From contig CALBRH010000055.1 in NCBI GenBank assembly GCA_937899865.1, positions 21,356 through 85,355 on the forward strand: DNA of 64,000 bases, written 5' to 3'. This document shows positions 1 to 64,000 of the stretch, piece by piece. The position numbers were made by a program, and so were the translations under genes. The notes below the pieces were generated by a model. That model worked only from the letters and a program-made list of their open reading frames with translations. It had not been told where the DNA came from and did not search any database. Numbering within the stretch: the stretch's first letter is position 1; the number at the start of each line of letters is the position of its first letter. This DNA is from an uncultured euryarchaeote (lineage in GTDB: Archaea > Thermoplasmatota > Poseidoniia > Poseidoniales > Poseidoniaceae).

Positions 1-3000
1 ACCACTCATAAGATTCACCGGGTGAAAATATCGAACTGGTGAATGTGTTGCCACTAAATCCACTATCTATTAATGAGTCAAAGACTAATAATCCAGATTC
101 AGTATTAATGAATAATTTATACGATGTAGCAGAAGAAACCTGTGTCCATTCTAGTTGTACTGACTGGACTGAATTAATTGGTAAATTACTAACATCATAC
201 AAAATTTCACCGTCACTTGGAGATATTGGTAGCGGTTGACTCGGTGGCAAATATTGATTGATATTCTCAATATAGGTTAAATTAATTGTTGGCTTCATTC
301 CATTTATTGATTCTGATGAATGGAATTCAATGAAATTATTTTGTCCAGAAACCGCAGTTAATTTAAACGACAATGTATCATTATTTGTGAAAAAGTTTGT
401 CTGCCCAAGATATGTTAAATCCCAGGAAACTAAGTTACCACTAGTCCCAGTAATACTTGTTCTTGTAATTTCAGAAGTTGAACAAGTAGGAGTTGATTGA
501 TAACTAATCAATGATTCTTCGAAACCATCACAAGCATAAACAGATACTGCTATTGGTGATTGAGTTATCATATTTGAGATTACTTCCAATTCTAAAGTCA
601 TAGATATAGGTGTAGCAGTTGGAACGAAATACAATTCCGATAAATTATATTCGAAATATGCTTCAAACACTCCTCCTGACGATGGATTTGTACCAACGCT
701 AATTGTAGGGGATTGTCCCAAATTTAGGTTGTTAGATGAATCAGTAGAAGCATCAGATACCATCGGGTTATCTCCTGTAAGAGTAAAAACAGAACCTCGT
801 GAAAGTTCAACTGTATAATTTTCGTAGCCGTCAAAAATAGCTTGGTTCTCTGGGATTCGATAATGATAAATTGGAGAGTAATGTCCAATTCTATGCTCTT
901 GATCTACTCTAAATCTCCAATATTGCCATTGATCACCGGCATTTGACTCAATTTCATCAATATCAGTATAATTGAATAAATTCAAGATTGAATCCCAGGA
1001 ATAATTTTCGACATTACTAGTACTTTGAACACAATCTAGCCAGCGAATCTGAGTACCATGGCATAGATTTATTGTTGTATGATTTGAAACTGGTTGAGAA
1101 ACTTCGAAAGAAATATTATCAGCACCAACTAATGATGGTGATGATTCGTTCCATAAAGTTGAGCCGTTGGCCGGGCTAATTAGAGATACAGTTGGCGGCA
1201 ACCATGATTCAACAGTTCGGTATTGGATAGATAATTTTGGTCGAAGTGAAATATTTGTATTTTCACTATCAGCAAAAATGTAACTGCCCTCAACAATCCC
1301 TGTTGGAGAATTAAACACCTCAGGTTGCAATAAAATCGATGCTACATCTTGATTAGATTCTACTGTTAACTGTAATATGCGGGTGACATTCCAAGAGAAA
1401 GTCCCAATTGAGTCAACATATACCATAGAGTCTGGTAAATCAGAATCTGCGCCTCTTAATGCCCCACTATTTATCCACTGAACTCCTGAAGAGGAATTAT
1501 CCCAAGTGGAATTTTCATCCCAGTTGGCTAAAATCCTAGATGCTGAGATATCAACTGCTCCAGAACCGTTGACTGCTGTTAATTCTAAATCTGCACTAAT
1601 TATCTCATACACACTCGGTAGAGTAAGTGTGGACAAATTAAAACTAACAATAGATGTTATTGAGGATAAATTGCTATTCAAAATTGTGCTATTTCCAACT
1701 CTTATTCCTCCGGTATCATTGCTCTGATATGGATTTCCTTCATCAAGATAAATGTCTGAGGTAGCAGAAGGATAATTTGTTGGTGGGAATAAACTTCCAT
1801 CTTGAATGTAAATAGTTGCGTCTGTCTGATTTATTTCTTGACCAATTGAATTAGGTATAAAATACATTGATTGGTTACTACGTTGGCCTAACATTTCTTG
1901 TTCAATTGGTTGTACAGACCAATTTATTGAATTTCCAAAATTAATATCCTGATCCGGTGTAAAAGATAGTGTAACTAAATCGAACAACTCGGGATTCACT
2001 CTCGAATCAAACATTAAATCTCCTTCCATATCGTTGTTAGGGTCTAATTGGAAGAAAATCCGCCATGCATCTGGAGTTGATACACTACTTTGAGGCAAAG
2101 ACCAGGTAAAGGTAGGCCTCAATTCAGGTAATATTGCATGGGAGGTTTGATTAAAGTAAATTTGTCCATCGAGCGGTAGAATAGTCTCAATGATATCAGA
2201 AGGAATTGTTCTCTGACCTTCGACCCATGTCATGTTTATTGTTGGTTTCGTGTTGGAGAAATCTGATGAATAGAAATACACCAACTGACCAGGCAAATCT
2301 GTATCTGAGTAAATCATCAAAGACAAACTTGTCCTACCTTCGGCCAGCGCTCTTTGAGCTATTTGTGTTATATTCCACACATTCTTCCCTACTTGAGACA
2401 TTACTATGTCAAGAGGTTCAGAAACATCAGAACCTATTCCTCGCCCACCTAATTCACTCCAATTATTTGTTGAATTATATCTAAAGTTATTAGCGTTTAA
2501 ATCCCAAGGAGTTAGAACTTCTCTAACAGCTAATCTAACATTAGCAGATGAAAGTGGAGTTGCCTCAAGAGAGAACATTGCCGAAGTTAGAGATGCATTT
2601 TCTGGATGCATTGCTAGTGGTATTGGTACAGAAATTAACATTGAATTATTAGCACCATCAGCCAATCTTCCTACACTCAAAATTGATTCGGTTTCTCCAT
2701 TGACAATATCTAATGTACTTCTGTCATTGATATGTAAATCTGCAAAATTTATCATTTGTTGATTGGAAAAAGCACTACCATGAGAATATTCAGTAGTAAA
2801 TGAATTGTGTGTGAGTGGGTGGTAATTTAAATCCGGTAGGAAAAATGTGAAACTTTGTGACCACTCGCCAAGTTGGAAGGTATTCGATAAACCTCTAACC
2901 CTCCAGTACCAGACCTTACCAATATCTAAGGAACTTTGCAACTCATATTCGCATCCAGCAATATCAAATCCTGGGTCATTCCAAGAAGTAATTGAACGCT

Positions 3001-5842
3001 TGTCAATGGAATCAAAATTGCTGGATGAATCAATTTCAATCGCCCAGCCAACAATTGGCATCGGACTATTATTATTCCATGACAAATCTAAGTCTATGTC
3101 AGTTTCTAGGGTGGAATTATTTTTGAAAACCCATTCGCCATCAGCAGGACTTTGCGCAGTTGGAGGTGTAGGCTTTTGATTAGAACCTAAAGTAAAGATT
3201 ATCTCTAGTTGGGGCTGATCTTGTGAGTCTTGGCTCAAAGGTGAATTGAATATTGCAGTAGAACCGTAATAACCCGGCATAATTTCTAACATAAAATTAA
3301 GATTTTTTCCATCTCTCATCGAATTTTGGACTGAACTTGTCACATTCCAAACAGTACAACAATTAGAGGCTACAGAGGAATTACTCAACAGATTAACTCG
3401 GTCTAAGGTTCCCGTTGCCCCAGGCGAATCCCATTGAATTCCACTAGATGATTCAATCCAAGTCACTTCTTGTTCGTTCCAATCATCTGACACTAATTCC
3501 CATACACCTACATTAGGAGAATTAGTTGATGAAACTGTAGTCATAGTTAGGTTAGATGAAATTACTGCATAACCCTGAGGTAGAAGATAACTTTGTAAAT
3601 TAAGGCCTAACAGAGCATTATACTTTCCAAGTGACATTGTATCTGCGATAAATATGTTAGAATAACCGTAACTATTGGTGGTTGGAGAGTTACTGGCAAT
3701 AGAACTAAACTTAAATCCAGGAATTGAATTTACATTTGAATCTACTGAGTTATTTAGAATAAATCTAAACATATTGCCACCTAGCCATTCAGATTCAAGG
3801 GTAGAAATAAACAGTGAAGAAGCATTCCAATCCCCTATTCTACCATCTCCGTCAACCTGCTTTATCCTCCAATGATAAATGTCTCCTTTAGACAATTGAT
3901 TTGATGAAGTAAATGTGTAATTTTGTAAAGCTGTAAGAGATGTTAATGATAGATCTCTACTATCTAAGTCTAAAATAACGTCTCTAAATAATGGATCGTT
4001 CGATACTTGCAAAAAGTAATCCATAAATACTCCATCTGAAGATTGCCATTCTAACTCAGGCGTTGTATCGCCGCTTAAATTGTCATTTTCAATTTCCCAA
4101 ACAGGTTCTGTGTTTATTGGAGAAATTAGTTCTACATCTGGAATTGATTGATTCGCAGTCCATGAATATGTCAAACTCACACTTGGTGTATTTCCAGAAA
4201 CTCCTTGAAATTCGGACGAAGCAAATTTAATTTCTTCCAGTTGAGATGGTGGCGAATCATCTGGTAAAAATCCAGTTAATACATAACTCAAAGGAACATT
4301 AGAAGATTCATCTAGATGTTTTTGAAGTGAATTTTGGATATCAAAATCAAATGTATTTGAGGCTGAATTAGAATCAATATTTGATTGTTCAGATGACCCA
4401 ATTTGATTTAGCCCCCCATTAGCCCATTGTTGACCAATTTTACCATAGTTCCAAGTAGCCTCAGACTCACTCCACAAGGAATGCTCAATTGGGTGTAAAG
4501 AAAGAGTTGGCCCTTGAGAAGTAACTGTTTGTCTGTCCAATTCCAGTGATGCAGAAACTATAGTCGCATTGCTATGAATGCCTAGCATATTAAAATTGAT
4601 TTTCAACAAACTTATTTTATTATCATTCACATCGTTAGACACATACAAATATTGTTCCTCACCGTGTCCTTGAATTGCCGAAGTATCAATGTACGTATCT
4701 TCAATAAAATCAGTGCCCATCAAATTAAAATCGTTTTGCCCCAAGGTTATTGTTGCTGTACCATCTGAATTGTTTACGGTATTGTAATCTGGCAACAAAA
4801 AGTATCCTTCAGACCAATCCGATATTTTTGAGGTGTTATCAATGGACCTAATTCTATGGTGAATTATTGACCCTAGTGGAAATGATTCAGAATTAGGAAT
4901 ATTGTAATATCCAGCAGCACCAGAAGTTGTAAACTGGTTGCTTAATGTTGAATAAATCCAAGTCAAGTCTGTGATGTTTCTAAAATCACTTGATAATGAA
5001 AATTGGAACTCTACATCGGTTCCTACAAGGTTATCAAAACTAATCCTAGGATTTATGTCAGCAGCCATAATAAAATCGTTTTTCATTAACGGAACACCGT
5101 CAACAGCAAAATTTTGTTCAACTGAACCACCGTCGCTATGAAAACCAGATGAATGTGAAATAATTAGTTCAGGATGATAAGATGTAGTAACATTGTTGCC
5201 TTTAGCACAGGCAATATTACCTCCGAGGCCAGAAATAATGATATCAAATGTACTCCTTCCCAAGTGTAAACTGGTTTGAACTAATTTAGTAACATTAAGA
5301 TTGTACTCATAAATATTTGAAGTAATAGAGGCACTTGAAGATGGTACATCCCAATCTTTTCTATCAAATTCTCCATCAACACCAGGTTTCTGCCATGCTA
5401 TTGAATTGGCAATACTATTCCAAGTAACTTCAGAAGGTGCAAAGTTCCCATATATTGTTGCAGGGTAGAGAACGGGTAATTGACTAGGAGTTTGCTGATA
5501 CAAGACCTCGCATGTAAGTCTAAGTTCAGCATCTAAAATAAGATCAGAGGATTTGCTCAGATTGTTTGAAAATTTGTATAGAGCCCGCTCTTCACCACCT
5601 AATTGATTAATACCAACATTATTCTCTGAATTGCTGTTATAGTTAAAATCTGGAAACTCAGACGAAATATGCACTTCTGAATTTGGTGAGTAAGAATAGA
5701 TGGAGTATGAAGGATTATGATCATTCAATTCTAAATTGTAGTCATTTTCAGCAACCAAAATTTCGCTAAAAATAAACAAAAAAACAATGAAAATCGCAGT
5801 TAATGCTTGACGTTTTTCGGACGCGTAAGGCATGGGACTCAT
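1..5842 (-). CDS. Large secreted/surface protein with ~6 tandem DNRLRE-like (CBM96-type) + Fn3-like units; partial, runs off the left edge (>1940 aa)
   Basis: Not in the ORF track, consistent with no stop before the window edge. Manual translation from ATG 5842 (or 5833) gives MSPMPYASEKRQALTAIFIVFLFIFSEILVAEN (signal-like). The frame is still open at positions 120-2 (KLFINTESG...FSPGESYEW). Recurrent motifs WDENSTWDNSSSGVQWINSG, WNEQEVTWIESSSGIQWDSPG, WSESEATWNYG and W(N/D)(V/I/L)T resemble DNRLRE domains. Confidence 0.85.
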   Translation of the reverse strand, partial: MSPMPYASEKRQALTAIFIVFLFIFSEILVAENDYNLELNDHNPSYSIYSYSPNSEVHISSEFPDFNYNSNSENNVGINQLGGEERALYKFSNNLSKSSDLILDAELRLTCEVLYQQTPSQLPVLYPATIYGNFAPSEVTWNSIANSIAWQKPGVDGEFDRKDWDVPSSSASITSNIYEYNLNVTKLVQTSLHLGRSTFDIIISGLGGNIACAKGNNVTTSYHPELIISHSSGFHSDGGSVEQNFAVDGVPLMKNDFIMAADINPRISFDNLVGTDVEFQFSLSSDFRNITDLTWIYSTLSNQFTTSGAAGYYNIPNSESFPLGSIIHHRIRSIDNTSKISDWSEGYFLLPDYNTVNNSDGTATITLGQNDFNLMGTDFIEDTYIDTSAIQGHGEEQYLYVSNDVNDNKISLLKINFNMLGIHSNATIVSASLELDRQTVTSQGPTLSLHPIEHSLWSESEATWNYGKIGQQWANGGLNQIGSSEQSNIDSNSASNTFDFDIQNSLQKHLDESSNVPLSYVLTGFLPDDSPPSQLEEIKFASSEFQGVSGNTPSVSLTYSWTANQSIPDVELISPINTEPVWEIENDNLSGDTTPELEWQSSDGVFMDYFLQVSNDPLFRDVILDLDSRDLSLTSLTALQNYTFTSSNQLSKGDIYHWRIKQVDGDGRIGDWNASSLFISTLESEWLGGNMFRFILNNSVDSNVNSIPGFKFSSIASNSPTTNSYGYSNIFIADTMSLGKYNALLGLNLQSYLLPQGYAVISSNLTMTTVSSTNSPNVGVWELVSDDWNEQEVTWIESSSGIQWDSPGATGTLDRVNLLSNSSVASNCCTVWNVTSSVQNSMRDGKNLNFMLEIMPGYYGSTAIFNSPLSQDSQDQPQLEIIFTLGSNQKPTPPTAQSPADGEWVFKNNSTLETDIDLDLSWNNNSPMPIVGWAIEIDSSSNFDSIDKRSITSWNDPGFDIAGCEYELQSSLDIGKVWYWRVRGLSNTFQLGEWSQSFTFFLPDLNYHPLTHNSFTTEYSHGSAFSNQQMINFADLHINDRSTLDIVNGETESILSVGRLADGANNSMLISVPIPLAMHPENASLTSAMFSLEATPLSSANVRLAVREVLTPWDLNANNFRYNSTNNWSELGGRGIGSDVSEPLDIVMSQVGKNVWNITQIAQRALAEGRTSLSLMIYSDTDLPGQLVYFYSSDFSNTKPTINMTWVEGQRTIPSDIIETILPLDGQIYFNQTSHAILPELRPTFTWSLPQSSVSTPDAWRIFFQLDPNNDMEGDLMFDSRVNPELFDLVTLSFTPDQDINFGNSINWSVQPIEQEMLGQRSNQSMYFIPNSIGQEINQTDATIYIQDGSLFPPTNYPSATSDIYLDEGNPYQSNDTGGIRVGNSTILNSNLSSITSIVSFNLSTLTLPSVYEIISADLELTAVNGSGAVDISASRILANWDENSTWDNSSSGVQWINSGALRGADSDLPDSMVYVDSIGTFSWNVTRILQLTVESNQDVASILLQPEVFNSPTGIVEGSYIFADSENTNISLRPKLSIQYRTVESWLPPTVSLISPANGSTLWNESSPSLVGADNISFEVSQPVSNHTTINLCHGTQIRWLDCVQSTSNVENYSWDSILNLFNYTDIDEIESNAGDQWQYWRFRVDQEHRIGHYSPIYHYRIPENQAIFDGYENYTVELSRGSVFTLTGDNPMVSDASTDSSNNLNLGQSPTISVGTNPSSGGVFEAYFEYNLSELYFVPTATPISMTLELEVISNMITQSPIAVSVYACDGFEESLISYQSTPTCSTSEITRTSITGTSGNLVSWDLTYLGQTNFFTNNDTLSFKLTAVSGQNNFIEFHSSESINGMKPTINLTYIENINQYLPPSQPLPISPSDGEILYDVSNLPINSVQSVQLEWTQVSSATSYKLFINTESGLLVFDSLIDSGFSGNTFTSSIFSPGESYEW

Positions 5843-5976
5843 CACTGAGACATAGTCTCCTTTTACTGTCTTTTCCCTTGATTGTATTTGTATATTAAGA
5901 GAAGTGAGAATTTAGCCGATAAAATATAGCGCTTTTTATCATAATGTTGAAGGGCGTTCGCCATCTTCATCAACCC

Positions 5977-6933
5977 ATGAGCGAGTTATGGGTTGAGAAA
6001 CACAGACCTCGCTCTGTCAGTGAGATTAGAGGACAACCAGCAGTAGTCCAACGTTTGACTATTTATGCAGAAAAAAAACAGTTTCCTCACTTACTTTTTG
6101 CTGGCCCTCCTGGTACTGGAAAAACCACTGCCGCCATGGCATTAACCAAGGATGTTTTCGGAGAAAATTATAGAGAAAATTTGTTAGAAATGAACGCATC
6201 TGACGAAAGAAAACTTGAGAGTATTAGAACAAAAGTCAAGCAATTTGCTCGCACTAGTCCTTATGGAGGCGCTGCCTTCAAGATTATCTTCCTTGACGAG
6301 GCTGATGCATTAACTAACGATGCACAAGGTGCGCTTAGAAGAATAATGGAGCAATATGCCGAAACTTGTCGATTCATTCTTTCCTGCAATTATTCCTCGA
6401 AAATAATTGAACCAATTCAATCTCGATGTGCTGTGTTTAGATTTAGACCTCTTGCTGATTCAGATGTCAATCAGCAAGTTCACCATGTTGCTAAAATTGA
6501 GAAAGTGAATCTTGACGATGATGCCGCTGAAGCTCTAACAAGAATTAGTCAAGGCGATTTGAGAAAGGCATTAACTGCTCTGCAAGTATCAGCGGCTCTA
6601 AGTAGCGATGTGACGCGTGAATTGATCTATGAAACTTCAGCAACAGCACCTCCAGAAAGTCTACATCAATATCTCAAAGCATGCCGTGATGATGGTTTCC
6701 ATTCTGCTAGAAGAAGGCTTAGAGAATTACTTGACAAATATGGACTTGCAGGAACAGATTTTGTCAACCAACTTCACCGTGAATTGTACTCTGCTGATTT
6801 CCTGAGTGAAGAATCCAAACTTGATTTGACAGAATGGATGGCGGAAGTTGACTACAGATTAGTAGAAGGTGGAGGGGAACAAATCCAGTTAGATGCACTA
6901 ACTGCAAGATTAGTAACTCATCTCAAACAATAA
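5977..6933 (+). CDS. rfcS: Replication factor C small subunit (clamp loader AAA+ ATPase)
   Basis: WVEKHRP, Walker A GPPGTGKTT, LEMNASDER, Walker B IIFLDEAD, SRC motif. Likely start is MSELW at 5977 (ORF track starts at 5944). Confidence 0.97.
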   Translation: MSELWVEKHRPRSVSEIRGQPAVVQRLTIYAEKKQFPHLLFAGPPGTGKTTAAMALTKDVFGENYRENLLEMNASDERKLESIRTKVKQFARTSPYGGAAFKIIFLDEADALTNDAQGALRRIMEQYAETCRFILSCNYSSKIIEPIQSRCAVFRFRPLADSDVNQQVHHVAKIEKVNLDDDAAEALTRISQGDLRKALTALQVSAALSSDVTRELIYETSATAPPESLHQYLKACRDDGFHSARRRLRELLDKYGLAGTDFVNQLHRELYSADFLSEESKLDLTEWMAEVDYRLVEGGGEQIQLDALTARLVTHLKQ

Positions 6934-6999
6934 TCACTTTCACTTTCACCTTACCCGTTAGAAAAAGTGACTACTACCTCAAACCTTTCAATTGATTTG

Positions 7000-7170
7000 A
7001 TGAGAACTGATGGGTTACTTAATGCACTATGCTGGACACCGCTTGCTGGGCCAATAAGAGCTATTCGTAAGCAAAGAATAAACAGAATTTCAAGAGAGAA
7101 TTATGACAAAAGGAAAATTGATTCAATTATCAACCAAATTGTCTCAAATCACGGCGATTTATTATCATGA
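7000..7170 (+). CDS. Possible small basic hypothetical protein
   Basis: ORF MRTDGLLNALCWTPLAGPIRAIRKQR... fills the gap between rfcS and the convergent 7165 gene. No recognisable motif. Confidence 0.3.
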   Translation: MRTDGLLNALCWTPLAGPIRAIRKQRINRISRENYDKRKIDSIINQIVSNHGDLLS

Positions 7171-8082
7171 ATCACTTGATTCAACCGCTTCTACGACTAC
7201 GAGTTTCCAATTATACTCTCTCTCGTTTTCCCAAGGATCGCCATCCTCTTTGATAGTGACTAGAATGTCATGAGTACCAACAGCTAAATCATTACCGAGA
7301 TTAATAGCAAATGGTTGATCTTTTTCGTGAGGTACTAAATTAGGTGCAGAAGAATTATCTGTTTTGGTTCCATTAGCAATTCTATCTGAATTATTTGCCC
7401 AAAAATATTCATCGCTATTCAATTCTGTTACAACTGACTGGTGAGTTAATTCAACGATCACCTCTGCACCATCAGAATTGACGTTATCTGCTAATGCGAA
7501 CAATAGCCACACTTCACCATCTAGTCTGCCATCGTTTTCAACTACCCATTCAATGACTCCATCTTTGCTCGAATCTTCATTGAACAACAACACTTCACCA
7601 TCATCAGTAGCAATGGCCCAATGGCTGGCAAGTTTGGGTGCAACGATATCTCCCATTGGCGGATTGACCAACAAAAATGACATCGCTAAGAAAGTAAATG
7701 TGTGCAAGAATCCAGCCTTAAACCATGTTCCTTTGCCATAAAACTCTTGGAATGATTTTGGCATAACCATTCGATGAATTTGAGGAATCAATATTATTGC
7801 ACTAAGTGGCATCAGATATAGAATATCTGACTTTTCTGGCGAAGTATTTGGCATCAAAACATAACGCATCATCAATGTGACAATGATAGAAAAACTGATC
7901 ACTAGCCACATTGAAGCAGTATCAGCTTTTTCTTTTTTCACGTGTTTTACTGGGTCGAACGGTTCGATTCCTAAATTCGGTCCGCTTCTTCGGACCCTCC
8001 TTTCCTCGCTAGCAGCACCAGCACGCTGTTTGCGCTCCGCAGCAGCAGCAGCCATCGCTGTTTGAAGGTCGACCATGACCAC
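7165..8082 (-). CDS. Hypothetical membrane protein (3 TM plus soluble C-terminal domain)
   Basis: 305-aa ORF with hydrophobic segments (MWLVISFSIIVTLMM, ILYLMPLSAIILIP, FLHTFTFLAMSFLLV) followed by an acidic beta-rich region. Confidence 0.75.
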   Translation of the reverse strand: MVMVDLQTAMAAAAAERKQRAGAASEERRVRRSGPNLGIEPFDPVKHVKKEKADTASMWLVISFSIIVTLMMRYVLMPNTSPEKSDILYLMPLSAIILIPQIHRMVMPKSFQEFYGKGTWFKAGFLHTFTFLAMSFLLVNPPMGDIVAPKLASHWAIATDDGEVLLFNEDSSKDGVIEWVVENDGRLDGEVWLLFALADNVNSDGAEVIVELTHQSVVTELNSDEYFWANNSDRIANGTKTDNSSAPNLVPHEKDQPFAINLGNDLAVGTHDILVTIKEDGDPWENEREYNWKLVVVEAVESSDS

Positions 8083-8196
8083 TGGGAAAACTGAGAGTGC
8101 ATGAATGCTACGGATGAATTATACCATTGATTTCAATATTTTACTAACATATTTCATCCGCATTATTCAAAGAGTCTATCCTTCACGACCGAATAA

Positions 8197-8324
8197 GCCG
8201 GGGTGGCGTAGTTGGTGGCGCGTCGGACTCATAGGGCAGCCTACAAGGCAATCGTATGACGTGCAACCCTTGCGGTGTCTGAGACATCCGAAGGTCGCGG
8301 GTTCAAGCCCCGCTCCCGGCACCA
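8197..8324 (+). tRNA. tRNA-Met(CAT), probably elongator, with a 52-nt intron at 37/38 (8234-8285)
   Basis: Acceptor stem GCCGGGG/TCCCGGC, anticodon stem TCGGA/TCCGA, CAT at 8230-8232, T-loop GTTCAAG, ACCA end. Removing 8234-8285 gives 76 nt. A bulge-helix-bulge forms (CUCA/UGAG helix, UAG and ACA bulges). G1-C72 argues against initiator tRNA. Confidence 0.95.
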
Positions 8325-8431
8325 TTGTTATTCGATTTTTTGTTGTTAGACTATTTTCATACCATGAACTTATATTCAACCTCCATTAGGTTCAATTAAC
8401 CATCGACTGAGTTACATCGGATTGTGAGACT

Positions 8432-9112
8432 ATGGCTAAATTATTGAAAATGGAAAATATTCAACGCTACTATGAAACTCCTGCTGGAGTAGTTAAAGCG
8501 CTTGACGGAATTGATATTGAAATTCATGAAGGAGAAAGAGTGATCTTACTTGGCCCCTCTGGTTCAGGAAAAACTACTCTTTTGAATTGCTTATCGGCTC
8601 TCGATAGCCCAACTGACGGCGATTATATTTTCTTAGATGAACATGTACCGAGAGATAATTCAGAAAAAATGACATCCTTTAGAAGATTAAACATTGGATA
8701 TGTATTTCAATTCTTCAATCTTTTACAAGATTTAACTGTTCTTGAAAACATACTGCTTATTCAAGAATTGTCTGGTAAAAAAGACCCAGACAGAGCAAAA
8801 CAATTACTAAAGTTGGTTGGCCTAGAAAAGGAAGTTGACCGATTTCCTGGAGAAATTAGTGGAGGGCAACAGCAAAGGGTAGCCATTGCAAGAAGTATTG
8901 CCAAGAAACCAACCCTATTACTAGGGGATGAATTAACAGGAAATTTGGATACTGAAACTTCACAAAAAGTAATGACTGTGCTGGTAAAAGCTTGTGAGCA
9001 AGAAAATATTACTGCAGTTTTTGTTACCCATGATGAGGGATTAGTACAGTATGCAACTAGAGTTATTCGAATCGATAGCGGCAAGATAATTTCGGATGAA
9101 CAAGTCAATTAG
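8432..9112 (+). CDS. ABC transporter ATP-binding protein, LolD/MacB-like
   Basis: GPSGSGKTT, GYVFQFFNLL, ISGGQQQRVAIAR, LLGDELTGNLD, VTHD. Confidence 0.95.
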   Translation: MAKLLKMENIQRYYETPAGVVKALDGIDIEIHEGERVILLGPSGSGKTTLLNCLSALDSPTDGDYIFLDEHVPRDNSEKMTSFRRLNIGYVFQFFNLLQDLTVLENILLIQELSGKKDPDRAKQLLKLVGLEKEVDRFPGEISGGQQQRVAIARSIAKKPTLLLGDELTGNLDTETSQKVMTVLVKACEQENITAVFVTHDEGLVQYATRVIRIDSGKIISDEQVN

Positions 9113-9137
9113 GATGAAAAAAAACTGAGGCCAAGAT

Positions 9138-11579
9138 ATGTCTAGTCTACTAAACAAACGACTTGCGCGTAGTCTATGGCGCACGAAATTGCGGCTATTT
9201 GCTGTTATTTTCATGGTCTCAGTCGGTGTTTTTGCCGGATTAACCTTCGGTGGCTATTCTCACAACCTAAGTGGTATGTATGATACTATGCATGATGATA
9301 ATGATACGGGTGCCAATCTAGCAGATTTATGGATTGATAATCGCAGTACAACTTGGAGTTCTGAGGAAGTAACAGAATTCTGCACCAATTTAGCCTCTAA
9401 TTGGGACTATGATGACTTTGGCTTGGATTCATGTGAGGGAAGAAATATTGTCCCAGGTGCCATGTTTTACAACAATAGTGGCGATGAAAAAATTATCAAT
9501 TCTCTTTGGCATGGAATCTCACCAGATGCAAATACAAACCGAATTTGGATGCCAGAAGGTCATTCAGACGGTCGCTTAGCAGCATCTGCCGATGAGATTG
9601 TAATCGATGCTCACGTTGTCGAACCACTAGATTTAGAGCTTGGTGATGTCATCACAATCGGTGCTGGTGCATCAAGTGCAGACTTTACCATCGTCGGCTA
9701 TGGTTATCATCCAGTACACATTTTCATGGCGCCAGAAGGTTCAGTATTTCCGCCTGAAGCAGGAGAATATGTAGTAGGCTACCTCAGTGAACTTGGGATG
9801 GCTAGGCTAACTGGTAACGAAATCGGTGCAAGCAATACAATTTTGCTCGATGTAGAAGGCACTCCCTCATTTGATTATCCTGATACCAAAGAATTCGAAG
9901 GGGAAGAGATTGATTTGGTAAAATCAATGGTTGATGATTCCTTGAACGCCAGCCAACTTGACGCTAGAGTGAGAGACAGGGGCCAAAGCGAACAGGTCGA
10001 AATAATGCGGCAAGATTTAGAGGCATCAAAAAGGATGTCAACCCCCTTCACTGTAATGATCGCTGCTATTGCATCAATTACAATTATTCTCAGTTTACAG
10101 AGATTGGTACAAAGCCAAGCAAAGGAAATTGCGGTCTTGAGAACATTAGGGGTAAAGCGAAAATCTTTGTTGACTGGCTACCTTTACTCACCGGCAATAA
10201 TAGGTTCAATTGGTTGTTTGGTAGGTTGCCTGATTGGACCATACGGCATGAATGCAATGTTGGATTTCTATCAAAGTATAATTGGTGTACCAATCATCGA
10301 AAGAGAAATTCCTTTTTCGCTGTACGCAGCGGTTGTAACTCCGACAATGATAGTAGTATTTCTATCCGGTATTTTACCTGCTCTAAAGGCTAGTAGACTA
10401 GACCCCCTAAGTATTCTGAGTGGTCAAAACAAAATTAGAGTTGGTTCTAACCTACTCAGAAAATTGACTTCATGGATGCCAACAACTCTTGGGCTATCAG
10501 TACGTTCTAGTGTTAGAAGACCAATTCGTTTGACTATGACATTCTTCGCAGTAGGGATTTCCTTGATGTTATTTGGTTCAATCCAAATGATGTCTGCTGG
10601 CATAGAGGACACATTAGTCGGTGGAATTGAAGATGACCAAAGTTGGGATGCTCAAGTTTATGTTGGTACTGATGGAGAGTTTGCAGTATTAGATTGGGCG
10701 GAAAACTACAGTGCAGAAGCAGAATTGTTAATCGAGATGCCTGTCGGTTCAGTAACTGATCCTGATGAAATAGAGAGACTCTTTACTGTTATAGGACTCG
10801 ACACATATACCCAAGGAATGCGTTCAGTGAACCTGTTAGATGGAAATAAACCAACATTAGAAGGAGGTATTCCACAAGTTATGATGGACGAAGGGTCATT
10901 GATTTTCCTAAATTGGGAAGTCAACGATATTCAAACTGTTGCAATTAACGGCGTTTCACAAGAGGTTGAGATTGTCGGTTCTACTAGAGGAGACTTTATC
11001 CGAACCATGTATTTTTTACGATCTGACTTAAGTCAGATTACTGGCGTAAATGCTACTTCAGTATATCTTAGCCTACCCGAGGGAGTAGAAGTAAATACAG
11101 AATTAGGGGAGATTTCTGTTGGCATAGTTGAGAGACAGAGTTTAATTGATGGCATTGAAAGCCTGATTGAACAACAAACTCAAATTTTCCAGGCAATAAT
11201 GTATCTTGGACTATTATTCACAATAGCAGTCATGCTTAATACCATGATAATGAATGTAGCAGAACGGGACTTTGAATTGGCAACACTGCGAGTTTTAGGT
11301 GCATCAACCAAACGCTTGGGAGGAATGCTTCTATTTGAGAGTTTATTGATAGGTATAATCGGTGGAATTGTTGGGGTCGCATTTGCTTATGGTGGCGCAA
11401 TAGGACTTGCAGCATCATTCTCATCTTGGCAATTCTATGTTCCTATTGTCGTTGTGCCAAGTGTTGCTTACCAGTTGATGGGTGGAGTAATCATAATTGC
11501 TATTGCAATGACTCCGATTGGCATCTGGCGACTCCGTCGTATGGACCTGGTTGAAAAAGTCAAAGACCTCTCTCAGTGA
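9138..11579 (+). CDS. FtsX/MacB-like ABC permease (two FtsX repeats, ~8 TM)
   Basis: Motifs QAKEIAVLRTLGV and RDFELATLRVLGAS, each after a large extracytoplasmic domain. Adjacent to the LolD-like ATPase. Confidence 0.9.
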   Translation: MSSLLNKRLARSLWRTKLRLFAVIFMVSVGVFAGLTFGGYSHNLSGMYDTMHDDNDTGANLADLWIDNRSTTWSSEEVTEFCTNLASNWDYDDFGLDSCEGRNIVPGAMFYNNSGDEKIINSLWHGISPDANTNRIWMPEGHSDGRLAASADEIVIDAHVVEPLDLELGDVITIGAGASSADFTIVGYGYHPVHIFMAPEGSVFPPEAGEYVVGYLSELGMARLTGNEIGASNTILLDVEGTPSFDYPDTKEFEGEEIDLVKSMVDDSLNASQLDARVRDRGQSEQVEIMRQDLEASKRMSTPFTVMIAAIASITIILSLQRLVQSQAKEIAVLRTLGVKRKSLLTGYLYSPAIIGSIGCLVGCLIGPYGMNAMLDFYQSIIGVPIIEREIPFSLYAAVVTPTMIVVFLSGILPALKASRLDPLSILSGQNKIRVGSNLLRKLTSWMPTTLGLSVRSSVRRPIRLTMTFFAVGISLMLFGSIQMMSAGIEDTLVGGIEDDQSWDAQVYVGTDGEFAVLDWAENYSAEAELLIEMPVGSVTDPDEIERLFTVIGLDTYTQGMRSVNLLDGNKPTLEGGIPQVMMDEGSLIFLNWEVNDIQTVAINGVSQEVEIVGSTRGDFIRTMYFLRSDLSQITGVNATSVYLSLPEGVEVNTELGEISVGIVERQSLIDGIESLIEQQTQIFQAIMYLGLLFTIAVMLNTMIMNVAERDFELATLRVLGASTKRLGGMLLFESLLIGIIGGIVGVAFAYGGAIGLAASFSSWQFYVPIVVVPSVAYQLMGGVIIIAIAMTPIGIWRLRRMDLVEKVKDLSQ

Positions 11580-12970
11580 AGCGAACTCTTGATGAGCCGT
11601 CAATTCTTGGCAACATCATGGTCGATATACCTGATATTGGACAAAAAGTCCAAATTGAAGTTGATGGCCATAATGGAAAAGCCATTCACCAAGGTGTTAT
11701 TCTTCATCCTGCCGCCTCAAATCATGTGACAATAAAACTTGATAATGGATATAATGCAAGTTACACTATTGATGAAATAGTTTCAATTCAAGTGATTGGG
11801 AAAATCGAAGAAGAATCTGTAGGAACATACAGTGAATTAGAATTTAATGATCAATTGCCACGTGTTAGAATAATTCACACTGGTGGGACCATTGCTTCAA
11901 AGGTTGATTACAAGACTGGTGCAGTGATTGCAAAATTTGAACCTGAAGAGTTAGTAAATACAATCCCTGAATTAGCTCAAATTGCTAATATTGATGCAGT
12001 AAAACTTGGCAATATGTTCAGTGATGACATAAGATGCCAACACTGGAACAAGATGATCGATGCCACTAAACAAGCCTTTGATGATGGATGTAATGGCGTA
12101 GTAATCACCCATGGAACAGACACATTACACATAACTTCAGCAGCAATGTGCTTTGCTTGGTCTGGTGAAGGTAAAGCACCACCTGGTAGAATCGCTTTAG
12201 TCGGTTCACAACGGTCTTCTGATAGAGGTTCTTCTGACGCTTCCGAGAACTTGATTTCAGCAGTCTATTGGGCTGCTAATGGACCAAACCCTGGAGCTGT
12301 AAGGGGTGATTCAGCTGTTGTAGTAATGCACACATCAAGTCATGATGGTACATGTTCAATCCAGCCGGGAACTGGGGTAAGAAAATTACATTCAACTAGA
12401 AGAGATGCTTTTAGAAATGTCAATAGTCAACCTTTAGCATATGTCAACATAGTTGGTGGAAAACCGAGTATTGTGATGGACAGTGTATATCAATATGAAC
12501 TGGAAAAAAGTAATACTGAAGTGACAAAATCTCCAAGAAAATACTCTGAATCTGTTCGAATTGCGCAGTTTGTCGCCGGACCATATCTGCATGAAGAAGA
12601 AATTGAAGCAATTGTAGCAACTGGTCCACAAGCAATCGTCATCCATGGAACTGGTCTTGGTCATTTACCAATCGATGACCCCGGTAAAGATGCTCCAGAG
12701 AATACTAAAGTTTGGCGTGCACTAACACGTTGCATAAATCGTAATATCCCAGTTGTTGTAACTTCACAATGTTTGCATGGGCCAATCGATATGAATGTAT
12801 ATTCCAAGGGTAGAAAGCAACAAGAGATGGGTTTGCTAGGCCATGGAAGCGTTACTTCACCTGATTCAACAATAGTCAAAATTCACTATGCTCTATCAAA
12901 TAACAAAAAGATCGAAGACATACTTGCAAAGAACCTATGTGGAGAAAATCATAATGTTCTAAGAGAGTGA
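11576..12970 (+). CDS. gatD: Glu-tRNA(Gln) amidotransferase subunit D
   Basis: N-terminal HVTIKLDNGYN, IHTGGTIASKVDYKTGAV, THGTDT, GSQRSSDRGSSD, LHSTRRDAF, VYSKGR. True start may be ATG 11618. Confidence 0.95.
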   Translation: MKRTLDEPSILGNIMVDIPDIGQKVQIEVDGHNGKAIHQGVILHPAASNHVTIKLDNGYNASYTIDEIVSIQVIGKIEEESVGTYSELEFNDQLPRVRIIHTGGTIASKVDYKTGAVIAKFEPEELVNTIPELAQIANIDAVKLGNMFSDDIRCQHWNKMIDATKQAFDDGCNGVVITHGTDTLHITSAAMCFAWSGEGKAPPGRIALVGSQRSSDRGSSDASENLISAVYWAANGPNPGAVRGDSAVVVMHTSSHDGTCSIQPGTGVRKLHSTRRDAFRNVNSQPLAYVNIVGGKPSIVMDSVYQYELEKSNTEVTKSPRKYSESVRIAQFVAGPYLHEEEIEAIVATGPQAIVIHGTGLGHLPIDDPGKDAPENTKVWRALTRCINRNIPVVVTSQCLHGPIDMNVYSKGRKQQEMGLLGHGSVTSPDSTIVKIHYALSNNKKIEDILAKNLCGENHNVLRE

Positions 12971-14538
12971 TAATCATGAAAAGTAAATCCAATCAAAAAC
13001 TCGATGAGTTACGCCAAAAGCGAGATGAGGCGAGATTGGGTGGGGGTTTGAAAAAACAAGAAGCGATTAGAAAAACTGGTCGCGCAACTGCTCGTGAGCG
13101 AATAAATATGTTACTTGATGAGGATTCATTTATTGAAATTGACTCATTTGTTACGCACAGAACTGTTGACCACAACATGTTTCTTCATCAGACTTTAGGC
13201 GATGGTGTTGTTGCAGGGCATGGCACAATAGATGGACGTCGAGTTTACTGCTTCGCACAAGATTTCAGCGTACATGGCGGCAGCATGGGTGAAACGCATG
13301 CAAAGAAAATCTCTAAAATTGTTGAAATGGCTGAACGAGCAAAAGTTCCCATTATAGGAATGTGGGATGGAGGTGGACAAAGAGCACATGATGGAATATC
13401 TGGGCTTGCTGGAACCGGCGAGTTGCTTGATAGACTAGTTCAATGTAGTGGACGAGTACCAATAATCAGTCTTGTTTTGGGACCAGTGGTTGGTGTTTCT
13501 TCATTGGCAGCAAGTCTTGCTGATTTCACAATTCTTGGAGAAGATCATGGCCAGTTATTCCTATCATCACCATTAGAAACTCCTGAAGTAATTGAAGGAG
13601 AGATAGATGCTTCCGGACTTGGCGGTGCTAACTTACATGCCTCTCGCTCAGGTATTGCTTGTTTAATTGCCGATGATGATGAAGACGCATGCGAAATGGC
13701 AACCGAGATTCTTGGCTTTTTACCTGACCATAATGGCGCAATAGCACCATTTGTAGAGAGTGCAGACCCTATCGACAGACTTAATCCAGACTTAGAATCG
13801 TTAGTCCCAGACAATCCAAACAGACCATATGATATGGTCAAAGTTGTAGAGGAAATTGTTGATGACGGACATTTCATGGAACTTTTCGAAGCATATGCTG
13901 ATAATATCATCATTGGTTTTGCTCGTCTTGGTGGAAGAACTGTTGGAGTTATTGGAAATCAACCAAAGGTTTTAGCTGGTTGTTTAGATATTGATGCATC
14001 AATAAAAGCAGCTCGATTTATTAGAACATGTGATGCGTTTAATGTCCCTCTACTGACTATGGAAGATGTTCCTGGTTTCCTTCCTGGAGTAGTTCAAGAA
14101 TGGGGTGGAATCATTAGGCATGGTGCAAAACTATTGTTTGCCTATGCTGAAGCAACAGTGCCAAAATTAACATTAGTAACAAGAAAAGCCTACGGCGGTG
14201 CATATCTTGCAATGTCCTGCAAACATTTGCGCAGCGATTACAACATTGCATGGCCAACCGCAGAACTTGCTGTAATGGGTGCTGAAGGTGCCGTTAACAT
14301 TATTCATCGAAGAGAGATTAACGCAGCAGAAGATGGTGAAAAGGAAAATGTTAGAGCCAAGTTAGTCGATGAATACAAGGCCAAATTTGGCGACCCATAT
14401 GTTGCTGCTAGAAACGGTTGGCTTGATGATGTAATCGAGCCAAGTGAGTCGAGAATTCGATTGATTCGTGCCCTCAATATTCTACGGTCTAAACGTGAAT
14501 GGAGCCCACCTAAGAAGCATGGAAATATTCCATTATGA
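12967..14538 (+). CDS. Acyl-CoA carboxylase, carboxyltransferase (beta) subunit, with a divergent N-terminal lobe
   Basis: TARERINMLLD, GDGVVAGHGTIDGR, AQDFSVHGGSMG, DVPGFLPG, GIIRHGAKLL, RKAYGGAY, KKHGNIPL. Likely ATG at 12976. Confidence 0.93.
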   Translation: MIIMKSKSNQKLDELRQKRDEARLGGGLKKQEAIRKTGRATARERINMLLDEDSFIEIDSFVTHRTVDHNMFLHQTLGDGVVAGHGTIDGRRVYCFAQDFSVHGGSMGETHAKKISKIVEMAERAKVPIIGMWDGGGQRAHDGISGLAGTGELLDRLVQCSGRVPIISLVLGPVVGVSSLAASLADFTILGEDHGQLFLSSPLETPEVIEGEIDASGLGGANLHASRSGIACLIADDDEDACEMATEILGFLPDHNGAIAPFVESADPIDRLNPDLESLVPDNPNRPYDMVKVVEEIVDDGHFMELFEAYADNIIIGFARLGGRTVGVIGNQPKVLAGCLDIDASIKAARFIRTCDAFNVPLLTMEDVPGFLPGVVQEWGGIIRHGAKLLFAYAEATVPKLTLVTRKAYGGAYLAMSCKHLRSDYNIAWPTAELAVMGAEGAVNIIHRREINAAEDGEKENVRAKLVDEYKAKFGDPYVAARNGWLDDVIEPSESRIRLIRALNILRSKREWSPPKKHGNIPL

Positions 14539-17331
14539 TTACTTATTTTTATTAATTCTAGAAAGTAATCCTGTCTCTGACAAACTAACTCCAAGTTCTT
14601 CTTCGACAACATCTACTTCAGTCTCAATCATTAATGGATTAGTATTGATCGGCTCACTACGCATTGTTCTAAGAACAATAATCAATACAAGAACCATGAT
14701 AATTAGTCCTAAAACACCTGAAACTATCAATGTATTAGATACTTTAAATCCGTCATCTTCATCTGTTTTATCTTCAGCAATTGGAACTGTTGAATTGAAA
14801 TCTATAATGGTATATTCTACTACTTCTGATGTGAATTCTGAGTCAAAAATAGCCACTCTAACCTCTACTGTTTCACTGCGGTTCACCGGAACTTCAAGCA
14901 TTGTAACACATTCTTTTGAGTTCCCTGAATCATCAATAATACATGATGGTTGAAGATTATCTTGCGGTACTCCATCAAGAGAAATTTCCAAACCATGTTC
15001 ACTCGCCCCATCATTATCAAAAACTGACCAAGCAAGTGTCGCTGCTGTATCATCAATAATATTGACATTCATCAATGTCAGAATTGGAATATCTGGTACA
15101 CTTGTAACTTCAATGCTCAATAACTGAGAATAATTTGTAGTTCCATCTGTCACATTGAGCCATTCGTTATTGATTGTTCCAAAATAGTCATTTTGTGGTG
15201 AAATAATCAATTGTGAACCAGAAATTATTGCTACATTGGCGCTAGAAGAATCAGACTCGATGGTCCAAGAAAGCGTATCACCATCGATATCATAGGCAAA
15301 ATCAGACAAACTCAATGATATTGATTCGTCCTCTTGCATTGAAATCTGCCACATCGAATTATTAGCAATTACTGGGTCATCAACTGGAGCAACCTGTATT
15401 GGAATATCCAAATCAACAGGTTCGGTAACACCATCCGTAACTCTAACATGTAAAACAGTAGCACCATTTGCATTTGGAACAGGATTCAAAGTTAATACTC
15501 CATTATAGTAAGAAAACTCAACAGGTCCTGCGATTCCTTGAGTCTCATCATTGATTGAAGCAAGTAATGGTTCGCCCTCTGGGTCATAAGCATACTCAGT
15601 AATATTTACTGAAACTGATGGACCGTCTTCAATTAGAGTTTGCATTACAATGTCATCTGTTTTTACTACTGGGTCATTGTATGGTATAACCACAATTTCC
15701 AACATAGTTAATGCTTCATCAATCACTCCCAAGCCATCAGATCTAAGCAAAATGTCAACTTCAGCACCTAAGATATATTCTTCAGTAACGATGTGAGTTA
15801 CCGTTAATCCCCGATAATCATTATCGATTTGTATAGAGAAATTACTGATTTGACCTCCACTTAATGTTGCTTCAACAATAAACAATTCTTGGCCATCTGG
15901 GTCAATACCAATGTCGCTTGCTAAAATATACCCTTCACCGCGTTCAGGAACTTGGATTACTGGTGCTGGTACTGTTAATGAGATGGGAGAATCTGTTCGT
16001 AAAAATTGGTGCTCAATAGTTGAGGGAGCACCTTCAACCATCACAGTCAAGAATGCGGTGTGGTTTCCAGGCGCTAAATCTTCGACTGCATAATCACATT
16101 GTACCGTTCCGTTATCGTGTACCAAGCCAATAACTGTCACTATTTTGTTAAATCCGCATTCTACATCAATTTGCCAATTAGAATCGATTTCTCCATAGCG
16201 GTCTCCATTTCTAAGTGTCCAATTACTAGATAGTGAAAATGTATCATATCTACCAAACTCATTGACCTGACTTGGAGACTTAGTTATATTTTCAATCAGC
16301 AAAAATTCTGATTCAAACAAATTCTCCTCGGTATATGAGTCGCTATCACTGGCGGAATTTGGCGATGCCTCACGATTGAATGCTGGTCTAAATTCATCAT
16401 GAACTCCTCTAAGTGTTAAATCTAAATACGGCACAATATGGGATATTGCGTAATCTATTTGCTCGGTTTGAGAAATTGATGCATCGCCATCGCCACGGTC
16501 ATCGCCGAAAAAGATTCCATCATCTATTTCATCTTGGAATTGATAATGATCAGCGCCAAGAACATGCATCCACTGCCAAGCTAGAGCATCGGTAGCGCTA
16601 ATTATTGGTAAATTATCTTGACCTTTGGCAATTTCATCAACGGTTCCAGTCATGAATAGCCCAGTACCCGGGCTAGCAGGGTCAATTTGCCATTCGCTAG
16701 GTTTGATATTTTGCCAACCATCCCCGCTATTCCAACCGGAAAAATCAATTCCTAAGCCGAAGATAGACCTGGGTGGTTGAATTTCAACTGACAGATTTGA
16801 TTCTGGCCAAAATGGATAAACTGAGTAGGCAATTGCAGCTCCAGTACCATGGCCTGAAACACCCCAATGATGCAAATCAATATTACCAAATGCAGCAGGA
16901 ATTAGACTATTAGTAGCATTGGTTTGATTCATCAAATCAATTATCGATTCTAATAACAACAATGAAGATTCAACATTTGTAGTATCATCGCTATCAAAAC
17001 CATTGGTTAGAACAACTATAGTTCCACGTTTAACTATTTCACTTGAAAAAATTCCGTAGTCAGAAGTATCCTCTCCTTCATCACAAAAGAACACCGTGAA
17101 CGGAAACGGGCCATTTCCAGCCATTGCTTCGTCTTCACCGTCATTCATTGCTGGATAAATTACTCTCACTGATTTACCATTTGCAGTCAAATCAGCAAAG
17201 CCAACTGGAAAATCAACACCAGTGTGTTGGTTTTTGAATTCTTTTGATTCAGGAGGGTGAGCAACTGATGGTGCGATAGCAAAGATACTGGCACACAAAA
17301 GGCCAATCAATATCCAAGCGTTACCCTTCAA
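14539..17331 (-). CDS. Membrane-anchored surface protein: N-terminal alpha/beta-hydrolase-like domain (nucleophile Ser replaced by Gly), cadherin/Ig-like repeats, C-terminal TM
   Basis: Signal peptide; VRVIYPA, GPFPFTVF, GVSGHGTGAA, GTVDEIA, GADHYQF; repeats IPYNDPV, APVDDPVI, AYDPEGEPL, AYDIDGDTL; TM TLIVSGVLGLIIMVLVLIIVL followed by RTMR. Confidence 0.85.
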   Translation of the reverse strand: MKGNAWILIGLLCASIFAIAPSVAHPPESKEFKNQHTGVDFPVGFADLTANGKSVRVIYPAMNDGEDEAMAGNGPFPFTVFFCDEGEDTSDYGIFSSEIVKRGTIVVLTNGFDSDDTTNVESSLLLLESIIDLMNQTNATNSLIPAAFGNIDLHHWGVSGHGTGAAIAYSVYPFWPESNLSVEIQPPRSIFGLGIDFSGWNSGDGWQNIKPSEWQIDPASPGTGLFMTGTVDEIAKGQDNLPIISATDALAWQWMHVLGADHYQFQDEIDDGIFFGDDRGDGDASISQTEQIDYAISHIVPYLDLTLRGVHDEFRPAFNREASPNSASDSDSYTEENLFESEFLLIENITKSPSQVNEFGRYDTFSLSSNWTLRNGDRYGEIDSNWQIDVECGFNKIVTVIGLVHDNGTVQCDYAVEDLAPGNHTAFLTVMVEGAPSTIEHQFLRTDSPISLTVPAPVIQVPERGEGYILASDIGIDPDGQELFIVEATLSGGQISNFSIQIDNDYRGLTVTHIVTEEYILGAEVDILLRSDGLGVIDEALTMLEIVVIPYNDPVVKTDDIVMQTLIEDGPSVSVNITEYAYDPEGEPLLASINDETQGIAGPVEFSYYNGVLTLNPVPNANGATVLHVRVTDGVTEPVDLDIPIQVAPVDDPVIANNSMWQISMQEDESISLSLSDFAYDIDGDTLSWTIESDSSSANVAIISGSQLIISPQNDYFGTINNEWLNVTDGTTNYSQLLSIEVTSVPDIPILTLMNVNIIDDTAATLAWSVFDNDGASEHGLEISLDGVPQDNLQPSCIIDDSGNSKECVTMLEVPVNRSETVEVRVAIFDSEFTSEVVEYTIIDFNSTVPIAEDKTDEDDGFKVSNTLIVSGVLGLIIMVLVLIIVLRTMRSEPINTNPLMIETEVDVVEEELGVSLSETGLLSRINKNK

Positions 17332-17386
17332 TTAGACCACCCCAATAAGTCGAATGACAACTACGTTCTATTTTGTAATTAGTATC

Positions 17387-18403
17387 TTATGAGTATGACG
17401 CAAGTACTGATTCTGCAGTAATTAGCATTGAGACTAACAAATCAAGTGTCGGTAACTGGTCGGTAATTTGTGGCGCCCACAATTGAGACCAGCATTCAAG
17501 ATGTTGAGCCGCAAGTAGCCATCTACCATCGACAACTTCGTTAGTGATTGCTGCAATTCTATCTTCATGTTCGCCATCGATTCCATGATATTGTGACCGA
17601 ATTACTAAACTTGAGACTTGAACATCATCTGGAAGTGTATCATCATCGAAATTAATGAAAACATCACATGTTCTAGATTCTGCAACCTCGCCACTAAACC
17701 AATCATATTCATCCATGTCTCGTTTGCCGCCCAAAATCATAACTTTACCACCCAATTTCTGCCAAGTATGAGCGGTTGAACGTGCTGCACCACCACCACC
17801 AATTATTCCAATGGTCGAACCTTTGGAGATATCTATGCCAAAATATTCGGCAACTCTTGCAACACCTGAACCATCCACATTCGATGACCACCAGCCGAAA
17901 CCATCCCAACGAAGAGCATTAACAGATTCGATCAGTGATGAATCATTAAAATCAACAACTGCTTGTGACTTTAATTGATGCTTCAAAGGAGATGTTAAAT
18001 TCAACCAAACCTCTTCGCGAAATGATTTTGTTGGTAAATCAATTTTGACGTTAAACGGAAGACTAGCGGAATTCTTACTGAACTTCTCTCGGCTTAATCC
18101 ATCGATAGAATCGGTAATTTCAGCAGTTGCTTCAAGCACTTTTTGCATCAACGCCTTGTTACGGAATTTTCCAAATGGAGCTCCAGTCAAATTCCAATTA
18201 ACCACATCTGGAATAAATTTTACATGCCCCCATGCCAGTGCATCTTGAATAAATTTAACATCAACTAAATCTGTTTGTAGTAGATTAAATCTTAGTGAAG
18301 GTTTAACCTGATTAGAAACATGTTGAGCGACGATATTAATCAATACAGGAGACAGAGAATGATTGACAGGATGGCCTGCAACTGCATAGTAGACATCCGC
18401 CAT
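17387..18403 (-). CDS. aroE: Shikimate dehydrogenase-like protein with an insertion in the substrate-binding domain
   Basis: GHPVNHSLSP, NLTSPLK, SVN, NVDGSG, GIIGGGGAARS, DGRWLLAAQ. Confidence 0.8.
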   Translation of the reverse strand: MADVYYAVAGHPVNHSLSPVLINIVAQHVSNQVKPSLRFNLLQTDLVDVKFIQDALAWGHVKFIPDVVNWNLTGAPFGKFRNKALMQKVLEATAEITDSIDGLSREKFSKNSASLPFNVKIDLPTKSFREEVWLNLTSPLKHQLKSQAVVDFNDSSLIESVNALRWDGFGWWSSNVDGSGVARVAEYFGIDISKGSTIGIIGGGGAARSTAHTWQKLGGKVMILGGKRDMDEYDWFSGEVAESRTCDVFINFDDDTLPDDVQVSSLVIRSQYHGIDGEHEDRIAAITNEVVDGRWLLAAQHLECWSQLWAPQITDQLPTLDLLVSMLITAESVLASYS

Positions 18404-18494
18404 GAAAAACCGTCTTTTTCATTGTTTTTGAATTAAACCTTTTATCCAAACTCGTAGGAAAAACCTTTGAAAACCATAACCCTGTGGTACATCC

Positions 18495-18881
18495 ATGGCA
18501 GGAGTTGGGTTCATCAGCAATCAAACAGCAGGCAAGGGAGCAATTGCTGCGTTAACAGGTTTATTGGGGCTGTATATGACTGCGGCTATGTGGGTTGAAT
18601 TCAATGAAGCACTCGGAGCATTCTTTGGACCGAGTCTTGGCGTAATTGTTGGAACTCTAATTTTCCTAATTTACCAAGATAGAAAGAATGTTAAAGAATT
18701 CTCAGCAAATAAGAATTATAGTACATCTGAAAGAACAACTTTAGTAAAGGGTGCTGATGGAAGATATACTCAAATTGACTCAAACATAGAAAGTGGTCGA
18801 AACCCAGTATTATTTATTGCAATGCTGTATTTCACTATAGTGCTAATTAGTGAAATCTCATGGTCTGATTTAATTCTTTGA
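18495..18881 (+). CDS. Hypothetical membrane protein (3 TM)
   Basis: 128-aa ORF with three hydrophobic stretches; first gene of a co-oriented run. Confidence 0.7.
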   Translation: MAGVGFISNQTAGKGAIAALTGLLGLYMTAAMWVEFNEALGAFFGPSLGVIVGTLIFLIYQDRKNVKEFSANKNYSTSERTTLVKGADGRYTQIDSNIESGRNPVLFIAMLYFTIVLISEISWSDLIL

Positions 18882-18890
18882 GGTATTTTT

Positions 18891-19148
18891 TTGTCAACAT
18901 TGATGGATATCTTTCTAATGAAAGATAACCTAAACAAAATAGACCAAGATGCTAGAACTGTTTATTGGATTATTCTAGAAAAGTTATCTATTGTTCTTTG
19001 CTTAGTTATCGTTTTTGCTGGCGCCTTAGCATTAAATCTACCTTGGTGGGCCGTTGGAACAATTCTTGGATTCTCATTAGGACCTATCGTCTATGGTCAT
19101 TATTATTTCATTTACATACGCCCAATACTGAAAAGACGGGAAGATTGA
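18891..19148 (+). CDS. Small hypothetical membrane protein (2 TM)
   Basis: 85-aa ORF, two hydrophobic helices, basic C-terminus, tight spacing with neighbours. Confidence 0.7.
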   Translation: MSTLMDIFLMKDNLNKIDQDARTVYWIILEKLSIVLCLVIVFAGALALNLPWWAVGTILGFSLGPIVYGHYYFIYIRPILKRRED

Positions 19149-19168
19149 TGTGGGAAAGGTTGCTGTGA

Positions 19169-19780
19169 GTGTTAGGTGAAGACATGGGTTTGTTCGGAGA
19201 TTTTCTTGATTTAATTGGCTTAGGAGGAATTACTGGAGTTGATGTTCTATTTGCTGCAATGGCGATTGTAGGAACATTTTTGTTCATAATTTACTTTCTA
19301 CTAATCTTGATCGGTGATTTCACAGGTGGGATGTTTGACTTCGAAATGGATGCAGATGGAATTTTCCATCTATTTACAATCCAAGGTTTACTTAGTTTCA
19401 TAATGATGTTTGGTATTTTTGGACTATCCGTTTCACAGGCTGATCAAAATGCCTTCATAGCAATCATTGCTGGAACGATTGCTGGAACCTTTTCTATGTA
19501 TATAGTTGGCAAGGTATTCCAAATGATGGCGAGTTTGGAGAAGGACAATACTGTTGAGCATGCACAAGCAATTGGCGCAAGAGGCACAGTATACCGAACC
19601 ATACATCCAGGAAAGATGGGAGAAGTACAGGTTGAATACCAAGGTGCACTCCGAACAGAGTCAGCTGTAGCAAAAGATGAAACTTTGAAACTTGAAACTG
19701 GTAAATTCGTTGAAGTTGTTGATGTAATAACTGAAAGATTGATTGTTATCCCACTAGATATCAATGGAAATGACGAATGA
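19169..19780 (+). CDS. NfeD-like C-terminal OB-fold membrane protein (YqiJ/YuaF-like)
   Basis: N-terminal TMs, FHLFTIQGLLSFIMMFG, IGARGTVYRTIHPGKMGEVQV...GKFVEVVDV; directly upstream of a flotillin. Confidence 0.85.
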   Translation: MLGEDMGLFGDFLDLIGLGGITGVDVLFAAMAIVGTFLFIIYFLLILIGDFTGGMFDFEMDADGIFHLFTIQGLLSFIMMFGIFGLSVSQADQNAFIAIIAGTIAGTFSMYIVGKVFQMMASLEKDNTVEHAQAIGARGTVYRTIHPGKMGEVQVEYQGALRTESAVAKDETLKLETGKFVEVVDVITERLIVIPLDINGNDE

Positions 19781-19846
19781 TTTGGCTAAATTTCGCGCAA
19801 ATAATGTGGGGTGAATCCTCTTATAGGGGTTTGATTTGGTAATGCC

Positions 19847-21232
19847 ATGGTCGCAGAAGCGTTAGCATTGATTGGAATTGCATTATTGGTATTTGTACTG
19901 TTAGTAACTATTTATGTTGCAACATCTAGATATAAATTAGCCCCATCAGATCAAATCCTTGTAGTATATGGTAATGTCAAGGACAAAGGTTCAGCCGCTT
20001 GTTATCACGGTGGTGGTAAAATTGTTTGGCCTTTGATACAACATTTTGCCTATCTTGATTTGAAACCAATGACCATTTCAATTGACTTGGAACACGCTCT
20101 ATCTCAACAAAACATCAGAATTAATGTACCATCTACCTTTACCATCGGTATCTCAACTCAACCATCTGTAATGCAAAATGCAGCAGAGCGTCTTCTTGGA
20201 TTAGGACAAGCCCAAATTGAAGACATGGCAAAAGAAATCATCTTTGGTCAACTACGTTTGACTGTTGCATCTTTGACCATTGAGCAAATCAACCAAGACA
20301 GAGAAGCGTTCTTGGAAAGAGTTTCAACCAACGTGGATACTGAATTGCACAAGATTGGTCTTTACCTAATCAACGTTAACATCACTGATATTACTGATGA
20401 AGCCGACTATATCGCATCTATCGGTGCTAAGGCTGCTGCAGTTGCTATTGCAGATGCTACCGTCGACAGAGCAGAGGCTGCTCGTGATGGTGCTGTAGGT
20501 AAGGCTGCTGCTGACAGAGATCGAGAGATTGAAGTCGCTAAGGCAGAAGCTGAAGCATCCAAGGGTCAAAAAGCTGCAGAAGCAGATAAGCGTGTTTTCG
20601 TACAACAACAAGAAGCATTAGCGGTTGAGGGTGAAAACGTATCACGTGCTGACATTGCAGCATACAATGCTGATTTAGCAGAGAAAGAAGCAGAAGCACT
20701 ACAACGTTCTGAAGTTGCTAAGCGTAAGGCTCAATCGGAAATTGAAAGAGCCCAGTATGAACTTGAGGGTGAAAGACTCCGTGCTGAAGAAATTGCTCGT
20801 GAAGAAGTATCTAAGCAACAAATCGAGATTGCTGCAGAAGCAGAGGCTGAGCGCCAACGCAGAATTGCTAAGGGTCAAGCAGACGCTATCCTTGCTCGCT
20901 ATAACGCTGAAGCGGAAGGTACCAAAGCAGTTCTTGAAGCAAAGGCTGCTGGTTATCAATCACTGGTCAAGAGTGCAGGTGGCGATGCAAAGGCAGCTGC
21001 TACACTACTAATGGTTGAGAAGATTGAAGAAATCGTTGCTCGCCAAACTGAGGCTATCTCCAACCTAAAGATAGACAAGATTACCGTTTGGGATTCAGGC
21101 AATGGTGGCGAAGGTGGCAGTACTGCAAACTTCGTCTCTTCCCTAATCAAGTCTCTACCGCCAGTGCACGATGTTGCTAAGATGGCTGGTGTTGACTTGC
21201 CTGACTACCTTGGTAGCATGAAAGAAGAGTGA
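19847..21232 (+). CDS. Flotillin / SPFH (band 7) domain protein
   Basis: N-terminal TM, RYKLAPSDQILVVYG, ALSQQNIRINVPSTFTIGIS, GQLRLTVASLTIEQINQDRE, long AEA-rich coiled coil, IDKITVWDSG. Confidence 0.95.
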   Translation: MVAEALALIGIALLVFVLLVTIYVATSRYKLAPSDQILVVYGNVKDKGSAACYHGGGKIVWPLIQHFAYLDLKPMTISIDLEHALSQQNIRINVPSTFTIGISTQPSVMQNAAERLLGLGQAQIEDMAKEIIFGQLRLTVASLTIEQINQDREAFLERVSTNVDTELHKIGLYLINVNITDITDEADYIASIGAKAAAVAIADATVDRAEAARDGAVGKAAADRDREIEVAKAEAEASKGQKAAEADKRVFVQQQEALAVEGENVSRADIAAYNADLAEKEAEALQRSEVAKRKAQSEIERAQYELEGERLRAEEIAREEVSKQQIEIAAEAEAERQRRIAKGQADAILARYNAEAEGTKAVLEAKAAGYQSLVKSAGGDAKAAATLLMVEKIEEIVARQTEAISNLKIDKITVWDSGNGGEGGSTANFVSSLIKSLPPVHDVAKMAGVDLPDYLGSMKEE

Positions 21233-21321
21233 ATCGGGTATTGGCCAAAGGTGGGCTAATTGCCCAACATAGTGTCGAATAGACCGTATGCTTCAAAGAC
21301 TAAAGCACATGCACTTCGGAT

Positions 21322-23037
21322 ATGCCTACCGATCTCGAGATTGCTAATGCAGCTACTCTTGAACCAATTGAAGCGATAGCCTGGAAATTAGGAATCTCTT
21401 CAACTGAGATTATGCCGATGGGTCGCAATGTAGCAAAAATCACTTGGGATGCTTTGAAATCAAGAATGAATAAGCCCCAAGGTAGTCTTGTACTGGTAAC
21501 CTCTGTTAACCCTACACCATTTGGTGAAGGAAAAACTGTTACAACAATCGGGCTGACTCAGGCATTATGCCGTATTGGTCAATCTGCAACTTGTGTAATT
21601 AGAGAACCATCAATGGGCCCAGTATTTGGGATTAAAGGCGGTGCTGCTGGCGGAGGATATTCTCAGGTTCTACCAATGGAAGATATCAATTTACACTTTA
21701 CAGGAGATTTACATGCAGTAACTTCAGCACACAATCTACTATCTGCATTGATAGATAACCACATTAAACATGGTAATGAGTGCAGATTAGATTCTACAAA
21801 AATTAGTTGGCCAAGAGTCATTGATATGAATGATAGAGCACTTCGAGATGTCGTCATTGGAATGGGTGGACCAGCAAATGGCCACCTAAGACAAGACCGT
21901 TTTGATATTACAGCTGCTAGTGAAGTTATGGCAATACTAGTTCTGGCTGCTGATTATGCTGATCTAAAGAAGCGCCTTGGCGAGATTGTAATCGGTCAAT
22001 CACTTGATGGAAATCCTGTCAAAGTTTCAGAGATTGACGCACAGGGTGCAATGTCATTGCTTTTGAGAAATGCATTCTTACCAAACCTAGTCCAAACTTT
22101 GGAAGGCAATCCTGCTTTCATTCATGGCGGACCATTTGCTAATATTGCTCACGGCAATTCAAGTATTATTGCTGATAAATTAGCGCTTAGTGCAGCGGAT
22201 ATCGTAGTTACTGAAGCCGGATTTGGCTCTGACATGGGTGCAGAGAAATTTATGCATATCAAAGCAGCAACTTCTGGTAAAGGTCCCGACTGTGTGGTAA
22301 TGAATGTCACTATTCGTTCAATGAAGTTGCACGGTGGCGCTTTCGGTAGCCGAGGTGGATACCGTCCAAGCAAAGAAGAACTTGAAACGGAAAATGTTGA
22401 TGCTGTTGCTACTGGTGCTGCTACAAACCTTGACCGTCATATCCGTAATATGGCAGGTTTTGGAGTTCCAGTTATTGTCTCAATAAACAAATTCACTTCT
22501 GATACCGACGCTGAAATAAAGGTTCTTTCTGATGCTGCTCATGCCAGTGGAGCAATAGCAGTAACTATCACTGAAGTTCACGCTAAAGGCGGTGAAGGTG
22601 GTGAAGATTTGGCTAAGGCAGTTGTAAAAGCAGTACAAGACCATGTGGCTGCAGGTAGACCATTCACTCCATTATTTGTCAACGATGCTCCTGTCATGGA
22701 TAAAATCACAGCTATCGCTACAAGAATGTACAAAGCAAAAGATGTTTATTTGGAAACTACTGCTAAAAAACAACTGGAGAAGATTGTCTCTTGGGGCTAT
22801 GGAAACCTACCAGTTTGTATGGCCAAAACACAGTATTCATTCTCACATGATGCAAGTAAATTAGGCGCTCCAAGTGATTTCACATTACCAATTAGAGAAT
22901 TTAGATTAAATTCTGGTGCTGGATTTATTGTTGCAGTACTTGGCAACATGATGACAATGCCTGGCTTACCCAAGCGCCCTGCAGCAATCGACATGGATAT
23001 GGACGATGACGGACACCAGACTGGTGTCTTCGGGTGA
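21322..23037 (+). CDS. fhs: Formate--tetrahydrofolate ligase
   Basis: PTPFGEGKTVT, REPSMGPVFGIKGGAAGGGYSQV, INLHFTGDLHA, HGGPFANIAHG, TEAGFGSDMGAEKF, CMAKTQYSFSHD, MTMPGLP. Confidence 0.98.
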   Translation: MPTDLEIANAATLEPIEAIAWKLGISSTEIMPMGRNVAKITWDALKSRMNKPQGSLVLVTSVNPTPFGEGKTVTTIGLTQALCRIGQSATCVIREPSMGPVFGIKGGAAGGGYSQVLPMEDINLHFTGDLHAVTSAHNLLSALIDNHIKHGNECRLDSTKISWPRVIDMNDRALRDVVIGMGGPANGHLRQDRFDITAASEVMAILVLAADYADLKKRLGEIVIGQSLDGNPVKVSEIDAQGAMSLLLRNAFLPNLVQTLEGNPAFIHGGPFANIAHGNSSIIADKLALSAADIVVTEAGFGSDMGAEKFMHIKAATSGKGPDCVVMNVTIRSMKLHGGAFGSRGGYRPSKEELETENVDAVATGAATNLDRHIRNMAGFGVPVIVSINKFTSDTDAEIKVLSDAAHASGAIAVTITEVHAKGGEGGEDLAKAVVKAVQDHVAAGRPFTPLFVNDAPVMDKITAIATRMYKAKDVYLETTAKKQLEKIVSWGYGNLPVCMAKTQYSFSHDASKLGAPSDFTLPIREFRLNSGAGFIVAVLGNMMTMPGLPKRPAAIDMDMDDDGHQTGVFG

Positions 23038-23041
23038 GTTA

Positions 23042-24106
23042 ATGCAGATTTTGAAACGCGAATCGATGCTTTGGCGATTGCGTATAAACACAGATGATGA
23101 CCTATGGTCACTAGCAAGATTAGCACGTAAAGGCATGTCACTTGCTATGCTCGGTGAACGTCGAGACCAAACTACTGGAGGCGAAGAAGGTGGAAGAGCA
23201 AAGTCTGCTGAACGGAAAAGAATGTGGATCAAATTGCGCATTGAAACTACTGAATATCAATCATTTAGTGAATTTCTTCGTGTTCATGGAATAATTGAAG
23301 AAGCAAAATTTGACATTGGGAGCCATCACACTCACAATATTACTACTGGTGACGAGATAGAATTAACTTGTCTAACACCCTTTTTAGAAACCGATAATCA
23401 ATTACTTAAGCAAGCCATTGAGGCTGCAAAACAAGTACAAATCGCACTCATTGTAGTGGAGAATGATGAAGTAATACTATTCCATATAACGCCTCGAGGT
23501 CTTAGAGAATCGACTACTTGGACAATGCGAGGTGGTGGAAAACGAGTTGATATTAGAGAATCAACTGGTGTTGCTAAGGGTTTTCGTGAAAAGGTAATCA
23601 GCGAATTAACTGCATCACTGGATGATGAAACACCACTGATTTTGTGTGGTCCTGGCCATGCTAGAGAGATCTTGTTGAACGAATTAAAAGCATCTGGCCA
23701 AACTAGATTTATGTCATCTTTGGCTACTTCGATGTCAGGAAGAGCTGGTGCTAACGAAGTTTTGCGAGAAGGATTAGCTGGAAACTTGCTAGAAGATTAT
23801 GCAATTTCCAAAGAGATTGCCCTTCTTGAAGAAGCATGGAAACGAATCTCAACTAATGGAAATATTGCTTATGGCAAGCAAGAACTAAACAGAGCACTCA
23901 ATGAAGGAGCAATAGAAACATTGCTGATTTCTGCTGACTTATTACGCGATGAAGAGTCTACTATCAATGGGCTTAGTTGGCAAAACTGGTGCCAAAAATT
24001 AACTGAATTTGGTGGAGAAATGGTTCAATGCTCAACCGACCATGATTCCGGACAGCAATTGCTTGGTATTGGTGGAGCAATTGCCTTATTACGGTTCAAA
24101 ATTTAG
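23042..24106 (+). CDS. pelA: Pelota/Dom34 ribosome rescue factor
   Basis: DDDLWSLARL, ERKRMWIKLRIE, LRVHGII, GSHHTHNI, AYGKQE...GAIETLLIS, GGAIALLRFKI. GGTGA SD-like element overlapping the fhs stop favours ATG 23042. Confidence 0.93.
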   Translation: MQILKRESMLWRLRINTDDDLWSLARLARKGMSLAMLGERRDQTTGGEEGGRAKSAERKRMWIKLRIETTEYQSFSEFLRVHGIIEEAKFDIGSHHTHNITTGDEIELTCLTPFLETDNQLLKQAIEAAKQVQIALIVVENDEVILFHITPRGLRESTTWTMRGGGKRVDIRESTGVAKGFREKVISELTASLDDETPLILCGPGHAREILLNELKASGQTRFMSSLATSMSGRAGANEVLREGLAGNLLEDYAISKEIALLEEAWKRISTNGNIAYGKQELNRALNEGAIETLLISADLLRDEESTINGLSWQNWCQKLTEFGGEMVQCSTDHDSGQQLLGIGGAIALLRFKI

Positions 24107-24114
24107 GTGTTAAT

Positions 24115-24432
24115 GTGAAGATTGTACACTTTTCTGAATTTCAAAAGGTTGAGGATTTAGCAATCCTTGATGGTGCCAGGTGGTTATTGATTAATCATCA
24201 AGACTTAGATGACGCTGCTGCTGTAATATTTCACAGTGAGTTACTCGATATCTTAGTAGGTGTAGATCACAGAGGTGCCAAAATTAGCGATGGCTTGTGG
24301 CAAAGAGCGGTCCATCTTATCCTAGTTGATGGTAACTTTGAACAGGCTACTGAAGAGGAATTGTGCCAAAGAACCGGGATAACAAAAGTTATTGTTGATG
24401 CTTTAGATGATATTGAATCATATTGCTATTAG
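24115..24432 (+). CDS. Hypothetical protein
   Basis: 105-aa ORF (GTG start) 8 nt after the pelota stop, ending next to tRNA-Val. Confidence 0.65.
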   Translation: MKIVHFSEFQKVEDLAILDGARWLLINHQDLDDAAAVIFHSELLDILVGVDHRGAKISDGLWQRAVHLILVDGNFEQATEEELCQRTGITKVIVDALDDIESYCY

Positions 24433-24434
24433 TA

Positions 24435-24511
24435 TGGTGGGTCCGGAGGGAATTGAACCCTCGATCTTCGCCTTGTAAGGGCGACGTCATAAACCCCTAG
24501 ACCACAGACCC
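24435..24511 (-). tRNA. tRNA-Val(TAC)
   Basis: Reverse complement GGGTCTG...TCGCC-CTTACAA-GGCGA...GAGGGTTCAATTCCCTC-CGGACCC-ACCA; all stems pair. Confidence 0.96.
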
Positions 24512-24589
24512 AGCCTTCCGTGTGGACTCTCATTATTGAATGCAACGCATGCGTTAACCTCAAAACCAAGTGACTCGACGGGGTATTGA

Positions 24590-25276
24590 ATGGATGAAGA
24601 TATCCAAGCAGCGGCAGCCAGGCTGGTTAGACGGCTGAAAGAAGGTGGTCACACTATTACTGTGGCGGAATCATGCACTGGTGGCTTACTTGCCAGTGCG
24701 TTTACCGATATTGCAGGTGCAAGTAATTGGTTTAACCAGTCTTGGGTAACATATTCCAATGATGCAAAAGTGTCTGAACTAAATGTGGAACAAGAGACTT
24801 TGGAAAAGCATGGTGCTGTTTCGGCTAAAGTAGCTATTGAAATGGCTAAAGGTGCTCTTGAACAATCTAATGCAGATATGGCTATCTCAATTACTGGTAT
24901 CGCTGGACCTGGTAACGATAGTACAACCAAGAAAGTCGGTACGGTTTATGTCGGAATCGCTTCAAATACTTGGGCAAATGCGGTATCTACTCAAATTGGA
25001 GGTAATCGTTCAGAAAACAAAATTGGTTTTGTTCACTTCGCGTTATTGTCTGCAATCGAACTTTGGGATGATGCAATGGAAAAGGCAGAGGCAAATCGTA
25101 AGAAATTAGCCGAAATTGAAGCGGAAAAGGAACAGGCAAGAGCCGCTTTTGAAGTTGAACGTGCTAAGCGAGAAGCTGCAGCAAAGCAATCTGCACCTTG
25201 GCAAGATGAATCATGGAGTGGAGATTTACCAGAAGGTGAGGATGAATCAATTGGTGAAGAAGTAGAGTGGAATTAA
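24590..25276 (+). CDS. cinA: CinA C-terminal domain protein / NMN deamidase (PncC-like) with a charged C-terminal tail
   Basis: TVAESCTGG, GASNWF, VTYSNDAK, HGAVS, SITGIAGP, VGTVYVG. Confidence 0.9.
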   Translation: MDEDIQAAAARLVRRLKEGGHTITVAESCTGGLLASAFTDIAGASNWFNQSWVTYSNDAKVSELNVEQETLEKHGAVSAKVAIEMAKGALEQSNADMAISITGIAGPGNDSTTKKVGTVYVGIASNTWANAVSTQIGGNRSENKIGFVHFALLSAIELWDDAMEKAEANRKKLAEIEAEKEQARAAFEVERAKREAAAKQSAPWQDESWSGDLPEGEDESIGEEVEWN

Positions 25277-25304
25277 ACACAATTTCAACCGATTTGCTTT
25301 TGGA

Positions 25305-26933
25305 GTGACGACTTTACCAAAATCTATGGCAGCGACATCTGAAGATATTGTCAATCTGTTGCGCCAAAGAAGAATCATCGCTTCCAGTCAAATTGTCGAT
25401 AGTTTACGTGAACATTCAGATCCTACTAAGTTATTGGACTTGGGTTCTCAAATCGATTTTCATAGAGGTGTTCTAACCCAAGAAATATTTGAAAAATTAA
25501 CCGCATTATTCCCACAAGATAATCAAAAGACTAATTTGACCTCAACACCAAAACTAAGCTCCAGTGAATCTCCAACTGATTTAGGTAGAATAATTGCACC
25601 AATTGCAGCACCTGAACCATTGGATATTGAATTTAGAAATAATCTACCAGATTGGGACGAATCCGACTATAGTTGTCTAGCAGTAGATGCTCCTACAGAT
25701 ATCACTGTTCACTATGACATTACTGGAAAGAGTACAACTGAAGGAAAAATGAACGATATTACTGCATGTTTCTCAGATAGATTGAACAAGATTAGGGAAA
25801 TGATTGTCAAAAACTCAAAATTACCACGCCGACCTACTGAAGTATCTCGTCTATTAAGAGAGAAACATAGGTACCAAGGTTATGATAACAAAGCCGTAGC
25901 AATTGGTTTAGTTAACGAACCAAGATATACCAAAAACGGACATCTAATGTGGAGTTTAGAGGATGAAACCGGTGAATTACGGTGCATGTTATACAAACCT
26001 AATAGTGAAAATCGTGATAAACATCAAGAGCAAATAATAGAGGCTGGATTAATGCCAGATGACGTAATTGGGGTATCTGGAAACTTCAATCAATCTGGAG
26101 AAATATTTGTCGTTGATGACTTGCATTTCCCAATGAAGGAGAGACATCAAAAAGCGTCCTCACCATTTGGCATTAGTGTCGCATTTTTATCTGATGTACA
26201 TGTTGGTTCGAAGACCTTCTTAGAGGCTCAATGGCACAAAATGGTTAGATGGTTCCATAGTGATCCTTTAGCCAAGACCATCAAGTATCTGGTTTTATCA
26301 GGTGATTGCGTTGATGGAGTAGGAATATATCCAGGTCAAGATAAGGAATTATCAATTCCAGATTTGTTTGCCCAATACTCTGAATTTGCTCGATTGCTGG
26401 AGTTACTACCTGATTGGGTAGAGTGCATAATGTTGCCAGGCAATCACGATGCAGTAAGACCTGCTGAACCTCAGCCAACCTTTGAAAAAGATATTCAGCA
26501 AGATTACAATACAACCACATTTGTTGGTAATCCTTGTGATTTTTCCTTACATGGTGTAAGATTATTATCCTATCATGGTAAATCGATTGATGACTTTGTT
26601 GCCGGTCTCAAAACTGTAACTTATTCAGACCCTGTTGAAGCTATGCGACAAATGCTGAGAAGAAGACATCTTGCTCCTCAATGGGGGGGTAAAACCCCAT
26701 TATCTCCAGAACCTGAAGACGGTTTGGTAATCAATGAAGTACCAGACATATTTGTTACTGGTCACGTTCACGGTCACGCTTGTGTTGATTACAAAGGTAC
26801 AACACTTGTTTGTTCAAGCACTTGGCAAGATCAAACATCATACCAAAGAATGCTAGGTTTCCAACCAAAGCCATGTATGTTGACTATTGTAAATCTACAG
26901 AGCCATGCCACAACTTCAATTCCGTTTGTGTGA
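25305..26933 (+). CDS. polB: DNA polymerase D small subunit DP1 (3'-5' proofreading exonuclease)
   Basis: OB-fold (EDETG) and calcineurin-like phosphoesterase motifs SDVHVGS, SGDCVDGVGIYPGQ, PGNHDA, YHGKSIDD, RRHLAP, TGHVH. Confidence 0.97.
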   Translation: MTTLPKSMAATSEDIVNLLRQRRIIASSQIVDSLREHSDPTKLLDLGSQIDFHRGVLTQEIFEKLTALFPQDNQKTNLTSTPKLSSSESPTDLGRIIAPIAAPEPLDIEFRNNLPDWDESDYSCLAVDAPTDITVHYDITGKSTTEGKMNDITACFSDRLNKIREMIVKNSKLPRRPTEVSRLLREKHRYQGYDNKAVAIGLVNEPRYTKNGHLMWSLEDETGELRCMLYKPNSENRDKHQEQIIEAGLMPDDVIGVSGNFNQSGEIFVVDDLHFPMKERHQKASSPFGISVAFLSDVHVGSKTFLEAQWHKMVRWFHSDPLAKTIKYLVLSGDCVDGVGIYPGQDKELSIPDLFAQYSEFARLLELLPDWVECIMLPGNHDAVRPAEPQPTFEKDIQQDYNTTTFVGNPCDFSLHGVRLLSYHGKSIDDFVAGLKTVTYSDPVEAMRQMLRRRHLAPQWGGKTPLSPEPEDGLVINEVPDIFVTGHVHGHACVDYKGTTLVCSSTWQDQTSYQRMLGFQPKPCMLTIVNLQSHATTSIPFV

Positions 26934-26934
26934 T

Positions 26935-27600
26935 TTAGTTTAGCCCTAAATGTGGCTTAAGTTTGAGTAAATTCTTTTCAAAAACAATAGGAACGCCAGC
27001 ATCTTGGAATGCCGATAAAGATGATTCCCTTGATGGGTTAAAACCGATGAATCGACTTCCTTCGACCTGCATAGAGAGGTCCATTTCAGAGTCTCCAACA
27101 GAAACACAGTCTTTGGCATCAAAACCTTGCATATTGAGTATTTTGTCAATGATTACGTCTTTTTTACTGGCATGTAGGCGACAAATTCCTTCATCAGAAA
27201 GTGTATCATCGTCATTGAACTTGAAACCGTTTGCAATCCAGTCATCGACCTTCAGCATTGCTGCTATTGATGAAACAAATAAATCAACACCTGCACTAAC
27301 TATGGCAACGAATATTCCTGCTTCTTTCAACTCTTGAATCAATTCTTTAGCACCTGGCATTATCTTGACACCAGAATATGAACGAAATAATTCATCTCGA
27401 AAAATCGGATCTTTGATTTCCTTCCACATTTGTATATCTGAACGCATGAATTCAACGTCTGTCAATTCACCATTAATGAAACGCTGCAGATTGAGAGAAT
27501 TATCTGTACCAAAATAATCGTGTAATGTTTTCCAAGAGCTAACTGAGTCAACAAGAACTCCATCACAATCGAACACTACCACTTTTGGTACATCAACCAT
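26935..27600 (-). CDS. HAD-IB family phosphatase (phosphoserine-phosphatase-like)
   Basis: VFDCDGVL, IVSAG, K, VSVGDSEMD motifs I-IV. Confidence 0.88.
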   Translation of the reverse strand: MVDVPKVVVFDCDGVLVDSVSSWKTLHDYFGTDNSLNLQRFINGELTDVEFMRSDIQMWKEIKDPIFRDELFRSYSGVKIMPGAKELIQELKEAGIFVAIVSAGVDLFVSSIAAMLKVDDWIANGFKFNDDDTLSDEGICRLHASKKDVIIDKILNMQGFDAKDCVSVGDSEMDLSMQVEGSRFIGFNPSRESSLSAFQDAGVPIVFEKNLLKLKPHLGLN

Positions 27601-27682
27601 GTACGCTACCAGAAGTTACAATACAAAAACACTCGTCATATACCGCAATAGTTGGCACTGAATAAACGTCAGGTCAAGTACG

Positions 27683-27710
27683 CAGTGAGAGGGCCGAAAC
27701 CCTCCCACTG
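27683..27710 (-). terminator. Stem-loop 29 nt downstream of the giant gene (3' stabiliser/terminator-like)
   Basis: Minus-strand RNA CAGUGGGAGGG-UUUCGG-CCCUCUCACUG: 11-bp stem with one G.U pair; no U-tract follows. Confidence 0.65.
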
Positions 27711-27739
27711 TCGTCTTGTCTTTATCTCTATTAGTCAAT

Positions 27740-30700
27740 TCAGACTGGTTGGTTCCAAGTTAGACCAGTGTAGGTCTTCAAGACAGCACCTTGTGTATCT
27801 CCACTTGGTGAGTAGACGATCCTAACAGTTGCATCAACTAGTTTGTGACCATCAGCAGTTTGAGTCTTGACGTAGATGTCATCTCCTGTACTAAAGGAAG
27901 AGATTGTCTCATCTTCATCAATTGTAACTACATCACCAAAGGTTACCAAAGAATCGCTGTTGAACGGAGAGAATCCGTAAACATGGTCTGTGGAAGCAAG
28001 GTTAGTTGTTTCTGAAACTATCTGACCACTTGCATCTTCATAGATTACTGTTACTTCAACAGCTTGTGTTGCCAATACAGTTTGTGCTTGACCAACGGTA
28101 ATCTTCCAGTGATCTGTTGCAGCACTACCTGTATCAACATTCTCAGCTGAGAAAGTCACTCTTGGTACACCCTTAGTATCTGTGTCAGCAAGTTGAGCTG
28201 CCCAAACATATACAACACCGGATAGAACAACAGTGATCGCAACCATCAAGATAGTTGCAATAACTGGGCTCACAGCAGCATCATCATCTGAAATTTGCTT
28301 CTCAACAAATTCTTCTTCATCATCATCTCTGCGTCCAGCAAGGACAAGAGCGCTAACAAACAAGCCAGTTAGAGCAACTGCAATGATACTTGGTGCGAAT
28401 GAAGCAACTGATAGAGCACCGATTGTTGTCACCGTAACTGGTAGAGCAACATCAGCAGTTTGCCAGTCTTCAGCAAATGCGCCATTGTATCCTTGTTCTG
28501 TGTGTTGACATGCGGAAGATTCACTCCATGCAACTTCATTACCGCCGTTAGTAGACATCATGTTGTTACACCAGTTCTTATCTTCAAATGCTGGTCTTCT
28601 GTTAGATTGTTGACCATTAGCATCTTCACCGATTCTACCAGGTTCAGACCACTTTCCGAATACTTGATTGCTTGAAACAGCATTGTGTGATTCAGGGTTG
28701 TCAGTTTGAACTTCGTTAACAGTACAGAGATCAGCTGCATTTGGAGTACAGGTAACTACATCAACTTCTACCCAAACCTCAGTGGTCATGTCAGTGATGT
28801 AAACTTCCCAGTTCTCAATATCCAGTGATTCACCGAATGCAGGTGGTGTGAAGTATTGTGGTAGTTCAATCTCAGTGTGTCCGTCAGAATGCAGAGATAC
28901 AACCAATAGATGATCGTATGTGTAGTCACCGTTGTCGCCACCAGCATAGATGCTGAAGTCAACAGGTACATATGTTCCAGGCATTACATTATTGACGCCG
29001 TTGAAGTCAAATCCTTCATTCTCGTCAAGGTAGTAATCTGGTACATTCTCAGCAACGTTGTCAACTTCTACAGACAGAGTTACTGATACAGACTCTTGTT
29101 GGTAGTTGTTTGGCGCATAGCCTTGTTGTTCTAACAATTCGTAGTTAGGCATGTAGCTTGGTGGATTCTCAGAATCTAATAGTGTCAATGTCATCTCACA
29201 ACGTCCGTTAGCTGTTCTTGTTTGATGAATACCGTTGTTGTTCAGCATATCAACTTCCCAAGGTTCAGCATTTGTTGTAGCGTCCTTAATCAGAGTGAAT
29301 TCTAGAATATCACCATTGATTTGAGTTGTGTAGTAGTTAGATGAATCACAGGTATTAGTATCTTCTAGAGTCCATGACAGGTCTGCATCTAGATGGTCGA
29401 TATCGGACTTAATGCTAGATAGATCGAAAGTCAATGCATTTGCATCTATTGTATCCTCTACAAGGTCTAATCTGTAGTCGCTAGTTCCTGGAACACCCTG
29501 GAAAGAGTTGCTACCATCTGCGGAGTCAACAACTCCTTCAGAAGCGATTACTGGCACATCATTAACTGGTGCAACAGCGAACTGTACTACTACAGGTGTT
29601 GCATCGGTATTTTCAGCACCATCATCAGATAGTGTTAGTGTAATGTCACAAACACCACCATATTCCCAATTGGTGTTCTCAGTAATGACAATCTCATCGA
29701 CTCCATTGACATTGGTCTGTAGAGCAACACTGATTTGATCACAAGTAGCAGTAGCGCCCCATGTGTAAACTTGGTTTACAGGGTATTGCTCATTTGCCAT
29801 ATCTCTGATAAACGAATTCATTGTATCGTTAGCAAGTTTACCTAGAGGCTTACTGTAACTTGCGAATCCTTCGTCTCTAGAGTTGTATCTTTCACCAGCA
29901 GCATCAACGTATAGATATAAATCGCCGTTGTCACAATCTGGGTCTACAGAAGTTCTAGCATCACAGATTACAGGTGCATCGTTGATATTCTTTACAGTGT
30001 AAGTAATTGTCTTTGCTGCAGTCTGTCCGTGAGTGTCGACAACTTCGAAAGTCAAATCAAATGTACCGAATTGGTCATTGATCGGAGTTAACGATAGTGT
30101 TCCTGTTGTACCAGATACGTCGCTAAAGTCTGTCAGTATGTTTGCAAATGCATCCATATTGCTTTCAGTGACTTCCCATTCCATGTCTTCTTCAACATCT
30201 TGCTCATCATCAACAAATGTCGACAAGTCAAGGTCAAGTTGTGCAGAGTCTTCGCTAACCAATATGTCATCAAGCGCAGAGGTAATCTCTGGACATGCTC
30301 TGAGGATGTTAAAGGATAGAGAAGTGGTTGAATCCATTACAACATTTGCTTCAGTATGCCAATCATAGTCACATGTATGTCTGATTTCAGCAGGTGTCTT
30401 AGCCATGATATTATAGTTGTGAGGTGTAGTAGGTGGGTTGCCAAACTCGAATGAACGATGAAGTAGAACTTCATTAGTCATTGTACCGTCAGATAGATCT
30501 AACTTGTTAAGAGCTAATTCGTATGCACTATCAAAGGTTTCAGCACCGGTTCCAACAATTGTACCTTGGTCTGGGCTTGCTGAGTTAACATTATCAGTTC
30601 CAGCATCTTGAATCGATGCTACGATATTCATTGCATCAACAGAACCACCAATTGAAGCGAGTGGTACACTAACTTCTAGATATTGTCCTTGAGCAGATAC

Positions 30701-33700
30701 TGCACTTGCACCTGGGTCTAATACCCAATTAGGAGCATTGTAGTAGTAGACATCCACGCCAGCAGAAGTCACGACAATTGCGAAGTCTGCATCATATGGT
30801 AGAGTGTGTACATTATTGTATCCGGTTGAACTACCAGCCATATCATTGCTGTCTACATAAACGTAGACATCGCTTGCAGATGTGTCAACACTGTCAAATC
30901 CTAAGACAAGTGAACCCGAATCTGTTGTCACATACATTGGTCCACCAACAAGACCTGGCATAGCATAGCCAGATGGATTTAGAGCATTGCCACCAACCCA
31001 ATCATCACTATTACCATCTACAACCATTGTTGTAGTGAAAGTTGGTGATGAATAAGCCGAGTAATCTTCATCCGAGACGATTGATAAACCAACTTGTGCA
31101 GTTGGTTCGCCGCCAAGGTGATCTGCATCGATATTCAACCAGTTTGCCTCATCAACAATTGATGTTGCATCTGTTGAAACCTTAGCCGCATCAAGAGCCC
31201 AATCAATAACTGTCAATCGAGTATTGTCACGCGCATCAATCCAAGTGGTTGAACTTGCTGATTTTGCTGCAGATGCAGGACTGCTTGAACCGCCGGCAGG
31301 ATCTGTTAATGATTGTACAGTTCCCTTGACATTTTCAGCAATCATGATAGTATCAGCGTCAGCCTGACCAGCATCCCATAGAACTTCTGAATTCTTGGCA
31401 TGGAAACCAACATTGCCAGTTACATCCATTGGATATAGCCAAGCATAGTTGCTGTCCTCAACCATCAAACCAGTTCCAGTAGAGCCACCATCGAAAGTAG
31501 CACCGATTACTGAAACTTCAATGTCTTCGGTGTGAACACCAATTCCATTGTCACCAGCAGTGAAGGAAGCATCGCCAGTAATTGTCAAAATACCGCCACC
31601 TGTCTTGTGGATACCAGTCTCGAATCCAGACATAGTTGTACCATCAAGGTTTATGTCGAAGCCGAATGTATTATCATCATCAAATCCAACTGAACCAGAC
31701 TGATCGCTACCAGTAATGACTGAGTTTTTATCATTCCAAATACATCCATCATTAACAATTGCATTCTGTCCGATGTTGATTGTGTTCGCTTCGGTAAGAA
31801 CCGCATACGACGAAACATCACAATTGGACAGTTGTATTCCAACTCCAAGCGGATTATTGTTTACGCTATCAAAGGTAATGGTATTATCCTTAATTGTTGG
31901 ACCAACCCATGAGTTATCCTCTGGCATGGCTTCTTGCCATTGTAGAGCAGCTTCTCCACAGTAAGAACCACAGAATAGTCTAAATCTCATTTCATATCCT
32001 GGATCAAGAGTGACCTTGAGTACATCACTCTCTTGTCCAGAAGTAAATGGTATAGATGGATAAGCAGAGCTTATACAGTTGATTCTACCAGCCCATGTAC
32101 CAAATGGTCCACCATAGTTGGTACTACTTGGCGCAGGTGCACCAGTAGTTGTTACCGCCCATGTACCTGCTGGTGCTACTTGCATACCTATGTTGGTATT
32201 ACAGTTAGAACCAAATCCGTCACCATATTGGTCAATTCCAACAAAGTCATATGTTACTGGATCGTTACCTAGATTCTGTAGTAGTACTCCGTCCATAGTG
32301 TTAGAGTACGCTGTTGGGTAGTATGGGTTAGACGAATATCCGAGGTAAGGACCACGGTATCCTGGTCGAGTGTTCTGTATTCCAGCAACTCCAGGATCCC
32401 AGTAGTACATTGGGTTTGTATTAGGTCCAGAAGAAGTAGAAGCCCATGTTCCAGTTTCACCTTGAACAATTTCGAATCCTCCACCGTTTGGACCATCACC
32501 ATATGTGTCTAACAGATAGAACACGTATGTTCCTACTTGGTCCAAAACAATGTTTGGATTTCCGCTGTTCCAAGATTCTTCACCATCTTGTCCGAAGTTA
32601 CCTGTTGCAGGATCCCAAACAGTCACAGTATTATCAGGTGCTGTGATGTAAACTCTCAATTCAGAGGCCCATGTACCTGCGATTAAGCGAATAATCATTT
32701 CTTGTCCTACATCGTTTGTTGCATAAACGTCAGGAGAGACACAGGATCTCCACCATGTAGGGAATGGACATGGATCACCAAATCCACCCCACTGTACGAA
32801 TTGACCTGGAACGTTAGGGAAATCAGTGTTCACACCAGCAACAACTTCAGTCACGAATTCAGTAGGTTTGGTTAACGAATCAGCAAGGATAGCATATTGA
32901 CCTGGGTCAGTAATATCGTTACCTTCAACATTGAAATCACCGCCAACAGCACTTATTGCAAAGTCTGATTGGTAATTGAAGTCATTATCGTTGATGTTCA
33001 CTCTTTGAACTCCATCAGTACTTACACCATATGCTCCACCATTGAATACGTTGGAGTCAATTAGAGCATTGAAAGATGTGTCGTCTTGGAATCTAACGTG
33101 TGAACAAGTTGAACATGTCATTACGTTGTTAGATAATACCATACCATTGGTATCAGAATCAGCCCATCCCATGACATTTAGTCCTACAGTATCTACGAAA
33201 GTATTGCCATCGATAACAACATTGTTAGAACCAACAACTGTGTGAGCTGTTGATGATGTTCCATCATAGTATGAATCAATGAATGCTACACTCAGTACAC
33301 AATTTGCGAATGTATTACCAGAAATTGTCGCTGAATCTATACCACCAAGTCTCAAACAGTAGTCAGCATCTGAGAATAATGTAGGAGTAATTCCTAGATC
33401 TCTGTAGTAATAGATGAAGCTGTTCTTAACCTCGACAGTTGAAGGCACGTAAGTATTGAATGAACCGAAACTGGAGGAGTCTCTGTCACCAGTACCAGTT
33501 GCAAGACCGATGATGTTGTTGAAAGTTACACCATCAATGTCAAGATTCAACGGGTTCTCATTGGTTCCTTGTAGACCACCAATTACCAGACCAACAACAT
33601 CACCATTTGCAGTCTTAGGGTAAAGTCCGTTGACTTCACCACCATGCATCTTTAGTGTTGTTCCGTATGGGTAATCAGAAATCCATTGTGCGATTCCAGT

Positions 33701-36700
33701 TCCATATTCAGTAGTATAACCAGTATCGAAAACAATTGCGTTATCCAATGTGTATGTTACACCATCTCTTAGTTCTAGAGTACCTGAGTCGATCATAATG
33801 GCTTTTCCAGACAAGTCCATGGAGGAAGTTCCATCCCACAAACCTTCGTCATCGCCATATTCTACCATTCCTGTATCATAGGTTCTCGATCCGGATGCTG
33901 AGAAAGATGTTCCTGCACACGGTGAAACCATGACATAGTTTGAATCTGTACCACATACTCTCACATCAATTTGATCAGTTAAACTGTATTGATCGAAATT
34001 TGTCGCAGTAGCCGAATCATATGGTGCGTCTGCCAAGTTAGGCGTTGCTTGTAAGTAACGGAAATCTCCAGAGTTAGTAGTCGAGTCAGTCCATGAATAA
34101 TCAACTTCTGCTACGCTTGAAATTTTGTATGTGCTGAAGTAGGCAGAGTAATCTGTCACTCCGCTTGCATCAACATCATAGATCGAGAATGACAATCCGG
34201 ATGTTAATCCGTTTGCATCTGTAGATCCTGTTGAAGTTGTAGCAGCAGCTTGGCTAGACATCACAACATTGGCATCAGCTAGAGGTGTTCCGTCAGCATC
34301 AAGTTCGGCGAAATAACTTCTATCTCTGTTGAACTTTCCTGTTGAACTTGAACCTATAGTAACTTTACTTTGGTCAACTATACCATCTAAGAACGAGACA
34401 GCGCTTGAATCAGCAATTTCAACATCTACTGTATTACTTCCAACAATGTCTACATCGTTCATGGATATATCTCCAACTCCCTCAAAGGACATTGCGGTAT
34501 TGACGTTAGAAATTGACATTGTGTCAACCATGTGGTTAGCGCTACTTTGAGATCCAACTCTAAATCCAACATTACCGTTGGAAATAGTTGCGTCAGCTAC
34601 AAGAGTTTCAACATCATTGTTTAGATATATGGCAGTACCCAATCCATTAAAGTTAGAATTGGTTATTTCTTGAATTCCTGCACTTGTAGATGGTGCATAG
34701 AATCCATAGTTGTTGTTTGCTCCTAATCCAGAGTCATCTACATCCATATTATCCAAATAAACGCTGTTTGTACCAGATGTTCTAACACCGTATTGAACAG
34801 GGTCATCGATATCTAGACCGTTGATGTTGGCTAAAGTTCCACCTTGTAGATCAATTCCTACGTTTGCATCAGTAATTTGTGCGTTATTCAAGATAACACC
34901 CTTTCCAATTACTGCTTCGGAATAATCTCCAAATGCTGCTGGGTTGGAACCAGATCTTGTAAGCAGTTCTACACTATCTCTGTTCATGTTTGCCCAGTGA
35001 CCAAGCGAACTACCGAGGTATCTGTGCATCATGTCGAATTTCAACTCGACCTTCGCAATCGAGGAATCTGTCAAATCAATAGTTGGCCAACTCAAAAGCA
35101 TGTTCGAACCAATGGTTGTTCTGAAGGTAGGAGACCTTGCATTACATGCTTCATAGTTTGGTGAACCCCATGTTCCAGCCAAACTAGAGCGTGTTTCACC
35201 AATTGTTGTGTCATGCCAGTTTCCAAGGTTGGAAATAATGGTTGAATAACCGAATGCACCACCTGTTCCCATTCCGTAGCGTCCAGTAATTGGGTCATCG
35301 AATCCCCAGTTAAATTCTGGGTAAGAAGATACACTGATTGGTTCAGGAACGGTTCCTTCAGAAATTCTAAATCCGAATTGTTCAGGATATAATGGAGATG
35401 TAGTTACTCCATACAAGTCTCCAATGTTAGGAGTACTAGAGTACCAATAGTAGTTGTCTAGGCGCTCTCCCCATCTCCATGGATTTGGTGATTCTCCACC
35501 ATAGTTACAATCCCAGAATGGCGCACCACCGGCTCCTCCAAGGTAGCTTAATCCACCGTTAGTTACGGCAGGATCATTTTGGCTGTATGGATAATATCCT
35601 ACATCGTTTTCGTCTTGAATTAGGTATGATGCTCCAGAGTTATCAGTTACTTCAATTACTAAGTTGTCCATTGTCACATATGGTACGGACCAAGATGTTA
35701 CACCATAGCCACCTACAGTATATCTGTATGTGTATGTACCACCGTAATTAATCATCATTGCAGGTTGTAGATAATCTGCTTGCCCAACCCAACTGGTTAG
35801 ATCAACTGTGTATTCTTCCCACTCGAAACAGCCGAATCTGTGGAAGAACCAACAGTTATCCATGTTTGGAAGTTCTCTTGCATTAAAACCAGTTCCAATG
35901 TTGGATGGGTAATTTTGTGCAAGGCCTTGTAATACCGCACTTGAATACATAGTTGGTAGTTTAGGACCATCTTTTGCGACAATTCCATTAGTATTTCCGT
36001 TTGATGTGTAGCCATCTAGATTCATTGAACCGCCGTCGGAGTTAATTCCTACAGCCATGTTGGATATAGTTAAACCGTCACCAACAACTTCACCACCATT
36101 GGTAAGTTCAATACCTACACCTAGGTTTGATGAACCTGCTAAAGTGGCAGCAGAGGAAACTGTTACCAATCCACCATCGACATCAATCATTGGGTAAGAG
36201 TTTGAAGCAACTGCAGTAGCAGTCAAATATGCTCCTCCACCGAGTTTTAGTTCTGCGCCGCTTGGAACTTCCAATTGTCCGCTCTTTGAAGAATCGAACA
36301 ATAGGTTACTAATGGTACCAGATTGCATATCCAAAACACCGCCGGATTCAATCGCAAGGTCAACTGCATTTAGTAAACCTTCACCGTAAATCTTTGGTAT
36401 GTCACCAGTTCCTGTATCGGTCATCATAATCAATTTACCACCATTACCAATAGTCAAAGTTGGATTGTCTAGTGCATCCTCTCTAAATGTAATTTGTGAA
36501 CCTTCAAGTACAACAGTACATCCATCGATTAGCAAGTCATCTGCGAGCACCATTGTAGCACCCTTGAACTCGTAAGTACCATCACCATCTGGATCTGTAT
36601 TGAGGAAGGTTTCGTTAGTTGCCATCCACGCACAGTCCATGAAACTGACATTGTCAAGTGTCACAGGAGGTGAAACAAGTCTAATGTCAGCATAACTTCC

Positions 36701-39700
36701 GATTGTGTAAGTACCAAAGTCAGCCAATGGAACTCCAGTTTGTAGAACTCCATCTTCGAATAGAACTTCAGTAGCAGGGGTACCATCAACCAATGCTGGA
36801 TTAGCCTGGCCTGCTCCAGCAGACCCACTAGCTCGTACGACATGAGTGTTGTAAGTTGTTGGCGTGTGATCTCCAGTAATTACTGCAACATCGCTCGCTC
36901 TTCCATCGTTTCCAGTTGTTGCTCTGTGAATTACCTTGTTCGGGAACAATTCAGCGCCGGTTGAGTCAAGAACAGATGCAGTAATAGTAACTCCTGCCTC
37001 TGGTATTTGTTCTGGAAGGCCTGTATTAGCGTCAACTCCCAATCTGTAGGCAAGTGAATTGGCAAATCCACCATAATAGACTTCTGGGATTGCAGTAGGT
37101 TGAACATTGGTATTGCCGTCAATTGATGTGTGACAATCTGTAGTCTTTCCATTGGAATCTGCACAATCATTACCATTCAAAGTAACATCGATTAAGAATC
37201 CATCAGAAGATAGACCGCCAAAATACAGATATGGACCAAATTCAGATACTGTTGTACTGGTCACATCTACATCAACAAAGATACCTTCTGTTGCATGCAT
37301 GTAAATTGCTGAGTCAGAACTACTGTGAGACATTGTAGATGATACCATCTGAATAGTACTCGTACCTCCAGGTGTGTTACATTCTGAACTGAGTTGTCCA
37401 AGTGCTGAGTTAACAATCTTAATGTTTGCACCACAGCCGAATGATCTGTACAGCCCAACATCCATGTTAGTGAACTCTAACATATCATTTGAACCACCAG
37501 TAACACCAAGTTCTTGAATTGAGAATTCATTAGCGACGGTGATTTGATCAGCTGTTCCAGGGAAAGTCCTGTACATTGTCATATCAGGTGCTGTAACTCC
37601 GTCAAATACTGAGTTAGCACCCATTGAACCTGGTACGTTGGTTGTAGCACCACAATATGGATTGATATCGAATCGATGTTGTCCGGTAGGCATGAAACCT
37701 GTACCAAGGTCGACATTGGTCAATGAAACCTTACTTGCTGCGCAAATCCAACCTTGTGCATAGTTTGGTGCGTTGAAGTTAGTTACTGTAACCTCGGAAT
37801 TAGCGCCATGACTCAAACCAAGGCTTACACCAGTGTTTTCCCAAGTCCAACCATTGTTATTCCATCTCCATTGGTCGTTAATGGTAGGCGTAGTTGCAGT
37901 TACATCACTAATAGTAATGGTTTGAAGATCTGTTCGAATTAGCGTAACCTTAGAGTCTACAATGTTTACATACTCCATGGTCAAAGAACCAGAATTACTT
38001 CCTGAAACATCAGATGCGATAGCACCTGCCCAATCGTAATTGTTGGTGTTACATCGAGTCATAGTAGATGGGTTGCCTGCTGTACCTGTTAGTGTAGCAA
38101 CTGTGTTTTGAGCAAAGTTGAAACAAGAACTTCTTGAGTCAGTAATTGCGAAGTTAGACATTGTAACAACTGTTCCTTGTCCGCTACCATGAGCGAATGC
38201 AGAATCTACATTTGAGTAAGATACATCAGATAGAGTAAATTCTCCTACGTCACAATCTTGGGTAGCAGTTCCACATCCTTGGAAACTTGAATCAGCTGGT
38301 CTACTACCTGCAGTTATTGCCGCATGGTTAGTATTGCTGATAGAAACATGTTGCATTACATGTCTGTCTTCAACAGTTGTACCTGCACAGTCACTAGTAA
38401 ATGCCAATCCATGCCATAGAGCATTTGAATTGACACTTCTGTCTGCGTTAAAGGTGATTGGGTCAGTCGAAGTTCCCATTGCTGTGAACTTTGAACATGT
38501 ACCGTCAGCCTTGACGCCACCATCGAATGAGATACCTTTGTTCTCTCCGATAATAACTTCAACGCCTGGTTCAATTGTCAAGTCAGCATCAATACTTAGG
38601 TAACCGCTTGGATCTGATGGGTTAACCTTAATCGGGCTATCGATTAGATACCATGTAGTATCATCTGTAATATCTGCAGTAACTGTCTTACCTTGGCCAT
38701 CGAATGGAAGTGTTCTGAACCATACACCTTGACAGGATGTAGTGCCAGTTGAGCCACAATAGTCAACTGTTTCACGTGACCAATATGGTGCCATCATGTG
38801 CAATTTACCGCTTAGGACGTTGTTTGCGCCGCCACAGGTAGTCCAGAAGTTTGCACGGAATGCACCTGATGTTGGCCAGCATCCTGTAGAGGAAGATGAA
38901 CTTTCGATTCTAATGGTGTTTGTACTACCATCATCAACAAAGTGCAAGAATCCGCTTCCAGTTGCTTGGATTCTGTTAAGAGGATCGCTACCGTCATAAG
39001 ACTGGCCATAGAACTCAAAGTTAAAGTCGTCTGGTATGTCAAAGTTTCCTGCACAGTATACGCCATATTGACTCCAATCAGAGTTTGAGTCACATCTGTC
39101 GTCATTACTGAATGTGAATGAACTTACAGGCACGGTCTGAGTCGATGATACAAGAGGTAGTGGAGTCATTCCAAGTTCGAATGTTTCTACAAGATAGTCT
39201 CCAGTATCAGACAGAGTAAATCTCAAGTTGTTAGTATGAGGGTTTCCGTAAACAAAGTAGTCCCAATTGCCAACTTCCATGAAGTTGCTTCGGTCTTCTC
39301 TGATAGCAGTGACGCCTACCTTCTCATTGTTGTAACAGTCCTCGTCATAATGGAACTCAAACTCATTGGTAACATCATACATGATAACTTGCATGCTACA
39401 TCCGTCATTGTTAGATGTGTAAGAATTCTCTTTGTACTCAACCCATTCAACAATCAATGTGTTGGTAGGATTAGCAACTTCAAAGGTGTAAGTGTCGCCT
39501 TGCATAGAGTTAGCAGGAGGCGCTTGTGGGCTTGGTTGAATGTCTCTTGTTGTCATGTGATAGGAAACGGTATCTCCTCTGGTTAATCCAGTGAATTGAT
39601 AAGTCCATTCACACTCTGAGTAAGTACAGATATTTCTCTTATCCGCATCAGTCTCATAGATGAAAGATGTTGTACCATCTGAGGTTGGAACCAAAGCAGC

Positions 39701-42700
39701 ATCACCAGTTGAGGTTACGACGCCCTGGTCGGAGGTAATTGTATAGTGAATAGTCGGTCCAACATTTGGTACAGGACTGGTATCTACACCTTGATCTGCA
39801 TATCGGTTATCGGAAATTGTATAGGTCACAGTTCTATCAAGAGCATGTGAATCGCCAATTTGTCCACCAGTAACCAATGGTGCGGAACTATCTGGATCTG
39901 GTTCTACATTTCTAATCTGCCAAAGCAGACCGTCGTCACGTATGTCTTCTCCAGTCTTGGTAGCACCTATTGCAAATCCTTGCCAGCTACCGCCTGCACT
40001 TGTTTCAGTTGCATCAGGTGTACAATCTGATGAAGTTTCCATGAACATAACGTGCCCTGCTGTTGTTAAACAGATCTTACTGAATTCCCCAGTTCCGGTA
40101 CCGAATGGCACTCCACCAAATCCTGTGTTTGTTCCAAGTGATGGTGTATTTGAATCTGCTAGGTCAATCACGAATGATTCAGCAGTGTAGCCATCAGTGT
40201 ACAAAGAGTTGATGTCGTAAGGAGTGACAGCGCCAGATGGCCATGCATTTCCAGTGTATGACTCTACTGTCAACTTTGTGTCAGTATAATCTCCATATCC
40301 TGGATCGGTAGTAATGAAGTCCCAAGTACCTGCACCCAAGATTCCACCGTTAGGAATGTCGTGTAAGTTTTGGTTCATCGTGTTGGAAACGTGAATCGAG
40401 TTCGATGATAAGGAACCAAATGTGTAACCCATATTGTAGGAATCAGTACCTCCATGAGGTACATTGGTTATTTCCATGTTTTGTTCGTAACACCAACTGT
40501 AACATTGGTAGATAACTCTCGCAACATCTCCTTGAGGAACTGTGACTGTTGCCATTGTTGTTGGCAAGCTATAGTCCCTATTTCGGCCCGAGTCAGCGTA
40601 TAGAGTGTTGATTGTAATCTGCGGTGTAAACATGTTAGGTGTGTAGGCTTCTGCAACTACATCCGGCAAACTGGCATCAAGTCTGTTATCGATGTTATCG
40701 GAGCGTAAGACAATCGAAGAACCTGTTGCTGCAATAGCCCATTCATTGCTATTAGAATCGTAAACCATCATGAAATTTTGAGTTCCGTATCGACTGATAT
40801 CGAGAATTCCTCCAAATGCAGAGTCGAGTTCAAGGGTGTTAGTTGGTGCGCCGGTACATCCAGTCGCTCCTGGGTTACAGTCGGTAGCGACTCCTTCCCA
40901 GTTGATATCCCAGTGACCCAAAGAATGATCGCCAGATGAATGGACATCGTCGTCCCAGAAACACGTATCGTCGATATTCCAAGATGATGTGTAGAATGAA
41001 CCACAGTCAGTAAAGTCAAATTCAAAGTAGAATTCTCCACTACCTGCATAGTAAGTTATCTGTCTATCAAATACATCTTGTGTCTCTTGGTATGAACCGC
41101 CTGGTTGATAATCTGGCCCTTTAACATCCTCGAATAAGGCTGTGAGTTTTTTGCTTGTAGCTTGGTAGACATCTTCAACGGTGAACGTCAAATCAGCAGC
41201 ACCAACTGCAGGGAAACGACCTGCATTTGGTGACTGTGGTGGAACCTTAGAGTTGTCTACTGCTGCAGCATCACTGAAAGTCCAATAATAATCTACAGTT
41301 GTTCCAGCATTTATGTCCCCGGTTGTTGCGGAGAAGGTACAAACTTGATTCTTGGTAGCACATGTAGTTAGCAATGTTGAGTCAACATCAGTATATGAGT
41401 TGCCGCCATCAGTGCTGTACCACAATTTTGGACCACCAACAGCAGTTGTATCTACTGGGTTTCTAGCATCCATGATTGATAGGAATAGAGTTCTTGAGCC
41501 TTCAACATATGATGTAACACCAGTGTAGTGTCCATCGTATTCAACTGTTGGTGCAACGTCATCTGGTGTGTTATCTTCAAGTTCTACAATTAGGTAGAAG
41601 TTGGAGAAATCTGCACCACCGTCCCAATTATTGGTGTTTGCACCGCCAATTGAGTTAAGGGCATTAGGGAATCCGACACCAAATTCGATGTAGCCGCCGT
41701 TTGCAGCATTATTGTATACGTCTGCAAACATTGCCATAGTTCCAGAAGAACATGCTGTAACACTGCCACAAATCGAAACTGTTTGAGGTGTGTTAAGACT
41801 TATGTCAATTGGCATTCTAGCTATCTGTTCAGAACTAATCAATGAGTTTAGTCTCTGAAGAGATGGTGATGCTAGAACAACACCTGATGAGCCACCGGCT
41901 GTATCGAATCTTACTTCTCCTCCGGAGCCTGGCCCAGAGCCATCTCCTGCAGTATCCCAAACCAATGCCTCATAGTTTCCAGGAGTTTGGATGAACACAC
42001 TGTCTTCAGAGGTATAATCGGTTGCAGCGGTACAAGGTGGTGTTGAAGCAGGGTTGAAACTGCATAAATCCCAGTAGTTAGTCCATCCAGTTGTACCAGC
42101 TTGGCGGTAGTAAATCTCTGTGTGATCTGCATCACCAGGATTAGAACCTGTCCTGTACATGAAATATGCTTCTTGTCCGGTCAGTACTGTGAAAGTTGTA
42201 TCTGCAGGTTCGCTACCTGTCGGTGAACCTCCTGCACCAGGACCTATTGCTGGAAGTACTGGAGGAGCAGGTGCTTGCTTTACAGTTGCGGAGTTTTCAC
42301 TTGGCCAGCAACCTGAGGTTGGACAGTTGTAAGCAATTCTCATCTCATCTCCAGCATTTACTGTGAAGTATCTTGGAACCTCATATCCGTCATCTTCAGC
42401 ATCGTGAGCAGCACCGGTAAAATCTCCAACGGTAACTAAGTCTGTCCATGCTGCATTAGATGCACCAATTGTTCTTGTTTGGAAATAAACTGCTGCGTTA
42501 GAGTTAAGTCCATCACCGTAAGAATCGGTTACGATGTATTCATAACTACCAGCATCAAAAATTCCATTGCTCTCAAACGATGATGATCCGCTAACGAAAT
42601 CAACTGAGCTTCCATCGCATGTAGTCATATCAGAGGTCATTGAATACTGATATTGATTGGTTCCGTAAATGTCGTTATCTGTTTGACAATCGGTATAGTC

Positions 42701-44284
42701 GCTGAAGCCACTAAACACGTGTTGTGCAGTAGATGGAGGTGTTGGTGGCATTTGATAATCTGGAAGTGGGTTTCCTGTACAATCACCTGGATTATACATG
42801 CCATTCAAGTCTGGATCTCCTGAACTACCAAGAGTAAGTGCATAGCCGCCACATTCTTCCATAATAATTAGACCACCATAGTCTCCGAAACCTGTGTAAC
42901 TGTACTTCCAATCTAGTTCATAGACTGCAGATACACTTCCAATTGGCAAGGTATTGACACCATGGTTGAAGGTAAAATCAAATGTTGGTGAAGACTGATG
43001 GTCTCCACCCCAACTTGGATAATCGTACAAAAATCGTGAATTCCTCGAAGAATGACAATCCTCTGCTCCAATATCACAGGTTTGGTAATTACCACCTGCA
43101 GAGTCAGTGTTGAGAGTGTTGGTACCAACTGATGGGTCGATAACTACTGGGAATGATGTGTAGTCATCTAGCAACCAATCGATGTTAACTGCGGTTGTGA
43201 TTGTTAATGTGTTAGCATCAAGAGTCATGAAATACTGAGTTGATGCTTCTAATTGTGCAAGTTTGTCTTCCTTATTGAGTTCTTCCTTAACGTTATTACT
43301 CTCTAGAGAACTATCATAGGCAAAAGGTGCCGCAATATAACCGATGACTAGTCCAGTATCGGCTTTGACGATATCGATTGCTGAATCGGTTACAAATACC
43401 TCGCCATCAGCAATAATTTGCTCACCATTGGACCATAGTTCAACATCATCAGGAAGGCCAACGGTCTCTTGCATTCCAAAGTAACCTTGGACTGAGTTAC
43501 CGTCAATCTCTCGGTAGGTCTCAAGTTCATTGACTAGGGTCGTTCTAACATCGTTTGATAGTTTGTTGATAACAAAATCTTGCTTGAGTTCATTTACGCT
43601 AACATGGTATTCCATGTCAATGTTAGCGCTCATTGGATAGTTGATGCTATTACCGCCGACCTTAACATGGTCGGTAGGAGGCATGAATACGCCATCTCTA
43701 ACTGGATTGATATTGGTATAAGGAACCATTATTCCATCAAGGAATGGGTCTGTACCAGTTCCCTGGAAGACTGTAACTGGAACAGGATTTAGACCTGTTA
43801 CAAGAACATCTTCACCAATTAGAATTTGTGCACCATCCATAGGATTGTGACTAAATTGTACTGGAGTGAAAATATCTTCAACGTAGTATCCATTTTCATT
43901 TGACAAAATGGTTGTATCTAAATCAATTAGTTCACCATATTGGTTTTCATAGTGTAATGGGTTGTACGAGTGAACCGATTGCAGGTTACCGTCATCATTG
44001 ATGAAGGTCTTACTGTGTGTCGTCCTCATTCCAATCATTTCTAGATCTTCATCAAAGCCAATTGATTCGGCTTCAAATGAAGTTTTTTCTATTTCAGCAT
44101 CGAAATCTCCGGTGCTGTCTGTGTTAACTTCTTGCGAATCAGCTGAATCTGAATCGATACTGTTGATATCTGAGTTGTTAACCATTGCCGCCCACGACAT
44201 TAGCACCATCAAAACACACAACAGCGAAGCAATTCCTATTCCGCCAAACACGCTTTTTACATTTCTATTTCTTAGTTCTTTCAT
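27740..44284 (-). CDS. Giant (5514 aa) acidic surface protein/adhesin with a C-terminal TM, internal class III signal and archaeal type IV pilin-like domain
   Basis: N-terminal signal/anchor; D/N/T/G-rich passenger with beta-helix-like, nidogen-like and cadherin-like (INDAPVI, VNDVPVI) segments; C-terminus ...FAPSIIAVALTGLFVSALVLAG-RRDDDEEE...DDDA-AVSPVIATILMVAITVVLSGVVYVWA-globular domain. Confidence 0.92.
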   Translation of the reverse strand: MKELRNRNVKSVFGGIGIASLLCVLMVLMSWAAMVNNSDINSIDSDSADSQEVNTDSTGDFDAEIEKTSFEAESIGFDEDLEMIGMRTTHSKTFINDDGNLQSVHSYNPLHYENQYGELIDLDTTILSNENGYYVEDIFTPVQFSHNPMDGAQILIGEDVLVTGLNPVPVTVFQGTGTDPFLDGIMVPYTNINPVRDGVFMPPTDHVKVGGNSINYPMSANIDMEYHVSVNELKQDFVINKLSNDVRTTLVNELETYREIDGNSVQGYFGMQETVGLPDDVELWSNGEQIIADGEVFVTDSAIDIVKADTGLVIGYIAAPFAYDSSLESNNVKEELNKEDKLAQLEASTQYFMTLDANTLTITTAVNIDWLLDDYTSFPVVIDPSVGTNTLNTDSAGGNYQTCDIGAEDCHSSRNSRFLYDYPSWGGDHQSSPTFDFTFNHGVNTLPIGSVSAVYELDWKYSYTGFGDYGGLIIMEECGGYALTLGSSGDPDLNGMYNPGDCTGNPLPDYQMPPTPPSTAQHVFSGFSDYTDCQTDNDIYGTNQYQYSMTSDMTTCDGSSVDFVSGSSSFESNGIFDAGSYEYIVTDSYGDGLNSNAAVYFQTRTIGASNAAWTDLVTVGDFTGAAHDAEDDGYEVPRYFTVNAGDEMRIAYNCPTSGCWPSENSATVKQAPAPPVLPAIGPGAGGSPTGSEPADTTFTVLTGQEAYFMYRTGSNPGDADHTEIYYRQAGTTGWTNYWDLCSFNPASTPPCTAATDYTSEDSVFIQTPGNYEALVWDTAGDGSGPGSGGEVRFDTAGGSSGVVLASPSLQRLNSLISSEQIARMPIDISLNTPQTVSICGSVTACSSGTMAMFADVYNNAANGGYIEFGVGFPNALNSIGGANTNNWDGGADFSNFYLIVELEDNTPDDVAPTVEYDGHYTGVTSYVEGSRTLFLSIMDARNPVDTTAVGGPKLWYSTDGGNSYTDVDSTLLTTCATKNQVCTFSATTGDINAGTTVDYYWTFSDAAAVDNSKVPPQSPNAGRFPAVGAADLTFTVEDVYQATSKKLTALFEDVKGPDYQPGGSYQETQDVFDRQITYYAGSGEFYFEFDFTDCGSFYTSSWNIDDTCFWDDDVHSSGDHSLGHWDINWEGVATDCNPGATGCTGAPTNTLELDSAFGGILDISRYGTQNFMMVYDSNSNEWAIAATGSSIVLRSDNIDNRLDASLPDVVAEAYTPNMFTPQITINTLYADSGRNRDYSLPTTMATVTVPQGDVARVIYQCYSWCYEQNMEITNVPHGGTDSYNMGYTFGSLSSNSIHVSNTMNQNLHDIPNGGILGAGTWDFITTDPGYGDYTDTKLTVESYTGNAWPSGAVTPYDINSLYTDGYTAESFVIDLADSNTPSLGTNTGFGGVPFGTGTGEFSKICLTTAGHVMFMETSSDCTPDATETSAGGSWQGFAIGATKTGEDIRDDGLLWQIRNVEPDPDSSAPLVTGGQIGDSHALDRTVTYTISDNRYADQGVDTSPVPNVGPTIHYTITSDQGVVTSTGDAALVPTSDGTTSFIYETDADKRNICTYSECEWTYQFTGLTRGDTVSYHMTTRDIQPSPQAPPANSMQGDTYTFEVANPTNTLIVEWVEYKENSYTSNNDGCSMQVIMYDVTNEFEFHYDEDCYNNEKVGVTAIREDRSNFMEVGNWDYFVYGNPHTNNLRFTLSDTGDYLVETFELGMTPLPLVSSTQTVPVSSFTFSNDDRCDSNSDWSQYGVYCAGNFDIPDDFNFEFYGQSYDGSDPLNRIQATGSGFLHFVDDGSTNTIRIESSSSSTGCWPTSGAFRANFWTTCGGANNVLSGKLHMMAPYWSRETVDYCGSTGTTSCQGVWFRTLPFDGQGKTVTADITDDTTWYLIDSPIKVNPSDPSGYLSIDADLTIEPGVEVIIGENKGISFDGGVKADGTCSKFTAMGTSTDPITFNADRSVNSNALWHGLAFTSDCAGTTVEDRHVMQHVSISNTNHAAITAGSRPADSSFQGCGTATQDCDVGEFTLSDVSYSNVDSAFAHGSGQGTVVTMSNFAITDSRSSCFNFAQNTVATLTGTAGNPSTMTRCNTNNYDWAGAIASDVSGSNSGSLTMEYVNIVDSKVTLIRTDLQTITISDVTATTPTINDQWRWNNNGWTWENTGVSLGLSHGANSEVTVTNFNAPNYAQGWICAASKVSLTNVDLGTGFMPTGQHRFDINPYCGATTNVPGSMGANSVFDGVTAPDMTMYRTFPGTADQITVANEFSIQELGVTGGSNDMLEFTNMDVGLYRSFGCGANIKIVNSALGQLSSECNTPGGTSTIQMVSSTMSHSSSDSAIYMHATEGIFVDVDVTSTTVSEFGPYLYFGGLSSDGFLIDVTLNGNDCADSNGKTTDCHTSIDGNTNVQPTAIPEVYYGGFANSLAYRLGVDANTGLPEQIPEAGVTITASVLDSTGAELFPNKVIHRATTGNDGRASDVAVITGDHTPTTYNTHVVRASGSAGAGQANPALVDGTPATEVLFEDGVLQTGVPLADFGTYTIGSYADIRLVSPPVTLDNVSFMDCAWMATNETFLNTDPDGDGTYEFKGATMVLADDLLIDGCTVVLEGSQITFREDALDNPTLTIGNGGKLIMMTDTGTGDIPKIYGEGLLNAVDLAIESGGVLDMQSGTISNLLFDSSKSGQLEVPSGAELKLGGGAYLTATAVASNSYPMIDVDGGLVTVSSAATLAGSSNLGVGIELTNGGEVVGDGLTISNMAVGINSDGGSMNLDGYTSNGNTNGIVAKDGPKLPTMYSSAVLQGLAQNYPSNIGTGFNARELPNMDNCWFFHRFGCFEWEEYTVDLTSWVGQADYLQPAMMINYGGTYTYRYTVGGYGVTSWSVPYVTMDNLVIEVTDNSGASYLIQDENDVGYYPYSQNDPAVTNGGLSYLGGAGGAPFWDCNYGGESPNPWRWGERLDNYYWYSSTPNIGDLYGVTTSPLYPEQFGFRISEGTVPEPISVSSYPEFNWGFDDPITGRYGMGTGGAFGYSTIISNLGNWHDTTIGETRSSLAGTWGSPNYEACNARSPTFRTTIGSNMLLSWPTIDLTDSSIAKVELKFDMMHRYLGSSLGHWANMNRDSVELLTRSGSNPAAFGDYSEAVIGKGVILNNAQITDANVGIDLQGGTLANINGLDIDDPVQYGVRTSGTNSVYLDNMDVDDSGLGANNNYGFYAPSTSAGIQEITNSNFNGLGTAIYLNNDVETLVADATISNGNVGFRVGSQSSANHMVDTMSISNVNTAMSFEGVGDISMNDVDIVGSNTVDVEIADSSAVSFLDGIVDQSKVTIGSSSTGKFNRDRSYFAELDADGTPLADANVVMSSQAAATTSTGSTDANGLTSGLSFSIYDVDASGVTDYSAYFSTYKISSVAEVDYSWTDSTTNSGDFRYLQATPNLADAPYDSATATNFDQYSLTDQIDVRVCGTDSNYVMVSPCAGTSFSASGSRTYDTGMVEYGDDEGLWDGTSSMDLSGKAIMIDSGTLELRDGVTYTLDNAIVFDTGYTTEYGTGIAQWISDYPYGTTLKMHGGEVNGLYPKTANGDVVGLVIGGLQGTNENPLNLDIDGVTFNNIIGLATGTGDRDSSSFGSFNTYVPSTVEVKNSFIYYYRDLGITPTLFSDADYCLRLGGIDSATISGNTFANCVLSVAFIDSYYDGTSSTAHTVVGSNNVVIDGNTFVDTVGLNVMGWADSDTNGMVLSNNVMTCSTCSHVRFQDDTSFNALIDSNVFNGGAYGVSTDGVQRVNINDNDFNYQSDFAISAVGGDFNVEGNDITDPGQYAILADSLTKPTEFVTEVVAGVNTDFPNVPGQFVQWGGFGDPCPFPTWWRSCVSPDVYATNDVGQEMIIRLIAGTWASELRVYITAPDNTVTVWDPATGNFGQDGEESWNSGNPNIVLDQVGTYVFYLLDTYGDGPNGGGFEIVQGETGTWASTSSGPNTNPMYYWDPGVAGIQNTRPGYRGPYLGYSSNPYYPTAYSNTMDGVLLQNLGNDPVTYDFVGIDQYGDGFGSNCNTNIGMQVAPAGTWAVTTTGAPAPSSTNYGGPFGTWAGRINCISSAYPSIPFTSGQESDVLKVTLDPGYEMRFRLFCGSYCGEAALQWQEAMPEDNSWVGPTIKDNTITFDSVNNNPLGVGIQLSNCDVSSYAVLTEANTINIGQNAIVNDGCIWNDKNSVITGSDQSGSVGFDDDNTFGFDINLDGTTMSGFETGIHKTGGGILTITGDASFTAGDNGIGVHTEDIEVSVIGATFDGGSTGTGLMVEDSNYAWLYPMDVTGNVGFHAKNSEVLWDAGQADADTIMIAENVKGTVQSLTDPAGGSSSPASAAKSASSTTWIDARDNTRLTVIDWALDAAKVSTDATSIVDEANWLNIDADHLGGEPTAQVGLSIVSDEDYSAYSSPTFTTTMVVDGNSDDWVGGNALNPSGYAMPGLVGGPMYVTTDSGSLVLGFDSVDTSASDVYVYVDSNDMAGSSTGYNNVHTLPYDADFAIVVTSAGVDVYYYNAPNWVLDPGASAVSAQGQYLEVSVPLASIGGSVDAMNIVASIQDAGTDNVNSASPDQGTIVGTGAETFDSAYELALNKLDLSDGTMTNEVLLHRSFEFGNPPTTPHNYNIMAKTPAEIRHTCDYDWHTEANVVMDSTTSLSFNILRACPEITSALDDILVSEDSAQLDLDLSTFVDDEQDVEEDMEWEVTESNMDAFANILTDFSDVSGTTGTLSLTPINDQFGTFDLTFEVVDTHGQTAAKTITYTVKNINDAPVICDARTSVDPDCDNGDLYLYVDAAGERYNSRDEGFASYSKPLGKLANDTMNSFIRDMANEQYPVNQVYTWGATATCDQISVALQTNVNGVDEIVITENTNWEYGGVCDITLTLSDDGAENTDATPVVVQFAVAPVNDVPVIASEGVVDSADGSNSFQGVPGTSDYRLDLVEDTIDANALTFDLSSIKSDIDHLDADLSWTLEDTNTCDSSNYYTTQINGDILEFTLIKDATTNAEPWEVDMLNNNGIHQTRTANGRCEMTLTLLDSENPPSYMPNYELLEQQGYAPNNYQQESVSVTLSVEVDNVAENVPDYYLDENEGFDFNGVNNVMPGTYVPVDFSIYAGGDNGDYTYDHLLVVSLHSDGHTEIELPQYFTPPAFGESLDIENWEVYITDMTTEVWVEVDVVTCTPNAADLCTVNEVQTDNPESHNAVSSNQVFGKWSEPGRIGEDANGQQSNRRPAFEDKNWCNNMMSTNGGNEVAWSESSACQHTEQGYNGAFAEDWQTADVALPVTVTTIGALSVASFAPSIIAVALTGLFVSALVLAGRRDDDEEEFVEKQISDDDAAVSPVIATILMVAITVVLSGVVYVWAAQLADTDTKGVPRVTFSAENVDTGSAATDHWKITVGQAQTVLATQAVEVTVIYEDASGQIVSETTNLASTDHVYGFSPFNSDSLVTFGDVVTIDEDETISSFSTGDDIYVKTQTADGHKLVDATVRIVYSPSGDTQGAVLKTYTGLTWNQPV

Positions 44285-44296
44285 TTGTCATTCCCC

Positions 44297-44312
44297 CATG
44301 CGGTACCGCATG
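44297..44312. promoter_or_regulatory. Perfect 16-bp palindrome CATGCGGTACCGCATG just upstream of the giant gene start (operator or leader hairpin)
   Basis: Self-reverse-complementary; 12 nt separate it from ATG 44284; lies downstream of AT-rich TATA-like elements (CCTATAAG, CTTAAAG). Confidence 0.5.
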
Positions 44313-44408
44313 TAATGCTACCCACGCTTTAAGCCCCTTATAGGCGTTGGGGTACATAATTTTTGAATCACTAATTCTAACCAGAGATTCTAGTAGAAAT
44401 AGAATGTT

Positions 44409-44457
44409 AAAAAAAAATAAAAAAAGCCGGGAAGAGAGCCGAAACTCCCTCCCCGGC
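44409..44457 (-). terminator. Hairpin plus long U-tract downstream of the 1026-aa surface protein gene
   Basis: Minus-strand RNA GCCGGGGAGGGAG-UUUCGG-CUCUCUUCCCGGC (13 bp, two G.U pairs) followed by U7-A-U9. Confidence 0.85.
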
Positions 44458-44512
44458 AATTATGCTAAATCCGCAGATTTAACGTGCTAATACTTTCAGT
44501 TGTTGATCAACT

Positions 44513-47500
44513 TCAGTAGTCCCATTCCTTGTCGTCGTCTTCTTCACCTTCTCCACGAGATAGGATGAATGCTCCAACTACAAATGCAACTACTACTACT
44601 GCACCGATTACTCCCCATGTCCAGGTTGGGACACCAGAGGATGCTTCAGAATCAGTTGTTGTAGATCCATCATCAGGATTGGTATTGTCTTGAGCTCTAT
44701 CATACAGAATAGAATCTGTTGAAGGACCATATGCAATGTTCATTACAGCATCGTGTGGCACGACACCAAAGTGAACCTCAGTTGTCTCAACTGTAGTATA
44801 CTTTGCAATCGTTGCTTCTGTACCTTGCATTACCATAGCACATGCGTCTGCATCAATCATAACCTTCATTTCTGTAGCAGTAAACTCACCACGGTTGTAA
44901 CATACAATCCATCCAGCAACATCTTCATCGACTGCTGAAGGCTCCCAAGTAACTACCCAGTTTTCTCCAGATTCACTAATTGTAACATCATTTGCTGTAA
45001 CTGCTGCAACTGATGCATCAGATGTAACTGTTGCTGATACCGAATCTCCACAAGCATATTGGTTGCAAAGTTGTGCTGTAACAGAATATGCTTGTCCATC
45101 AGTTCCTGATGCCCATGTAACAGAACGTGTATCGGATTCGACTCTATCATAGGTGACATCTGGCGTTGAACCATCAGCCATTGTAACTTCGATTCTAACA
45201 TTCTCATTGCTTAGAAGAGCATCGTAATTGTATGCGATTACTATGTCTCCACCCTTAGCAGCGGATGCTGTAAGTTGAGTAATTGTACCAGCAGGCGGGT
45301 TTGGAGTTTCACAATCCTCAGCAATTAGATAGAAGTTTGTTCCAGCAGGAATCAAGTCTGAACCTGCAGGGAACGAGTAAGTGTAACCTGAAGTTGATGC
45401 ATCAACCTCTTCACCTGCGCCAGAAGCAACAGAAATTACAACATTACCAGCTTCCATCCACATGTGTTGAACTCCCAAGTCGTTAGGGAAATGGACGTGC
45501 ATGGTTTGCTCAACAACTGTTGAAGAATCGTAAGTTGTTGATGGATTTACAGTAACAGATCCAACTGGAGTTGGACTGTTTGCACAGGAATCAATTTCAA
45601 CTTGGTCAACAGGTCCGTCAGCAAATGTCACATCAAGTCCGCTTGCTCTAAGTTTAGCCGTGTAAACTGCATTGAAGCCATCAGCCAAACCTGTAGCCTG
45701 GAATGTCAAGTCCACCATAACATCAATAGAAATTGAAGCGTCTACGGTATTGTAGCTGTCGGTAACTTCCATTCTAACCTGGAAAGATGGAACCATTGTA
45801 TCGGTTGTAGTTACAGTACAGCTGCCATCTCCACCTGTATCAGCACATAATTCAGCGCCTGAACCATCATACCATGTGAATTCTAATTTGTCGCCTTCTA
45901 CATCAAATGCTTCACCAACAAATGTTACTGAATCGCCAACAACTACATCATTTCCTGTTGATTTTAGAGACAGAATATTAGGTGCGAAGTTATCAACGGT
46001 AACTCTGTAATCCCAATCGTTGTTAGATGGAACCATATCTGAAATCTTTGTATCTAGTGTAGATGAACCCTCATCATATTGTCCAACCATGTTAACTGTT
46101 GCTTCCACAACGTATTCGCCGACATCAAAATTGTGCGATGCACAAACAAAACCTACAGGATCTGCATCAGGTGTTTTGTCAGTAGCTACACCCAAATACT
46201 GATGGGTAGCATATTCCAAATCTTCACACTCTGTTGCTTCATAGGTTGTTGAGGTACCGGCGTCCAAATCTGTGACTGTGAATGTAACATTCCATTCATA
46301 GATAGGTGTTGATGATGAGGACGAGTGCATTACTACTGCGAACATATCATAATCGCCTGTTGAAAGAGTTTGAGAAATATCTTCTCCAATGTTTCCATAT
46401 CTGTCATCCAGAGTTTCTTCAGATTCTTCCTCATCTTCACCACCTTCTCCACCAACTACATGTGGTGCAAGATAGTAATCAAACAATGTAATGTCATGAA
46501 CTGTAGTTGCAGAACCGTAGATGGATCCCAGATTGTTACCCGAATACTCATCTTCAGCATCTGTACCTGCAATTGTTCTTTCACACATTACATCTCCGCC
46601 AGCACAAGAATCGCTTACCTCATACACAGTGTATGAAAGAATAGACACTGATACTGTGTAAGTACCATCTGAAGGCGGTGTTAAAGTCATAATTGACTCT
46701 CCTGTCAGCCTATTAGTTGAATTCAATACATCATCTGCACCTATAATCATTCTTGTACCTGTTGTTGTGACTCCATCTCCGTCATCGGTGATATCTACTG
46801 TCTTTTGGACACCTAAAATATCTGTAGCAGCATTACTGTTGAATACTAAACCACCTGTCACATCAACCTTGATTGTGGTGTTTCTAATTGTCATACCAGC
46901 CATTGAGCCTTCTAGGCTTACTGATACTTTGAAATCTACTGGGTCAGTTCCTTCAACGGAACCAAACACATCTTCACCATCAGAGTCTAACCAAGTCAAG
47001 CCAACCTGAATATCATGGTAGTCCTTAACTGATACTCTAAAAGAAATTTCATCGTTGCCAGGATCTCCAAGTACTTGAGAGGTTACTTTAACCTCAACGA
47101 AATACTTGCCTGCGAATGGAATCCACTCTATTACATTACCAGAAGATGTTACAAGGGTTGATTCTCCGTTTGAGTCTAAGTAATCGCCTGGTGCGATAAC
47201 TGAAGATTGACAAGAGTTAGGACAAACAGCGTTATCATTAGCCCATGACAAGTCATTGCCGTTAAGATCTTGGGCAACATCTCCTCGCTGTCCTTGATCA
47301 TCAATGTATACAGTAACTTGATATTGCATGTTGGTCAAATCAGCATCACCACTATTTCTCAAGTATGCCTTGAAATTTACTGGCTCTCCTGCTAACAATT
47401 CGTTAGTTGTGCCGCCACCTGTGGCGTAAATTGTCTCTCTAGGTGAAGTAACATATACAACTTCTGGGTCTGCGCCAGCCCTTGCACCTGTTTCTTCAAA

Positions 47501-47593
47501 TTCATTTTGCTCTTGTAACTCGTACACATCGATACTGGATAAAACACTAGCCAGCATCAAGATGACGAGAATCATTGGGGTCATTTTTCTCAT
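44513..47593 (-). CDS. Membrane-anchored surface protein with CARDB/Ig/PKD/Fn3-like domains
   Basis: Signal peptide MRKMTPMILVILMLASVLSS; domain-end motifs DPGNDEI, YSGNNL, VPSNNDW; AFDVEGDKLEFTW; TM WGVIGAVVVVAFVVGAFILS; acidic tail RGEGEEDDDKEWDY. Confidence 0.9.
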   Translation of the reverse strand: MRKMTPMILVILMLASVLSSIDVYELQEQNEFEETGARAGADPEVVYVTSPRETIYATGGGTTNELLAGEPVNFKAYLRNSGDADLTNMQYQVTVYIDDQGQRGDVAQDLNGNDLSWANDNAVCPNSCQSSVIAPGDYLDSNGESTLVTSSGNVIEWIPFAGKYFVEVKVTSQVLGDPGNDEISFRVSVKDYHDIQVGLTWLDSDGEDVFGSVEGTDPVDFKVSVSLEGSMAGMTIRNTTIKVDVTGGLVFNSNAATDILGVQKTVDITDDGDGVTTTGTRMIIGADDVLNSTNRLTGESIMTLTPPSDGTYTVSVSILSYTVYEVSDSCAGGDVMCERTIAGTDAEDEYSGNNLGSIYGSATTVHDITLFDYYLAPHVVGGEGGEDEEESEETLDDRYGNIGEDISQTLSTGDYDMFAVVMHSSSSSTPIYEWNVTFTVTDLDAGTSTTYEATECEDLEYATHQYLGVATDKTPDADPVGFVCASHNFDVGEYVVEATVNMVGQYDEGSSTLDTKISDMVPSNNDWDYRVTVDNFAPNILSLKSTGNDVVVGDSVTFVGEAFDVEGDKLEFTWYDGSGAELCADTGGDGSCTVTTTDTMVPSFQVRMEVTDSYNTVDASISIDVMVDLTFQATGLADGFNAVYTAKLRASGLDVTFADGPVDQVEIDSCANSPTPVGSVTVNPSTTYDSSTVVEQTMHVHFPNDLGVQHMWMEAGNVVISVASGAGEEVDASTSGYTYSFPAGSDLIPAGTNFYLIAEDCETPNPPAGTITQLTASAAKGGDIVIAYNYDALLSNENVRIEVTMADGSTPDVTYDRVESDTRSVTWASGTDGQAYSVTAQLCNQYACGDSVSATVTSDASVAAVTANDVTISESGENWVVTWEPSAVDEDVAGWIVCYNRGEFTATEMKVMIDADACAMVMQGTEATIAKYTTVETTEVHFGVVPHDAVMNIAYGPSTDSILYDRAQDNTNPDDGSTTTDSEASSGVPTWTWGVIGAVVVVAFVVGAFILSRGEGEEDDDKEWDY

Positions 47594-47599
47594 AAGTAT

Positions 47600-47647
47600 A
47601 CCTCCGACGGTTCGGTATCCTCACCCACGCCAAAGGTCGTATTTATA
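47600..47647 (-). promoter_or_regulatory. TATA box (TATAAATA, 47647-47640) and Shine-Dalgarno (GGAGGT, 47605-47600) of the 1026-aa gene
   Basis: Read directly on the minus strand; SD is 6 nt from ATG 47593. Confidence 0.65.
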
Positions 47648-47851
47648 CTATAGGAAGGATTTTTTCCCCCCTTAGCAACCTATTTCATACTTAAAATGCC
47701 ACTATGTGAAGCATTTAGTAACCTAATTGGAGTATAGTTTTTGTATGAATGGCAAAATTAAACCTCACAGATTTTTTAGATAGAATATTTATCAAATATC
47801 CCCTAATTTCTTGTAAAAAAGCAATTTGATTAAATTATAATCAATAATGCA

Positions 47852-50800
47852 TCATGATTCTCTTAAAGCAGCGGATGGTGGTACTTTTGTCGCCCTTCTA
47901 ATAGGTGCTGCAGTAGCTAACATTACCAGTAGCCATCCTCCTAAGACTATCATCAAAATAGTATTCCAAGGTAAGGTAAATGCAGCCCCTTGTTCTTGCC
48001 AAAAAGCAACATAGAGAGCACGATGGAAACCAATTGCGATTAGAACACCATTGATTATTCCAAGAACTGCAACCCATGAAACCTCGATCAAGAATGATAG
48101 CATTACCATGCTCTTACGATAACCAAGCGCTCGTAATATACCGATTGTTTTACGGCGTTCAGATACCGAACGTACCGTTACTACCCCAATACCACCTATA
48201 CCTACAATCAAACCTAGAGCCAAATATGCTTCAAAGATTCCTAGAATCGCAATAACGAGTGATTGTATAAGCATTACATCATCTGATATCACAGAAATTG
48301 TGACTCCTTCACTATTCATTTCTTCTTCCAATTCTTCAGCCAATTGTGCAGCAGCTATTCGGACATCTGCCGGTTTGCCAGTTGCAGAAAACGTACTAAT
48401 TCCTGAATCATCAAAATCTTTTGATGGAGTTGCTGAATCGCTCAAACTTACATACATTCTTGTGAGTCTTCCATCGAACTGATCTTGGACAACATCGCCA
48501 CTCAACCAAACTCCTGGAGAGAACAGATATGATGACTGTTCAAGGAAGCCTGCAACAGTTACAATTCGCTTATTTCCAGGGTTCGATAAATCAATTAGAA
48601 AAATCGAATCTCCAATTGAAAAACTTAACGTAGAAAGTCCCGTTCCATCAGTACTTAATTCCAGTCCAAATGATGCATCTAAAAGCACCAAATCTTGTCG
48701 ATTTCTAACTGTATCCCAAACCTCTTTTTCAGTGCTGCCAAACTGAGAATCCCACTCGAATAATGGTAGACCTCCGTGGTTGGCAAATCCTTCATCAAAA
48801 CCACGCAAAACATATGGCATTCGCTCTTCATTAGAATCTTCCAAGAATGCTTCTGACCGATATACTAATCCTGTTGCATCAATATCATCAATAAGGCTTG
48901 AGTTTAGATTCCACTGCGAGGGATCACCTCCTAACTCAATCGGTCTTGAACGTGAAGAGGTAAGCATTAGTTCAAATTCACCTTCTGTTTCCTCGACAAA
49001 TGAACTTGAGTAATTGTCAAATTGCTCAGTATAGCCACTTAATACGACTACTGAAAAGACGGTAATTGAAAACATTGCCATCACTACTGCAGTCCTAACT
49101 GGACTAGCCAGAGGATGTGCTAATGCAACTGGAACAGTTGGCCCCATACGCTTGGTCAAGAAGCGTGAGCGACCTAATCGAGAAACAAGCATTGGTGCCA
49201 GACTTGTTAGCACCATTACTCCAGCAAATACTTCAACCAAACCAAGTAAAATGAATGACAACTCATCTGGAGTCATATCATTACGAATCGGGTCAATGCC
49301 TGCAAGCAAGATTGTCCAAACTAACAACAAACTGCCAAGCCAAGCAAAACTATTGCGGCTGGCATTGCGAGCCAATTTATCCCAAACCGCACCTCTATTT
49401 CGAAGCATTATTGGCAATTCCCAGGTGAATATTGGCGTTACTGTAACAATAACAAATACGCCACCCATACTCCACAACAAGTAAGCAAATCCTGAATCAA
49501 ATCCAAGTAGAACCAAAATTAGCAAAGCGAGTACTGCACCAGCTAAAGTACAGAATTGAACCAACAGCAAAGGCCATGGAAGTCCACTCTGAACCCTTAC
49601 CATTCCGCCACGTAGTGCTGCAACAATGTTGAGTCTTGAAGTCCACAAAGCAGTCGCCCATAAGGTAAGCATTGCTAGCAAAAAGCCCCAAGCCCAGCCA
49701 GCAAACAAGGAAGTAAACTCCCATGAGAAGGTAAACAAATCTGAGCCAGCACTTGCGAATATGCTACTAAATCCAGCGCTAATACCCATGGCCAAAAGTA
49801 AGCCAATCAATGCACCAATTATACCAGCAATAGCGGCAATTACTACTCCCTCCATCACTGCTAATGCTCGAGCATCTGACCTTGTAATTCCAATTGCTCG
49901 CATTACACCAAGTTCGCTACGTCGTGATTCAGCTAGCATCAAAACGATTGTTAGAACAAGTAAAACTCCTGCTGCAATGGTAAATGTACCAAATACCAGA
50001 AACATGCCAGAGATAACCCCTGATGATTGGGCTGCTGTTTTTGCTGCTTCCACCTTAACTGCAGTAAATTGTAAGTTGATATCATCGCTACCTGAACGCT
50101 CATCAAACCAATTTGTCAAATTTGAAATCGCTTGATTAATTGTTGATTCATCATTGGAATCTAAGTCCCCTCCTGCCAAAATGATAATTGAACGCTCATC
50201 TTCTCCAGCAGCAGATAACTTCTCACCATAATCAAGGGAAACAAAACCAAGCACCACATCATCTAAATCTGCCAATGATTCTAAGCCAGCCAACTCACTA
50301 TATTCTCCATCATTGGTTAGACGTAATGCGCTATCATTACCAAAGGCATACGGAATAAGTCCTTTCACCCATATATTACTCAATCCTATATCCATGTTGA
50401 GAAGACTCAAGCGATTGGAAACTGCAACATTTCCGTCATCAACTGTTATCGGTGAGTCTCCTCCACCAAATGCTAGGAATAATTGTGGCAATTCACCAAA
50501 TCCACCAGCCGAAGATAATACAGGCAAACGTATTGTCTCTACACCAGATTCACTATATCGCAATAAGCCTTGATCATAAGTACACCAATTGCCTAATTCA
50601 ATTGATTCAAGGACTGTATCCCCATTACATGATTCATTTCCTGCTAAGGCTGTCTCTACAGTATTTGGCCAATAATCCCCAGTCTGCCAAGCAACATAAG
50701 TTGCGTTTGTCGAAAGATTATTCGATACATATCGCTCGACACTAAGTAGCCCTTCTATCGATAAGTAAAGATAATCTTCAACCTGTAAATCGATTGACAA

Positions 50801-52468
50801 TATAGTTGATGGCAGAGAGATTGGTAATTGATTAGAATTGTGTGATTCAAGATTTTCTGTAAATTCATAGATGCTAAGATTCCCCTCTAAAGATTCAACT
50901 GCCCACCAGTTTTCATTAGCATAATCTATTGCTTCGAATTCTCCCTCTGAATCAAAATCAGCCCAAACATCATCATCTAAAGCTTGTTCATTAGCAACAA
51001 CAATACCACTACTATGAGCTACTGCACCATAGTTTCCATCATTAGATAAGGCGAATCCGTTGACTCTTTCTTCATCCTCTGCCTGCCATAACCAAGCGTC
51101 TCCATCACCGTTGATTTGGTATCCAAATCCGCCATCAGCAAAATGCCACAATGAGCGATTACCTTCACGTAAGTTTGTAATTTCGTTTGAAGCTAATGTA
51201 AGAATTTGTTCGTCCTGATATTCAACTTCAATCAATGGTATTTGTAGAACTTCGAGCATACTGGAATTGGGTAAAAGCGTTGAAAGATTTTCTCGAAGAG
51301 CCCTTACATCATCGCCATTTATGCGACCTAGACCCTGTTCGGAAGAGATTGTAAGAGACTTTGATTCACTTTGATAATCAAGCGAAAAACCAACATCTTG
51401 TGCTGTCAATGTATTATTTAGTAGCACTCCTAAATCATCTATGACTGATTCAATTTTACCTTCACCATCATGTTTTGAATCTATGGCATAATAGACAGTA
51501 TTGATTTCATTAGGCATCTGTTGCAAATCTTGTGCGGTAAGTAGATCGCTAAACAAAGCAGGTGATTTGGTTCCCGCAAGATTGGCCATCCCAGCATTCT
51601 TCACAACCTTGTAAACTGTAAACATCTGCTCTATACGCTTGCGAGAATTGTCTTCTGTAACATACCAACCTACCTCAACTTGGTCGCCTTCAGTAAGTTC
51701 TAACTCATCTGCTAAGACTTGATTGATTGCAATATTTGGCTGTGAAGAGATTACATTAATCTCTGCTAAATCTATGAATCTAATGCCATTACTGCCGCCA
51801 ATATTAGGCCAAACTTGTTCTGCATCAATGCTAGAATTCATTGCTGCCCAAGTTACCACTGGCAGAGACTTACCCGTCTGTGAAGCAATACTTACTCCAC
51901 TGATTATGCCTTGCTGCTGACCTTCTACTAAATTCGATAAGCCATCATCAGAGGAAATATCTTGCCATACTTTGTTGGCTACTAATTCGGACATTGTAAC
52001 TCTCTCACCAGTACTCATATCAAAACCTGATAATGTGATATCTGTTTCACCCCATGCACCTTCAACTTCTTGAGTAATTGTTGCATCAAGTGAATCACCA
52101 ACTACCAATGAAGAGGTAATGATTGCTGAAGCGATTACTAAACCAGCCATCAGTAAAGCTGCTTGACGCTTTCGACGCAGGATATTCTCCTTAGCAAGTC
52201 TCCACACAACCAATCGCTGAGGTACCAATAGTGGTTGAGCCAATACATGGCTGATTATTCCGATGCACAATGACCCGACCCACAGCGTTATTCCGCTTAC
52301 TCCAAGCCACTGAAATATCCAAAAAGCAATGATTGAATCTGCTATAGGAGTTGCGATTAGAAGAGCGATTACCCCTGTCGAGAGTTGCCTACTGCGACCT
52401 ATTTGCCAGGTCGAGATACCGGACGGAATGCCGACCAGCAACAGTAGTACAACAGCCTCAATCAGCAG
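47852..52468 (-). CDS. Large FtsX/MacB-like ABC permease with an inserted beta-propeller-like region; probable CTG start
   Basis: LAKENILRRKRQAALL...LVVGDSL, AESRRSELGVMRAIG, VSERRKTIGILRALG. In-frame CTG at 52468 is 7 nt after GGAGG (ORF track starts at TTG 52441). Confidence 0.9.
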   Translation of the reverse strand: MLIEAVVLLLLVGIPSGISTWQIGRSRQLSTGVIALLIATPIADSIIAFWIFQWLGVSGITLWVGSLCIGIISHVLAQPLLVPQRLVVWRLAKENILRRKRQAALLMAGLVIASAIITSSLVVGDSLDATITQEVEGAWGETDITLSGFDMSTGERVTMSELVANKVWQDISSDDGLSNLVEGQQQGIISGVSIASQTGKSLPVVTWAAMNSSIDAEQVWPNIGGSNGIRFIDLAEINVISSQPNIAINQVLADELELTEGDQVEVGWYVTEDNSRKRIEQMFTVYKVVKNAGMANLAGTKSPALFSDLLTAQDLQQMPNEINTVYYAIDSKHDGEGKIESVIDDLGVLLNNTLTAQDVGFSLDYQSESKSLTISSEQGLGRINGDDVRALRENLSTLLPNSSMLEVLQIPLIEVEYQDEQILTLASNEITNLREGNRSLWHFADGGFGYQINGDGDAWLWQAEDEERVNGFALSNDGNYGAVAHSSGIVVANEQALDDDVWADFDSEGEFEAIDYANENWWAVESLEGNLSIYEFTENLESHNSNQLPISLPSTILSIDLQVEDYLYLSIEGLLSVERYVSNNLSTNATYVAWQTGDYWPNTVETALAGNESCNGDTVLESIELGNWCTYDQGLLRYSESGVETIRLPVLSSAGGFGELPQLFLAFGGGDSPITVDDGNVAVSNRLSLLNMDIGLSNIWVKGLIPYAFGNDSALRLTNDGEYSELAGLESLADLDDVVLGFVSLDYGEKLSAAGEDERSIIILAGGDLDSNDESTINQAISNLTNWFDERSGSDDINLQFTAVKVEAAKTAAQSSGVISGMFLVFGTFTIAAGVLLVLTIVLMLAESRRSELGVMRAIGITRSDARALAVMEGVVIAAIAGIIGALIGLLLAMGISAGFSSIFASAGSDLFTFSWEFTSLFAGWAWGFLLAMLTLWATALWTSRLNIVAALRGGMVRVQSGLPWPLLLVQFCTLAGAVLALLILVLLGFDSGFAYLLWSMGGVFVIVTVTPIFTWELPIMLRNRGAVWDKLARNASRNSFAWLGSLLLVWTILLAGIDPIRNDMTPDELSFILLGLVEVFAGVMVLTSLAPMLVSRLGRSRFLTKRMGPTVPVALAHPLASPVRTAVVMAMFSITVFSVVVLSGYTEQFDNYSSSFVEETEGEFELMLTSSRSRPIELGGDPSQWNLNSSLIDDIDATGLVYRSEAFLEDSNEERMPYVLRGFDEGFANHGGLPLFEWDSQFGSTEKEVWDTVRNRQDLVLLDASFGLELSTDGTGLSTLSFSIGDSIFLIDLSNPGNKRIVTVAGFLEQSSYLFSPGVWLSGDVVQDQFDGRLTRMYVSLSDSATPSKDFDDSGISTFSATGKPADVRIAAAQLAEELEEEMNSEGVTISVISDDVMLIQSLVIAILGIFEAYLALGLIVGIGGIGVVTVRSVSERRKTIGILRALGYRKSMVMLSFLIEVSWVAVLGIINGVLIAIGFHRALYVAFWQEQGAAFTLPWNTILMIVLGGWLLVMLATAAPIRRATKVPPSAALRES

Positions 52469-52470
52469 TT

Positions 52471-53169
52471 TTACTCCTCCTCATCGCCCCGCTGATCGCT
52501 AATAATTTCTCCATCATCCATATGCAAAATTCTGTTGCATTGCTTTGCTACTTCACTATCATGAGTAACTAGTAAAAATGTTGTACCCATTTTTTTATTG
52601 ATGCTTTTGAGTAATTCCATTACGCTTGCAGATGTTGCGGAATCCAAATTTCCGGTTGGCTCATCACATAATACAACAGAAGGGTTGTGGACAATTGCAC
52701 GAGCAATCGCTACACGTTGTTGTTGTCCACCTGATAACTCACTGGGACGATGACCGCTTCGCTCCCCTAATCCTACTGCTTTCAAAGCATCAAGCGCGGT
52801 ATTTCTTGCCTCATTTGCAGGTTTGCCAAGCAACAATAGTGGCAACTCAACATTTTCTACTGCAGAAAGTACCGGGAGTAAGTTGAAGTCTTGAAAAATA
52901 AATCCAAGATACTCTGCACGCATTCTTGAACGTTCATTATCGCTTACCGCGAATAGAGATTTCTCATCGATTGTAACTTCACCAGCAGTTGGCTCATCAA
53001 TGCCTGAAAGGACATTCAGTAGAGTTGTTTTGCCGCATCCTGAAGGCCCCATAATAGCAATCATTTCACCTTCCCCAATAGTGACATTGACACCTTTTAC
53101 CGCCTGAACGGTTGATTCGCCAGAAGCATACAACTTCCATAATTCATTAGCCTGCATTACTGCTCGCAT
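52471..53169 (-). CDS. ABC transporter ATP-binding protein, LolD/MacB-like
   Basis: GPSGCGKTT, GFIFQDFNLL, LSGGQQQRVAIAR, DEPTGNLD, VTHD. Confidence 0.96.
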   Translation of the reverse strand: MRAVMQANELWKLYASGESTVQAVKGVNVTIGEGEMIAIMGPSGCGKTTLLNVLSGIDEPTAGEVTIDEKSLFAVSDNERSRMRAEYLGFIFQDFNLLPVLSAVENVELPLLLLGKPANEARNTALDALKAVGLGERSGHRPSELSGGQQQRVAIARAIVHNPSVVLCDEPTGNLDSATSASVMELLKSINKKMGTTFLLVTHDSEVAKQCNRILHMDDGEIISDQRGDEEE

Positions 53170-53221
53170 GATTATAGTACAGAAGAACTGCGTTGATAAA
53201 CTACCGCTTCAAAGCATCACC

Positions 53222-53473
53222 ATGGGCGCAAATCAAAGTAGTGATTCCATCACTGTACTATGCTTTGGCCCGTTAGCCGAAATACTAGGCAGAACCAGTC
53301 AAATAAGCATAAATTCAATGAGTACCTGCAAACAAGTTATTGTCGATTTAGGGCTTGAAGAATGGCTTAACAATGGCCTTAAAATAGCCATTAACGGAGA
53401 AATGTGTGACTTAGATTCACAACTTTCAGCAGGTGATGAACTAGCATTGTTGCCACCGGTGTCAGGTGGCTAA
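53222..53473 (+). CDS. MoaD/ThiS-family ubiquitin-like protein (SAMP-like)
   Basis: ITVLCFGPLAE, IAINGE, GDELALLPPVSGG C-terminal di-glycine. ATG 53222 avoids overlap with the divergent ATPase. Confidence 0.9.
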   Translation: MGANQSSDSITVLCFGPLAEILGRTSQISINSMSTCKQVIVDLGLEEWLNNGLKIAINGEMCDLDSQLSAGDELALLPPVSGG

Positions 53474-53546
53474 ATCACTACTGTTGGTTGATTTACAACC
53501 GAAGACTTCAACAGCGACCACATTCAGCAGATGATGAGGAAGCGAT

Positions 53547-53861
53547 ATGTTCGGCGGACTTGGACCACTTGAAATCATTGTACTGCTAGTGATATTCTTT
53601 GTATTATTTGGCGCAGAAAGACTACCAAAGATGGCTAATGCCCTTGGTCGCTCCAAAGGTGAATTCCAAAAAGGACTTGATGAATCTACTAAGGCGATGA
53701 AACTGGAACAAACTATTCAGGACATGGATGCAGGTGGTCGTACTCCTTCTCAAGCCTTAGCAGCAAGAGCAAAAGAGGTTGGAATTGACCCTGAAGGAAT
53801 GGATCCAGAAGAATTGGAAAAGAAGGTTGCTGCTCTAGAAAATCTAAATGCTGAAGAATGA
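53547..53861 (+). CDS. tatA: Twin-arginine translocase TatA/TatE subunit
   Basis: GPLEIIVLLVIFFVLFGAERLPKMANALGRSKGEFQKGL. Confidence 0.93.
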   Translation: MFGGLGPLEIIVLLVIFFVLFGAERLPKMANALGRSKGEFQKGLDESTKAMKLEQTIQDMDAGGRTPSQALAARAKEVGIDPEGMDPEELEKKVAALENLNAEE

Positions 53862-54353
53862 TTACTTAGCTCGCTTAAGCAGCATTGGAGCACCACAGAT
53901 ATCACAATCTTTGACTGGACCTTTCTTACTTGATTCTACATCAGTTGGCACAGGCTCTTTGGAACCACATCCGGTACAACGCAACTCCCATTTCCATACT
54001 TTCTTAGCGCCTGAAGTCCCTACTGAATGTGTTTCAAGACCTGCTTTTTGCATGGTATTTTGTAAGCGATAATCATCGGTATATAATGGTAAATTTAGTC
54101 CAATTGCTAGAGCAAGAACATCTACATCGACTGGTGAAAGTCTCGGCAAATCACCGCTATCTGCTGCTGCCACTCGAGCTTTCTCCAACCAACTAGGGTC
54201 AACATCTCGCCAATCAATATCAATGCTACTTACCAACATGTAACGTTGTGGGCTAACTCTTTCCAGCTCATTCTGTTGACTAATAGAACAAACACCTCCG
54301 GCTATCTCTGTAACCGGCCAGTACAACAACGCAGCCGTATCGAGTACTCGCAT
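53862..54353 (-). CDS. nob1: Nob1-family PIN endonuclease with zinc ribbon (16S rRNA maturation)
   Basis: VLDTAALL, LSPVDVDVLALA, TDDYRLQN, CTGC...CDICG. Confidence 0.9.
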   Translation of the reverse strand: MRVLDTAALLYWPVTEIAGGVCSISQQNELERVSPQRYMLVSSIDIDWRDVDPSWLEKARVAAADSGDLPRLSPVDVDVLALAIGLNLPLYTDDYRLQNTMQKAGLETHSVGTSGAKKVWKWELRCTGCGSKEPVPTDVESSKKGPVKDCDICGAPMLLKRAK

Positions 54354-54434
54354 CAGTGTAGATACCCTTCAATCAACCTCATCAACCCACCGATTAGCCA
54401 CACATTCAATAATGCAAGACTCAAGCAGTAGTTT

Positions 54435-55049
54435 GTGTCGTGGTATAGTGGAGTTCTGGATTTTATCCTTGAACGGACAAATTCTGCTGTTCTTGGACTA
54501 GTATCTTTCACCGAAGCGATTATTCAACCTCTGCCACCAGATTTGGTATATTTACCAATGTTGTATGATGCAATGGACAACAAACCATTGGTGTTTTGGT
54601 ATTTCTTAGTAGTAACACTTACCTCCGTGGCAGGATCTTACATCGGATATCTAATCGGTCAGCGTTGGGGACGGCAATTACTCGACCGTTTTGCCAAACA
54701 GAAACATGTCCACAAATTAGAGGCTTTAACCACAAAATATGGCACAGCAGGCATATTCATAGCAGCATTTTCACCAATTCCATACAAGGTATTTGGCTGG
54801 GTTGCCGGCATGGGAGAGATGGATAAGCGTTCATTCATAGTAGCTGGATTATTTGGTCGTGGCTTGAGATTTGGTTTAGAAGCATTACTTATTGGAATCT
54901 ATGGAAAGAAAGCATTGGATGCTATCAATACCTTCCTTGACAATGAATTACTAATTGCTGTTGGTATGATTGTTTCCATCACAATTGCTTATTTTGCTTG
55001 GCAATGGTGGTCAAATCTAGACAACAATACCAGTTCAAGTTCTGAATGA
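54435..55049 (+). CDS. DedA/VTT (YqaA-like) membrane protein
   Basis: SFTEAIIQPLPPD, SVAGSYIGYLIG, FSPIPYKVF, GRGLRF. Confidence 0.9.
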   Translation: MSWYSGVLDFILERTNSAVLGLVSFTEAIIQPLPPDLVYLPMLYDAMDNKPLVFWYFLVVTLTSVAGSYIGYLIGQRWGRQLLDRFAKQKHVHKLEALTTKYGTAGIFIAAFSPIPYKVFGWVAGMGEMDKRSFIVAGLFGRGLRFGLEALLIGIYGKKALDAINTFLDNELLIAVGMIVSITIAYFAWQWWSNLDNNTSSSSE

Positions 55050-55106
55050 TAACAAGTCTATCTTAAGGCGAATTGTTATGAACAGGTTGTTGGTCGGTGG
55101 CTTGTC

Positions 55107-55184
55107 GCTCGTGTGGTGTAGCCAGGTCCATCATTGCGGGTTTTCATCCCGTCGACCCGGGTTCGAATCCCGGCACGAGCACCA
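55107..55184 (+). tRNA. tRNA-Glu(TTC)
   Basis: Acceptor stem GCTCGTG/CACGAGC, anticodon arm GCGGG-TTTTCAT-CCCGT, CCGGGTTCGAATCCCGG, ACCA end. Confidence 0.96.
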
Positions 55185-55350
55185 TTCGGAACACTGCGAG
55201 GCATATTCGTTCTTTTTTGAATTTGTTTTTGTAGGAAATTTTTGCATTTATCACAGATAAATCAGTTGTTTTATCAATTTACGAATTGTGGATTAATACA
55301 TTTTTTTAAAATACTAATAATTTTACGAAGTATAGGGCAGATGGTTATCT

Positions 55351-56505
55351 ATGTCAAAAAGTAGTAAGAAAAAGGGCTCAAAAAATGGCGATGAAACTTA
55401 CGATGTTATTGTAGTTGGAGCAGGCGCAGCAGGCGTAGGTGTAGCGATTACGCTTCAACATGTTGGAATTGAGAACTTCTTGATTGTCGACCGTGAATGC
55501 GTAGGTGCTTCATTCGCGGCATGGCCTGCAGAAACCCGATTCATCACTCCATCATTTCCAAGTAACTCTATTGGAATGCTCGATTTAAACTCTGTAGCAA
55601 TCGGTGTATCTCCTGCCTACAATATGCGGGTAGAGCATCCAACAGGAGCAGAATATGCTGAGCATTTGCAAAGTCTGGCTAAATATTTCGAACTCCCAGT
55701 TCAAGAAAATACCAATGTTACAAGCATCGAGAAAAAGGGTGACTTGTTTCATGTTGAGACTGAAAATGGCACTTTAACTGCTAAGAATGTAATTTGGTCT
55801 GCTGGTGAGTATCAATATCCTTCAATCAGTGGATTCGAAGGTGCTGAGCATTGTCGACATACAGCAACTGTAGAAAAGTACGGTGATTTAGAAGGTGATG
55901 ATTTCCTAATCATTGGTGGCTATGAAAGTGGCATTGATGCTGCATATCATTTGGCAAGGAACGATAAACAAGTTCGAGTTTTCGATATCAATGGACCTTG
56001 GGAAAGTCAAAGTTCAGATCCAAGTGTCGCATTATCTACATTTTCATTTGAACGTATGCGTCATGAAAAATTCGATCAAAATGTTGAACTTCATGCAAAT
56101 ACAGTTGTTACCTTGGTAAATCATGTCAACGACACATATCAGATTACTACTGGAGATGGACAAACCTTCAGTTCCAAAGTGCAACCTCTATTCGCTGGTG
56201 GATTTGATGGTAGCCACAAGTTTGTTTCGCATCTATTCAACACAAGAGATGATGGTTTCCCTGAAATTAGTGTCAATGATGAATCGACAACTGTTCCTGG
56301 CATGTACCTTTGTGGCCCTTCTGTAAGGCATGATGGCCATATTTTCTGTTTCATCTTCAAATACCGCCAACGGTTTGCAATCGTGGCTCAAGCAATCGCT
56401 TCTTCAATGGGTCTGCCTACCGATGACTTCATAGAGGCTTACAAGTCGTGGGGCATGTACCTAGACGATTTGTCTTGCTGTGGCCAGGAGTGCTTAACTT
56501 GTTAA
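55351..56505 (+). CDS. NAD(P)/FAD-dependent oxidoreductase (Pyr_redox_3 / flavin monooxygenase-like) with a Cys-rich C-terminus
   Basis: VIVVGAGAAG, WSAGEYQYP, IIGGYESGIDAA, STTVPGMYLCGP, FCFIFKYRQRF, YLDDLSCCGQECLTC. Confidence 0.88.
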   Translation: MSKSSKKKGSKNGDETYDVIVVGAGAAGVGVAITLQHVGIENFLIVDRECVGASFAAWPAETRFITPSFPSNSIGMLDLNSVAIGVSPAYNMRVEHPTGAEYAEHLQSLAKYFELPVQENTNVTSIEKKGDLFHVETENGTLTAKNVIWSAGEYQYPSISGFEGAEHCRHTATVEKYGDLEGDDFLIIGGYESGIDAAYHLARNDKQVRVFDINGPWESQSSDPSVALSTFSFERMRHEKFDQNVELHANTVVTLVNHVNDTYQITTGDGQTFSSKVQPLFAGGFDGSHKFVSHLFNTRDDGFPEISVNDESTTVPGMYLCGPSVRHDGHIFCFIFKYRQRFAIVAQAIASSMGLPTDDFIEAYKSWGMYLDDLSCCGQECLTC

Positions 56506-56561
56506 ACAATGATGAAGATTCAAACAATACCGCTTCACAATCAAATACTTCACAAACCCGT

Positions 56562-56729
56562 ATGGGTAAAATGATGAGTATAGAATGGCTTGGTCAAACT
56601 ATCGCAAGTGGTAGTTGGATTGTCAGCGTATTTGTCTACGGCTTAACTTCAACTGGAGATTATCTTCAATTGGTAGCCGCTTCTTCTTGGATGCTATCCA
56701 ATATTGCTAGTGTAATCTCAATAAAGTAA
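56562..56729 (+). CDS. Small two-helix membrane protein
   Basis: MGKMMSIEWLGQTIASGSWIVSVFVYG-LTSTGD-YLQLVAASSWMLSNIASV: hairpin of two amphipathic helices, each with a Q-x-x-A-S-x-x-W-like pattern. Confidence 0.65.
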   Translation: MGKMMSIEWLGQTIASGSWIVSVFVYGLTSTGDYLQLVAASSWMLSNIASVISIK

Positions 56730-56843
56730 TTCCCAATTTCATAATCAGATTTGGTTATGGGTTTATTGGTATAGTATGATGAATCTGTAACATAATTAAT
56801 TTACAGTGTTTATTCTCACACCAATTAGACATCGGTTATTTTC

Positions 56844-57335
56844 ATGAAAATAAAGCAACTCGAGTTAGAAAACATCCGCGCTATGTGGGAAATTAATGAA
56901 CAAGGATTACCAGGTACTGGTCAAGTTTCCGAACATGAGATGGCCAGCCTGCTTGAACTATCGGAACTAAAATTAGGTGCTTACCAAGATGGGAAATTGT
57001 TAGGATTTGTCCTTTGTTTACTGCCAAATACCAACTATGGTAGTCTTAACTACGCATGGTTTAATCAGCGCTATGACCAATTCATCTACGTAGATAGAAT
57101 TGCAGTTGCATCAGCAAATCGCGACCAAGGCATCGGTTCTATGCTATATGAGAAAGTGTTTGACTATGCTCAAGAAAACAACATCCCAGTAACTGCTGAA
57201 GTTAGTCTAAGGCCATCTAATGTTGGCTCGGATCGCTTCCATCTACGCCATAATTTTACAGCGGTTGGCGAACTAGACCATGGTGATAAAGCTGTAACTA
57301 TGTACATCAAGCATATTCAGCCTTTAGATGATTGA
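56844..57335 (+). CDS. GNAT-family acetyltransferase
   Basis: YVDRIAV...RDQGIGSMLY, AEV..RPSNVGSDRFH...FTAVG. Confidence 0.88.
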   Translation: MKIKQLELENIRAMWEINEQGLPGTGQVSEHEMASLLELSELKLGAYQDGKLLGFVLCLLPNTNYGSLNYAWFNQRYDQFIYVDRIAVASANRDQGIGSMLYEKVFDYAQENNIPVTAEVSLRPSNVGSDRFHLRHNFTAVGELDHGDKAVTMYIKHIQPLDD

Positions 57336-58533
57336 AGCAATTAAGTCACAGTTACCCCACAGGCTGTACATGCACATATTGGTGATGACCCGAATTATGC
57401 CGGGCCATTCACTTGGCGGCATGCAAAAACAGACCATGGATTTGTGTAGTGGATTTGTTCAATCGGGCCATGATGTGACCGTAATTACTACTGCAAGAAA
57501 TGATGGAGTTGAATTTGAAACCATTGACGGTGTTAACATCTGTTACCTGTCCGGTTCAAAACCTGGATACTATAGCCGTAAATGGAATTCTTTGTGTCGT
57601 AAAAAAATCATCAAACTACATCAAGAAAGCCCTATTGACATTATTCACAGTCAATCGATGGGCGCCATAAGCGTATTGAAATGGGCCAAGAAGAATTCAA
57701 TTCCAATAGTATCAACGTGGCATGGTACAAGCCTTACAGAGATTTCGACTTTCTTTTCCTCAGCATCTTATCACCCACGCTACTGGCATTGGTTACTAAT
57801 CATGCCAATCACCTTGTTGAAGCGTTACATCACTATGGATTTAGCAGTTCGAAAGGCCAGTAAAAAAATAACTTTGGTCTCACCTACTTTGGAAAAAAAC
57901 ATCAAGTTTCTTGCTAAAGATAAAGTGGTTACAATTCCAAATGGAATAGAAATACCAGCATTGAATAACAAGTCAAACCAAAAGCCGATTCATTGTATAG
58001 CAATCGGTCGTATTGAGAAAGAAAAGGGCATTCATTATGCAATCAAATCAATAGCAAATCTACCTGAAGAATTACGCAACGATGTAGTTCTAAATGTGGT
58101 TGGACAAGGAGGTTATTTGTCTACATTGCAACGTCTAGCGCGTGATTTAAAGATTGAAGATTTTATCAAATTCCATGGCCGTGCTGACGATGAAACCCTA
58201 ACAGAAATTTACCATAATAGCCGCATTCACTTGATGCCAACTACTCGGCAAGAAGGTTTACCGCTAACCATCTTGGAAGGGATGGCATATGGCCTTGCAA
58301 CAATCGCTTCTGATATCGGTGGCATTCCAGGAGTAATCACTAATGATATTGATGGAATATTAACCGAACCAGGTAATCAAAATCAGCTCGATCAAATGTT
58401 AAGCAAATTACTTTCCAATAGTGATATGATTGAATCTATCGGCAAGGCAGCAAGAAATACCGCAGAATCACGCTATTCGAAACAACGAATGGTTGACGAA
58501 ACTCTAGAAGTGTTACTCAACGCCATAAAATGA
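57328..58533 (+). CDS. Glycosyltransferase family 4 (GT-B)
   Basis: GGMQKQ, DIIHSQ, TIPNGI, IGRIEKEKG, EGLPLTILEGMAYG, DIGGIPGVI. Confidence 0.92.
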   Translation: MIEAIKSQLPHRLYMHILVMTRIMPGHSLGGMQKQTMDLCSGFVQSGHDVTVITTARNDGVEFETIDGVNICYLSGSKPGYYSRKWNSLCRKKIIKLHQESPIDIIHSQSMGAISVLKWAKKNSIPIVSTWHGTSLTEISTFFSSASYHPRYWHWLLIMPITLLKRYITMDLAVRKASKKITLVSPTLEKNIKFLAKDKVVTIPNGIEIPALNNKSNQKPIHCIAIGRIEKEKGIHYAIKSIANLPEELRNDVVLNVVGQGGYLSTLQRLARDLKIEDFIKFHGRADDETLTEIYHNSRIHLMPTTRQEGLPLTILEGMAYGLATIASDIGGIPGVITNDIDGILTEPGNQNQLDQMLSKLLSNSDMIESIGKAARNTAESRYSKQRMVDETLEVLLNAIK

Positions 58534-58639
58534 CCACTTTATTGTTGACATTTGACAAATTAATTTCTGTCAGACAAGCCTACAATGTCTTTAAGAACAA
58601 AATTCAGAAGGTCAACATGTCGACGGGAGGGTTCTTGCT

Positions 58640-59293
58640 ATGTCTGATAGGGTAAGCGAACACTACGATGACGAATATTTCAATTGGCAATCTGAGGCTG
58701 GCGAATTTGGTGGTTGGGCCAATCAAACCAAATTCGTCAAATACATAACACAAGATGACGTGGTTTTGGACTTTGGCTGTGGCGGTGGATATTTACTGAA
58801 AAATATAGACTGCAAAAAGCGATTAGGTGTTGAGATAAATCCGCTGGCCGCTGAGACTGCGAAAAGAAACGGCGTTGAGGTTTACAGCAAAGTAGAGGAT
58901 GTTCAAGATGAATCCGTAGATGTCATAATTTCAAACCATGCCTTAGAACATGCACTCCAACCCTTGGATGAGTTAAGAGAACTTAAGAAAAAACTCAAGG
59001 TTGGGGGTAAAGTGATTTTTGTTGTCCCTTGTGAAAGTATCTCCATGAGGTATAAATCAGATGATATCAATCACCATCTATACACTTGGAGCCCTATGTG
59101 TCTTGGCAACCTGTTTGTTGAAGCCGGATACTCATTGATAGAGTCGAAGGCTTACATCCATAAATGGCCAAAAAGTTCAGTACTAATACGTAGAATTGGC
59201 GGTCGTCGCCTGTTTAACTTGGCTTGTAGAATATATGGAAGATTAAGCCGCTCCTCGTTTCAAGTGCGCGCTATAGGAAAGAAAGATGCATGA
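58640..59293 (+). CDS. Class I SAM-dependent methyltransferase
   Basis: VLDFGCGGG, LGVEIN, DVIISNHALEH, LKVGGKVIFVVP. Confidence 0.9.
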   Translation: MSDRVSEHYDDEYFNWQSEAGEFGGWANQTKFVKYITQDDVVLDFGCGGGYLLKNIDCKKRLGVEINPLAAETAKRNGVEVYSKVEDVQDESVDVIISNHALEHALQPLDELRELKKKLKVGGKVIFVVPCESISMRYKSDDINHHLYTWSPMCLGNLFVEAGYSLIESKAYIHKWPKSSVLIRRIGGRRLFNLACRIYGRLSRSSFQVRAIGKKDA

Positions 59294-59335
59294 GCATCAA
59301 ACAATAACTTTGACCTTCATCACTTGCAAATAAAA

Positions 59336-59953
59336 TCAGTGTTGAGTTAGGTCTTTGACTGTTTGAGCAAGTTTTTCTCTTTCTTCGTCACTTAGATTTG
59401 GCAAATATGGGTCATCGTCTTTCATGATGTTCTCCCATCCTGCCATTGCTCGAGCAAAGATTTCTTGGTCAACATTCCACTTGAACCAACGATCAACAAA
59501 ATCACAGTGCCTCTGGATATCTTCATCATTTTCAGCCATCTTTTTTAGAATGAGATTTGTTTGTAGCAAAATTATTGCAAAGTTTGGACTTATTTGATAG
59601 GTTTGAAACGGATTACGCTCCCCAATAATCGTCATGTGTTCACGCCACAAACCAAATGTCACATCGTAAACCACACCAACGATTAGGACTATGACTACTA
59701 CAGTAAGACCGATACCCATCAATCCAAAGTAGGTGGTAGAAATACCGGCAAAGGTAGAATTGCTTTCGAAACGCCAGCGCACATACGGCCAAATCAACAA
59801 TGTCAAGGTAGTAACCCAGAAAGCCATCGAAATTATTGTCTGACTTTGTTGTACGCGCCAATATTGTCGCATGAACCATTTCTTGAATGGAGAACCGCCA
59901 TCAGAACCGCTTGATTGCTCAGATACCATGACGAGCCCAGATAGGGTATTCAT
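59336..59953 (-). CDS. Hypothetical membrane protein (2 TM)
   Basis: 205-aa ORF with two hydrophobic helices. Start may be ATG 59929 (MVSEQ). Confidence 0.75.
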   Translation of the reverse strand: MNTLSGLVMVSEQSSGSDGGSPFKKWFMRQYWRVQQSQTIISMAFWVTTLTLLIWPYVRWRFESNSTFAGISTTYFGLMGIGLTVVVIVLIVGVVYDVTFGLWREHMTIIGERNPFQTYQISPNFAIILLQTNLILKKMAENDEDIQRHCDFVDRWFKWNVDQEIFARAMAGWENIMKDDDPYLPNLSDEEREKLAQTVKDLTQH

Positions 59954-60137
59954 TTAGAATATACCCTTTAATGGTAAGACAATCATCACATTAACGATAC
60001 AAATAAACTCATTCAAGCGATTTTTACACGTGGATTTGCAGGTTTGGGGATTTAAATCAACTCCAGTTTCCTGTTTTTTGCTTTATTTGTCGGCGAAAAA
60101 TATAATATTGTCATTTGGTTGATATATTCCGATTTAG

Positions 60138-63100
60138 ATGTCTAAAGCGCCTGTAAGACCAAGACGAAGAAACAGAAATATGATTCCTAATATTGAAAGA
60201 CCTGGGAGTTTATTTCAAACTGAACAACCTGCACCACTTACCGAAACACCGATTCAGAATTATCAAGGGCCTCGAGAAAATATTGAATTGCAAAAGTTCG
60301 CTCAACTTATTTTGTATGGAATTTCATTAGCCGCGATTTGGGGTGGCATCCTATCAATCGCATTCTTCAGTGAGTCAACAACGAATGAGAATTTCCTCGT
60401 GCTTGGTTTTGGCGGTATCATTTCTGCCTCAATGGCAATCGCGTTAGTTGAATGGCAGCGCCGAAGAGGTGGTAAAGAAGTTCAGAGTATTCACGGCTAT
60501 ATCATTGGTATTGGATTCTTCTTTTCAGCAGTCGGCGTACTTTACATGACTCGATTGCTGATTAGTATTGCGGCTGAATCAGGAGTTGGTTTATTCATAG
60601 ATGAAGGTAGACCTTGGCAAGAAGAAGATTGGCAACCTGCTGCTGAAGCAATATATGCACAATTAATCGCATGTATACTACTCGCATTAGGCCAATACTG
60701 GTACTTGAGGAAATTGAAAGGTGAAATCACATTCGGTCTCGCGGTCAACACACTAACCCCTCTTGCCGTTGTAATGATTGGTTTTGGACCATGGTTAGAT
60801 TGGTCTAACCAAGTTGTATCTTACGAACTTGGTGTTTCGATTATTTCCTTGTCTGCATTAGCCATGTGGCTTGCATTGCGTACAAATAACGGTATTATCT
60901 TCTCTATCGTTGCTGTCTTTAGTGGCCTAGTTCCTATACTGTACGAATTCGCCCACTCCCCAGAGGGAATCGTCGGCGGTGAAGGTGGAGCACTTTCACT
61001 AATGACATTCATAATTCTAATTCAAGGTGCTTTAGCTGCTGACGACAGACTAAGACAAGATCTAATGCAGTGGACTTCTATCTTCTTAGTTGGAGTAGTG
61101 ATTTATGCCATCTGGTTAGTAGGTTATGAAGACCTAAATCTAGTATTAGGCCCGCTAAGAGCCGATAATTTAGGTGACCTAGAAGGAGTACTAAATTTGC
61201 AAGTAATACTATGGATTACTGTACTAATTGCATATTTCCCTGCCACACTCAAACGAAGAATACCGTACATGCCTATTGGTCTAGCAGGATCATTATTCTT
61301 GTTTACTCCTGAATCAAGCGTCATTCCATGGATAATCGCTACGCTTATGCTCCCTTACTTGGTAATAATTTCAAAGGTCACCCGAAGATGGGTTGCTGAC
61401 TGGTCAGTTATTGCCATTAGCGGTGCGTTTTTGATACAAAGTTACCAGAATCCAATTGCCTCAGAATACGATTTCTTCGAAGAATTAATCTTACTAGCAA
61501 TTCTAGTCATTGTTGAATATTCTAGACGCAATGAACGTCTTTCTGACTTTTCAATAAATGTTGCAATTTCTGGCCTATTCCTATCAAAGGCAGTATTGTT
61601 TGGAACCAGTTGGTTGATTCCATGGGCAGTTGTATTCTACATTCTGATTACTGCATATCTACAACAACAAGATGCTGTTAAATCTGGAGAAGAAAGTAAG
61701 TTTGTTACTGCAAGTTTAGGAATTACAATTGCAATGATTTTGACTGTGATACTTTCTGCCTTTGACAGATTAGAATTACCAATGCTAGATGATTATCAAA
61801 ATATTCTTGATGGATTTAATGTAAGTCTTGCAATTGTTGCTCTTGCCGTATACCTAATGATGTTTAAGTTTAGAGATTCAGAATTAGATCTTGGATATTT
61901 GTTCAACCTAACTCAAGCAAAGGGGCAATCAATGGTACCAGTATTTGACCAAGACACTCAAACTTGGGTTAATCCATTTAGTGAATCAACTGAGAATATT
62001 GAAGGCTACGGCCCGTTAGCAAGATCGAGTCTATTAGGACCATTAGCGCTGATAATGATTTCAGTTTCATTCATTGACATTGATAGTTTGCTGACCGATG
62101 TACACTGGATTGGCATCATCATCATTCCAATTGCAATTTTGGTAAGAGAAGTATTGATGGAAGATGGAAATAGTTCGGTTTCTAGAGCCATTGCTGTTTG
62201 GGCTACTTTCATAATTTCCCTGCCTATTGCCTTCAAATTCTTAGCAAATAATTATGAAACCGATGAGTTACAAATCAACACTTTGTTATTTGACGTGATA
62301 TTGTTATCAGGTCCGATTATTGTTTCAGTATTGTTGAGAAGAGACAATATGGATAAAACCGAATTAAACGAAACTGCTGATGATTTTACTCTGTTTGGTC
62401 TGTTAGCATTGGGTCTACTCGATGCAAGTGGTGGACTGTTATTCCTATCCATGTACTCACTGGTAATTTATCGAGGTATATTGCACAAGCGAGTATTCAT
62501 CTTATGCGCAGCACCATTGGCAATATTCCTGTTCATGGATCGATTTATTATCGCTGGCTCACATATTGCACCGTTACTAGATTTCACTATACTTGACATG
62601 GTAATGAATGATAAGAATACTATTGGAATAACTATATTCTCATCAATGGTTCTTTCGATCAGTATGATGGCGATAATCATCAAATCAGTATTTGATTCGA
62701 AGAAAGAAAAAGAGGAAATTGAAATTCAACTACCGTTTACCGTGCCATTCATTTGGTTAACAATCGGTTTATTCGGTATGTTACCAGATGTAGCATGGCT
62801 ACCTACTGCAATGATTTTGTTGATTACTGTCTTTGCTTGGATTTCAGGCCGATTAGAAAGTTTCCCATTGCTGATGATTTCCATGTTTGCTGCTCTTGCA
62901 ATTGGCTTCAACAGTAACCTTGCTGATGGAGGAATCAGTAGTGATATCGAGCTGTGGGATGTAATCAGCTTATCGGCCTTCTATGGCGCAGTCTATGCAT
63001 TAATAATCAACCAAATGACAAAATCCGGTATTTTGTATCGATTTATGAATGAATCAACAATGCCAGTATCTGATGAAAAGGAAATAACACCACATTACCT

Positions 63101-63887
63101 TGTTTTGCTAAATAATGATGCAAGCAAAGCAATGTTTTTGGAATTCTCTAAAGGCATTACTATCGCTGGATTCCTGTTTTCATTTACTGCAGCATATGGA
63201 ATAGGGCCAATTATCGGTGCATTATATCTAACATACATGGTCATCAGTGACAAATACAGAAATATGTTCATGTTCTTGCCAGTAATACATATTTTAGCAT
63301 TCATTAATTTCGCAATACAGAATGATGATTTGATCACAGAAACTGCGTTCTTCCAACTAGCGGGATTAATTCTAATCGCAGAAGGTTTGTTATTGACATT
63401 ATACTCAAGCAAAGCAGAATACGCCTGGGAAATGTTTGATTGGGAGGATGAAGATGAATTCTACTCTTGGTTAGATAACTTGGGAATTGTTGCTATGTGT
63501 TATGTTGTAGCTGGATTTGTATTCGCTATGCAAAAAGTCGACACTGAAGAATTGGTTTGGGGACTGATGGCAGTCTACCTCAGCGGTATCGGGCTTCAGG
63601 GCTTTAGAGAAGATACTGAAGCGCCATGGCGACGAGGCTTTGGAACATTCGGTGCTATTATCTCACTATTCTTCTTATCAATGGCCATAGATACAGAAAT
63701 TTTCCGCTACATGACATGGATGTTCATAGGAATTGTAGCATTTGGATTTGGTATATTGTACATGAATAGATTGGGTGAAGTCAGTCAACTTTACGACATG
63801 GCAGGCCAAGCAAATCCACCTGCAGAGGATCTTGAACAAGAACCCAAAAAGCAAGAAGAAGAATTGGCTACTGATGATAATGAATGA
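60138..63887 (+). CDS. Large polytopic membrane protein of unknown function (1249 aa)
   Basis: Dozens of hydrophobic helices separated by short loops; soluble basic N-terminus and acidic C-terminus. Confidence 0.85.
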   Translation: MSKAPVRPRRRNRNMIPNIERPGSLFQTEQPAPLTETPIQNYQGPRENIELQKFAQLILYGISLAAIWGGILSIAFFSESTTNENFLVLGFGGIISASMAIALVEWQRRRGGKEVQSIHGYIIGIGFFFSAVGVLYMTRLLISIAAESGVGLFIDEGRPWQEEDWQPAAEAIYAQLIACILLALGQYWYLRKLKGEITFGLAVNTLTPLAVVMIGFGPWLDWSNQVVSYELGVSIISLSALAMWLALRTNNGIIFSIVAVFSGLVPILYEFAHSPEGIVGGEGGALSLMTFIILIQGALAADDRLRQDLMQWTSIFLVGVVIYAIWLVGYEDLNLVLGPLRADNLGDLEGVLNLQVILWITVLIAYFPATLKRRIPYMPIGLAGSLFLFTPESSVIPWIIATLMLPYLVIISKVTRRWVADWSVIAISGAFLIQSYQNPIASEYDFFEELILLAILVIVEYSRRNERLSDFSINVAISGLFLSKAVLFGTSWLIPWAVVFYILITAYLQQQDAVKSGEESKFVTASLGITIAMILTVILSAFDRLELPMLDDYQNILDGFNVSLAIVALAVYLMMFKFRDSELDLGYLFNLTQAKGQSMVPVFDQDTQTWVNPFSESTENIEGYGPLARSSLLGPLALIMISVSFIDIDSLLTDVHWIGIIIIPIAILVREVLMEDGNSSVSRAIAVWATFIISLPIAFKFLANNYETDELQINTLLFDVILLSGPIIVSVLLRRDNMDKTELNETADDFTLFGLLALGLLDASGGLLFLSMYSLVIYRGILHKRVFILCAAPLAIFLFMDRFIIAGSHIAPLLDFTILDMVMNDKNTIGITIFSSMVLSISMMAIIIKSVFDSKKEKEEIEIQLPFTVPFIWLTIGLFGMLPDVAWLPTAMILLITVFAWISGRLESFPLLMISMFAALAIGFNSNLADGGISSDIELWDVISLSAFYGAVYALIINQMTKSGILYRFMNESTMPVSDEKEITPHYLVLLNNDASKAMFLEFSKGITIAGFLFSFTAAYGIGPIIGALYLTYMVISDKYRNMFMFLPVIHILAFINFAIQNDDLITETAFFQLAGLILIAEGLLLTLYSSKAEYAWEMFDWEDEDEFYSWLDNLGIVAMCYVVAGFVFAMQKVDTEELVWGLMAVYLSGIGLQGFREDTEAPWRRGFGTFGAIISLFFLSMAIDTEIFRYMTWMFIGIVAFGFGILYMNRLGEVSQLYDMAGQANPPAEDLEQEPKKQEEELATDDNE

Positions 63888-64000
63888 ATAACATCCCAGA
63901 TGCTATTTGTGTAGGCTAATGCCTGTGTCAATCCAGTAACAGGGGTACCCTTCAAGGTGTATGTATCCACATGGTGGCGCCTTATATCCAAAGAGGGAGT

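Follow-up and report, generated by a model that had tools for sequence, protein, structure and literature searches.

A conserved prepilin cassette at the C-terminus of giant surface proteins of Marine Group II archaea

Marine Group II archaea (Poseidoniales) are among the most common archaea of the surface ocean and are so far without a cultured member; their attachment to particles and algae is tied to surface-ocean carbon turnover. In the window (the whole 64,000-nucleotide stretch of DNA analysed here) one open frame encodes a Marine Group II giant protein of 5,514 aa plus stop, and its end raises an obvious question: what is a prepilin doing there? Class III (prepilin) signals are defined by their N-terminal position, and we know of no class III signal described so far behind a transmembrane (TM) helix and thousands of residues. 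A first-pass annotation, made from the letters of this DNA alone, had read the end of the ORF as a TM helix (TM1), a charged loop and then a prepilin, with a cut between nucleotides 28274 and 28273 and a 177-aa product; the arrangement is indeed found within the one frame and the coordinates agree with the sequence (Table 1). The last 230 residues, 197 of which come after TM1, are a conserved C-terminal module that we will refer to as the prepilin cassette. The role of the rest of the protein as an adhesin stays presumed, because the ectodomain (5,300 aa) gave no significant match in a search against Pfam.

Table 1. Features of the giant-protein ORF, with positions in the window and residue numbers of the protein
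Feature	Position	Strand	Basis and remarks
Whole ORF	27740..44284	-	Giant surface protein with C-terminal prepilin cassette; collinear orthologues, 23-58% identity over 78-100% length
N-terminal Sec-type signal or anchor, residues 1-34	44183..44284	-	Basic n-region, ~24 hydrophobic residues, SWA/A
Ectodomain segment 5095-5107 (NGVNNVMPGTY.P), predicted pilin-head contact	28964..29002	-	Complex-model interface list
Juxtamembrane strand 5283-5293 (VTVTTIGALSV), predicted dock for pilin head	28406..28438	-	Complex-model interface; conserved
SFAPS motif 5295-5299, outer TM1 edge	28388..28402	-	Relatives: P[SG]F[AV]P[SG]; P0140: TPGF
TM1 FAPSIIAVALTGLFVSALVLAG, residues 5296-5317, then RR	28334..28399	-	Sequence, alignment; AlphaFold2 helix (low confidence)
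Loop RRDDDEEEFVEKQISDDDAA, 5318-5337, predicted cytoplasmic	28274..28333	-	RR and acidic run; -1 Ala invariant, -2 Ala, -3/-4 Asp
Class III signal H-domain and pilin alpha-1 helix, V5338 to T5370, begins VSPVIATILMVAITVVLSGVVYVWA	28175..28273	-	Pilin_N/TIGR02537 matches, AlphaFold2
Putative cut A5337/V5338	between 28274 and 28273	-	Would give a 177-aa product
Lys5371 (+34)	28172..28174	-	In 82/82 distinct cassette pilins; rare in ordinary pilins
Pilin beta-sandwich head 5372-5514	27743..28171	-	Cassette-specific motifs LATQA, VYGFxPxNS

The fusion is real and ancient. The same C-terminus ends 234 proteins of 3,000-9,600 aa, and the junction, running from TM1 through RR and an acidic loop to A/VSPVIATILMVAITVVLSGV, is invariant in all of the approximately 80 distinct sequences examined. 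In a sample of 151 Poseidoniales genomes, 93 have the cassette (71 of 74 in f1, 2 of 2 in f2 and 19 of 74 in f3), and all matches at E<1e-20 among 1.84 billion representatives either carry the C-terminal module behind TM1 or are truncated calls. No convincing case of a split form, with the pilin as a separate gene, turned up among the searched homologues: two candidate stand-alone pilins look like truncated calls, one starting inside TM1 (P0138) and the other at a loop Met (P0142). The in-frame stops flagged as '1 TGA' or '1 TAG' in genus g12 and in G083 simply mark the natural ends of proteins that are a little shorter. The first-pass annotation had wished to see support across the junction (peptide QISDDDAAVSPV in the giant protein), and contigs from public runs, RNA-library ones included, bridge it without indels; a 520-nt contig from a metatranscriptome library covers 28183-28702 with zero mismatches. 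The public runs were used as contigs only, from which transcript starts, strand and level are not readable, and some runs lack cover around 28274-28480 and are uninformative. That two genes, one for a TM-anchored surface protein and the next for a prepilin downstream, were joined by assembly or sequencing error, or in a recent functionless fusion, might be suspected from the 65-contig metagenome-assembled source genome, from the resemblance of the loop to an acidic tail plus pilin leader, from a neighbouring 1,026-aa protein that terminates in a TM and acidic tail, and from a single 623-bp scaffold with a canonical leader on a cassette-type head (P0133, perhaps a chimera formed through the helix that both have in common), but the chance of this is negligible: the in-frame junction recurs in hundreds of independent assemblies, down to approximately 36% identity, the loop here holds neither Met nor stop, and the homologues, the genome survey and the bridging contigs refute the idea in practice.

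As the first-pass annotation had claimed, the protein ends in a true prepilin of the Pilin_N type. In the profile search that it proposed, the module scores 34.1-35.9 bits with Pfam Pilin_N (PF07790, curated cut-off 25.2) and 35.9-40.1 bits with TIGR02537 (cut-off 20), and the fold agrees: the AlphaFold2 model has a helix at 5340-5370 followed by a beta-sandwich, with pLDDT of 80-90 in the sandwich, and its best structural match in Foldseek is 8FJ5, the Haloferax volcanii type IV pilus (E 4e-5). The other structural matches are archaellins and further archaeal pilins including 9MYG and 8REY, along with the soluble domain of FlaF (4ZBH and 4P94, TM-score by target 0.54-0.57). Public annotation names cassette proteins 'type IV pilin' or 'flagellin-like'. 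The PilA1-6 pilins of H. volcanii (Pilin_N/DUF1628; 8FJ5) have an N-terminal domain of the same family, which the cassette matches above the curated cut-offs, have the same A/VSPVI site followed by a conserved hydrophobic helix common to the paralogues (PMC4371748), and share the helix plus beta-sandwich fold. They differ in that their signal is N-terminal, with a leader of approximately 10-20 residues and a charged -2 position, whereas that of the giant protein lies 5,337 residues in, behind a TM helix and with an uncharged -2. Within the genome itself, four of the five ordinary N-terminal pilins have a helix identical to that of the cassette through the -1 Ala, and the fifth (on C63) has a diverged one. 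Among the 17-25 helix codons at which residues match, these five pilins differ from the cassette at 8-18. Because identical residues use different codons, selection acts on the helix protein and gene conversion does not account for the identity; the codon comparison indicates that the helix of the cassette is under purifying selection.

A prepilin needs its machinery, and the first-pass annotation had proposed a survey for pibD and for pilB/pilC. The genome has both, in the form of a class III peptidase of the FlaK type and of genes of the pilB/pilC type (ATPase and TadC loci). PF01478 (Peptidase_A24) matched nothing in the genome and gave only sub-threshold matches in relatives, through which the FlaK-like peptidase was recovered and then recognised with FlaK 3S0X (E=5.7e-7, GGADAK aligned to GGGDGK) and with Arc_PepC_II (31.3 bits, cut-off 29.9); its gene (G000:C47:16569-17561) exists in one copy, and 17 of 22 genera have it. 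Pilin_N pilins are found in exactly the same 15 genera as the cassette, and so is an orthologue of the C63-type ATPase (best E<1e-200), g10 and g22 having only weaker, paralogue-level ATPase matches (E about 1e-48). The cassette is accompanied by small pilins, by the FlaK-like peptidase and by an ATPase/TadC locus of its own, in phyletic patterns that rest on few independent events.

As regards topology, the giant protein has an N-terminal Sec-type signal, called from the sequence by eye, and TM1 is followed by RR. From this we infer that the ectodomain lies outside, TM1 runs inward, the loop is cytoplasmic and the pilin helix returns outward to an external head. The earlier argument that the loop faces the cytoplasm holds, and the site would sit at the cytoplasmic membrane face. 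The site itself departs from the Pilin_N rule of an N-terminal signal behind a short leader (8-33 residues in ordinary pilins of the clade), lying at 5337/5338 of 5,514. Homologues have kept it: all 82 distinct cassettes have Ala at -1, and the positions next to it vary. Position -2 is Ala here and uncharged (A/M/S/T) in approximately 90% of Poseidoniales cassettes, and in the clade's ordinary pilins it is E, K or D in approximately 75%. A charged -2 has been reviewed as critical for archaeal prepilin peptidases, with G/A/S the rule at -1 (PMC4371748). A register shifted by one (D-A/A-V) would fit here but fails in roughly half of the orthologues. With the uncharged -2, the cleaved polyprotein of the first-pass annotation and its own alternative, an uncleaved tether, are both plausible; the prepilin, the topology argument, the machinery and the occurrence on unrelated passengers all stand.

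The last of these comes from a second lineage, another Thermoplasmatota family in which many large proteins, some ten in each genome, have the cassette at their C-terminus. The passengers there have no similarity to P0001, and the site is fully canonical, with a K/R-rich loop, D/E at -2 and G/A at -1. Since it also ends unrelated large proteins in this lineage, the cassette behaves like a general C-terminal sorting module. Its logic is comparable to that of LPXTG, PGF-CTERM and type IX CTD signals, and it could serve archaeal surface display.

Structure prediction suggests where the pilin head may go. When the head was modelled against the juxtamembrane region, three runs gave ipSAE values of 0.82, 0.83 and 0.00, the best control giving 0.04; 58 of 80 solved complexes attain the ipSAE mark, as do 2 of 110 mismatched pairs, counts that are rough owing to custom alignments. 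In this docking model the partner pLDDT is at least 72 and run agreement is reported in at least 0% of contacts. The predicted interface joins the cassette-specific invariant motifs LATQA and VYGF.P.N to the conserved strand VTVTTIGALS (family consensus LPxVVxTIGA), and the ectodomain segment 5095-5107 holds residues that are near-invariant in alignment A3. Two points go beyond the first-pass annotation: the pilin head is predicted to bind a juxtamembrane strand of the giant protein itself, and TM1 resembles a sortase signal (see below), with an unclassified archaeosortase that is co-distributed with the cassette. The simple picture of a TM-anchored adhesin and a free pilin may therefore be incomplete.

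Taken together, these data suggest that the cassette probably makes a physical link between a giant Sec-exported surface protein and the Pilin_N-type type IV pilus system of the cell. Our preferred account of how it does so, to which we give a probability of about 0.4, is that a class III peptidase cuts the chain and the adaptor pilin so produced remains docked on the giant protein. The cut, by the single FlaK-like class III signal peptidase, would fall between A5337 and V5338 and so free the pilin N-terminus, which is required for filament assembly; each adhesin would then have one 177-aa pilin as its adaptor (minor) pilin, clamped to the giant protein without a covalent bond, and the dedicated ATPase/TadC machinery would handle it along with two small pilins. 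Against this account stand the uncharged -2, the docking run at 0.00, the few independent events behind the phyletic patterns, and the fact that TM1 would still keep the giant protein in the membrane after the cut. Adhesion modules presented by pilins are familiar from bacteria, for example Streptococcus sanguinis PilB/PilC and PilY1 with its minor pilins, and predicted archaeal DUF2341 proteins provide a modular pilin/adhesin comparison (PMC4858521). In modular pilins and minor-pilin/tip-adhesin sets a pilin module likewise presents a large adhesion module. There, however, the pilin comes first with the passenger on its C-terminus, or the adhesin is separate; the ordinary modular pilins of this genome (490-1,063 aa, on C28, C60 and C65) have an N-terminal pilin module. 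In the giant protein the order is reversed: what a class III peptidase would cut away is the part with the passenger. The searchable literature yielded no description of the cassette, nor did two censuses of archaeal type IV filament systems within it (PMC4858521, PMC13705601), and nothing relevant came from the literature on Marine Group II with pilin, adhesion or giant protein, or on prepilin peptidase with polyprotein. An internal class III signal, long kept behind the membrane anchor of giant proteins, would if true be a new way to make or load a pilin, and would offer a testable mechanism for the attachment of Marine Group II to particles and algae.

The main rival, which we consider somewhat unlikely, leaves the site uncut. 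TM1, the loop and the pilin helix would form one two-helix membrane hairpin anchoring the protein, and the sandwich would be a static, never polymerised, FlaF/FlaG-like membrane-proximal brace at the base of the giant protein, with possible contacts to pooled pilins, to the assembly platform or to the pilus base as well. The systematically uncharged -2 of Poseidoniales, unlike both the clade's ordinary pilins and the published rule (PMC4371748), could reflect selection against cutting, and the predicted intramolecular docking is what a fixed structural unit would show. Also in favour are the good conservation of TM1 itself and the fact that the fusion is never clearly split, which accords equally well with a need for a lasting covalent link. 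FlaF and FlaG (ArlF/ArlG) provide the precedent of a pilin-like N-terminal helix left uncut and a beta-sandwich that binds a cell-envelope protein, and the FlaF domain is among the fold matches of the cassette. They have, however, neither an intact class III site nor helix identity to pilins, both of which the cassette has, and Arch_flagellin (PF01917), the FlaF/G model, gave no match at E<=0.1 to the last 315 residues. Moreover, a plain anchor has no obvious need for an invariant -1 Ala or for a helix identical to those of polymerising-type pilins, the conserved 20-residue loop exceeds what a hairpin needs, and the canonical site of the second lineage also speaks against an anchor that is never cut.

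A further alternative, which we regard as improbable, starts from TM1. Its region has the tripartite look of a sortase-type sorting signal, with a motif, 22 hydrophobic residues and RR or KK after them, and it is kept on passengers of three unrelated classes. On this view TM1 and the P[SG]F-type motif would be the signal for a second archaeosortase and the class III peptidase would cut in the loop, so that TM1 and loop are excised and the giant protein becomes lipid-anchored or is passed to some other acceptor. The PGF-CTERM signal of archaeosortase A substrates such as the Haloferax S-layer glycoprotein has the same short Pro-x-Phe-type motif, TM helix and basic residues. The genome has ArtA (TIGR04125, 94.4 bits; ArtA in 21 of 22 genera) and true TPGF-CTERM proteins. 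TM1 as a PGF-CTERM signal was nevertheless dropped: TIGR04126 found no match in P0001, P0101 or P0027 and gave 7.7 bits for P0140, the cassette protein with TPGF (cut-off 24.5), whereas the genome's own two true TPGF tails reach 37.8 and 23.1 bits, and TM1 is not C-terminal, the defining place of all known sortase-type signals. The motif here is moreover ASF and not PSF. PF09721 found no archaeosortase, but it missed Haloferax in a control and is a poor probe; TIGR04178 then found two. The second archaeosortase-family protein (G000:C11:20551-21510, TIGR04178 32.5 bits, cut-off 23) falls below every named subfamily cut-off and is therefore unclassified. Among 22 genera, the 15 that have it are also the 15 with the cassette, and in the phylum sample it is found in 11 of 38 f3 genomes, the same 11 being listed for the cassette profile; this phyletic match amounts to few independent losses and is one that many pilus genes have too, and outside Poseidoniales only weak paralogue-level matches to the enzyme were seen.

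A two-enzyme variant appears to us still more improbable. The peptidase would free the pilin N-terminus, and the second archaeosortase would cut at SFAPS and transfer the giant protein onto the docked pilin, with K5371, at the same membrane-surface level, as the acceptor, and TM1 and loop discarded. If true, the product would be a type IV pilin bearing a covalent 5,300-residue adhesin despite a free N-terminus for assembly. As a minor observation on TM1-like segments, another protein of the genome (G000:C51:58233-61784) has SFSPA, a TM helix and RRR followed by an 85-residue tail with no pilin, a resemblance that may be due to chance.

A single minus-strand open frame of 5,514 residues, with its start at 44284 and its end at 27740, encodes the giant protein P0001. 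Re-reading the sequence bore out the coordinates of the first-pass annotation, its proposed peptidase cut between 28274 and 28273 and the 177-residue product that this cut would release. The ectodomain has no significant match in Pfam. Directly adjoining the giant gene upstream are three genes on the same (minus) strand (44513-53169), and in a Poseidonia genome (locus L027, ~51% identity) the order ABC, FtsX, ~1,040-aa surface protein, giant protein, HAD, PolD small subunit, CinA is retained.

Layout of the giant protein and of the three genes upstream of it (aa, residues of the giant protein; nt, window positions)
Feature	Position	Strand	Description
Sec-type signal or anchor	N-terminus		basic n-region, ~24 hydrophobic residues, SWA/A
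Ectodomain	between N-terminal signal and juxtamembrane strand		very large
Juxtamembrane strand	aa 5283-5293		VTVTTIGALSV
SFAPS motif and TM1	aa 5296-5317
Loop	aa 5318-5337		RRDDDEEEFVEKQISDDDAA
Pilin start	after loop		VSPVIATILMVAITVVLSGVVYVWAA..., then ~145 more residues to the C-terminus
PKD-like surface protein	nt 44513-47593	minus	1,026 aa, ends in TM and acidic tail
FtsX/MacB-type permease	nt 47852-52441	minus	1,529 aa, very large extracytoplasmic part
ABC ATPase	nt 52471-53169	minus

The in-frame fusion is genuine and ancient. A search limited to proteins of 3,000-9,600 residues found the same C-terminus in 234 proteins, public names for the giant homologs being 'type IV pilin' (NCBI) and 'flagellin-like' (JGI), and in all ~80 distinct sequences TM1 is followed, in this order, by RR, an acidic loop (19-21 residues), Ala and VSPVIATILMVAITVVLSGV. 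The giant proteins of relatives are collinear orthologs. The cassette (TM1, loop and prepilin) occurs in 93 of 151 sampled Poseidoniales genomes: almost every member of family f1, the two of f2 and 19 of the 74 in f3. No copy was found in seven genera with small genomes. Public-run contigs extend across the junction and are free of indels; one of 520 nt, from a metatranscriptome library, spans it with 0 mismatches, which shows presence in an RNA library and is not proof of transcription. An exhaustive HMMER search with the module alone against 1.84 billion representatives gave no convincing free-standing form: in every strong hit the module follows TM1 and closes the protein, or the gene call is truncated. 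One 623-bp scaffold joins a canonical leader to a cassette-type head and may be a chimera. Stops flagged inside some cassette matches turned out to be natural stop codons, not disruptions. A cassette at 59% identity is also filed under a 'Verrucomicrobiales bacterium' bin (L085, NZEQ01000026.1), probably a misbinned Poseidoniales contig.

Both sequence and fold place the C-terminal module in the Pilin_N family. It scores above the curated cut-offs of both Pfam Pilin_N, the model proposed for this check in the first-pass annotation, and NCBIfam TIGR02537. An AlphaFold2 model built on an alignment of 31 diverse relatives has a helix (5340-5370) followed by a beta-sandwich at pLDDT 80-90, and among solved structures it best resembles the type IV pilus of Haloferax volcanii (8FJ5), archaellins, the Cuniculiplasma filament and Natrinema PilA1, with the FlaF soluble domain slightly lower in the list. 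The home genome G000 (Poseidoniaceae, MGIIa; 2.01-Mb assembly, 91% complete) encodes five further Pilin_N proteins, each with its signal at the N-terminus, and four of these share the identical helix AVSPVIATILMVAITVVL with the cassette. Among the helix codons of the five genes, 17-25 per gene specify the residue found in the cassette and 8-18 of these codons differ; the identity of the helix is therefore kept by protein-level selection and not by recent gene conversion. Lys5371 (+34; window 28172-28174), directly after the helix, is present in all 82 distinct cassettes and in all three passenger classes, and Lys at +34 is rare in ordinary N-terminal pilins. Outside the window, G000 also encodes three modular pilins of the ordinary kind (C28, C60, C65; 490-1,063 aa), in which the pilin module comes first and repeat, FG-GAP-like or Cys-rich modules follow, so both orientations of pilin-adhesin fusion coexist in one genome.

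The cassette occurs on more than one passenger. The first-pass annotation had proposed a survey for the same fusion on unrelated passengers, and two such cases emerged. P0140, a protein of 2,785 aa with beta-helix domains, shares only its last ~560 residues with the giant protein. A profile search of 401 genomes of the phylum gave matches over TM1, loop and pilin in a second Thermoplasmatota family (genomes of 3.1-4.4 Mb), in proteins of 1,480-2,420 residues ending in TPSFAP-TM, a basic loop, ...KKDEDG/VSPVIAIIL... (slash, putative class III cut site) and a 117-residue head. The passengers there carry Kelch, BNR or Gly-rich domains and show no similarity to the Poseidoniales giant protein. One genome has ~10 cassette proteins, five of them in tandem, and the prepilins of the array genes are nearly identical to one another; the arrays lie at loci L115-L119 (G233 contigs C26, C15, C37 and C2; G283 contig C9), with the tandem five on C26 of G233. 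The searchable literature, with two censuses of archaeal type IV filament systems (PMC4858521, PMC13705601) among the sources, yielded no account of this architecture.

Whether the loop is cut is more delicately balanced. The topology read from the sequence would place the putative class III site on the inner face, the -1 Ala is invariant (82 of 82 cassettes) amid variable neighbors, the residues at -3 and -4 are acidic, a trait that the clade's ordinary leaders share, the helix is constrained just as it is in ordinary pilins, and the second family has a fully canonical site (-2 D/E, -1 G/A); all of these argue for cutting. Against it stands position -2, which in Poseidoniales is A, M, S or T in ~90% of cassettes versus E, K or D in ~75% of ordinary pilins. 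Archaeal prepilin peptidases reportedly depend critically on a charged -2 and require G, A or S at -1 (review, PMC4371748). Nor does a register shifted by one (D-A/A-V) favor cutting: it fits the giant protein here but fails in about half of the orthologs. On balance we put cutting of this protein at the putative site at about even odds. The adhesin-pilin polyprotein of the first-pass annotation is supported in part. The pilin module holds up by sequence and fold; it breaks the N-terminal placement of the signal that defines Pilin_N and, in this lineage, the -2 rule.

The pibD and pilB/pilC survey suggested at first pass found both kinds of machinery in G000. A 331-residue protein matches FlaK of Methanococcus maripaludis (3S0X, E 5.7e-7), aligns GGADAK to the catalytic GGGDGK and exceeds the cut-off of Pfam Arc_PepC_II; the generic A24 model misses it. 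This FlaK-like peptidase is single-copy and present in 17 of 22 sampled genera. G000 further carries, all outside the window, an archaellum operon and two additional ATPase/TadC loci. Pilin_N pilins are confined to exactly the 15 cassette-bearing genera, typically three per genome (two small pilins and the giant protein), and close orthologs (72-98% identity) of the 412-residue ATPase of the C63 locus occur in the same genera; these genera are kin, so the counts reflect few independent events. In g10 and g22 the peptidase persists together with a different ATPase paralog, and pilins, cassette and C63-type ATPase are missing.

The TM1 region resembles a tripartite sortase-type signal, P[SG]F[AV]P[SG], ~22 hydrophobic residues and RR or KK (TPGF in P0140). 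G000 encodes archaeosortase A (TIGR04125, 94 bits; C51:143514-144443), found in 21 of 22 genera, and true TPGF-CTERM proteins. TM1 is not a PGF-CTERM family member, since it fails the PGF_CTERM model and is internal, whereas signals of that family are C-terminal. A second, single-copy archaeosortase-family protein (G000:C11:20551-21510, outside the window; L123:1195-2154) falls below the cut-off of every named subfamily. Of the 22 Poseidoniales genera it occurs in 15, the very ones that carry the cassette, and in the phylum sample it occurs in 11 of 38 f3 genomes, the 11 listed being those listed for the cassette profile; outside Poseidoniales there are paralogue-level matches only. The TM1 motif and this co-distributed enzyme offer a lead towards double processing and do not amount to evidence for it. 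At least five G000 proteins encoded outside the window (C3, C14, C15, C33, C58) end in TPGF, a TM and a basic tail, and the two tails run against PGF_CTERM score 37.8 and 23.1 bits (cut-off 24.5), which suggests that ArtA-type anchoring is in use in Marine Group II. A 1,184-aa surface protein (C51:58233-61784, outside the window) has SFSPA-TM-RRR and then an 85-residue tail, a likeness to the motif before TM1 that may be chance.

Finally, the juxtamembrane ectodomain (5088-5295) was folded together with the pilin head (5364-5514), with 29 relatives each. The three runs scored 0.82, 0.83 and 0.00, and the highest-scoring of three controls reached 0.04. Of 80 solved complexes 58 attain the score mark, as do 2 of 110 mismatched pairs; this calibration is approximate here, custom alignments having been used. 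Partner pLDDT was at least 72 and the runs agreed in at least 0% of contacts. The predicted interface sets the conserved strand VTVTTIGALS and the segment NGVNNVMPGTY against the head motifs TVLATQA and YGFS.FN, which are invariant in cassettes and were not seen in the ordinary pilins of G000. The model supports a pilin head that would grip the base of its own giant protein, with the loop cut or uncut.
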